DNA of 39,399 nt from the IMG/VR virus record IMGVR_UViG_3300048575_000460, positions 1-39,399 of that record; one strand, 5' to 3'. The DNA comes from a virus (taxonomy: Duplodnaviria > Caudoviricetes). Below, piece by piece: positions 1-39,399 of the stretch. Position 1 is the stretch's first letter. Every line of letters begins with the position of its first letter. Below the pieces are notes generated by a model. That model was not told the origin of the DNA and did not search any database. It saw only the letters and a list, made by a program, of their open reading frames with translations. The translations under genes were made by a program, and so were the position numbers.

Positions 1-1581
1 CTACTGCTTCTCCAACACCGGATACTTCACCCCCAACTGCTCCAAATACGTCTCATACTTCCCCGAATCGTAATACAAAGGCCGCATCCGCTCCCGATAC
101 TCCTCCATAATCCGCCGATTCATCCAAATCGCCGGCTGATCCCCCGGCCGCAGCAACGACTGATACGGCCTCCCCTTCGTCTGCACATCCCGAAAATAAC
201 CCTGAGCCTCCCGCACCAACCCCGGATTCGTCAACACATCCAACATCGTCAACGCCAAAGCCTTAGCCCCCGCCGTAGCCCCCTTGTGCGCCACCGGAGT
301 CGCCATCGCAATCGCATCGGCCCAGTTATGCCCCGGAGTCCCCGGCACATTCGAAGGAAACCGCAGCGTCACCGTCGGCACGCTCCACATCACATCCCCG
401 ATATCATCGGACCCGCCCCCCATCCGCTGCTCCACCGGTTGCGGACCCCGCAACTCCCCCACCGTCTCCCGCAGCCCGTTCTGCTCTGCATTTCCCAGCA
501 TCTTCTGCACCGCCCGCGCAAACGTCTGGTCATCGGCGCTCCAGGCCGGCATCCCCACCGCCTGAATATTCCTATGCATCGCCTCGGCCAGCGGCTTGTT
601 CCCATGATTCGGCCAAGCCGTCCCCAACACCCGCGAAGTCCAGGTCGTATTCGTCATCATCGCCGCCCCGGCCGCAATCTGGTCCCCCACCTTCCATAAA
701 TCGACAATATGCGGATAATCCAACTCCCGAAAGTAATACCAAACCGCCGCATTGCGAGGCACCACATTCGGCTGATCCCCGCCATTGGTAATCACATAAT
801 GCGACCGCTGCGCCAGCCGCAAATGCTCCCGCCGATAATTCCACCCCACATTCATCAGCTCCACCGCGTCCAAAGCGCTCCGCCCCCGCCAGGGCGCCCC
901 GGCCGAATGCGCCGTCTCCCCACTAAACAAATACTCCACAGACACCATCCCCGTCATACTCGTATCGCCCCAACTCACCGAAAAATCAGACGAAACGTGC
1001 GTGAAAAACGCCACATCCACATCCCGGAAATACCCAGCCCGCACATAATAAGCCTTCGACGCCAACTGCTCCTCGGCCACCCCCGGCCACAGCCGCAACG
1101 TCCCCGGCAACTTCTCCCGCTCCATCAAAGCCTTCACCGCCAGCGCCGCCGTAATATTCAAAGGCACCCCCGCGTTATGCCCCTCCCCATGCCCCGGAGC
1201 CCCCTCAATCATCGCCTGCCGGTACGCCACCCCCGGACTCTGCGAAGCCTGCGGAATGCAATCAATATCGGACCCGATCGAAATCACCGGCTTTCCCGAC
1301 CCCCACGAGGCCATCCAAGCCGTCGGAATCCCCGCGATCCCCCGCTCCACCCGAAACCCCTCCTTCTCCAAAATCGAGGTCAAATACCGGGAAGTCTCCA
1401 CCTCCTGAAACCCCAACTCCCCAAAGCTGAACACCGTATCCGACATCACCTGAGTCCGCTTCTTCATCCCCTCCACCTGACCCAGCAAGTCAGACCGCAT
1501 CGCCCCCAACCGCTCCGCCGTCACCTGCCCCATCACCGGCAAGCCCAACACCGCCACAGCCATCAACCGAGTCCAAGACAT
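1..1581 (-). CDS. Exported M20-family amidohydrolase/peptidase (AbgB-like), host gene
   Basis: Motifs ELGFQEVETS, GIPTAWMASWG, GHGEGHN, GVAEEQL, AHSAGAPWRGRSALDA, GGSDDIGDV. Start moved to ATG 1581 (GGGAGG upstream); N-terminus MSWTRLMAVAVLGLPVMG|Q looks like a signal peptide. Confidence 0.9.
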   Translation of the reverse strand: MSWTRLMAVAVLGLPVMGQVTAERLGAMRSDLLGQVEGMKKRTQVMSDTVFSFGELGFQEVETSRYLTSILEKEGFRVERGIAGIPTAWMASWGSGKPVISIGSDIDCIPQASQSPGVAYRQAMIEGAPGHGEGHNAGVPLNITAALAVKALMEREKLPGTLRLWPGVAEEQLASKAYYVRAGYFRDVDVAFFTHVSSDFSVSWGDTSMTGMVSVEYLFSGETAHSAGAPWRGRSALDAVELMNVGWNYRREHLRLAQRSHYVITNGGDQPNVVPRNAAVWYYFRELDYPHIVDLWKVGDQIAAGAAMMTNTTWTSRVLGTAWPNHGNKPLAEAMHRNIQAVGMPAWSADDQTFARAVQKMLGNAEQNGLRETVGELRGPQPVEQRMGGGSDDIGDVMWSVPTVTLRFPSNVPGTPGHNWADAIAMATPVAHKGATAGAKALALTMLDVLTNPGLVREAQGYFRDVQTKGRPYQSLLRPGDQPAIWMNRRIMEEYRERMRPLYYDSGKYETYLEQLGVKYPVLEKQ

Positions 1582-1668
1582 GCGAATCCTCCCGAGCAGC
1601 ATTTCCAGAAGGCCTGACTATAACACGCCCACCCGCCCAAACCCAGTCACAACAGATAAGCTACTGCC

Positions 1669-1681
1669 AATCAATGAGTTG
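1669..1681 (+). promoter_or_regulatory. IHF-type binding site in the divergent intergenic region
   Basis: AATCAATGAGTTG matches the consensus WATCAANNNNTTR exactly. Confidence 0.4.
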
Positions 1682-1783
1682 CAGGAAATCGCTACCACCC
1701 GCCCCCATAAACTGGAGATACAGGGTGCCGCCGAGCCCCTGGCCAGATCACAACGAATAACGAAGCACGAAAGAGGAACACCC

Positions 1784-2455
1784 ATGGCCACGTCCGCGCA
1801 AATCAAAGCCAATCAGCACAACGCCCAAAAATCCACCGGCCCGCGCACCGCCGAAGGCAAGTCCCAATCGGCCGCCAACAGCCGCAAAGAAGGCCTCACC
1901 GCCAAGACCCTCTGCATCCCCGACCACCAGCGCGAAGAGTTCGAAATCTACGAATTCGCCCTGCTTACCGAAACGAACCCACTCGGCCCCCTCGAACAGG
2001 AGTACTTCCAGCGCCTCCTCACCTGTGGCTGGATCCTCCGCCGAGCCCGAGCCCTCGAAATCCAGCTCCTCTTCCAAGGCGACACCATCAACGACGAAGG
2101 CGACGCCCAAAAACTCCACCGCATCGCCCGTTACCGCCGAGACCTCGAACGCTCCCACGACCGAGCCCTGGCCGAACTCCGCCAACTCCAAACCCAAAGA
2201 GCCCAAGCCGCCCACCCCGCCACCCCCCTAGCCCACCGCCAACTCGCCCCCAACCTCCCCCGCAATGCCGCCTGTGTTGTCGCCCCGTCTGCCGCCCCCG
2301 CCGTCTCCCCTGTCGCCGCCCCCGCCGACTCCCCTGATGTCCCGCGCCAGCGTCGGGCTGTCCCCGCCCAACCCGCCGCCTCACAAAACGAACCCAAAGC
2401 CGCGCGCCCGGATCCCAAACGCCCTGTTAACCCACACAAACCACGAGAGTTATAA
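1784..2455 (+). CDS. Conserved hypothetical protein (ANxxNAxKSTGPRTxEGK family), host gene
   Basis: ATG 1784 with AGAGGA upstream; MATSAQIKANQHNAQKSTGPRTAEGK N-terminal motif, helical core, Pro/Ala-rich tail. Confidence 0.8.
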   Translation: MATSAQIKANQHNAQKSTGPRTAEGKSQSAANSRKEGLTAKTLCIPDHQREEFEIYEFALLTETNPLGPLEQEYFQRLLTCGWILRRARALEIQLLFQGDTINDEGDAQKLHRIARYRRDLERSHDRALAELRQLQTQRAQAAHPATPLAHRQLAPNLPRNAACVVAPSAAPAVSPVAAPADSPDVPRQRRAVPAQPAASQNEPKAARPDPKRPVNPHKPREL

Positions 2456-2500
2456 TGGCGTCCGCCATGCAATGCGAGAAATCGGCGGCCCAACCCGCAT

Positions 2501-2601
2501 CTAGGCATCTCGATCAGCGGCCTCGCCCTCGAACTCCACGTCCCCGTAACCCGAGTCAGCCAGGTCGTCCACGAACGCCGCGCATCACCGTCGACACCGC
2601 C
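2501..2601 (+). pseudogene. higA: Frameshifted, truncated HigA-family antitoxin HTH remnant
   Basis: Translation from 2501 gives LGISISGLALELHVPVTRVSQVVHERR, then after a 1-nt shift ITVDTA; this matches the HigA pattern LAxxLxVPxxRxSxxxxxRRxITxDTA. No intact N- or C-terminus. Confidence 0.65.
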
Positions 2602-2693
2602 GACACGCCCCATTGGGCCAAGCGGCGAACCCCGCATGCAGCGGCCAAACACGCCGGCCAGTAAACCGTATAGAAAAGGGGAAAAAGGGAAAG

Positions 2694-2743
2694 TGGTGGG
2701 CTTGGCAGAACTCGAATCTGCGACCTCTACCGTGTCAAGGTGG
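2694..2743 (-). tRNA. 3' half of tRNA-Val(GAC); prophage attachment-site duplicate, not a complete tRNA
   Basis: Minus strand reads CCACC-TTGACAC-GGTAG-AGGTC-GCAGA-TTCGAGT-TCTGC-CAAGCCC-A-CCA: anticodon loop, T arm, 3' acceptor strand and CCA. No D arm or 5' acceptor strand beyond 2743. Confidence 0.85.
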
Positions 2744-2812
2744 CCTACGGTTTCAGATAGCCGAGGCTGAGAAGCAAACAAACGACTTGCATCTCCTGGA
2801 TCATCCCGTAGC

Positions 2813-2847
2813 GGGACAAATTCCGCTGATTTGGGACGCTCTGGGAC
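2813..2847 (+). repeat. Three GGGAC direct repeats, candidate integrase arm-type sites
   Basis: GGGAC at 2813, 2833 and 2843 (20 and 10 bp spacing), ~70 bp inside the att core. Confidence 0.5.
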
Positions 2848-2913
2848 ACAGTCCGGGCCCATCGCACTGGTTGCGAGCCGGAGTGATGGACGGGCCCGGG
2901 CACCGAGGTATCG

Positions 2914-3138
2914 ATGCACAGTCAGACTCTCACACTCCCCCCTGTAGCGCAACGGGCATCGCTGGATCTATCTCGATTGGAAGGCTCTATTTCGCGACTG
3001 GTCCAACAGCGCAATGCTTTGCGCCAGCGCCTTCAGGAGCTCCACGCGGAGAACGATGACCTGCGAGGTCGGGCGCTGAAGGCTGAGCGGAAGCTCACCG
3101 AATTAGCTGCTTCCATCCACGGTGGACTCAACAGATGA
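2914..3138 (+). CDS. Small coiled-coil phage protein
   Basis: GAGG upstream, heptad-like LVQQRNALRQRLQELHAENDDLR, ATGA overlap with next gene. Confidence 0.7.
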   Translation: MHSQTLTLPPVAQRASLDLSRLEGSISRLVQQRNALRQRLQELHAENDDLRGRALKAERKLTELAASIHGGLNR

Positions 3139-3632
3139 AGCTGATTTCACTGTGGGAGCCATGGGCTACTTTGGTAGCCATTGGCGCGAAGCGAGTGGAG
3201 ACCCGCGATTGGCGTACGCAATACCGTGGGTTTCTTGCGATACATGCCAGCAAGGCCGGTCTAGCGACGTGCGATCTTGACAGGTGCCTTCAAGCGCCCA
3301 TCTTTAGGGGCGCACTCGCAGGTGAATCGTTGAGTCCTGGCTGTATTGTCGCGATAGTTCGGTTGGTAGATTGTTGCCCAGTGGACGATAGGGGTTGCCT
3401 TTTGGGGGTCTTCCGTCAATATCCCGAACTAGATACACCCCGAGAGCGGGAGTTCGGCAATTTTGGGACGGGTCGCTGGGCATGGGTGATGGAAGACTTG
3501 ATTCGAATACCAAGGCCAATCCCCTTCCGGTCAAAACAGGGTTTGGTGGATGTCCCACCTGATGTGATCACTGAGCTGGCAAGTGAGATCGCGGGGCAAG
3601 TCGGCTCCACGGAGCCTGGAGGTGCCGCTTGA
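3135..3632 (+). CDS. ASCH domain protein
   Basis: Signature ISLWEPWATLVAIGAKRVETRDWRTQYRGFLAIHASK and C-terminal PIPFRSKQGL. Confidence 0.9.
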   Translation: MKLISLWEPWATLVAIGAKRVETRDWRTQYRGFLAIHASKAGLATCDLDRCLQAPIFRGALAGESLSPGCIVAIVRLVDCCPVDDRGCLLGVFRQYPELDTPREREFGNFGTGRWAWVMEDLIRIPRPIPFRSKQGLVDVPPDVITELASEIAGQVGSTEPGGAA

Positions 3633-3958
3633 GAGGCACGCGGGCGAGGCTCATCCGCGCCCATGCGTACCGGTGGAATCGGGACTTTCGGTACAGGCGT
3701 GCCGAAGATGTCGTCCACCAGGTGCAGGAGGGCGGCGCCATAAAGCGCATTATTGGGGCGTTGGCCGACGCGCTCAAACATGCTAAAACGTTCGCAGTGA
3801 CGGGCCAAATCGTCTGTCCGGCCGCGATGGCGTATCGCCGAATGAAACGCACGTGGACGCGGTTGGGGAGATTGGATCGGCTCAGAAAAAACGGCAAGAT
3901 TCGGCTCGTCACTGAATGGCTACTCAGTAAGGCCAATGAGTTTCGGGGGTGTTTATGA
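3629..3958 (+). CDS. Hypothetical basic phage protein
   Basis: GGAGG upstream of TTG; 4-nt overlaps with both neighbours. Confidence 0.55.
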   Translation: MRGTRARLIRAHAYRWNRDFRYRRAEDVVHQVQEGGAIKRIIGALADALKHAKTFAVTGQIVCPAAMAYRRMKRTWTRLGRLDRLRKNGKIRLVTEWLLSKANEFRGCL

Positions 3959-4359
3959 GCCATGAGTGCAAGAATGCATCAACCTCAGTGGATATATCGC
4001 CAGGTGCCGGCCTCACGGTCGCCTCGGCTGGAGTCGAAGTTGCCGTGGTGTGTGAGCGCTGCAAGGCGAAGGCTGCGCGACATCCGGTGCACTCTCTGGA
4101 CCAACTGCGGTCCCTGCCTGTTGACGTCTTGCAGCGTGAGCGATGGCTCCGTGGTAGGCCCAACTACAGAGAGAGCGACTCCGTGCCGTTCGTGGGTGAT
4201 CCCCTGGTTGAGTCCATCCCAGAACTGATTGATTTTCTGAACTATACCGACGAATTGCTGCGGTCGGAGTCGGGAGTGGCGCGCGTGGAGATGATCCTGG
4301 ATGCTCAGGATTTCGTGAGGGCCGCCCTTGACCTGATGAGGAGTGTGCGGCGTGTGTAA
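3955..4359 (+). CDS. Hypothetical protein, CxxC plus helical C-terminus (possible all-alpha NTP-pyrophosphatase-like)
   Basis: ATGA coupling; CERC; RWLRGRPNY...DPLVESIPELIDFLNY loosely resembles MazG-like helical motifs. Confidence 0.6.
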   Translation: MSHECKNASTSVDISPGAGLTVASAGVEVAVVCERCKAKAARHPVHSLDQLRSLPVDVLQRERWLRGRPNYRESDSVPFVGDPLVESIPELIDFLNYTDELLRSESGVARVEMILDAQDFVRAALDLMRSVRRV

Positions 4360-4903
4360 GCCTGGGACTGGTCAATTCTGGGCCGGATGGCTTGCCTTCG
4401 AACGTCAACTTATCTCTGCCTCGGCCGACTATATTGAGTTTTTTCGTGTTCTGCTGAGTCAGATTTCGCGGCAGGGTCGCCGTGCCGAGATGCCGGCTCT
4501 GCATGGTGGCCAGACGCCTCCGTGGCCGGCGCCCTTGCCGCCTCCACCACCGCCGCCACCACAGCGGCCACGCCGGAACACCAAGGTCGAAATGGAATTC
4601 CAGCCGGTGCTGATTGGTCCAAGTTCCAGTCGTGGGCCTCTGAGTAGTAATGGTCGGCCGGATAATGTCTTGCGCGAACTGGCTAGCTCATTCGAATCAG
4701 GTTCACGATATCATGCTGCGTTACACCAGGCGCTGAAGCTAATTCGTGAGCGTGACAATCTCGCGGCAGCCTTTCCCGTTTATGCGGGGCATCTCGCCCA
4801 TTGTCAGCTTTGGAAAGAAGGCAGCCAGGAGCCTGAATTCAAATACGCCCGGCTGGTATGCACTTGTGGCTTTGATGCGGCGGAGTGCTGGAGGGTGGAC
4901 TGA
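4343..4903 (+). CDS. Hypothetical phage protein with polyproline tract (start uncertain)
   Basis: Fills the gap between neighbours; PPPPPPPP tract; C-terminal HxxxC...CTCG metal-binding pattern. Confidence 0.5.
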   Translation: MCGVCKPGTGQFWAGWLAFERQLISASADYIEFFRVLLSQISRQGRRAEMPALHGGQTPPWPAPLPPPPPPPPQRPRRNTKVEMEFQPVLIGPSSSRGPLSSNGRPDNVLRELASSFESGSRYHAALHQALKLIRERDNLAAAFPVYAGHLAHCQLWKEGSQEPEFKYARLVCTCGFDAAECWRVD

Positions 4904-4904
4904 G

Positions 4905-5162
4905 ATGCAGGATATTCAGTCGGCCATATCCAAAATCCAGAGCGAGCCAGTGGTGTGCTCCGCCGTCGCGCGTGGCTGTTTGTGGGTTGGGCAGATCGCC
5001 AGTGAGTCGGATGGTCAAACGCTGCTGTCCACCGCGCCAGTTTATGTTTCGGCTTCGATTGCTGAGGCATCTATGGGACACCTAGTTGCGCTATGGAAGC
5101 GCGCCTCGAAGCCAACTCCAGAGCAGCACGCTGGCTGCGCATTCTTTGGAGGAGTAAGGTGA
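4905..5162 (+). CDS. Hypothetical phage protein
   Basis: ATG 4905 after GGAGGG, just downstream of the previous stop; GTGA overlap with next gene. Confidence 0.55.
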   Translation: MQDIQSAISKIQSEPVVCSAVARGCLWVGQIASESDGQTLLSTAPVYVSASIAEASMGHLVALWKRASKPTPEQHAGCAFFGGVR

Positions 5163-5530
5163 GACGGCCCGCAATCTGTAGATGGTGTGGCGACTCATGG
5201 GAGGCCGCCAGTGAGAGTGAGCACTCGCCGTGTTGCCGCGAAAAGCAATGTCGTAGGGGTGAATTACCTTGGTTAAGGCCGCCGCGCAATCCCTGGGCTA
5301 CGCCAATGGCGGGAGATTTGTTTGTGGCTGGCCGTAAAGTTTTCGAGGTTGTTGCGGTCGATGATGACATGGTGCGATTTAGCATTCGTGGCTGCTTGGG
5401 CGTACTTCCAATGAAAATTGACGCCTGGATTGAGCTCGTGGCTAAGGCTAAATCGGCTCGCGCCGCCCACGTGACCTGTGCAGAGCAGTTGCGCTCTCTG
5501 CTGGTGCGGGAGCGGCCGAATGTCGGATGA
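5159..5530 (+). CDS. Hypothetical Cys-rich phage protein
   Basis: GGAG upstream of GTG 5159; CRWC...CCREKQC; overlaps the primase start. Confidence 0.55.
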   Translation: MRRPAICRWCGDSWEAASESEHSPCCREKQCRRGELPWLRPPRNPWATPMAGDLFVAGRKVFEVVAVDDDMVRFSIRGCLGVLPMKIDAWIELVAKAKSARAAHVTCAEQLRSLLVRERPNVG

Positions 5531-7658
5531 GCTGTCACAACGCGTCGACATCGTCGCCATCATCGGCAGAGACGTAGAGCTTCGCCAGGTCGGACACGAG
5601 TTCCAAGGCCGGTGTCCATTCCACAAAGACGATACACCTTCCTTTAGCGTCAATCCGGAAAAGGGTGTCTATCTCTGTTTTGGGTGCGGTAGGAAGGGTG
5701 ATGTCTACGACTATCTCAAAGAGAAAGAGGGGCTGAGTTTTCCGGAGGCGAAGCTACGCCTGGCGGAGATCGCCGGCATCGATCCTGCATCCCTCCCGCG
5801 CCCTCCCGCCGGCGGCCGCGTCACGTCGATTTCAGAAGCGCTCACCGACAAGCCGCGGAACGTCGCGTACTACGGCTACACTGACGGCGCGGGCAAGTTG
5901 CTGTACGAGATCGTGCGGCGCGAGTGGCTCGAAGCTGGCGTGCGCAAGAAAGCGTTCCTGCAGCGCTACAAGGAGCGCGGTGCCAACGACTGGACCTGGA
6001 AGCGGCATCCGGCGCCTGTCCTCTATCGCCTGCACAAAATCGTCGAGGCTGAGGCTGTATGGCTAGTTGAGGGAGAAAAGGACGTCCACACTTTGGAGGC
6101 CTGGGGCCTGGTGGCGACCACGTCGGCTGGTGGGAGCAATGGCCGCTGGCTGACCAGCTACACCCAGGCGTTGGCTGGCAAGAAGGTCTACATCATCCCG
6201 GACAACGATGATGCTGGCCGGAAGTACTCCCAAAAGGCCTATGACAAGCTTGCGGCAACGTCGACCGTCGTGATCGTGCGTGTGCCAGGTCCGGAGAAGT
6301 CAGACGTCACTGACTGGAAGGCGTCCGGCGGCACACCTGAGGCACTGCAGGAGCTCGCGCGCCAGGCTGAGGCGGCGGCCGAGGGAGCGAAGCGAAACGA
6401 CGTCATCGGCGCTCGTAAGGGGCCGAACGAGATTGCTAAGGACATCTTGGCCAAACACTCGTTCCTGGCTGATGAGAACGGCTTCCTGTACGAGTACAAT
6501 GGCCGCTTCTGGGAGCGGGCCACATCGCGGCGCCTACAGAAATACGCCCAACGCTACGACACGGAGATGCACACCAACCGCCGGCGCCGCGGGGAGGTCG
6601 CCGATTTCATCGAGACCTTTGTGCAGATTCCACGAATCCACTGGCGCCAACTGGAGTCGACTGAGATTGCGCTTGAGAACGGAGTGTTCGACGTCAGGAC
6701 ACTGACGTTGCGGCCTCACCGTAAAGAGGATCACCTTGAGACCGTGATCCCGGTGGCCTATGAAGAGCAGGCGGTGTGCCCGACGTGGCGCCAGGCGCTG
6801 CAGAGCTACTTTGGCCAGGACGAAGACTGCGGGCGGAAGGTGCTCGCGCTGCAGCAGTTCTTCGGGTATCTATTGCTGCCTCATGCGAAGTACAAGAAGG
6901 CGCTGGTGCTGCTCGGCGAGTCGGACACTGGCAAGAGTGGCGCGCTGGCGTTGGCCGAGGCGTTGGTGGGCTCGGAGAACACCTGTAGCGTCGGTGTCGA
7001 GGACATGGATGATCCCCGTAAGCGCGTGCCCATCGTGGGCAAGATGCTCAACAAGCTCAGTGAGCTGTCATCCAAGTCAGTCATCGCGGACGGCGGGTTC
7101 AAGACGTTGATCAGTACCGAGGAGGCGCTGCTGTTCGACCCGAAGTTCGTCCCTCCCTACATGTACACGCCTTTCGCCAAGCACATCGTCGCCACGAACG
7201 TCCTGCCGGCGATCAGTGACTTATCCAAGGCCACCTTCAACCGCCTGATGATCATCCGGTTCAACCGCGTGATCCCACTGGCGGAGCAAGACCGTGACTT
7301 CGTGGGCAAGCTCCTGGCCGAGCTGCCGGGCATCCTGAACTGGGCGATCCAGGGAGCAATGGACCTGGTCGAGCACGGCGGCCAGTTCGTAGCCATCGCT
7401 GAGAGCCAGCGCATCATCGATGACTACCGGCGCTCGGAGAATGAGATCAATGCGTTCCTGGATGAGAAGGCCGACAAGGATGAATCGGCATGGATTACGG
7501 CGGCCGACGTCCGTTCGAAGTTCAGAACCTGGGCAGGTCGGAACTACTCTGATAAAGCGATCGGCCAGATGATGCGCGCGGCAGGCTTCCCTGGTGTTCC
7601 CTACCATGGTGAGGCATCGCGCAGGCACAGCGGTCTGCGCTGGAAAGACAACCTGTAG
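5520..7658 (+). CDS. DNA primase-helicase: CHC2 zinc finger + TOPRIM + D5/P4-type SF3 helicase
   Basis: CPFHKDDTPSFSVN...CFGC zinc finger; EGEKD and PDNDD TOPRIM motifs; ENGVFD D5_N-like motif; Walker A GESDTGKS; ATNVLP motif C. Start ATG 5520 with GGGAG upstream. Confidence 0.93.
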   Translation: MSDELSQRVDIVAIIGRDVELRQVGHEFQGRCPFHKDDTPSFSVNPEKGVYLCFGCGRKGDVYDYLKEKEGLSFPEAKLRLAEIAGIDPASLPRPPAGGRVTSISEALTDKPRNVAYYGYTDGAGKLLYEIVRREWLEAGVRKKAFLQRYKERGANDWTWKRHPAPVLYRLHKIVEAEAVWLVEGEKDVHTLEAWGLVATTSAGGSNGRWLTSYTQALAGKKVYIIPDNDDAGRKYSQKAYDKLAATSTVVIVRVPGPEKSDVTDWKASGGTPEALQELARQAEAAAEGAKRNDVIGARKGPNEIAKDILAKHSFLADENGFLYEYNGRFWERATSRRLQKYAQRYDTEMHTNRRRRGEVADFIETFVQIPRIHWRQLESTEIALENGVFDVRTLTLRPHRKEDHLETVIPVAYEEQAVCPTWRQALQSYFGQDEDCGRKVLALQQFFGYLLLPHAKYKKALVLLGESDTGKSGALALAEALVGSENTCSVGVEDMDDPRKRVPIVGKMLNKLSELSSKSVIADGGFKTLISTEEALLFDPKFVPPYMYTPFAKHIVATNVLPAISDLSKATFNRLMIIRFNRVIPLAEQDRDFVGKLLAELPGILNWAIQGAMDLVEHGGQFVAIAESQRIIDDYRRSENEINAFLDEKADKDESAWITAADVRSKFRTWAGRNYSDKAIGQMMRAAGFPGVPYHGEASRRHSGLRWKDNL

Positions 7659-7680
7659 CCCAGTAACAGGCGAGGCCACT

Positions 7681-7717
7681 GGCGCCCGTGCCGCAATGTC
7701 GGCGACGGGCGCCTTTT
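7681..7717 (+). terminator. Rho-independent terminator after the primase gene
   Basis: GGCGCCCGT(7681-7689)...ACGGGCGCC(7705-7713) stem followed by TTTTGTGTTT. Confidence 0.75.
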
Positions 7718-7883
7718 GTGTTTCTGGCCACACTCCTCAGTTGCCCCATACGGGGTCAAGCACGGCGCCGCCGGCGGCAGCCAGGCCGCGCGTACCGCAT
7801 TTTCCCCGTACCCCTTTTCATATATGGTCGACTAACTCAATAGGGGGTGCGTAATATGCCGCATGCCTCGTTCGATTATGGGA

Positions 7884-8088
7884 ATCCGTAGTGTATGACA
7901 TGATCCGTAGGTAATCCGTAGTGCCGTATCTGCTTGATTTCACAAACTCTACTACGGATACTACGGATTCTACGGATCGTAGATATAACTAGCGTTGACG
8001 AAGACCGCAAATGTTGTGATTGAAGCCGAGATTTGTGAAGAGTTGGGCCTTAATAGCGCAACCCGTAGTATCCGTAGTCAATCCGTGG
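7884..8088. repeat. Iteron array (ATCCGTAG x9), probable phage replication origin
   Basis: Forward copies at 7884, 7903, 7914; inverted CTACGGAT at 7952, 7961, 7970; forward at 8061 (1 mismatch), 8070 and 8081 (1 mismatch). AT-richer spacers; directly downstream of the primase-helicase. Confidence 0.8.
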
Positions 8089-8249
8089 TGGAAAAAAAAC
8101 TTGCGCGCCGAAACAAATCGGGAGTATCGTGTTCTCCAGAACTCAGTTGCGAGCCGGGTTCCAGGAAAGACATTCAGGCGGCTACCCCGAAACCGCCGAC
8201 TTCGAGCGCCGGGACGCTCATTAATCCATCCCGCCGGGCAGTCCATCAC

Positions 8250-8489
8250 ATGGCTTTAGTCCCCGTCTGTTCTCCCACTGGCAAGATCCTCCAACACCTG
8301 GATGCTGACTTTGCAGCCACGCTCAAGGGCGTGGATCTCATTCGCGCCACGCGGCGCGGTCCTGTGGTCAGAGTCTATCTGCGGCCGATGCCTGCCGGCG
8401 CCGCGATCGGCCGAACCGGCACGGCATTCCGTCAGGAGCTGCCGTCCGGCTGGTGCTTCGCCTTGCGGGGAGTCGAGGGTAGTCGGTGA
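8250..8489 (+). CDS. Hypothetical phage protein
   Basis: ATG 8250 chosen because the upstream part of the ORF runs through the iteron array; coupled to HNH. Confidence 0.5.
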   Translation: MALVPVCSPTGKILQHLDADFAATLKGVDLIRATRRGPVVRVYLRPMPAGAAIGRTGTAFRQELPSGWCFALRGVEGSR

Positions 8490-8827
8490 TGGAGCGTATG
8501 GTGCTGCCTCAATGGTGCGGCCGGTGCTGTGAGTCGCACGTCGGTCGCTGTCCGTTGTCAGTTGTCGCCCATCGGCGGCAGACGGATGCTATGCGCCCGT
8601 CGGCGGCCAAGCGTGGCTATGGCCGGCGGTGGCAGGTGTCGTCGAAGGCGTACTTGGCGAAGCATACCGAGTGTGTGGAGTGTCGGCGGCAGGGGCTCTT
8701 ATCCGTGTCCGAGGTGGTGGACCACATCGTCCCGCACCGCGGGGATATGCAGATCTTCTGGTTGCGGTCGAACTGGCAGGCGCTGTGCAAAGCGTGCCAT
8801 GACCGCAAGACGGCGCGCGGCGAGTAG
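8486..8827 (+). CDS. HNH endonuclease, terminase-associated (HK97 gp74-like)
   Basis: RGYGRRW, CVEC, VDHIVPHRGD...NWQALCKACHDRKT; immediately upstream of cos/terS. Confidence 0.92.
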   Translation: MMERMVLPQWCGRCCESHVGRCPLSVVAHRRQTDAMRPSAAKRGYGRRWQVSSKAYLAKHTECVECRRQGLLSVSEVVDHIVPHRGDMQIFWLRSNWQALCKACHDRKTARGE

Positions 8828-8879
8828 GTGAGGCCGGCGACGGCCGGCGACTCTCGGATGGGTGGCCTCCCTGCCGGGT

Positions 8880-8960
8880 CGAGGGGGGGGCGTCGAAAGT
8901 CTGGGCGCCCTTCGGTGGAGACCGCGCTGGGCCCCAAACGTAGAAAAACGCGATTTTGAG
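8880..8960 (+). other. Probable cos packaging region
   Basis: Intergenic between HNH and terS with a G-run, then GTCGAAAGTCT...GACCGCGCTG; position typical of HK97-like cohesive-end phages. Exact nick sites not determinable. Confidence 0.55.
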
Positions 8961-8970
8961 TAGTTTTCCG

Positions 8971-9405
8971 ATGGCACGAGGGCGAAAACCGAAAAATTCG
9001 AAGGTGGTGGCGATGGAGGGACCTGTGTCCCATCGCCCCGAGCGGCCCGCAGGGCCGGAAGCCGCGCCAGGCGGGCTTGTCTGCAACGGCGACTTCGACG
9101 CCGACGCTCAGTACGCCTGGGATTTCTGGACGAAGCACATGAGTGAGGCCGGCATGACGTACGCGATCGATTCGCTCACTCTGCAGGCTGCCTGCTTCGC
9201 GTTCTCTCGTGCCATGCGTGCCGAGCGGATGCTGATGAAGGACCCGACCAACTGGCGCGCTGACGTCGCCGCGTCCCGTGGGTGGAAGCAGGTGAAAGAT
9301 TTTGCGCTGGAGTTCGGCTTGACCTTGGTGAGCCGAAATAAAGTCGTGACGGCCAACCCGCACATGCAGCTTGACCTTGAGTTGGAGGCTGCGCTGAACG
9401 CATGA
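8971..9405 (+). CDS. terS: Terminase small subunit (P27-like)
   Basis: MARGRKPK start, W...L.....D...L...C pattern, EFGLTLVSR C-terminal motif; overlaps terL. Confidence 0.85.
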   Translation: MARGRKPKNSKVVAMEGPVSHRPERPAGPEAAPGGLVCNGDFDADAQYAWDFWTKHMSEAGMTYAIDSLTLQAACFAFSRAMRAERMLMKDPTNWRADVAASRGWKQVKDFALEFGLTLVSRNKVVTANPHMQLDLELEAALNA

Positions 9406-10964
9406 GCGCCGCCGCAATTCCGACATTTTCTTTTTCCGAGGCACGCGCGAAGCGTGCTGTGAACTTCATCGAGCGCGTATGCTGTCACACGCAAGGTGAG
9501 TATTCCGGAAAGCCGTTCCTGTTGGAGCCGTGGCAAAAGTCGGAGATCATTGAGCCACTCTTCGGCATGCTTCGCGAGGATGGGACTCGCCGCTACCGAA
9601 CCGGCTACATCAGCATGGCGCGCAAGAACGGCAAGTCGGAATTGGGCGCCGCGATCGCGCTGTACCTGACGTTCGCCGATGGGGAACAGGGTGGCCAGGT
9701 CTTCTCCGCGGCTGCTGATCGCGGCCAGGCGAGTGTGGTGTTCGATGTGGCGGCCGACATGACGGAGATGAGCCCGATCCTCCGCCGGAGGGCGAGCGTG
9801 TTGCGGTCGACGAAGCGCATTATCGACAAGCAGACGCGAACCGTGTACCGGGCGCTGAGTGCGGACGTCGCCACGAAGCACGGTCTGAACGCGTCCGGAG
9901 TCATTTTCGACGAACTTCACACCCAGCCCAACCGCGATCTGTGGGACGTGCTTCGAACGTCGATGCGCGCCAGGCGGCAACCGCTGATGTTGGGGCTGAC
10001 GACTGCCGGCTGGAATCGCCATTCGATCTGCTACGAGCAGTACGCCTACGGCCAGGACATTCGCAAGGCCACAAAGCATGACGAAACATTTTTTTACTTC
10101 GTCCGTGAGGCAGCACCAGAGGACGACTGGACAGATCCGGAGGTTTGGAAGAAAGCAAACCCGGCGCTGGGCAAATTCCTGCGGATGGAGGACATGGAGG
10201 CGGAGTTTAACCAGGCGGTGCAGATCCCGGCCTTCCAAAACACGTTCCGCAACCTGTACCTCAACCAGTGGGTGAATCAGGAGGTCCGTGCAATTGACCT
10301 AGCGGCTTGGGATGCGTGCAAGCCGGCAATTATCCCGAAGCTCGATGGGCGACTCTGCTACGGTGGCCTGGACTTGTCGGAAACCAAGGACGTGACAGCT
10401 TTCGAGCTGGTCTTTCCCATGGGCAACTATTTCTTTGCGCTGAGCCATTTTTGGCTGCCGAAGGAAGGGCTGCGCGATCGCGTGCGCCGCGATCGCGTGG
10501 AGTGGGATGTCTGGGCGCGCGATGGCCTGGTGACGCTGTGCGATGGGCCCGAGGTCGACTACCAGCGAGTGATCGCCGACATCGTGAAGCTCAAGGCTAA
10601 GTACAACATCAAGCAGCTCGCCTTTGACAGGTGGGGCAGTCTTGGCGTCTGGCAAGAACTGAAGCGAGAGGGCTTTGATGTGGCGGCCTTCGGGCAAGGC
10701 TTCGGTTCCATGTCGGCGCCGACGAAGGAACTGCTCACGCTCATTGCCTTGCGGCGCTGGCAGCACGACGGCAACCCGGTGCTGCGCTGGATGGCTGATT
10801 CCGTCCAAACGACACAAGATGCCGCCGGTAATATCAAGTTCGTCAAGCCAGATCGCAACAAGAGCTCAGTCCGAATCGATGGCATGGTTGCCGCGGTGAT
10901 GGCTCTCGCTTTGGCGTCGGCTCCCCAGGCCGAGAAGCCAAGGCCCTCCATGGTGCTTCTGTAA
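9402..10964 (+). CDS. terL: Terminase large subunit (HK97-type)
   Basis: LEPWQ, Walker A MARKNGKS, Walker B IFDELH, TTAG, GLDLS nuclease motif, RIDGMVA. Confidence 0.97.
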   Translation: MSAAAIPTFSFSEARAKRAVNFIERVCCHTQGEYSGKPFLLEPWQKSEIIEPLFGMLREDGTRRYRTGYISMARKNGKSELGAAIALYLTFADGEQGGQVFSAAADRGQASVVFDVAADMTEMSPILRRRASVLRSTKRIIDKQTRTVYRALSADVATKHGLNASGVIFDELHTQPNRDLWDVLRTSMRARRQPLMLGLTTAGWNRHSICYEQYAYGQDIRKATKHDETFFYFVREAAPEDDWTDPEVWKKANPALGKFLRMEDMEAEFNQAVQIPAFQNTFRNLYLNQWVNQEVRAIDLAAWDACKPAIIPKLDGRLCYGGLDLSETKDVTAFELVFPMGNYFFALSHFWLPKEGLRDRVRRDRVEWDVWARDGLVTLCDGPEVDYQRVIADIVKLKAKYNIKQLAFDRWGSLGVWQELKREGFDVAAFGQGFGSMSAPTKELLTLIALRRWQHDGNPVLRWMADSVQTTQDAAGNIKFVKPDRNKSSVRIDGMVAAVMALALASAPQAEKPRPSMVLL

Positions 10965-12208
10965 TGCGAATCGAAACGTTGGCCAGTTTGGCGCTGGACT
11001 CTGGGTGCGACATCCTCGCAGTGCGCAATGAAATGCGTTCGTCTGATGGGCATCGGGGATCGGAGCTCTACGAATTGCTCACCGGTGGAGTGGAGAGCTT
11101 GGCGGGGACTGTGGTCACAGAGCGGTCCGCCATGACCGTGAGCACGGTTGTTGCATGCGTCAATCTAATCGCCGGCGCGATCGCCTCACTACCGAAGCAG
11201 ATCTTTGACGGGCAACCAGGCGCAGACATCCCCATGCGCATCGAGCACTCGTACTACAGGCTGCTCAACGTGCGCCCGAGTGAGATCCTGAGTGCTGCCA
11301 TCTACTGGCAGTGGCTGTTGGAGGATTTGCTGTTGGGCGGGGATGCGTTCTCACTGATCCAGCGCAATGGTTATGGCGATGTTGTAGAACTGCTTCCGCT
11401 GAGACAGGAGGACGTTCAGGTGCATCGGGTATCGGGCCAAGTCGTATATGACATTTGGCTCGATGAAAAGCCGATCCGGCGCCTCCCGGCTGGAGTGCTT
11501 CATGTGCCAGGCGCCGGCTTCGATGGCCTCCGCGGCCTACCTGTTGTTCGGCATTCTGCGAGGACGTCAATCGGACTGGCAATGGCTGCGGATGAGTATT
11601 CGGCCCGGTTTTTCAAGCATGGCGGTGTCCCCGATGTGTTCCTCAAGACTGACGGGGACATGGATGATGAGCTATTAGACAAGACGCGTAGGATGTGGGC
11701 CCAGAGGTACGGCTCGCTAGAACGGTCCAGGTTGCCCGCCGTCCTGCAAGGCGGGCTCGACGTCAAGACTCTCGGCCTAAAGCCGGAGGACGCCCAACTG
11801 AATGCAACGCGAGGTTACCAGGTAGAAGATGTCTGCCGGTTCTACGGAGTGCCGCCGTGGATGGTGGGCCATACGGAGAAGACCACGAGTTGGGGTGCGG
11901 GCATCGAAACGATGGGTGCTGGCTTCTCTCGATACACCCTCTCGCGTTACACGCGGCGAATCGAGGAAGAGTTCAGCTATAAGCTGTTCCCTGATTTCTC
12001 TGCCTACATGCGGTGCAACTTGGATGGCCTAGAAAGAGCCGATATCAAGTCGCGGTACGAGGCGCATCGTATGGCGCTAGGTGGAAGCACCGGTCCGGGC
12101 TTCGCCACCCCGAACGAAGTCCGTGCGCTGGAAGGGCGGCCGCCGATCGATGGCGGAGACACGCTGATCAAGTGGGAGAAGACGAGTGAAGCTAAACCAA
12201 CTGCTTAG
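10964..12208 (+). CDS. HK97-family portal protein
   Basis: VVACVNLIAGAIASLP, LLNVRP, GFDGLRG, VCRFYGVPP, TPNEVRALEG. Confidence 0.95.
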   Translation: MRIETLASLALDSGCDILAVRNEMRSSDGHRGSELYELLTGGVESLAGTVVTERSAMTVSTVVACVNLIAGAIASLPKQIFDGQPGADIPMRIEHSYYRLLNVRPSEILSAAIYWQWLLEDLLLGGDAFSLIQRNGYGDVVELLPLRQEDVQVHRVSGQVVYDIWLDEKPIRRLPAGVLHVPGAGFDGLRGLPVVRHSARTSIGLAMAADEYSARFFKHGGVPDVFLKTDGDMDDELLDKTRRMWAQRYGSLERSRLPAVLQGGLDVKTLGLKPEDAQLNATRGYQVEDVCRFYGVPPWMVGHTEKTTSWGAGIETMGAGFSRYTLSRYTRRIEEEFSYKLFPDFSAYMRCNLDGLERADIKSRYEAHRMALGGSTGPGFATPNEVRALEGRPPIDGGDTLIKWEKTSEAKPTA

Positions 12209-12887
12209 GATGGTGCGGAACGGGCCGCGGCCGGCGGCGCCAAAGAGTGCGGCCAGCAAGGATGAGGCGACTCTGTACCTCTACGACATCATCGGGGAGG
12301 ACTGGTACGGAGGCATTTCAGCAGCGCAGTTCGTGCGCGAGCTGAACGCGCTCACTGTGCCGACCATTCACCTCCGGATCAACTCACCCGGCGGTGATGT
12401 CTTCGAGGCACGGGCGATCGCGACCGCCATTCGTTCTCACCAGTCGCGCATCATCGCGCACGTGGATGGCTTGGCCGCATCCGCGGCGACGTATATTGCC
12501 ACCTCGGCCGCTGAGGTGGAGATGTCGAAGGGGGCGTTCTTCATGATCCACAACGCGTGGACCATCACGTATGGCAACAAAGAAGATCATGCGAAGGTGA
12601 TCGCCGTACTCGAAAAACTCGATGAATCGATCGCCGCCGATTACGAGAAGAAGACATCCAAGACGCGGACTGAGATCACCGCATGGATGGATGCGGAGAC
12701 GTGGTTCACGGCCGATGAGGCGCTGGCCGCCGGCTTCGTCGACCGCGTCGTGGATGGCGCCGTACAGCCTGCGTCGGCGCTGGCAGCGTGCTATCAGAAT
12801 GCACCGTCGGGGCTGGTGATGCGGCCGGCTGATGAGTGTGAATACGAAACCCGCCGGCGCCAGGCAATCCTGGCCGGCATCGCCTGA
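12186..12887 (+). CDS. ClpP-type prohead maturation protease
   Basis: RINSPGGDVFEA, DGLAASAAT (catalytic Ser), MIHNAW (His), ETWFTADEALAAGFVD. Confidence 0.93.
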   Translation: MKLNQLLRMVRNGPRPAAPKSAASKDEATLYLYDIIGEDWYGGISAAQFVRELNALTVPTIHLRINSPGGDVFEARAIATAIRSHQSRIIAHVDGLAASAATYIATSAAEVEMSKGAFFMIHNAWTITYGNKEDHAKVIAVLEKLDESIAADYEKKTSKTRTEITAWMDAETWFTADEALAAGFVDRVVDGAVQPASALAACYQNAPSGLVMRPADECEYETRRRQAILAGIA

Positions 12888-12914
12888 CAAGGCAAGACCG
12901 AACAAGGAGTCCAT

Positions 12915-14129
12915 ATGAAGGAAATCGAAGCCCTGCGGGCGCGCCGGGCGGAAATTGCGAGAAACATGCGTGCGCTGAACGATGCGCACAAAGGAGCCGC
13001 CTGGGGCCCCGAACAGCAGACCAAGTGGGCGGATTTTGAGGCGGAGCTCACCCGGGCCGACGATGAGATCGCGCGGAAGCAGCGGCTCATGGACATGGAG
13101 GCGGCAAACTCGTTCGCGGATCGTGGACGGACCCCGCCGGATGGTCAGCGCGGCGGGGATTCGGGGCAAGTGGTAATTCTGAATCGGCTGCTGCGGGTTG
13201 GTGAGAATGGACTACGCGGGGACGAAATCACTCAGTTCCGCGACACGATGAGCACCACAACGGGATCCGAGGGCGGTTACACCGTCCCGACGACAACGGT
13301 GCCGGCGCTGATCGAAGCCATGAAGGAATTCGGCGGCATGCGCGCGGTGGCCACGGTCATCACGACAAGCAGCGGCGAGGCGATGAACTATCCTTCGACG
13401 GACGGCACCGCCGAAGTCGGCGAACTGGTGGCGGAGAACGCTCCGGTCGCGGACCTCGACATCGCCTTCGGCAATGTGCCGTTGGTGGTGTACAAGTTCT
13501 CGTCGAAAACCATCGGCGTGCCGGTTGAGTTGTTGCAAGATTCCGCGGTCAATCTGGAAGCTCTGATCTATCGCAGACTGGGCGAGCGCATCGCGCGAAT
13601 CCAGAATACCTATCACACGACTGGCACGGGCATCGGCCAGCCGGGTGGGATTGTCGAGAAGAGCTCGCTCGGCAAGACGGGAGCGAACGGGCAGACCACG
13701 TCGATCATTTACGACGATCTGCTGGATCTGCAACACGCCGTCGATCCTGCCTACCGGAAGCAGGGTGGCAAGTGGATGATGGCTGATAAGACGGTAAAGG
13801 CGATCAGGAAGTTGAAGGACGCCGAAAACCGGCCGATCTGGCTGCCAAGTTATGACGGAGGCATCGCGGCGAAGGCTCCCGAAACGCTTTTGGGCGATCC
13901 GATCGTCATCAACCAGGACATACCGGTGATGGCTGCGAATGCGAAGAGCATCCTGTATGGCTTGTTTTTGAAGTACATCATTCGCGACGTGCCCATGGTG
14001 ACCATCTTCCGCTTTGCCGACTCCGCCTACGCCAAGAAGGGCCAGGTTGGGTTCCTGTCTTTCATGCGCGGCGGCGGCAATCTCACCGACACCGCGGCCG
14101 TGAAGCACTACGCCAATTCGGCGGCCTGA
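12915..14129 (+). CDS. Major capsid protein, HK97 fold with N-terminal delta domain
   Basis: AAGGAG RBS; coiled-coil N-terminus, EGGYTVP, ELLQDS, GTGIGQPGGI, LKDAENRPIW. Confidence 0.95.
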   Translation: MKEIEALRARRAEIARNMRALNDAHKGAAWGPEQQTKWADFEAELTRADDEIARKQRLMDMEAANSFADRGRTPPDGQRGGDSGQVVILNRLLRVGENGLRGDEITQFRDTMSTTTGSEGGYTVPTTTVPALIEAMKEFGGMRAVATVITTSSGEAMNYPSTDGTAEVGELVAENAPVADLDIAFGNVPLVVYKFSSKTIGVPVELLQDSAVNLEALIYRRLGERIARIQNTYHTTGTGIGQPGGIVEKSSLGKTGANGQTTSIIYDDLLDLQHAVDPAYRKQGGKWMMADKTVKAIRKLKDAENRPIWLPSYDGGIAAKAPETLLGDPIVINQDIPVMAANAKSILYGLFLKYIIRDVPMVTIFRFADSAYAKKGQVGFLSFMRGGGNLTDTAAVKHYANSAA

Positions 14130-14151
14130 TAACCCCAAACGATGAACACCA

Positions 14152-14184
14152 GTCAGCCAGGCTCCATTTGGGAGCCTGGCTGAC
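14152..14184 (+). promoter_or_regulatory. Perfect 14-bp hairpin after the capsid gene (mRNA stabiliser or attenuator)
   Basis: GTCAGCCAGGCTCC-ATTTG-GGAGCCTGGCTGAC, no U-tract. Confidence 0.65.
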
Positions 14185-14196
14185 ACGAGGACTCAT

Positions 14197-14562
14197 ATGA
14201 AGAGCATTCGTACGGCGATCTTTGTGGTCATTGTGTTGACATGGCTGGTCTACGGCCAGGTCCGGACGCACAACCAGAGTGGGAACTTCTTTGAGACGGT
14301 GCCGGCCACCGTGCCGACAACGATGACAGACGTGCTGACCGGGGATGTGCAGATGGAGGCTCTCCATCTCACTAGCCGTACAGACTCGCAGGTGCAGTGT
14401 TACGTGCAGGATCGGCAGGCAACGCCAGTGCCCATCATGGACGGCACGAAGCTGGATGCGCGAGCGGTGTTCGTCGTCCCGCTGAATGGGCGATTGGCAC
14501 CAGGCGGTTTGAGCTGGTACTGCACCGGTCCCGTGGCGGGGTGGCTGAAGGGACGCAGATGA
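14197..14562 (+). CDS. Small beta-rich protein with signal peptide in the head-decoration gene position
   Basis: GAGGA RBS; MKSIRTAIFVVIVLTWLVYG|Q; two Cys in the mature part; ATGA coupling to next gene. Confidence 0.75.
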   Translation: MKSIRTAIFVVIVLTWLVYGQVRTHNQSGNFFETVPATVPTTMTDVLTGDVQMEALHLTSRTDSQVQCYVQDRQATPVPIMDGTKLDARAVFVVPLNGRLAPGGLSWYCTGPVAGWLKGRR

Positions 14563-14792
14563 TGACGGTCCGAAATCTCGTGTCATGGGCGGGAGAAGAC
14601 TTCTCTGTGCGGCCTGGTGAGCTGATCGAACTGTCTGAGGAGATTGCCCTCGGACGCATTGAGGCAGGCCTCGCGGAGCGGTTGCCTGCGGAGCAATATC
14701 CTCTCACTGAGGCACTGGTAAGTGGGTTGCCGGCAGACTCACCGCTTCTGGAGCAGGCTGGGGAAATTCCCCAGAAGCGGAGGCGGCGGTAA
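14559..14792 (+). CDS. Small head-associated phage protein
   Basis: VSWAG...PGELIEL.EE.A...IEAGLAE pattern often seen just after HK97-type capsid genes. Confidence 0.7.
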   Translation: MMTVRNLVSWAGEDFSVRPGELIELSEEIALGRIEAGLAERLPAEQYPLTEALVSGLPADSPLLEQAGEIPQKRRRR

Positions 14793-15367
14793 TGGGTTTT
14801 GCGCTCAAGATACCGGCCGTGGTGCCGGAGCAACTCCTCGCGCTGGCGGATGCTCATCTCCGCGCAGATGGACTGCACGCGGCTCTCATTGAGGGCTATG
14901 TGCAGGGCGCCATCGCGGAATTCGAGCGCATTACAGAGCGCGCCATGTTCGCATCGACGTGGTACCTCTACCTCGACACTTGGCCGCGTGGCTATCATCT
15001 CGATCTCGGGCGTGGCAAGTGCGCCGGCGTAACCGCGATCGAGTACTTGCCGACTGGCAACGCGCCCGATGAATGGGAGACGATGGCGCCGGCGTCGTAC
15101 CTGGTGGATGCCGTGCGGCAGCCTGGGCGAATTGTGCTGGCGGATGGCGCGAACTGGCCGGCAGAGGCACTGGTCCCGATCAACGGCGTGCGCGTGGAGT
15201 TCAGCGCCGGATGGACCTGGGCGGAACTGCCCGGCGACGTGCGAAACGGTCTGTTGCTGAAAACGCAGGAGCTTTTTGACGGGTTGCCCGCCCAAGCGGG
15301 CAATGCCGAACTGTACATTCGCCGAATCCGCCAGGTGTGGCAGGATCTGATCCGGAGATACAAGTGA
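14792..15367 (+). CDS. Head-tail connector/adaptor (HK97 gp6 / phiE125 gp8-like)
   Basis: AHLRAD, EFERITER, VRVEFSAGW, LPGDVRNGLLL; synteny. Confidence 0.85.
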   Translation: MGFALKIPAVVPEQLLALADAHLRADGLHAALIEGYVQGAIAEFERITERAMFASTWYLYLDTWPRGYHLDLGRGKCAGVTAIEYLPTGNAPDEWETMAPASYLVDAVRQPGRIVLADGANWPAEALVPINGVRVEFSAGWTWAELPGDVRNGLLLKTQELFDGLPAQAGNAELYIRRIRQVWQDLIRRYK

Positions 15368-15702
15368 TTGCCCAAGATCGCAAAGAGCGTATTGTGATCG
15401 AGCGTCTGCCGGAGAGCCGCGGCGCTACGGGCGCACTGAAGCGCGATGAGCATCTGTGGGTGTCGATCGGCGAGCGCTGGGCGCGCGCAGTGCCGCGGCA
15501 AACGCAACGGTTTGAACGGCTGATGGCGCAGTACGACATGGTGACGGTGGTTTACGAGTGCCTCGGAGGGCTGGACGTGGCTCCTCGGGATCGAGTCCGA
15601 CATGCAGGACGCACCTACGAGGTGATAGGCGTTCAGACGCGTGATAACCGGCCGCCGGCCGACGCGGATGAGCTAACGCTGGTGTGTAAGGGGCTCCAGT
15701 GA
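15364..15702 (+). CDS. Head closure/stopper protein (SPP1 gp16-like)
   Basis: ERIVIER...WA...DRVRHAGRTYEVIGV...LTLVC; GTGA overlap; synteny. Confidence 0.8.
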   Translation: MIAQDRKERIVIERLPESRGATGALKRDEHLWVSIGERWARAVPRQTQRFERLMAQYDMVTVVYECLGGLDVAPRDRVRHAGRTYEVIGVQTRDNRPPADADELTLVCKGLQ

Positions 15703-16100
15703 AGGTAGAGTTGATTGGCCGCGAGAGCCTGGTCCGGAGAGTGTTGGCAATCGCTAATTCTCCGTACGAAGAGGACACGGCGAAGGCGTTGGGCGCGGCC
15801 GCCGCGCAACTGGCGCGGACAGTGAGGAGCCTCGCTCCGGTGCGCACCGGCCGCCTGCGCACGGCAACGATCGGTCGGGCGTGGACGCAAAGCGCGGATG
15901 CCCGGCGGCGTTACGGGCCCGGAGCCTTTGCCCAGACGAACCTGAAGCCCAGGTATGTGAATACGGCACCGTATGGCCATATCGTCGAAGAACGGCGCCA
16001 CATGTGGCAGCGAGGTATTGAGCAAGGCGGCCAGTTGGCGCTCGATCAAGCTGCCGCCAAGATCCATCAGATTCAGCAGCGCATCCTCTCTGGAACTTAG
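15699..16100 (+). CDS. Neck/tail completion protein (HK97 gp10-like)
   Basis: APVRTGRLR and APYGHIVE motifs. Confidence 0.8.
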   Translation: MKVELIGRESLVRRVLAIANSPYEEDTAKALGAAAAQLARTVRSLAPVRTGRLRTATIGRAWTQSADARRRYGPGAFAQTNLKPRYVNTAPYGHIVEERRHMWQRGIEQGGQLALDQAAAKIHQIQQRILSGT

Positions 16101-16102
16101 GC

Positions 16103-16519
16103 ATGGCATTCGCATCTGCTCTCTATGCCCATCTAGCCGCTGCTGATGCTGTGGTGGATCTGGTGGGGGACCGCATCTGTCCCGTTGTCGGGCCGTCGCC
16201 GCAGGAACCGAACCAGCCGTATCCGGACACTCTCGTGTTTCGGCTGGATGGTTTGGCGCCGGAGCTCAGCATCACGTGGGGACGAAGTGAAGCAACACGA
16301 TGGACTCTCACGGCGCTGAGCATGGACCACGCGACCGCACATGCGATCGCTGAGGCAGTTAAGCGTTGTCTGCACACGTACTACGGCCCGATGGGAGGAG
16401 CCGGCGGATATCTAGTGAAGTCCTCGTCGCGGGTGGACGCGAAGGATGAGTTTGATCCGGAATATAGCTTGTTCGCTGTGGAATCAGTCTACGAGCTGGT
16501 GTATGTCCCAATCACGTAA
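16103..16519 (+). CDS. Tail terminator protein (DUF3168-like)
   Basis: ALYAHL...LVGDRICP...AIAEAVKRCL; position before tail tube. Confidence 0.8.
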   Translation: MAFASALYAHLAAADAVVDLVGDRICPVVGPSPQEPNQPYPDTLVFRLDGLAPELSITWGRSEATRWTLTALSMDHATAHAIAEAVKRCLHTYYGPMGGAGGYLVKSSSRVDAKDEFDPEYSLFAVESVYELVYVPIT

Positions 16520-16530
16520 GGAGATAATCG

Positions 16531-16944
16531 ATGCCTTTTGACCCGGCGTCTTCGCAAAATACGAAACTTTACTGGCGAACCGCCCCAACGGTGTTTGCCT
16601 TGATCGATGGCATTACGACGTTAACCGGAAGCGGCGGGGAGCGCACCACGATCCCGGCAACCGCAATAAGCGATTCAGAGTCGCGCTCCTTGCCGGGTAT
16701 GCCCAGCGATCGTACATTTGAGGGCACGGTGAATTATGTGCCGGCTGATGTCGTTCACGCGGCTCTCAGGGCTGCCTGTAAGGCTGGCACAAAGGGCACG
16801 TTCAAAAAGGTGGACTCGGATGGGCAAACCGATTTCTTCGACGCCACTGTTGTGGCGTTCGGCATGCCATCCTACTCCGCGAATCAGCCGAGAACATGTG
16901 CCTTTAAGCTCTTGCTCGACGGAGACTTCCGTGCCGCAGAGTAA
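16531..16944 (+). CDS. Major tail tube protein
   Basis: AAGGAG RBS; 137 aa, lambdoid tube-like pattern (I..T...S....LPG..D...F...NY); synteny. Confidence 0.85.
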   Translation: MPFDPASSQNTKLYWRTAPTVFALIDGITTLTGSGGERTTIPATAISDSESRSLPGMPSDRTFEGTVNYVPADVVHAALRAACKAGTKGTFKKVDSDGQTDFFDATVVAFGMPSYSANQPRTCAFKLLLDGDFRAAE

Positions 16945-17365
16945 AGCGAAAGTCGCAGACCTTCCGCCGGCGATGACGGCCGCAATGATCCCCAGCCCAA
17001 CTATCACCTTCATCCTTGATGAGCGGGCCTATGCGTTGCGCCTGGCGCATGCAGATCTGGCGCTGGCAGAGTATAACAGCGGCATCGGCATGATGGCGGC
17101 CGAAACGAAGTTCTGGGATCTGACGGTCGCCACGACGTTTAAGTTCACGCTGCTCCTCTGGGCATCCATGCTGTGGTTGCACCCGAAGATCGAACTGGAA
17201 TACGTTCGCCAGCGCATCAATATCGACAACCAGGATGAGGTCACCGATGTGGTCAATGCGCTCCTGGAGCGGGACGTTCTCCCGGTGATGCGGAGGAAGA
17301 AGGCGGAGTTGGACGCCGCGGAGCCGAGTGACGACCCTTTCGAGGAGACTACTGGCTCAGAATGA
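16931..17365 (+). CDS. Tail assembly chaperone (gpG-like)
   Basis: GGAG at 16921 then GTG 16931; between tube and tape measure; slippery heptamer near its 3' end. Confidence 0.8.
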   Translation: MPQSKAKVADLPPAMTAAMIPSPTITFILDERAYALRLAHADLALAEYNSGIGMMAAETKFWDLTVATTFKFTLLLWASMLWLHPKIELEYVRQRINIDNQDEVTDVVNALLERDVLPVMRRKKAELDAAEPSDDPFEETTGSE

Positions 17366-17514
17366 GGACGTTTGCGATTTACCGCCTGCGCATGACGGTA
17401 GATCAGTTTTGGCAGATGACGCCTAGGGAGTTATCAGGCGTCATCTGCTGGCACGAAGATGAACGCGATTTTCACATCGCACTTGCCGGCCGCCTGCCTA
17501 AACTTCCGCAGTAG
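17335..17514 (+). CDS. Tail assembly chaperone extension (gpT-like), reached by -1 frameshift at C CCT TTC
   Basis: The -1 frame reads PFRGDYWLRMRTFAIYRLRMTVDQFWQMTPREL... to TAG 17512-17514; FWxMTPxE is typical. Not in the ORF track. Confidence 0.8.
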   Translation, partial: PFRGDYWLRMRTFAIYRLRMTVDQFWQMTPRELSGVICWHEDERDFHIALAGRLPKLPQ

Positions 17515-17526
17515 ACCCAATCTCAT

Positions 17527-20328
17527 ATGGGACGACATTCCGAACTAGCGGTGAAATTCACCGGCGATGCCCGATCCCTGTCGGAAGCATTCCGTGTAGT
17601 GAATGCGGACTTGGCCAAGACGGCAGCGCAGGTGAATCGGCAAACGGTTGGCTTCCGCCAGATGGGGGAAGGTGCCGCGGCGGTAGGGCAATCCCTGTCG
17701 TTGGGTATTACTGTGCCGCTGGTGGGGCTGGGAGCCGCGGCGCTGAAGTCTGCCGGAGCAATCGAGCAGACGGGTGTGGCTTTCACTGGCATGCTTAAGA
17801 GTTCCGCCGCGGCGAAGGCCAAGATGGAGGAACTAAAAGCCTTTGCCGCAAGCTCTCCTTTCGAGTTTCCCGAGCTAGCGGATTCGGCGCGGCGAATGTT
17901 GGCCCTGGGTATTTCGGCGAAGGATGTGGTGCCGACGCTGCGCACCGTTGGCGATGCTGCATCAGCATTGGGAATTGGAGCGGAAGGCATCAATCGCATC
18001 ACGTTGGCGATTGGGCAAATGAAGCTGAAAGGGACGGCGCAGGCTGAAGAAATGCGCCAGTTGGCGGAAGCCGGAATCCCGGCCTGGGACGCGCTGGCGA
18101 AAAAGCTGAATGTGGACGTGGCTGCGGCCATGAAGATGGTTGAAAACCGTAGTGTTTCGGCGCAGGTTGCTATCGACGCCGTGACAGAGGCAATGACGGA
18201 ACGCTTCGGTGGCGGCATGGCGGCGCAGGCGATGACATTGGTCGGCATGTGGTCGAACGTACGGGACTCCGTAGGATTTGCCCTTGCTGATATCGGGAAG
18301 TCGATGGCTCCGGCCGCCAAGATGCTGATCACTGACTTTATTCAGCCAAGCATTGAAGGAGTGAAGTGGTTGGCCGCCGAGTTCGCAGAGTTGCCTGTAT
18401 CGGCGCAAGCAGCGGTATTGGGTTTGGCCGGCATCACCGCGACGGCTGGACCTGTTGTGTTCGTGATGGGGCAACTGGTGCAATCTGGTGCCGCGGTGGC
18501 GACGGCATGGCCTGTCGTGACCAAAGCGCTGGCAGCTACCGGTGCGATGGCGGTGGACTTGGGAGCGAAGCTGAGCGGCAGTTTGGCGGTGTCTGTCGGA
18601 TTGTTGAAGCTTTCCGCTATTGAGGCCGCAGGTGTCTTTGGAGTTTGGGCCGCAGCAATTGCAGGATTAATTTGGGAGCTGAATTACCTTCACGGAGTCT
18701 ACAAGCAATACCGCGACGCTCAAGCAGCGATGGATGTCGCCACGAAGAGCAATGTCTATGCGCAAGATCTTCTGATCATCAAGTTACAGCAGCACGGCGT
18801 CAATGTGGCGGAACTGCAGCAGCAGTACAAGACGGGGATGCTCACTTACGATGAATTCCTCAGGAAGTTAAGGGCGATCGCGGCCGAGCTTGGGAATCAG
18901 AAGAAAGCGGAGGGGCTTTTCGACTCCACTGTGGAGATGAATAAGCTCGGCATCAAGACGACTGCGCAGTTGAGTGAGGAATTGAAGAAGGCGAAGGAGT
19001 TGCTCTCTGAGATTGCTCAGGAAGTCCAGCATGGGACCAAGTCTCATCAGGACTTGGCGAATGCGCAGGATCGAGTACGCCAGATCAATGAGCAGTTGCA
19101 TCCCTCACTCCGGAAGACCAAGGACGTTCTGGAGCAGATGTCGGGCCCCATGCAAGGCCCTATTAGCCTCATGGATGAGCTGTCGAGCAAGATGGCACAG
19201 TTGGCGCAAGCTGATGCCAATCAGGGCATGCAGGCGACGGCGCAGGCGATCTATGACGTGGCTCAGAAATCCGCTGATGCGAGTAATCTCGTGGCTGATT
19301 ACGCCAAGCAGTTGTATGGAGCTGGTTTGGCCGCTGACGTAATTGCGGGCAAAATGACAGCGGTTCGCGATGCCATCCTGAACAAGCCAGAGCCGGTGGC
19401 TGTCGATTTTTCGCAGCTTAAGTTGGATACCCCTTGGACCAAGGAAGACCAGGCGCAGCTCAATGAACTGGAGAAGTCGATTCGGACGATTGAGACAGTC
19501 GGTGCGAAAGAGGAATGGAAGCAACTCTTTAGGCCGGTGGTGAGCCAGCGCAAGATGCTGCAGGAAGTCTCCACGATCATGAATGATCTGGATCGCGGCA
19601 TTGCGAGTGCGATCGTTCACTGGAAGGGATTTGGCGATGTCGGCAAGCAGGTGGCGCAGGACATCGCGCAGGCAGTACTCCGCAATCTGATTCGAGGCGC
19701 GTTTGCGGAATTGAGTAAGTCAATCACGGGTTGCTTCGGGCAATTGCAGGGACTTGGTGGCGCACTCTCATCCATATTCGGCGGTGGATCAAGCGGGGGG
19801 CTGCTGAGCGGCGCAGTTGGCCTCACTGGCATCTTTCGCAACAGTAGCGGGAATAACCCGCTGGCCGGGATGGGTGGAATCTTCTCGGGAGTCAATTGGA
19901 GCCAGTTCCCTGGCGCTCCGACTGGCGCTGCGAGCAGCGCGGTTAGTGCAGGCTTGGGCGGCATTATGGGAATCGCGACCGGTGCAATCAGCGCCGTGAC
20001 CGGGATCATATCCGGATTTCAGGGGATGGCGACCAATAAATCCTTGGATGTCCTTGTGAGGCATACTCTCCAGATCACGCTCCAGTTGGAAGCGTTCATG
20101 AAGCTGTTGGATGTTCGCACTGTAGCTCTTCATGACCGCTTGATGGAATTCCGGCAACTCGGCCTGGGGGTTTGGCCGCAAGAGGGGTACGCCTGGGCGG
20201 CGGCCGGGCCTGGGGCCGGTGGCGGCGGTGGAATCACGATCAATAACTACAATCCTGGCTGGATCGGATTCCGCGACATGGATGCGTTCTGGGCGGAGGC
20301 CGCCCGCCAGATCAAGGCCCGTCTGTAG
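17527..20328 (+). CDS. Tail tape measure protein
   Basis: 933 aa, Ala-rich helical; AFTGML...FAASSPFE..EL...AEEMRQLAEAGIP tape-measure domain; ITINNY near C-terminus. Confidence 0.95.
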   Translation: MGRHSELAVKFTGDARSLSEAFRVVNADLAKTAAQVNRQTVGFRQMGEGAAAVGQSLSLGITVPLVGLGAAALKSAGAIEQTGVAFTGMLKSSAAAKAKMEELKAFAASSPFEFPELADSARRMLALGISAKDVVPTLRTVGDAASALGIGAEGINRITLAIGQMKLKGTAQAEEMRQLAEAGIPAWDALAKKLNVDVAAAMKMVENRSVSAQVAIDAVTEAMTERFGGGMAAQAMTLVGMWSNVRDSVGFALADIGKSMAPAAKMLITDFIQPSIEGVKWLAAEFAELPVSAQAAVLGLAGITATAGPVVFVMGQLVQSGAAVATAWPVVTKALAATGAMAVDLGAKLSGSLAVSVGLLKLSAIEAAGVFGVWAAAIAGLIWELNYLHGVYKQYRDAQAAMDVATKSNVYAQDLLIIKLQQHGVNVAELQQQYKTGMLTYDEFLRKLRAIAAELGNQKKAEGLFDSTVEMNKLGIKTTAQLSEELKKAKELLSEIAQEVQHGTKSHQDLANAQDRVRQINEQLHPSLRKTKDVLEQMSGPMQGPISLMDELSSKMAQLAQADANQGMQATAQAIYDVAQKSADASNLVADYAKQLYGAGLAADVIAGKMTAVRDAILNKPEPVAVDFSQLKLDTPWTKEDQAQLNELEKSIRTIETVGAKEEWKQLFRPVVSQRKMLQEVSTIMNDLDRGIASAIVHWKGFGDVGKQVAQDIAQAVLRNLIRGAFAELSKSITGCFGQLQGLGGALSSIFGGGSSGGLLSGAVGLTGIFRNSSGNNPLAGMGGIFSGVNWSQFPGAPTGAASSAVSAGLGGIMGIATGAISAVTGIISGFQGMATNKSLDVLVRHTLQITLQLEAFMKLLDVRTVALHDRLMEFRQLGLGVWPQEGYAWAAAGPGAGGGGGITINNYNPGWIGFRDMDAFWAEAARQIKARL

Positions 20329-20330
20329 CA

Positions 20331-23300
20331 ATGCCCTCAACTTGGCTCATCACCATCGGCGCGGACAACGTCACCGATGAGGCGCAGTACGCCCATCGGA
20401 ATATCGCCAAGGGCTCGCTGTCCGTATCGCAGTCTCTGGGCGGCCGCCGCGCTGGCGTTATGACGGTGAATAGTCCAGACGGCACGTACGGCGTCGAGCC
20501 TGGACGCGAGGTCGCGATCTCTCGCAAGGGCGTGAAGCTGTACGGCGGCTTCGTGTGGTCTCAGGACCCGGTGATCGAGGCCGGTACGCCGATGGTGCGC
20601 AACGGCTTGACGCTGGTCGATTTCAACGCCTTCGCTGATTGGCGCCGCGCTGGAGAGCGCACGTGGAAGGATGCCACTGCTGAGCAGATTGTCGCCGATA
20701 TCGTGGCTTACGATCTCGATGCCGAAGGCATCACGAGTACCTTTGTGGCATGCGCCACGGTGATCAAGGGCGAGTACAAGATAGTTGGTTTCCCGAAGGT
20801 CTCGGAGGTCTTAAACGACCTGGCACAGCGCGCTGAGGCGCAATGGTACATCGATGAACACAAGAACCTGCGGTTCTTCGACGCCGATGCCACCGGCTAC
20901 GCCGCGCCGTTCGAGGTCACTCGCGACAATGTCACGGAGCTCAAGATCTCAAAGACGTTGGAGGACTACGCCAACAAGGTGAAGCTCAATCTCCGGCAGT
21001 ACCTCATGCCAGAGGCTGTCGAGCGATTCGATAGCGAGCATGCCAGTTATCCGCCGGATGGCGCCCGCCGCGACTATGCGGTGCCGTATCCGATCGCCTC
21101 AGCTCCGATTGTCACGCTGAACGGAACGAAGGTGGATCTCGGCCAGGCAGGCGTAGAGGCAGATGCGGAGAAGCCCTGGTTCTGGTCGCCTGGGTCGCAA
21201 TTCATCTCTCAGGTGAACACTGGTACGCCGTTGGCGGCAACCGACGTGCTGGTAGTGACGTATATCGGCATCGGCCAACTCACGGTAGACGCGACCAATG
21301 ATGCGGAAGTGGCGGCGCGCGCCGCGATCGAGGGCGGATCTGGTTTCCACGTCAAAGTCGTCTCGGTGGAGGATCAGAAGTCCCAGCAGCAGGCGGATGA
21401 GTTGGCGGCCTCGATTCTGGCGGCCGTCGACGAGTTGCCCGTCACGGTGAATTTCCGGACGAACTCTGAATTGGAGCCGGCATGCGATGTGCTGAAACCC
21501 GGTGACAAGTTGTGGGTACTCGGTAGCCAGTACATCGTACGCTCGATCAAGCTGCAGGATGATCCGAATAGCAAGGATCCTGATCTGCTCTGGCTCGATG
21601 CCGAAGCAGTTCGCGGTCCCATGCTGCAGGATTTAAGCGGGATTCTGCGCGACCTGGCATCAGGCGGCAACACCATCCCGGTCGGAGCGCCGGTGGACGA
21701 TTCCGCGGCACCGCCCCAAACGGCAACCGAAGGGGACAACATGATCCCCGATGGTTCGTTCGAGGTGGGGGGCTGGGATAGCAACACGGAGATCTCTGCT
21801 CGGGTGTCGCGCGTAACCGGCGGCTCTGTGCACGGCACCGCTCACCTTGAGGTGACCTCTGGTGCTGATACGGGCGGTGTGTACTCGGCCGCGTTCCCAG
21901 TGAGTGAGGGGCTGTCGATAGTCTTCGAGGGCTGGAGCCAGCGCATCGGCTTGGTGACCGATGGCCTGGTTATCGAAGCGCGGTTCTACGATTCGGCCGA
22001 AGGGGAGTTGTCGGGACTGCTGACTAAATCCATCCTGTCTGGCGACGATGCGGATTGGGTGAGCTTTAGCGTGGTCGGCACAGTCCCGGCTGGAGCAGTG
22101 ACAGCGCGGGTGTTCGCTTATGCGGGCGGCCATTCGACAGGCGTGCTGAAGGTGGATGGGCTTACGCTCCGGCGCTATTCCGCCATCGCGGCTCCGCCGC
22201 CGATGGTGAGCATCTCAGCAAGCGTGGCGCAGGATGGCTACGGTGTCGTCACCATCATCGCCGCGTGGGAGCAACCAGGAGACCTTGGCAGTACGACGGC
22301 GCACCAGATCAGCGCCGCATGGTTTGGCGCTGAAGACGCGATCGATCCAGTGGATGTGGTTCCGCTGAACGATCCGGATTACAGACTGGACGTCAGGGAT
22401 GGCGAGTTCATCTTCGGCGGCCCTGAGGCTGACAGTTGGATCGAGATTTGGGGGGCGAACAAGAACGGCGACGATAAATTCTCTGTTTTTGCCAAGTCGG
22501 CACGACACCTCTTGACTCCAGGTATTGCATTGTCCGATGCGCCAGGGGACGTCCAGCTTGACACCGCGGCGCCGGCGCTTATTTGGACGGGCGAGCTGCT
22601 CACGATTGTGCACCGCTATGCGCCCAACTACCCGACGATCACTCGCTTCTCTCCTACTCTCGGGGCGTATATCTCGATCGAGTATGGCGACGCGGTGACC
22701 GACTCCGTTGACCAGCCGTACACCGCGAATGCGGAACTCGATCCGCCCGACAATCTGCAGCAGTTCGAGGTCTCGATTCGCAAGTCGCAGATTATCGCAG
22801 TGGAGCCAGATGAGGACGGGAATCGGACGATCTACTTGCACGCCTGTGGATATGACGATAAGGGTAGGGTTGGCTACAAGCCATTCCCATATCAAGCGTC
22901 CTCCGCAACGCGGGCGATTTCGTTCACGCAGCATGATCTTGATGGGATTGAGGCCAGTGTGGCTCCCAAGGCCCCTGGCGGCGCAACGTTGAACATCACG
23001 GTCAACAACGCTGTTTCGCTGGAAAAATACGCGCCCACGTACTCTTGGACTCCAGCAATTTCCTTGGGTGGAACAGATCGATACGAGATCGAATCTGCGT
23101 TCGGTGCGACGGCTGGATTCGCGCCCACGGAATGGATCAATAGAACTCCTATCGCTGGAGGGGCAACTGCCTCATATACGGGTGGGCCATACCCGAAAAT
23201 CGAAATCGATCAGTACATCAAATTCCGAATCCGTGCCGGCAACAATGAGGGTGAGTGGACAGGCTGGGTAGTAATGACGGCGCCTGGCGCGCTTGTTCTG

Positions 23301-25673
23301 GCGAAGGGCATCTACTCCGTACCTGGCACGCCGATCATTGACTTTGCGCCATCCCTGGAGATTTTCAGTGGTTCCCGAGATGGGCGGATGTACGGCTTTA
23401 TCTGCTACTGGAAGGAGGCGGCAGATCTTTCCGCGACGGATAGCTACCAACTGGAGCGCAAATTCTGGGAGGACTCTCCAGGGACGATTGTCGCATCGGA
23501 ATGGGCTGCCCTGGGTGATGCGCCAAAGAACATCGCTGTGCTGGGAATTGCTTCTCGCCGGTTCGGTGGAGATTGGCCTCGGCAGGAAAAATCATACTTC
23601 GCAGAGTTTCGCATTCGTGGGAGGAATGCGGCAGGGACGGTGTTTTCGCCGTGGGCGTATAGTGCGACGAATGGTGCGCTTGGGTATCGAGAGGGATTGG
23701 TCGAAGTTGCGCCAAATCCGAATCCGCCGTCGCCAACCGGCCTCACGTTGACCATTGAAGTCGCGACTCTCAACGGCGCGCCGCAATACCGCTTCCGCGG
23801 CGAATTGGCTGCCAACGTCTCCCTCGGCACCACCAAGAGGTATGGGTGGGAGCATGCCGTTTTCGATGATGCTGCGGCATCGGAGGGCGGCGTACATCAG
23901 ATGACGCCGTGGCATGAGTGGGACAGTGGCCCTACGAGTGCACTGGTTAAGGCGTCGCCGTACTATGACAAAGCGCCTGGGACTTACTATGGCCGCATTC
24001 GGGTTGTGCCATATAACGAAGACGATAGCCCTGGAACACCGCGCTACTCGAACATTGCTGCAATCGCGCCAACGACTGGGCTAAATCTCGGCGCGGCCGA
24101 TACTGCAAGCATCGGGCCTGGGCTCTACCTCGATAGCGGCAAGGTTGGGAATGCAGCTCGCCAGAGCCTGATGGGCGGCGACATGGAGAAGGGCGCTGAG
24201 TCGGTGTGGGGTTTGCTGTCGGCGGCGTTTGTGGATGGTGTTGGAGTCAACGGATCTCGGGCAGTGCGCTTGTCGCCAGCAGGAGGATTTGCGCGCGTTG
24301 ACCAGTGGGTCACCGTGCAGCCGGGCGAATGGTACAAGGCCGTCTGGCAGGCGCGCAATCAGACGTCCGGGTCGATGCAGTCGTGGATCGCGTGGGCCGA
24401 CTCAGCGGGAGCATACCTGCCGAGTCCCAACACCAGCACTAATGGTCCCAACATTACTACGACCGCATACAGCGGCTACCAGATGTTGGTGCAGGCTCCG
24501 CCTGGCGCTACGCGAGCACAATTGGTGCCGGGCTACTCCACGGCCGCCAGTGGGACTGGAGACGTTGATGCGGTTGGCTGGGAAGGGATGCCCAAGCCAG
24601 CGGCGGGTGTGGGCTATGACTCCAGTGGGAATCTGGTAAGCACCCGCGATGGGATCAATGACCCGCAGTTCGCCTTCGGCGGAGGCGACTGGAAGACGGT
24701 CGATGGATCGGGGAATCTTGTTGTTCTGGATTCTCGGTTTGCTGTGGTAGCTGGGCATGGATTTGGCGGAACGGCGGCAATGCGGATGCAGGCCACCGGC
24801 AGCGGAGCCACGCAATTGCATCAGCGCCAGACTGCGGCCCCTGGATCCAATTGGCGCGTGAGGGGAATGGTCAAAAATGAGACCAACGGAAACTTCGCGG
24901 TGCAGTGCGCCTTCTACGATGCGGCCGGAGCGCAAATCGCGACTGGCCAACCGGTCACCCAGGTCTCGGCTGCGCCTGGCGTACAGCAGACTACGGTCAA
25001 CGCCCAGGCTGCTCCATCCGGCACAGTCAAGGTGGGGATCAAGGTCTACACGCTCGGAAATAGCGGTTATGCCTACGTAAGTATGATCTCTTTGGAGCCG
25101 GCCGATGCTGTTGGGGCGGCCCTTGCGCGGGTTGTGACCACCGGTGTTGTCGGTGTTGGAGACTACTCACTCACTGAGCAACTGATCGCGGATGCGCAGA
25201 TCACGGCGCGAACCTCGGCAAACAATTTAATCGGCCGCACAGCGCAGATTGATGTGGGCGTAATTGTGGCGGCCCACATCAATAGCCTGACAGCACTGGA
25301 CGCCTTCATCAGAAATTTGAGCGTGAGCCAGATCACGGGCGGTGGGTTTTTGAGTCTCACTTCGGCGCTGGATATTTCGACCGGCTTTGGGCATGCCGCC
25401 AGCATCAGCCAACTTGGTGCAAGTTTTGACGGCCCTGTAGTCGGGCCTTCGTTTTTCACATTTGGCGGATATGGAGTTGGAAGCCTCGGGAAGGGGTTTT
25501 TTACGGCCATCCAGGTTGGTGGATCTGATGGAGTATCGGGAACTGGTCCGGGAATTACTGTAACCAACGGAATAATCACCGGGTTAACATTTATGCCCCC
25601 ACGATTCAGTGGGACTGTTCCGGCTGGCCACGATATTACCGTGTCAGACGGAGTAGTAACAGGATGGATTTAG
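20331..25673 (+). CDS. Tail tip/hub and host-specificity protein with repeated FN3-like and carbohydrate-binding-like domains
   Basis: N-terminal hub pattern (LNDLA....WYIDEHKNLRFF); three CBM-like units (NMIPDGSFE, LMGGDME, INDPQF); FN3-like repeats; gpJ-like IVAAHINSL segment near the C-terminus. Confidence 0.85.
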   Translation: MPSTWLITIGADNVTDEAQYAHRNIAKGSLSVSQSLGGRRAGVMTVNSPDGTYGVEPGREVAISRKGVKLYGGFVWSQDPVIEAGTPMVRNGLTLVDFNAFADWRRAGERTWKDATAEQIVADIVAYDLDAEGITSTFVACATVIKGEYKIVGFPKVSEVLNDLAQRAEAQWYIDEHKNLRFFDADATGYAAPFEVTRDNVTELKISKTLEDYANKVKLNLRQYLMPEAVERFDSEHASYPPDGARRDYAVPYPIASAPIVTLNGTKVDLGQAGVEADAEKPWFWSPGSQFISQVNTGTPLAATDVLVVTYIGIGQLTVDATNDAEVAARAAIEGGSGFHVKVVSVEDQKSQQQADELAASILAAVDELPVTVNFRTNSELEPACDVLKPGDKLWVLGSQYIVRSIKLQDDPNSKDPDLLWLDAEAVRGPMLQDLSGILRDLASGGNTIPVGAPVDDSAAPPQTATEGDNMIPDGSFEVGGWDSNTEISARVSRVTGGSVHGTAHLEVTSGADTGGVYSAAFPVSEGLSIVFEGWSQRIGLVTDGLVIEARFYDSAEGELSGLLTKSILSGDDADWVSFSVVGTVPAGAVTARVFAYAGGHSTGVLKVDGLTLRRYSAIAAPPPMVSISASVAQDGYGVVTIIAAWEQPGDLGSTTAHQISAAWFGAEDAIDPVDVVPLNDPDYRLDVRDGEFIFGGPEADSWIEIWGANKNGDDKFSVFAKSARHLLTPGIALSDAPGDVQLDTAAPALIWTGELLTIVHRYAPNYPTITRFSPTLGAYISIEYGDAVTDSVDQPYTANAELDPPDNLQQFEVSIRKSQIIAVEPDEDGNRTIYLHACGYDDKGRVGYKPFPYQASSATRAISFTQHDLDGIEASVAPKAPGGATLNITVNNAVSLEKYAPTYSWTPAISLGGTDRYEIESAFGATAGFAPTEWINRTPIAGGATASYTGGPYPKIEIDQYIKFRIRAGNNEGEWTGWVVMTAPGALVLAKGIYSVPGTPIIDFAPSLEIFSGSRDGRMYGFICYWKEAADLSATDSYQLERKFWEDSPGTIVASEWAALGDAPKNIAVLGIASRRFGGDWPRQEKSYFAEFRIRGRNAAGTVFSPWAYSATNGALGYREGLVEVAPNPNPPSPTGLTLTIEVATLNGAPQYRFRGELAANVSLGTTKRYGWEHAVFDDAAASEGGVHQMTPWHEWDSGPTSALVKASPYYDKAPGTYYGRIRVVPYNEDDSPGTPRYSNIAAIAPTTGLNLGAADTASIGPGLYLDSGKVGNAARQSLMGGDMEKGAESVWGLLSAAFVDGVGVNGSRAVRLSPAGGFARVDQWVTVQPGEWYKAVWQARNQTSGSMQSWIAWADSAGAYLPSPNTSTNGPNITTTAYSGYQMLVQAPPGATRAQLVPGYSTAASGTGDVDAVGWEGMPKPAAGVGYDSSGNLVSTRDGINDPQFAFGGGDWKTVDGSGNLVVLDSRFAVVAGHGFGGTAAMRMQATGSGATQLHQRQTAAPGSNWRVRGMVKNETNGNFAVQCAFYDAAGAQIATGQPVTQVSAAPGVQQTTVNAQAAPSGTVKVGIKVYTLGNSGYAYVSMISLEPADAVGAALARVVTTGVVGVGDYSLTEQLIADAQITARTSANNLIGRTAQIDVGVIVAAHINSLTALDAFIRNLSVSQITGGGFLSLTSALDISTGFGHAASISQLGASFDGPVVGPSFFTFGGYGVGSLGKGFFTAIQVGGSDGVSGTGPGITVTNGIITGLTFMPPRFSGTVPAGHDITVSDGVVTGWI

Positions 25674-25680
25674 GAGAAAT

Positions 25681-25884
25681 ATGTCAGAAGAACAAATCAA
25701 CGACATCGCGGCGGACCTCGCCGACACCCTCGCCGCTGGCGGAGTGATGCAGTTTTCCATTGGCCGGAATCAGATCGGCCTGAGCATCAGCGTGGTGCAG
25801 TCCACAACGATTCGGGGCGTAACGGGGCCGTCTTCGAAGTCCTGGACGGTCCAGCCCTACAACCCGCCCGCCCCGCAGCAATGA
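25681..25884 (+). CDS. Hypothetical protein
   Basis: AGGAG RBS immediately after the tail gene stop. Confidence 0.7.
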   Translation: MSEEQINDIAADLADTLAAGGVMQFSIGRNQIGLSISVVQSTTIRGVTGPSSKSWTVQPYNPPAPQQ

Positions 25885-25964
25885 CCCTCTCAATCATCAC
25901 TCTTGCGGCCGCCGCTATGGTGCTGCTGGCGGTGCTGGTGAACGCGTGGAGGCGCATGAGATGA
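25881..25964 (+). CDS. 27-aa single-transmembrane peptide (lysis regulator candidate)
   Basis: MTLSIITLAAAAMVLLAVLVNAWRRMR; ATGA overlaps at both ends. Confidence 0.55.
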   Translation: MTLSIITLAAAAMVLLAVLVNAWRRMR

Positions 25965-26374
25965 TGCAACTCTCTCCCAACTTCCTTCGAGAAGAATTCC
26001 GGTGTCCGTGCTGCCAGCAGGCGGTGGTGAGCCCACGGCTGGTGATCGCGTTGGAGGAACTTCGCGCTAAGCTGCGCGCTCCCATCACGATCAACGCTGG
26101 CGGCGGATATCGCTGTCCGAGGCATAACGCGGCGGTCGGTGGGGCGCGTGCCAGCCAGCACTTGCTCGGTACGGCCGCCGACATCAGCAGCCGGAATATC
26201 TCCGGCCGCGATCTCTACGAAATGGCCTGCCAGGTTCCCAGTATCAATGGGCTTGGTCTGGCTCCCACTTGGATGCACGTGGACGTGCGGCCAGGCCCGC
26301 GCGTTCGTTGGATGTACCAATACGATCCGGGCCGGAAGGTCTGGATACAAACCCCTTGGAAGGAAGAAAAATGA
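25961..26374 (+). CDS. Endolysin, Peptidase M15A-type zinc peptidase
   Basis: LSPNF...EFRCPCC, GYRCPRHNAAVGGARASQHLLGTAADI, MHVDVR; GGAGG RBS before ATG 25961. Confidence 0.92.
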   Translation: MMQLSPNFLREEFRCPCCQQAVVSPRLVIALEELRAKLRAPITINAGGGYRCPRHNAAVGGARASQHLLGTAADISSRNISGRDLYEMACQVPSINGLGLAPTWMHVDVRPGPRVRWMYQYDPGRKVWIQTPWKEEK

Positions 26375-27069
26375 GCAAATGGAAATTGTCCGAGGTCATG
26401 CTGCTCGGCACGGCGCAGACGGCCAGCGAGAACTGTACGCTGGGGATTGCCCGGGCGGTGAAACGATTTCTGACGTTGGTCGGCATCGGTACCTTTTCGG
26501 ATGAGCCGTTCGTCCTGCTGGCCCCGCCGGGCATGGGCATCGGTGACAACAACCGGGTGCCGCTATCCGCGATTGAGGGGCCAATCCCTGAGGATCTTCA
26601 ACTCCACTGGAACGTGATGTTCTCCCTGGAGGTCGGCGGCGAGACCTACACCAACACCGTCGCCCTGGCCAGCATACCCAAACGCTTGACCGACTACGGG
26701 GACCTCACCAACAGCCTGGCCCACTTCATCCGCGAGCTGACGCAGATCGGCGAGACGCAGAAGATGCCCCAGATCATCGGATCGGCCGAAGGCCTGGCGT
26801 TGTACTGGGCGATGTCGTTCGGCTACCCGTATCCGCTCACGCAAGCGCCGCCGCCTCCGCCGCCTCCCGTGGTTCCGGCGCCAGCGCCGTATGAGCCGGC
26901 CATCAGTCCGGTGGGCGAGGAGGACGATCCCGGCGAGTTCGCGACACTGCCGGGGAGTCAGCTCTATCCCAACGGCGCCAAGGTGAAGGAGGCCCGCGGC
27001 GTGTTTATCAAGCGGTTCCGACCCGGATTCGGCGGGGGCTTCGCCTATTGGGCGCCGGTGCAGGAGTAG
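26371..27069 (+). CDS. Hypothetical protein with proline-rich linker inside the lysis cassette
   Basis: ATGA overlap with endolysin stop; coding-like codon use; APPPPPPPVVPAPAP. Confidence 0.7.
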   Translation: MSKWKLSEVMLLGTAQTASENCTLGIARAVKRFLTLVGIGTFSDEPFVLLAPPGMGIGDNNRVPLSAIEGPIPEDLQLHWNVMFSLEVGGETYTNTVALASIPKRLTDYGDLTNSLAHFIRELTQIGETQKMPQIIGSAEGLALYWAMSFGYPYPLTQAPPPPPPPVVPAPAPYEPAISPVGEEDDPGEFATLPGSQLYPNGAKVKEARGVFIKRFRPGFGGGFAYWAPVQE

Positions 27070-27096
27070 GGCAGTCGCAGATAAGGAGCGCGATCT

Positions 27097-27333
27097 ATGA
27101 AATGGCTCAAGCGAGTGTTCGTGGACAACTGGCGGACCACGGCGGCCGCCGTGATCTGTGTCGGTGGCGAGGTGACGAAGGCGATCGCGCCAGAGCACGC
27201 GGCCATCTGCGACACGGTGAAAACCGTCGCCATCATCTCCGGCATGTTGAGTGCCACTGACAGCAAGCTGATGGATCAGGTCGCCGGGCAGGTGAAGGGC
27301 ATCATCGGCACGGTGAAGAATCCGCCCAAGTAG
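27097..27333 (+). CDS. Holin-like small membrane protein
   Basis: TAAGGAG RBS; NWRTT...GMLSATD pattern with two moderately hydrophobic helices; near endolysin. Confidence 0.6.
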   Translation: MKWLKRVFVDNWRTTAAAVICVGGEVTKAIAPEHAAICDTVKTVAIISGMLSATDSKLMDQVAGQVKGIIGTVKNPPK

Positions 27334-27392
27334 CGCCTGGCTGTTGTGTCAACCCATGTCCGCGAGCTCCGGCTCGCGGACTTCAAAATCCC

Positions 27393-27785
27393 ATGAAAGA
27401 TAGGCCGCGGATGCAAGTAACAATCCTGAGTCTCGCTCTCTCCTCGCCCGTTTTCGCGGCCTTTGTCCAGGCGGCTCCAACATCTCCCGCCTGGGAGAAC
27501 TACGGCATCGCCGGCCTGGCAGCGGCCGCCTTTTACATGTTGGTGATGCAGCTTTTGAAACAGGCGGTGGCTGATCGAAAGGCATCGGAGGCACAGTTGA
27601 GCGCCCTCCTCCTCCAGATGAAAGAGGAGCGAGCGGCAAGCGAGGAGAGGTTTGGCGGATTGGTGGAGCAAGTGCTCCGCGGTGAGGAGCGGGCGGTGGA
27701 TGCTCTGACCGATGTGAGTAGGGAAGTGGGCGAGATGAAGGTGGCTCTTGGTAAGTGGTCGCCGCGGGAAGTGCGCGGAAATTGA
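27393..27785 (+). CDS. Membrane protein with coiled-coil tail (holin- or spanin-like)
   Basis: Hydrophobic N-terminus, TM segment YGIAGLAAAAFYMLVMQLL, charged coiled coil. Confidence 0.65.
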   Translation: MKDRPRMQVTILSLALSSPVFAAFVQAAPTSPAWENYGIAGLAAAAFYMLVMQLLKQAVADRKASEAQLSALLLQMKEERAASEERFGGLVEQVLRGEERAVDALTDVSREVGEMKVALGKWSPREVRGN

Positions 27786-27794
27786 GGTGAAGGC

Positions 27795-29138
27795 ATGTAC
27801 CGATTCGTTGTGCTGATCATGATTCTGTTGGCGCCTCGTCTGGCGCCGGCACAGGTATGTTTCGGGTGTTCGTCAGGCGGCGGCGGCGTAGCCAATGTGT
27901 TTCAGACGACGGCGGGAGCATCCACGTCGATGACGCTAGATATCACGTCGCTGAACTTGGCGGCGATCAGTCCAGCGCTGTTCGCGTGCCGCACGGCGAC
28001 CGCGCCGGTTGCATGGACGTCGTATTCGGTTGCTGGGTCCAATCCCATCGCGAGCCTGACGCTCAATTACGCCAGTACATCCGGAGTGACGTGTCAGGTG
28101 AATGCGAGTGGCGGGGCAGGGCCGGCCGGCCCGACTGGTTCGCCGGGCGCTGCGGCTTCGGTCGCGGTGGGTACGGTGTCGACCGGGGCGGCGGGATCGG
28201 CCGCCGCTGTGACGAATGTGGGGACGGCCGCCGCGGCGGTGTTGAATTTTGCCATCCCGCAAGGCGCAAAAGGGGATAAGGGTGATACGGGGTCGCAGGG
28301 CATCCAGGGGATTCAGGGCCCAGCGGGAGCGCCAGGGTCGAGCGTTGGAGCAACGGTGGTATCTCAGGCGAGCGTTACGATCACGCACAACTGGGGAAGC
28401 CTCTACTACTCATCTGAATGTGTGGATTCCACAGGGGCCGTTGTTCGACCAGAAACAACCGTAAAGACGAGTAACGCGATGACCTGGAATTTTGCGCCGG
28501 CGTTCACGGGTAGTTGCTCCGTCACCTCTGGTGGCTCCGGATCGAGCGGCGGCGGTGCAGTGGCCAGTGTGTTTGGGCGTACGGGCGCGGTGGTGGCGGC
28601 GGCGAACGACTATGCGTTCTCGCAAATCAGCGGCATTGCGCAAGTGGCCCAGGGCGGTACAGGTGGCTCCACTGCAGCAGCGGCTCGACAGGCTCTGTTG
28701 CCGGCGTATGCGGGAAATGGAGCGAAGTGCCTGGCGCTGAACAGTGCCGGCACAGATGCGGAGTGGGCAGTGTGCGCGAGTGGCGGCGGTGGTGGCGCGG
28801 TCTCTGGGATGGGATTGCTTGGCGACGGATCACCCGAGAATCCATTCCGTGTGAATCCCGCCACGGTGCCGACGTATTTCAGTGCCTCGGGTAGTCTGAG
28901 CTTTTCCACCTTCGGTGGCACGGGATCGTGCGAGGAGCAGAGCCTTGCCTTGGCGGGGGCCGCCGTGGGCGATGTGGTGAAGTTCAGTTTGCCCAACACT
29001 CTGCCGGCGGGAATCGTGGTTGGGGCGGAGTATGTGAGCGCGGCCGGGCAGGTGACCTTGCGGCTATGCCGATTGGGCGGGAGCACCGGCACGATTTCGG
29101 GCGCGGCGTTTACGGTGCAGATCTTGAGGAGCTTCTGA
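27795..29138 (+). CDS. Signal-peptide-bearing collagen-like phage fibre protein
   Basis: MYRFVVLIMILLAPRLAPA|Q; G-X-Y repeats; fibre motifs GTVSTG...VTNVGT...LNFAIPQG, ITHNWG, VASVFGRTGAV, QGGTGGSTAAAARQAL; 10 Cys. Confidence 0.85.
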   Translation: MYRFVVLIMILLAPRLAPAQVCFGCSSGGGGVANVFQTTAGASTSMTLDITSLNLAAISPALFACRTATAPVAWTSYSVAGSNPIASLTLNYASTSGVTCQVNASGGAGPAGPTGSPGAAASVAVGTVSTGAAGSAAAVTNVGTAAAAVLNFAIPQGAKGDKGDTGSQGIQGIQGPAGAPGSSVGATVVSQASVTITHNWGSLYYSSECVDSTGAVVRPETTVKTSNAMTWNFAPAFTGSCSVTSGGSGSSGGGAVASVFGRTGAVVAAANDYAFSQISGIAQVAQGGTGGSTAAAARQALLPAYAGNGAKCLALNSAGTDAEWAVCASGGGGGAVSGMGLLGDGSPENPFRVNPATVPTYFSASGSLSFSTFGGTGSCEEQSLALAGAAVGDVVKFSLPNTLPAGIVVGAEYVSAAGQVTLRLCRLGGSTGTISGAAFTVQILRSF

Positions 29139-30103
29139 TGAAACAACGATCCATCCATCTCGCGATTGTGCTGCTGGTGTTGCTGGCGGTAGTGAACCGC
29201 CACGCGATTGCTGATCGAGCGCAGGGCGCCATTGAGTTCGCCATACAGTCGGCCACGCCGGCGGCCGCGGCGGCTGGCTTTGAAAAGCTCTACCCGAAGG
29301 CCGACGGAAAGTGGTACCGACTGAACTCCTCTGGCGTCGAAACGGAGATCGCGGCCGGGGGTGGAGGCACGAGCTTTGACCCCGTGGATATGCGATCCGT
29401 CTGGTGGAGAGACGACTTTTTCGCGCTCGTCCCCTCCGGCGGCTCCATGTACTCCGACCAGACTTGGAGTTATCGCAATATCGGAAGCCCATCCGGGCAG
29501 GCCATCACGCAAGGCAACGGGACGGTGGACAATCCCGGCGTGGCGCAGATTGCCACGGGGACTGTGGCCAACACCGGGTTGATTCTCCACACCGATAGTT
29601 ACAACTATGACCATGGTCGATTCAATCTGCGCGCGACCGGACAGGAGGCATGCGTGGCGGTGGCGCTCTCGGCCACCACGCAATTCAAGGCGCGCATCGG
29701 AGTTACGCTGACCGGCGAGGGGTACAACGTCTCGGATTCTGAAAACAAAGCATGGTTCTACTACAACGCAACGTCGACAGAGTCCACGTGGCAGATGAGA
29801 GTGGGGGCATACGGTGGCACAGCGGGGACCTACGACACCGGCGTGACTGGCGACACCGGATTCCATAGTGCCTGTTGGCGCACAGACGGAACCAAGGTGT
29901 ACCTGCGATGGGACGGAGGAACCGAGCATTCGTTTTGCCTGTCGGGGTGCGACACGGCCGCCACGGTCCCGGATGGCAGCAGCAACAAATACAGCCTAGG
30001 GTTCGCGGCCATAACGCTCGACACCACGAGTAAGAATCTGCTGGTCGACTTTGCGGCCTATAACCGTACCGTCTCAACGGCCAATGCCAGGAAGAGGAAC
30101 TGA
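29138..30103 (+). CDS. Signal-peptide-bearing fibre-tip/lectin-like protein
   Basis: ATG 29138 (TGATG overlap, GAGGAG RBS); MKQRSIHLAIVLLVLLAVVNRHAIA|D; P...AG..KLYPKADGKWY..NSSGVE fibre motif; ConA-like beta C-terminus; 4 Cys. Confidence 0.8.
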   Translation: MKQRSIHLAIVLLVLLAVVNRHAIADRAQGAIEFAIQSATPAAAAAGFEKLYPKADGKWYRLNSSGVETEIAAGGGGTSFDPVDMRSVWWRDDFFALVPSGGSMYSDQTWSYRNIGSPSGQAITQGNGTVDNPGVAQIATGTVANTGLILHTDSYNYDHGRFNLRATGQEACVAVALSATTQFKARIGVTLTGEGYNVSDSENKAWFYYNATSTESTWQMRVGAYGGTAGTYDTGVTGDTGFHSACWRTDGTKVYLRWDGGTEHSFCLSGCDTAATVPDGSSNKYSLGFAAITLDTTSKNLLVDFAAYNRTVSTANARKRN

Positions 30104-33100
30104 TGCGGTACCTACTGCCTGTCCTTGTGTTGCTGCTCACTGGCATGGAGACCAGTCTGCACAACGGCGTCCGCATCTATGATGCGTCGGGTGCTGACCA
30201 GGTCAACCAGCCTCGGACGATTCACCGGTATTTTGCGCAGGGGGAGTTTGCTGGGGTGTATCCCAAGCCGCGAGTCGGAGGTAGTGTGCCGGCGTCTTGG
30301 CAGGTCGATGTGGAGTCCATCTGGCCGGATGGGAGTGTCATGGCGGCATTTATCAGCCTGCCGGTTTCAATCCCAGCCAATGGGAATGTCATCGTTGATT
30401 TCGTGTCCGACGTCAATCCATGCCACCTCGGCAATCGCGCGACGTGTCAGGCCGCCGCGCTCGATCAGGCGGGCATGCTCGCATTTGCTGGTGGCACGTG
30501 GGATGCGGCGATTTCGGGCACGGCCAACGGGGTCACGTATTCTGCGTCAGCTCGAACTATCCTCACAACGGGAGCGCTGTCTTATCGTCTTCGGGGACCG
30601 TACGCGACGCAGGTGATCGTGGAGGATTTCACGCGGCCGGATCCAGCGTTCGATTTTGGTTGGGAGTATGTGGCGGGCGCCTGGCAAGCGCCGTCGGCCA
30701 GCATCTACAAGAGCGTCCACCCGCTCTTTGTGGCGACGTTCTACAGCGGCTGGTCAGGTGTGGAGGTGGAGGCGATCGCGCTGAATGCGGCTACGACCAG
30801 GTTGCAGCGGCAGGTGTTTGATCTGAGCGTCACTCGCAGCGGTGGCGCTACGGTGTATTCAAAGGCCGGGTGGGATATGCCCCGGAATACGGGGTTTTCG
30901 CGCTATTTCTGGGATGGCGCGGCGCCGGCGGCGGTGCAGGTGGATTGGAATCTGCGGTACATGATCTACTCTCGTGTTCTACCGCCGTTTGACTGGCGCC
31001 AGCAGCGACAGGGGAGCACCGATATCGCTGGCTACAACAGTAGTGTCGGCGGTGGCGACCCGCAGGACTGTAATCCTGGGAATGGCTCCTGTGGCAATTG
31101 GCAGCAATACATCCCAGGGACCGGCGGCCGCGGCGACATCGGCCTGATCCCGCGGTGGTATGTTACCTATGGCTATGCGATGGGGGACACGGCGACCTAC
31201 ACGGTCGCGCAGAGAAAAGAGCTGTACGACAAGGGTGTGCTGGGCAACGCGGACGCCGGCCTGACGATCCCGATGCTCTACCTGGAGTACGACAATAGCG
31301 CATTGCGGGACTCGCCAACGGACGGTCAGAGGTATTGGTTTGATGAGGGACACACGGCTCCTGCATTCGGGCGGGTGCCATCAACTTACGCCAGGCCGGA
31401 ATGGCTCTCCGGAGAGCGGGAGCCGTGGGATGGCACTGACAAGATGGTCCCGGTGTGTACGAGTGGGCCGTGCTCAGGGAATCGTGCGCCTGATACGACC
31501 TACACGAAGGGCTGGACAATTGATGCCGCGCATATGCCATCGCCCTTCGCGGTGCCGTATATGTTGTCCGGCCGCTACTCGTATTTGCTCGGGCAGTTCG
31601 GGTTGGCTGCTTACATGGCCGCTAAGGAGTCATACGGCTGCTACTACTATTACTCGCGATGCAGCGATTGGAGTCTGTTCTACCTCTGGGGGAATGTGAG
31701 GGCGTCGGCCTGGTCACTCCGCGAAGTCGGGATGGCTGCGCTGCTGGCGCCATCGGCGCGGCCGGAGAAGGCGTATTTCACTCGGATTCTGCAAAAGAAT
31801 GACGAGATGTGGGAGGGGGTGTTGGGCGTGTCCGGAGGCAACGCGGGCATCACCACAGGACAGAATTTCTGCCGCGGGGCGGATCTCGGCTCGGCCTCTG
31901 TCACGCACACCAGCTCAAGCAGCACTGACTGGAACGGGTATCTGACGTACAAGCTAAACGGCGTCACAAAGACGCTTGGTCTGCCAGATCCAGCCTATTC
32001 GGTGACCAGTGTCACGGTCGACAGTGTCGCGAAGACAGTGGGGGTGCGAGGTGTAGATTCCGGGCGGGACTGGTACTACACGCCGGGTGGATTCGCGGTG
32101 TTTCAAGACGATGCGGCAAGTCCAGTCGCCGTGGGAAGCACCGTAGTAGTTGCGTATCGCAAGACATCTGTCGTCTCCCCATGGTGTTCCGGCCGGCACT
32201 TGCAGATGAAGGGTCAGCCGAACAACATCGGGCATCAGCTTTGGGCGGAGCAGCGCGCCTACGGCTCCTTCATGCTGGATTACTTCCTATGGACAAAGAA
32301 GTTCATTGAGGACACCGGCGCATTCCGCCATTCGACCACGGGGCAACCGTTGTTCAGGTTCAGCAATGCCGAGACCGCCAAGTATGTGATTGGGTGGGCC
32401 ACTGATCCAGGGGCCAATCCGCACTATGCGGATTACTACACCAGCCCAACGATTGGGCAGAGCAACGCACTGCCGGCGACGTGGGCGGAGTATATGGCCC
32501 TCTTTCCTAAGTCCAGCACGTTGGCTGCTGGAGTCACGAATTCGGCAACCACGCTGTACGTGAATGATGCGCACACGTCGGCTCCGACGCCGTTGGCGGA
32601 GTTCTTCGTGCCGAGCTTGGTCCGGATTGAAAATGAGTGGGTCCAGATCTGTGGGTGGACTGAGAATGCACCCACGAATCAGAGCACGCTCACCGTATGC
32701 GCCGGCGGCCGAGGCATGTTCGGCACGGCGGCGGTCGCGCATTCGGCTGGCGCGGCATTCGACTGGACGCGCCAAGCCTGGAATGGGAACGCGGTCGGGC
32801 ACTCATACCCGAATCTGTGGGCGAGCGCAGTGGCGATGTATGAAGAGTACGTGCTGCCGTCCGGCAGCGGCCGCCGGGCCTGGGAACGGGTGATGGGTAA
32901 CCTCGCTGGGCAACAGAGCCGCATGACGGCTCCTGAGTATGCCTTTGTGCCGCGCGATAGGATCACGGCCGTCCGCGTCGCACCTGGTGCTGGTGCGCTG
33001 GCGCTCACGTGGGTGGCTCCATCTGGCGCGCCGTGCAAGGTGGGGGTGGCGAGCACGGCGCCAAGCAGCTCGGACGATGCGGGGGACGCTAACTCCACAG

Positions 33101-33210
33101 CGGCCGGTAGGGCACATAGCTTCTCTGCCTCGGGCCTCAGCTCGGGGGCGGTCTACTGGCGGATCACATGCGGCACAGCGCGGGCTAATGGGATAGCGAT
33201 GATCCCGTAA
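30103..33210 (+). CDS. Large exported multidomain protein, possible polysaccharide lyase-like enzyme with inserted virion domains
   Basis: MRYLLPVLVLLLTG signal-like start; QVDV...WPDGSV motif; aromatic-rich helical core (DAAHMPS...PYMLSG, RASAWSLRE); RGMFGTAAVAHSAG virion-type module; 14 Cys. Confidence 0.8.
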   Translation: MRYLLPVLVLLLTGMETSLHNGVRIYDASGADQVNQPRTIHRYFAQGEFAGVYPKPRVGGSVPASWQVDVESIWPDGSVMAAFISLPVSIPANGNVIVDFVSDVNPCHLGNRATCQAAALDQAGMLAFAGGTWDAAISGTANGVTYSASARTILTTGALSYRLRGPYATQVIVEDFTRPDPAFDFGWEYVAGAWQAPSASIYKSVHPLFVATFYSGWSGVEVEAIALNAATTRLQRQVFDLSVTRSGGATVYSKAGWDMPRNTGFSRYFWDGAAPAAVQVDWNLRYMIYSRVLPPFDWRQQRQGSTDIAGYNSSVGGGDPQDCNPGNGSCGNWQQYIPGTGGRGDIGLIPRWYVTYGYAMGDTATYTVAQRKELYDKGVLGNADAGLTIPMLYLEYDNSALRDSPTDGQRYWFDEGHTAPAFGRVPSTYARPEWLSGEREPWDGTDKMVPVCTSGPCSGNRAPDTTYTKGWTIDAAHMPSPFAVPYMLSGRYSYLLGQFGLAAYMAAKESYGCYYYYSRCSDWSLFYLWGNVRASAWSLREVGMAALLAPSARPEKAYFTRILQKNDEMWEGVLGVSGGNAGITTGQNFCRGADLGSASVTHTSSSSTDWNGYLTYKLNGVTKTLGLPDPAYSVTSVTVDSVAKTVGVRGVDSGRDWYYTPGGFAVFQDDAASPVAVGSTVVVAYRKTSVVSPWCSGRHLQMKGQPNNIGHQLWAEQRAYGSFMLDYFLWTKKFIEDTGAFRHSTTGQPLFRFSNAETAKYVIGWATDPGANPHYADYYTSPTIGQSNALPATWAEYMALFPKSSTLAAGVTNSATTLYVNDAHTSAPTPLAEFFVPSLVRIENEWVQICGWTENAPTNQSTLTVCAGGRGMFGTAAVAHSAGAAFDWTRQAWNGNAVGHSYPNLWASAVAMYEEYVLPSGSGRRAWERVMGNLAGQQSRMTAPEYAFVPRDRITAVRVAPGAGALALTWVAPSGAPCKVGVASTAPSSSDDAGDANSTAAGRAHSFSASGLSSGAVYWRITCGTARANGIAMIP

Positions 33211-34161
33211 TCAGCCGAAGATGAGAAGCAAGGCAGTGATCGAGCCGACTGTGCAGAGAAATCCCATCACTAGGCAGCCACAGCCAGAGCTGGTGCTTTC
33301 GGTCGCATATGAGCGAATTCCGGCGCCGGCGCGCTGGCTTGTAGGGGCACGGTAGGAATCCGATTGTTGTGATTCCGGCGCAGACTGTAGAGCAGGGAGT
33401 TGGTGGGGGCCCACCGCGTCGCGAATTGTTGTGTCGCTACGGTAGATTGATGCGCTGATGCCCGGAATCTGATAGCGCCGGCCGTTTGAGATCCATTGAA
33501 TCACCGCCTTTTGGAAGAAGCCGCGGTCCAGATATGGAGCGATCTCGGCCGCGTCTTCCCGTGGGACGTAGCCGATCTGATAGCCCTGGCGTAGCAATAT
33601 GCGAATGGCATTGGAATCATGGGAATTGTAGCGTTCTCGCACCAGGTAGACCGTGTCCCCGGTCTTGGCATACGCGGAGACCACGTCGCCGCGCCCTTCA
33701 TGCGACACGCCGGCCGTCTGGAACCGCAGGGTCTTTACGGGCTTGTCTTTGGCGATCGCCTCTTTCTCGGCGGCCTTGCGCTGTTCGGCGTCGTCTCGGT
33801 CTTTGGCGCGCGCGATCGCTTCGGTTGCTTGCCGCCGTTCTTTGGCGGCTTTCCGTAGATCAGGAGGTAGGACTTTTTCGAGAGCCTTGTAGATCTCAGT
33901 GCGCTCCTGATGAGTGATTTGGCCGTCATCCAGTACCTGATGGAGAATTGTCCGTAGGTACTCAATGGACGGAAGCCCCGCCACCTCGCGATCATCGAGC
34001 CACTGATTCAGCATCTTGGCTTCGTCGTCGGTTATGATGCCGTCCGCTGTGACCGTTTCAATGAGCATCAGTAACTCAGCGGCGGCGCCGCTGAGTATTT
34101 CCTTGCGGCTGATGGCTTGTCTCTTTTGTCGCGGTGTTACAGATGGGGTTTCTTCACCCAT
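33211..34161 (-). CDS. Moron protein: TerB-like helical domain + HIRAN domain + C-terminal TM anchor
   Basis: ATG 34161 with AAGGAG upstream; TADGIITDDE / LDDGQITHQE repeats; HIRAN AGVSH...LVRERYNSHDSNAI...IGYVPR; hydrophobic C-terminus. Confidence 0.85.
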   Translation of the reverse strand: MGEETPSVTPRQKRQAISRKEILSGAAAELLMLIETVTADGIITDDEAKMLNQWLDDREVAGLPSIEYLRTILHQVLDDGQITHQERTEIYKALEKVLPPDLRKAAKERRQATEAIARAKDRDDAEQRKAAEKEAIAKDKPVKTLRFQTAGVSHEGRGDVVSAYAKTGDTVYLVRERYNSHDSNAIRILLRQGYQIGYVPREDAAEIAPYLDRGFFQKAVIQWISNGRRYQIPGISASIYRSDTTIRDAVGPHQLPALQSAPESQQSDSYRAPTSQRAGAGIRSYATESTSSGCGCLVMGFLCTVGSITALLLIFG

Positions 34162-34174
34162 TTTTGCATTCTCC

Positions 34175-34408
34175 TTACCGTGGCTCAGAGGGAGGGTGGC
34201 TCTGTGCGGCGGCCTGAGAGCTAGGTTGCTTTCCGATTTCACTGATCGCGCGAGCGATAACGTATGGGATGATTGCCCATGCACAGGCCATCGCGGCGCC
34301 GGCGGCCTGCTGGGGCGCCGATATTTCACGCGCTGTGACGATGGCCACAAATTCCGCCGCTCCGACGGTCGCTCCGATCGCGGCTAATGCCCAGAATACC
34401 TTTGCCAT
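34175..34408 (-). CDS. Small two-TM membrane protein (SAPQQAA motif)
   Basis: Two hydrophobic segments flanking SAPQQAAGAA...IIPYVIARA; 13 nt upstream of the HIRAN gene. Confidence 0.8.
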   Translation of the reverse strand: MAKVFWALAAIGATVGAAEFVAIVTAREISAPQQAAGAAMACAWAIIPYVIARAISEIGKQPSSQAAAQSHPPSEPR

Positions 34409-34615
34409 TCCATCTCGCTTTCGGCGTTTATTTTGTCAAAAGAAACCACTCGAGGCAACGGTCGCATGGGTAATCCATGCCGCATGGTGCGGAATGAGAT
34501 GTCAGGCACAGGGGCAGTCCGCGGATATCCACGAGGCGGCAAGGTGCGCCAGTTAGTACGTGTCTCTCTGGGCTAGCGCCAGCGTCCAATCTCTTACCGC
34601 TCATGGACGCCACCT

Positions 34616-34942
34616 TTAACTGCGACTGTTGGCGACCTTGGGGCGGGCATGCGGCAGATTGGCGTCGAAGGCCTCTAGGTTGCTCTGGATGCCGAGTTTC
34701 TGCCGGTCTGTGCCTCTTGTCAAAATCCGGTCCAGCATGGCGTGCCATTCCTCGCGGCCGGGATAGGGATACTCTGCGCCGACGGGCTTGGTGCTAACTG
34801 GAGCGACTGCCTTTTCGCGGAACACTGCCCAGGCGTCGGCAATCAGCTCGTAAATATCGCGCCCGGTTTCGGTCGACTGATGGCTGATGTCCTTCCAAGT
34901 GGCATAGTCGATGCGAACCGACTTTTTTTCCTTTTCTGTCAT
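34616..34942 (-). CDS. Putative immunity repressor, N-terminal ribbon-helix-helix
   Basis: KKSVRIDYATWKDISHQSTETGRDIYELIADAW fits the RHH strand-helix-helix pattern; divergent from the early operon. Confidence 0.7.
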   Translation of the reverse strand: MTEKEKKSVRIDYATWKDISHQSTETGRDIYELIADAWAVFREKAVAPVSTKPVGAEYPYPGREEWHAMLDRILTRGTDRQKLGIQSNLEAFDANLPHARPKVANSRS

Positions 34943-34965
34943 AGGGTTACCTGTGCCTGGGTCGC

Positions 34966-34985
34966 CAAGTGGAATTTTCCACTTG
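34966..34985. promoter_or_regulatory. Operator palindrome CAAGTGGAA-TT-TTCCACTTG
   Basis: Perfect 9-bp inverted repeat between the divergent regulators, overlapping the -35 box. Confidence 0.8.
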
Positions 34986-35012
34986 ACCACTGAGCGATTT
35001 TTCGTCCATACT
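34983..35012 (+). promoter_or_regulatory. Rightward early sigma70-type promoter
   Basis: TTGACC (34983-34988), 18 bp, CATACT (35007-35012); predicted start ~35019. Confidence 0.65.
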
Positions 35013-35018
35013 CTGAGC

Positions 35019-35201
35019 GTGACTGCAACTTCTAAAGCGTATCCCAAATCACAGCGCGGCTCTGGCGAGGTAGTCCAGACCACGATTCGCGTGCCGAAAC
35101 ATCTGTGGAAGCGGGTAAAGGTAGCAGCCGCTGAGAGAGAGGTGAGTGTTCAATCGGCGGTTGCCCTCGCGTTGGAAAAGACCTATGGAGAGGCTGCGTA
35201 G
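35019..35201 (+). CDS. Cro-position ribbon-helix-helix regulator (Arc/CopG-like), probably leaderless
   Basis: VQTTIRVPKHLWKRVKVAAAEREVSVQSAVALAL; GTG 35019 coincides with the predicted transcription start. Confidence 0.8.
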   Translation: MTATSKAYPKSQRGSGEVVQTTIRVPKHLWKRVKVAAAEREVSVQSAVALALEKTYGEAA

Positions 35202-35231
35202 GCGCGGGATCAGAAAGGAATAAACGGATAC

Positions 35232-36422
35232 ATGGCACTGTTGGAGCTGGCAAAAATTCGGCGGGATGGAGGGACGCAACCGCGGGCGCACGGCGTAGAC
35301 TACGGCGTAGTAGACGAGTACGCGGATTTGATGAAAGAGGGCCGCGTATTCCCGCCGATCAAGGTGACGTTTGACGGCTCTGAGTATTGGCTGGTTGACG
35401 GATTTCATCGTGTGGAAGCGGCCGAGGAAGCCGGCCTGACGGAGTTCGAGTGCGACGTTACGGCTGGGACGTTGGCTGATGCTCAGTGGCAGAGCTATAG
35501 CGTGAACGCTGCGCACGGCTTGCCCAGGACGAATGCGGACAAGCGGCGCGCTGTGAAGGCCGCGCTGAGCCACGCCAGGGGGCATGAGCTCAGCGATCGC
35601 GCGATTGCTGATCACGTCGGCTGCGACCATAAGACCGTCGGCGCGGTACGGCGCGAGTTGGAAGCGGCTGGGGAAGTTCCCCAGGCGACGGACCGCGTCG
35701 GGCGGGATGGCCAGGTGCGGAGTATCAGTGAGGCGGTGCGGCCGGAAACGCCGCCCGTGCCCGAGGTCCCGCAGGAGTTTTGGCCGTTGCCGGATGAGAA
35801 CGGCATTTTCGATGATGCGCAGGCTGAATTGCTGGTCGAGTCCTTCGGCCGCGGCCAAAGGCAAGCGTCTATCAACTTGCTTCAGGTGAATGTGGCCGAG
35901 TGGGCGAGTGGTTGGTCGGTGTCGCTGAGTGAGAAGGGTGGGGTTGGAGCGTCTGAGCCTCTTGTGTTCCGGTGGAAGTACCGCTCCCGCAAGGATGCTA
36001 TTGAGTGGGCGGCGAAGAGCATCATCCAATGGTGCAGGCGGAACCGCGAGGGGCGGCCGAAGTCGCAATTGGAGGCGATCGATCATTTCATCGCTTGGGC
36101 GATGGAGCTCGCTGGTTTCTCCGCCGCCGAACTGCAGGTGTGGGATGAGGAGGAGGCGCAAGAGCGGCGACGGGCGATTCAGGAGGCGGCAGAGGCCGTC
36201 ATGGCTCCGCTCCTGGATTTGCCACTGTCTGAGGCGGATCTGGACTTGCCGGCTGGTGTGGAGCTGAGTGAGGTTATTGCCGTGATCCTGCGCCCGGCTG
36301 ATGATGCCCCAGAGTGGTTCCGTAGTGATGCGGAACGATTTGTGAAGTCGGCAGAGGCGATGCAGGCGATGGTCTCGAAAATCACAGGCTTGGTAGGGGA
36401 GGAGAGTGAGCGTGCCGCGTAA
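35232..36422 (+). CDS. ParB/Srx-like N-terminal domain + HTH protein
   Basis: AAAGGA RBS; TQPR, FPPIKV, LVDGFHRVEA, NAAHGLPR, SDRAIADHVGCDHKTV. Confidence 0.85.
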   Translation: MALLELAKIRRDGGTQPRAHGVDYGVVDEYADLMKEGRVFPPIKVTFDGSEYWLVDGFHRVEAAEEAGLTEFECDVTAGTLADAQWQSYSVNAAHGLPRTNADKRRAVKAALSHARGHELSDRAIADHVGCDHKTVGAVRRELEAAGEVPQATDRVGRDGQVRSISEAVRPETPPVPEVPQEFWPLPDENGIFDDAQAELLVESFGRGQRQASINLLQVNVAEWASGWSVSLSEKGGVGASEPLVFRWKYRSRKDAIEWAAKSIIQWCRRNREGRPKSQLEAIDHFIAWAMELAGFSAAELQVWDEEEAQERRRAIQEAAEAVMAPLLDLPLSEADLDLPAGVELSEVIAVILRPADDAPEWFRSDAERFVKSAEAMQAMVSKITGLVGEESERAA

Positions 36423-36693
36423 CATCGTCAGAATCGATTTTGCCCTGGGTGGCAGTGGCTGCACAGAGGCACAATCGCAGACCGTTGAAAAGACGCCGCG
36501 AAAACCTCCAGCGAGCATCAACCAGTGGTTTGTGCCGCAGGTGCAGTACAAGTACTGGCATCTGCGGCATTCGATCGAGAAGATTGCCGGCGACATGCGT
36601 CTGCCGCGCCTGGTGATCCAGGCGGTGGTGAGAGAGAACTCAGTACCGGTGCAGCCAGGCCCAGCACCGGCGCCGCGGAGGAGGGCTGCGTGA
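36406..36693 (+). CDS. Hypothetical phage protein
   Basis: GGAGGAG RBS; overlaps both neighbours; possible HTH (SIEKIAGDMRLPRLVIQAVVRE). Confidence 0.65.
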   Translation: MSVPRNIVRIDFALGGSGCTEAQSQTVEKTPRKPPASINQWFVPQVQYKYWHLRHSIEKIAGDMRLPRLVIQAVVRENSVPVQPGPAPAPRRRAA

Positions 36694-36953
36694 TGTACCA
36701 AGTCAGCCAGGTGAGGCGGCCGGACAGCGGATCGATGCTCGCGATGCGGCTAGAGTTGGACGCCGCTCGATTCGAGCTGGCGAGGCAGCGCACAAACTTC
36801 TATCGCCTGCTTTTTGTGGCCGCCGCGGGCTGGCTTCTTTTCACGGCCGTGGTGTTTGTCTTCAGTGTCCACGTTTCCTCCTCCCGGCTCACGCGGGATT
36901 CCATGGGGGCGGATCACGGAGCGCCGCCCCCGATTTTTCGGAGGGTGCTATGA
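36693..36953 (+). CDS. Small membrane protein
   Basis: GGAGGAGG RBS, TGATG overlap; TM LLFVAAAGWLLFTAVVFVF. Confidence 0.65.
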   Translation: MYQVSQVRRPDSGSMLAMRLELDAARFELARQRTNFYRLLFVAAAGWLLFTAVVFVFSVHVSSSRLTRDSMGADHGAPPPIFRRVL

Positions 36954-37486
36954 GCGAGACGATTTGCTATGCGCCGCGAGCTGCTGAATTGTTGGCGACC
37001 GCGGTTGAGCATGATGGGGTGCCGTACATGCTGTGTGCCATGGATGATAAGTTGCACTGCATCCCACGGGAGGTTTTTGACCTGATGTACCAGCGGCATC
37101 CGAATCAGCGGCCTGTGGCCGTCATCGGCGACCATGTGGCGAGCCAGGCGCCGCCGCGGGAGGCCAAGCCGGCGAAACCGAGTCGCCTGCAGGTAGCGAA
37201 GGCCGCGAAGAAGGTGGCGGCAGCGGCTCCGGCTGGCTCGCAGGAGCAGGAGCTGGATGCGTATCCGGCCACGCTCCGGGATTCGCGGGCGTTCGCGTTG
37301 CGGGCGGTGTATGACCGGCTCAAGCGAGGGAGTTGTCCGTTGCCGACGCTTGTCGCTGATCTCCAGGGATCAGGATGGCCGGGCGCCACATCGAGCAATG
37401 TCATGGCGGCGCTGATGGGCCTGCGCGAGAAGCGCCTGGCGCGGAAATTGGATGCGATAGTGGGAGGCGATTGGGAGTTGGTTTGA
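36950..37486 (+). CDS. Hypothetical protein with possible C-terminal winged helix
   Basis: GGAGG RBS, ATGA overlap; Ala/Lys linker; VYDRLKRG...ALMGLREKRLA...GGDWELV. Confidence 0.7.
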   Translation: MSETICYAPRAAELLATAVEHDGVPYMLCAMDDKLHCIPREVFDLMYQRHPNQRPVAVIGDHVASQAPPREAKPAKPSRLQVAKAAKKVAAAAPAGSQEQELDAYPATLRDSRAFALRAVYDRLKRGSCPLPTLVADLQGSGWPGATSSNVMAALMGLREKRLARKLDAIVGGDWELV

Positions 37487-37497
37487 GTTATGGGGCA

Positions 37498-38007
37498 ATG
37501 GCGCGCACCCTCCTCCTTCGCGCCAGGGCGGCGACGCCCAGCCCCGCCAGAGTCGGGGGCTGTATCTACAGGTTAATTCGGCTGGATCTGAGAGGCGTCC
37601 GGTGGGCCCCCGATCGGGTGAGCGACCCGGAGCTGCCACCGGGCGCCAACAGCCGAGAGAATAGAGGGGCTGCATTGAAACCGGAATCTGGAGTGGATAA
37701 TCCCACTGAAATCCGAAGTGAAGTACCAGTGCTTCCAGGCGGGTGCGGCTATCAGGGGTATGAGTTCGGGGCGGCTTACCCTGACTCCATGTGTTGCGGT
37801 GGGAAGCTCTACGACGCTGATAACTGCGATGGGGAAGGTAATCTATATGAGCCTATGGAAGAGATCCCCTGCCCAATGTGTCACCCCAAGAAGTATGTGG
37901 AATATCGAGTAGGACTTGGATGGTCACTGAAAGCGGCGAAGGTATTGACAGCGGACATCCGCAATAACCGGAAAAACGGCACGGAACCGTGGAAAGGGAT
38001 TTGTTAG
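37498..38007 (+). CDS. Cys-rich hypothetical phage protein (true start may be ~37675-37693)
   Basis: CGYQGYEFGAAYPDSMCCGGKLYDAD...PCPMCH. Confidence 0.55.
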   Translation: MARTLLLRARAATPSPARVGGCIYRLIRLDLRGVRWAPDRVSDPELPPGANSRENRGAALKPESGVDNPTEIRSEVPVLPGGCGYQGYEFGAAYPDSMCCGGKLYDADNCDGEGNLYEPMEEIPCPMCHPKKYVEYRVGLGWSLKAAKVLTADIRNNRKNGTEPWKGIC

Positions 38008-38014
38008 GCAATCC

Positions 38015-38197
38015 ATGTCAATGAAGCGCGACATTGCGGAAAAGTGTACGGCGTCGATAGCTGCCGTGCTACGCGATCGCGCGCTCTCCAGTGAGGACAA
38101 AGCACAGCGGATCCAGGACATCATTGAGCGCGGATTGGAAGAATATGGAGCGGCCGCCGCCGCGAGGGCACACCTCCAAATGAGGCCAGTTGCATGA
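38015..38197 (+). CDS. Small hypothetical protein coupled to integrase
   Basis: ATGA overlap with integrase start. Confidence 0.55.
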   Translation: MSMKRDIAEKCTASIAAVLRDRALSSEDKAQRIQDIIERGLEEYGAAAAARAHLQMRPVA

Positions 38198-39399
38198 GTG
38201 TGCAATCGAAGGTTGATCCCGCTATCCTATCGATGCTGCTGGAGGGCAGCATCGACGTGAGATACCAGGATCCAAAGATTGCAGTAGAGGGCGATGAGCG
38301 CACCTACTACGAGATCCGGCCGTACGTGCCGATGCTCGTAGATGGCGCGCTGGTTCGCCGGCGGAAGAGAATTCGCCTTGGCTGGTGCGATGAAATGACG
38401 TTGCGCCAGGCGAAGCAGGAGAAGCAACTCATCATGGCCACGCTCAACAATGGGCGGGCTGTGGTCCAGAGCCAGATCAGGTGCAAGGATCTGGTGCGCA
38501 AGTTCAAGGACGCTCGGCTTCCTCAGTTGTCGACGGGCACCCAAGAGAAGTACATGAGCCATCTCGACAACTACATCGTGCCGGCCTTCGGAGAGATGCG
38601 GTTGTGTGACGTGGATCGACCGACTGTCGAGGCCTGGCTGAATGGGTTGACGCTGGCTTGGGCGACGAAGTTGGACTGCCGGAACATCGTGTCCGCGTTG
38701 TTCACTCAGGCGAAAGAATGGCGGCTGTGGGACGGTGACAATCCCGCGCGCGGGGCGCGAGTCGGCCCCCGTGAAGAGGTCCGGCCAAAGCGGATTCTGG
38801 AGGCGGTAGAGCTAGGGCGGTTCCTGGCGGCGCTTCCGGAGACGGCCGTCTGCAAGGCTCATGCCGCGCGTGTGATGGTGCTACTGGCCGTTGGGTCAGG
38901 CATGCGAATCAGTGAGGTTCTCGGCCTGCGGTGGGATGACATCGACTGGTCGCGCGGCCTGGTCACGATTGCGCGCCGATGGCGGCGAGGCAACATGGCT
39001 GGTACGAAGACGGCGGCCAGTCGACGGGTGCGGCAGATCGGGCCCTTGCTCGAAGAGCTGCAGCTCTGGCGGAAGCGGTCGGGCTCGCCTGTGTATCTGT
39101 TTGGTGATCCGGAGACGTACTTGCCGGATGATCGGGATTTGCAGCAGCATGTTTTCCGTCCGACGGCCGAGGCGTGCGGGATCTACTTCCCTGGGTTCGG
39201 CATGCACTCATTCCGCCGGGCTTCGATCACCTGGCGGCAGGAGTTGGGCGCCACGCCGATTGAGGCAATGAGGGCGGCCGGCCACACGAGGATTGATACG
39301 ACGATGCTCTACACGATCGCGGATGCCGATCGTGAGCGAGAGCAGGTGCAGAAGATGATGGAACGGATCGGCGGGCACGTCATCGCCGGCATCCACTGA
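38194..39399 (+). CDS. int: Tyrosine recombinase / phage integrase
   Basis: Catalytic residues in GMRISE (R), TKT (K), HSFRR (HxxR), GHT (H), TMLY (Y); N-terminal arm-binding beta region. Confidence 0.96.
   Translation: MSVQSKVDPAILSMLLEGSIDVRYQDPKIAVEGDERTYYEIRPYVPMLVDGALVRRRKRIRLGWCDEMTLRQAKQEKQLIMATLNNGRAVVQSQIRCKDLVRKFKDARLPQLSTGTQEKYMSHLDNYIVPAFGEMRLCDVDRPTVEAWLNGLTLAWATKLDCRNIVSALFTQAKEWRLWDGDNPARGARVGPREEVRPKRILEAVELGRFLAALPETAVCKAHAARVMVLLAVGSGMRISEVLGLRWDDIDWSRGLVTIARRWRRGNMAGTKTAASRRVRQIGPLLEELQLWRKRSGSPVYLFGDPETYLPDDRDLQQHVFRPTAEACGIYFPGFGMHSFRRASITWRQELGATPIEAMRAAGHTRIDTTMLYTIADADREREQVQKMMERIGGHVIAGIH

Follow-up and report, generated by a model that had tools for sequence, protein, structure and literature searches.

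Three genes that directly follow the lysis genes of a tailed phage raise the question of where their products fold and what they do. Their proteins carry leader peptides, paired cysteines and fibre-type modules; known tailed-phage fibres, to our knowledge, fold in the cytoplasm without leaders. We analysed these genes (g1, g2 and g3, together the cassette) in the window, a 39,399-nucleotide stretch of Caudoviricetes DNA, and compared them with relatives in phages and host chromosomes. The reading that we prefer, at a probability of about 0.42, is that the cassette encodes an exported appendage that would bind and cut exopolysaccharide and dock on particles after lysis.

Gene organisation and setting in the prophage

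The initial annotation had described three translationally coupled genes placed after lysis genes. TGATG overlaps were found at positions 29138 and 30103, and the M15 endolysin/holin-like region lies just upstream on the same strand (Table 1). The holin calls are based on hydrophobicity, position and a weak match to PHROG 2658 (E 0.003). Nine bases separate the stop of the holin-like gene from the start of g1, which has GAGG upstream, and a crude scan of positions 25500-34500 revealed no promoter-like site on the + strand. An integrase and a flanking host gene in the window identify an integrated element, whose host is likely a member of the Acidobacteria. GC and GC3 of g1-g3 match those of the remaining phage genes, and a recent foreign insertion of the cassette was rejected on this phage-like composition.

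Table 1. Positions of the cassette and of related features in the window
Feature	Position	Strand	Description
Tail-tip protein	20331-25673	+	1780 aa, 5 Cys, no hydrophobic leader
Tail-tip counterpart of g3 insert 1	21060-21263	+	Cys-free, inside the 1780-aa protein
Lysis region, directly upstream of g1	25961-27785	+	M15 endolysin, 232-aa gene, 78-aa and 130-aa holin-like genes
g1	27795-29138	+	447 aa, 10 Cys; predicted signal peptide (aa ~1-19), collagen run (156-181), Cys-paired fibre module (189-247), fibre-type repeats (256-298), Cys-paired C-terminal tip domain (364-447)
g1 predicted signal peptide	27795-27851	+	
g2	29138-30103	+	321 aa, 4 Cys; predicted signal peptide (aa ~1-25), short fibre-type segment, ConA/GH16-type jelly-roll (~85-311), predicted lectin
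g3	30103-33210	+	1035 aa, 14 Cys (seven Cys pairs); predicted signal peptide, PL26 (PcRGLX)-like three-part fold, two inserted tail-protein domains, C-terminal FN3
g3 insert 1	31960-32166	+	residues 620-688; homologue: tail-tip residues 244-311
g3 insert 2	32503-32772	+	residues 801-890; predicted fold similar to phage JBD30 baseplate domain

Leader peptides and probable export

Leaders were judged by a strict rule of our own and by conservation in relatives. The leaders proposed for all three proteins were borne out: g1, g2 and g3 have basic N-ends and hydrophobic cores, with Kyte-Doolittle means over 11 residues of 3.06, 3.65 and 2.59, respectively, versus 1.04 for the tail-tip protein. The strict rule was positive in 7 of the 45 called genes of the window; the calls for g1-g3 are consecutive and the holin-like gene preceding them is also positive, which is more than expected by chance. 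For a 121-aa leader-bearing gene 3' of the capsid gene no relatives were found, a match to L068 being a chance one.

The proposed cleavage sites are clear in g1 and g2, whereas that of g3 (between LTG and M) is atypical. Relatives of g3 have PLLA followed by LDNS at the leader end, so that g3 is possibly cut a few residues later. Leaders persist even in relatives of only about 30% identity, with sites resembling those of signal peptidase at their ends; the strict rule is passed by 75 of 90 g3 relatives, and many of the 15 that fail seem start-truncated. One database record (P0004) begins g3 at Met15. A GAGGA ribosome site and TGATG coupling are, however, found only at Met1, Met15 having no ribosome site, and on these grounds, together with the leaders kept in relatives, wrong start codons were rejected. 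No twin-arginine motif was found in the g1-g3 leaders. With these conserved leaders, g1-g3 differ from tailed-phage fibres of the leaderless, cytoplasmically assembled type.

Paired cysteines

Recounting confirmed the reported cysteine numbers of g1-g3 and of the tail-tip protein (Table 1). Cysteine density in the mature g1-g3 proteins (28/1745 residues) exceeds that of the tail-tip (5/1780; Fisher p 3e-5) and of the other called phage genes (65/8045; p 0.004). In a g3 alignment of 61 rows, the pairs 107/115, 513/520 and 850/866 are jointly present or absent in every row and three other pairs are invariant, while the pair 452/457 has both cysteines in 53 rows and one alone in 8. Copies of the fibre module from the loci studied contain both cysteines in 30 of 31 cases; the one that does not belongs to the T4-like phage L022, in a collagen fibre that has no leader. 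Among 30 clusters of database hits to this module, a leader is present in 19 of the 22 with the cysteine pair versus 1 of the 8 without it (p 4e-4).

Conservation and covariation thus lend strong sequence-level support to the export and disulfide folding that the initial annotation had put forward. Export of the g1-g3 products by the host Sec route is very probable, and disulfide formation with folding in the periplasm is hardly less so.

Predicted folds of the three proteins

All three proteins had been called fibre-like. The term suits g1 and the beginning of g2, whereas g3 is predicted to have mainly a PL26-lyase-like enzyme fold. The four quoted virion-type motifs are all present in g1-g3. 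The collagen repeats, which lie in g1, are short and stay under the Pfam cut-off (E 0.0027). The PHROG tail-fibre matches of g1 come mainly from this run, which presumably implies a trimer. Relatives match PTR and virion-protein families. Pfam gave no S74 match in g1-g3, and no virion-docking domain was recognised in the window's three proteins. The relative of g1 in L023 has, next to its leader, a domain similar to tail-fibre anchors, with Atlas values of 0.88 for phage_tail_N and 0.82 for Head_binding; these weak matches serve as a lead only. Neither the g1 tip domain nor g3 has a relative among 50,697 GenBank phage records.

The C-terminal part of g2 is modelled as a lectin-type jelly roll and is predicted to bind sugar. 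Its best structural match is SO2946 of the LambdaSo prophage (PDB 2a5z; E 1.8e-8), which the available text of PMC4112983 lists as a phage protein with a carbohydrate-binding module adjoining the tail-fibre gene SO_2945. Searches of Pfam, NCBIfam and PDB sequences assigned no family to g2 or g3, apart from weak FN3 matches.

The g3 model, which is not a beta-helix, shares its overall fold with the PL26 exo-rhamnogalacturonan lyase PcRGLX (PDB 5xq3, 5xqj) over ~520 residues (517 aligned; Z 9.2-9.4, rmsd 4.4-4.9; Foldseek E 3e-4). It differs from PcRGLX in sequence (8-9% identity), in its two inserted tail domains, in its FN3 domain and in matching no Pfam family at E 0.1, the PcRGLX domains staying below their cut-off; that of PcRGLX_1st was passed by 2 of 24 g3 relatives scanned, both distant. 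We consider g3 a likely sugar-cutting protein with a PL26-lyase-like fold, the likeness being distant and not one of family membership. Insert 1 resembles a segment of the phage's own leaderless tail-tip protein (BLASTP E 1e-7; profile iE 8e-11 among 843 proteins). Insert 2 is predicted to resemble the JBD30 baseplate domain (VIA Z 9.8, rmsd 1.9, 77 aligned) and matches the tail protein PHROG 1101 (E 1.8e-5).

Relatives in phages and host chromosomes

The cassette was found in sipho-, podo- and T4-like phages; of 8 non-identical viral loci, 7 have it surrounded by late genes. An endolysin gene adjoins it in L005, L021, L023, L024 and L025; its neighbours in L022 and L026 are head, neck and fibre genes. 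In the T4-like phage, a 16-kb fragment record, its GC (0.37-0.38) is the phage's own, and a single-protein scan of viral sequences found only this T4-like contig. Leaderless fibre-like genes also occur in L022, L023/G406 and L026. The complete, podovirus-like G405 showed no long leaderless fibre-like gene, and its sole PHROG fibre match among 14 genes scanned bears a leader. The tail-tip of the window phage has repeated C-terminal domains, conceivably enough for receptor binding.

In Bryobacterales, chromosomal cassettes lie beside exopolysaccharide XrtA/PEP-CTERM genes in 15 of 15 loci, and the g3 family occurs in host exopolysaccharide loci. This chromosomal setting of the same operon was beyond what the first reading of the window could see. 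These chromosomal copies share synteny, and their dN/dS values (0.06-0.15, 5 pairs) indicate purifying selection.

The tree, judged by branch support, mixes phage copies with host copies, and descent of every copy from one phage source was rejected on this basis. Two near-identical phage cassettes share 173 of 176 residues in g1 and just 39% in the g2 lectin domain; one of the two lectin versions matches a chromosomal copy at 79% identity, its GC3 being 0.53 versus 0.20 around it. By these sequences, one phage has recently acquired a host-type g2 lectin domain, as in swaps of receptor-binding tips. Repeated exchange of the cassette between phages and hosts is highly probable.

The cassette-bearing hosts have a GTA-like particle cluster as well, and no fibre genes were seen in it. 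This co-occurrence proves nothing: of 401 genomes from the order, 318 have the GTA-like capsid gene whereas the g3 family was found in 34, most such particles thus being without the cassette. That some genomes have no HK97 capsid or terminase genes had been considered as proof that host copies work without particles; the argument was dropped when the GTA-like cluster was found.

Discussion

In the appendage reading, the late-operon products would be exported by the Sec pathway of the host. They would likely form disulfides while folding in the periplasm, and would attach to finished particles once the cell is lysed. There g1 and g2 would likely bind and g3 would likely cut host exopolysaccharide, and the host exopolysaccharide locus would supply versions of lectin and lyase that already suit that polysaccharide. 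Exopolysaccharide is the probable target. A link to the virion is suggested by the likeness of g2 to LambdaSo SO2946, by the tail-tip and baseplate-like domains within g3, by the late-gene location in viral loci and by a lectin-domain swap of the receptor-binding kind. Further pointers in this direction are the leader on the sole fibre match seen in G405, the anchor-like domain in the L023 protein and the GTA-like cluster of cassette-bearing hosts, where fibre genes were not seen. Against docking, one trio serves three phage types and chromosomes, which is simpler if no particle is needed; the window's proteins have no identified docking domain; the chromosomal copies are syntenic and selected; three relatives also have leaderless fibre-like genes; the window phage's own tail-tip could bind the receptor alone; the PL26 likeness of g3 is distant; and WceF and the MAT fibres, the analogues described so far, belong to cells. 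We put docking itself at slightly under even odds.

In a rival reading with the same export and target, the trio works without a particle. It would accumulate in the periplasm as a self-contained complex during late infection and, when released at lysis, loosen the host's exopolysaccharide, helping progeny to get away and find neighbouring cells. Tentative as it is, this account comes close to the docking reading. It agrees with the tight coupling to lysis genes here and with the adjoining endolysin genes elsewhere, is compatible with unrelated particle types and with the lack of a recognised docking domain, and explains host copies in exopolysaccharide loci as for WceF. Yet free fibres and a non-catalytic lectin would bring a phage little obvious benefit, and tail-type domains in g3, a receptor-type lectin swap and cassettes amid head, neck and fibre genes are not what it leads one to expect.

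It is rather improbable that the cassette acts in lysogenic conversion, the lysogen displaying the set so as to alter adhesion or biofilm or to mask the receptor from other phages. Accessory genes typically sit after lysis genes, the window is an integrated element, chromosomal orthologues are intact and under selection, and a precedent in cells exists in the MAT fibres. However, the cassette is 9 bases from the late operon, the scan found no promoter-like site of its own, and its composition is that of the phage, so that it does not have the make-up of a moron (own promoter/terminator, foreign composition); moreover, one copy is long resident in a T4-like phage, and such phages are usually strictly lytic. 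That the leaders are wrong starts or membrane anchors of ordinary cytoplasmic fibres whose cysteines are oxidised after lysis is very improbable: the P0004 start, the atypical g3 cleavage site and disulfides in virions such as Milano (available text of PMC11972413) speak for it, but leader conservation, cysteine pairing that tracks leader presence and the missing ribosome site at Met15 speak against it.

We found no published description of an exported late-operon cassette of this pattern. Tailed-phage fibres and lectins such as SO2946 resemble it in fibre modules, collagen, a jelly-roll tip, late-operon position and tip swapping. As exported proteins of tailed phages, the available part of a review names endolysins and the T4 antiholin (PMC6116005). 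Bdellovibrio MATs, as described in the accessible text of PMC10769870, likewise combine a signal peptide with a phage-fibre-like body; they are adhesins encoded on the predator's chromosome, have in common a domain of ~130 aa that follows the signal peptide, and in many cases carry an S74 chaperone (eight are without it), whereas the cassette consists of phage late-operon genes coupled to a lyase-like protein and has no S74 match. Pantoea stewartii WceF, according to the portion available of PMC7949094, is an exported phage-protein-like glycanase in an exopolysaccharide cluster, a location shared by the host copies of the cassette and not by the window's copy. It is a Tat-exported beta-helix trimer encoded by a single host gene, unlike g3 with its Sec-type leader, its PL26-like fold and its movement with fibres between phages and hosts.

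The RcGTA head spikes GhsA/GhsB are particle appendages encoded apart from the structural cluster and bind capsule according to a title cited in PMC6854486, the available text of which mentions no export signal for them, unlike g1-g3. By analogy, they could be a model for chromosomal cassettes serving the Bryobacterales GTA-like cluster. The text available from PMC3556154, PMC5723332 and PMC5900883 gives no account of exported fibres or of this cluster. We regard it as unlikely, though worth stating, that Bryobacterales phages and the GTA-like particles of the order both use periplasm-built, exopolysaccharide-recognising appendages attached after lysis, with the host locus as a library for lectin and lyase swaps.

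The prevailing view is that tailed-phage particles are made entirely of cytoplasmic proteins. A Sec-routed, disulfide-folded set of fibre, lectin and lyase in the late operons of three unrelated phage types would break this cytoplasm-only rule, at least for synthesis. If docking is true, the assembly route would be new, and if it holds for phages and GTA-like particles alike, it would amount to a second, extracytoplasmic assembly line of tailed particles. Through matching domains from the host locus, the cassette may offer phages a direct way of tracking host exopolysaccharide types, and adsorption and host range would become testable in an abundant, poorly studied phylum of soils and sediments.

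Gene organisation and predicted products

The three coupled genes described in the initial annotation were recovered from the sequence, with both TGATG overlaps, all four quoted motifs, protein lengths of 447, 321 and 1035 aa and 10, 4 and 14 cysteines for g1, g2 and g3, respectively. Each protein starts with a leader, a predicted N-terminal export signal with a basic start and a hydrophobic core. Their cysteine density is about six times that of the tail-tip protein (p 3e-5) and twice that of the remaining called genes of the phage (p 0.004). A gap of 9 bases separates the cassette from the preceding holin-like gene, and a scan of positions 25500-34500 revealed no promoter-like site on the + strand; the three genes therefore appear to close the late operon.

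g1 is mosaic, combining a short collagen run with fibre-type modules and with a Cys-paired tip domain that is common to all relatives. The g2 model is a jelly roll (mean pLDDT 78.6) with SO2946 as best structural match (E 1.8e-8), followed by GH16 enzymes and lectins. In a table of PMC4112983, SO_2946 appears as a protein of phage LambdaSo that carries a carbohydrate-binding module, its gene adjoining the tail-fibre gene. The g3 model (pLDDT 93.2, pTM 0.93) aligned over about 520 residues with the PL26 lyase PcRGLX (Z 9.4, rmsd 4.9, 8% identity); this fold and the gene context suggest a putative lyase activity. Residues 620-688 of g3 are homologous to residues 244-311 of the tail tip of the same phage, the region 801-890 matches a domain of the JBD30 baseplate (Z 9.8, rmsd 1.9) and residues 950-1035 are FN3-like. 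The core of g3 belongs to a large family (1078 representatives at E 0.001), of which the majority match residues 20-580 only.

The window holds a near-complete provirus of siphovirus type, with genes for terminase, portal, HK97-type capsid, head completion, tail tube, tape measure, the 1780-aa tail-tip protein and an M15 endolysin, an integrase at its right end and a host amidohydrolase gene at its left end, where a change in GC skew likely marks the provirus boundary. The host is presumably a member of the Bryobacterales (Acidobacteriota), because the named cassette relatives belong to this group. The repeated domains of the tail-tip protein are possibly carbohydrate-binding. For the 121-aa gene, no relatives other than identical copies were found, and in the Atlas it resembles unnamed clusters, most of them viral (0.89-0.90); its product is a candidate for an exported protein that decorates the head or serves in docking. 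Other phages carry an unrelated-looking gene in a place similar to that of the 232-aa gene, and one such family has been carried into chromosomal cassettes.

Coordinates of the cassette and of further features in the window and in related loci
Feature	Sequence	Position (strand)	Description
g1	window	27795-29138 (+)	fibre-like
g2	window	29138-30103 (+)	predicted lectin
g3	window	30103-33210 (+)	PL26-lyase-like
Tail-tip gene	window	20331-25673	two internally repeated ~140-aa domains near C-end (residues 1285-1430, 1445-1600)
121-aa gene	window	14197-14562 (+)	directly 3' of major capsid gene; strong leader, two Cys
232-aa gene	window	26371-27069	proline-rich, leaderless, without family; between endolysin and holin-like genes
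HIRAN-domain gene	window	33211-34350 (-)	stop abuts g3 stop, opposite strand
Skewed segment	window	1-2950	GC skew strongly negative left of about 3 kb, positive beyond
Fibre-like genes	L111 (G405, complete phage of L005)	62-3774	two more leader-bearing genes between terminase gene and head genes
1010-aa gene	L108 (G106)	10010-13042	non-contractile tail sheath (NCTSP) domains; adjoins GTA-like cluster, opposite strand
GTA-like cluster	L104, L105, L107, L108, L109 (G106, G148, G001)		terminase, portal, P22-type coat, tail tube, DUF2460-like, Phage-tail_3 hub

Leaders and cysteine pairs

Conservation of the leaders, proposed in the initial annotation as a check on export, was found in 75 of 90 g3 relatives as judged by our own strict rule rather than SignalP, and extends to g2 relatives. 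The consensus of the g3 alignment has a short leader with a typical cleavage site at its end. In an alignment of 61 g3 proteins, three Cys pairs never vary and the members of three others are strictly co-present or co-absent (57/4, 11/50 and 41/20); the pair 452/457 is broken in eight. Both cysteines of the g1 fibre module occur in 30/31 copies from the loci examined, the exception being the copy within the leaderless collagen fibre of the T4-like phage L022. Database searches with this module, using a profile biased towards Cys-bearing hits, gave 87 hits in 30 clusters, with hydrophobic leaders in 19/22 clusters with the Cys pair versus 1/8 without (p 4e-4), or 58/77 versus 1/10 proteins. Such a pattern is expected from export to an oxidising compartment. 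Counting against export are the atypical cleavage site of g3 itself, a start at Met15 in one record and an even cysteine total in only 47 of 90 g3 relatives (leaders included). Export of the three proteins is nevertheless very likely, as judged from sequence, and a trio that stays in the cytoplasm is highly improbable.

Distribution and exchange

IMG/VR contained g3 relatives at 10 loci, two identical to the window; at seven, g3 lies together with other leader-bearing fibre-like genes, and one (L027) is a distant lone gene. Among the seven viral cassette loci are podovirus-like phages, carrying genes of LPD38 or SU10 type, one siphovirus-like phage and a T4-like phage that has gp32, neck and gp15 genes and whose cassette shows the same low GC as the phage itself. 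On genome contigs g3 was found at 15 loci, all with an upstream g1 relative and all near an XrtA/PEP-CTERM-type O-ligase or a deacetylase plus nucleotide-sugar dehydrogenase; such genes are near none of the eight viral loci and absent from the window. The g3 family occurs in 34/401 sampled genomes of the order (two candidates scored per genome), and a further 38 loci, many of them short, came from a metagenome scan. Extra leader-bearing genes for beta-helix, DUF2341-LamG and Ig-domain proteins accompany the cassette at L005, L021, L025 and L029; the DUF2341-LamG protein bears a leader in L021 and is leaderless in L023. Two genome records titled Arcobacter (L012, L016), with 65% GC and Bryobacteraceae-like gene order, are probably mislabelled.

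In an IQ-TREE tree of 28 rows selected from 71, omitting L024 (too short) and L027, the seven phage rows need six label changes, all forced by well-supported branches, and phage rows grouped together in 0/200 bootstrap trees. Four chromosomal cassettes hold a leaderless gene with close relatives in phages L021 and L025, and the tail-tip insert is present in many chromosomal g3 copies. Conversely, the 3.7-kb contig L032, classed as phage solely from its likeness to L022, has g1 and g3 nearly identical to those of L022, whereas its g2 lectin domain, with raised GC3, is 39% identical to that of L022 and 79% to that of chromosomal L031. Exchange likely occurred in both directions, and dN/dS was 0.06-0.25 in all eight pairs tested.

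Where the probably exported proteins may act

The leading reading is that the exported trio docks on particles after lysis, to which we assign a probability of roughly 0.4. Docking is favoured by the tail-derived domains, a tip swap of receptor-binding type, the late position of the cassette, its residence in a T4-like phage and the complete podovirus-like genome G405, where no long leaderless fibre gene was seen (own gene caller; genes of at least 150 aa listed outside L005). Against it, no anchor domain was found in g1-g3, one cassette serves very different particle types, three relatives have leaderless fibres and the tip protein has repeated domains of its own. The chromosomal hosts are not particle-free: the three genomes examined carry a terminase-portal-capsid-tail cluster at a fixed site, adjoining genes for proline dehydrogenase and a penicillin-binding protein. 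Its capsid gene occurs in 318/401 genomes of the order, and that it is far commoner than the cassette also counts against docking. No fibre genes were present in the cluster in the two genomes read to its end. Head spikes and fibres of RcGTA are encoded at separate loci according to PMC6854486, a possible parallel to a host cassette apart from the GTA-like cluster.

Precedents among cell proteins further weaken docking: Bdellovibrio MAT fibres and the Pantoea stewartii exopolysaccharide-cluster glycanase WceF, as described in PMC10769870 and PMC7949094. Release of the free trio at lysis is a serious, if tentative, alternative, while display by the lysogen appears unlikely. A literature search covering mostly freely accessible papers listed no account of leader-bearing phage fibres or of the cassette. 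Its conservation and its exchange between phages and hosts are real; docking of the three proteins on particles, if shown, would be categorically new.
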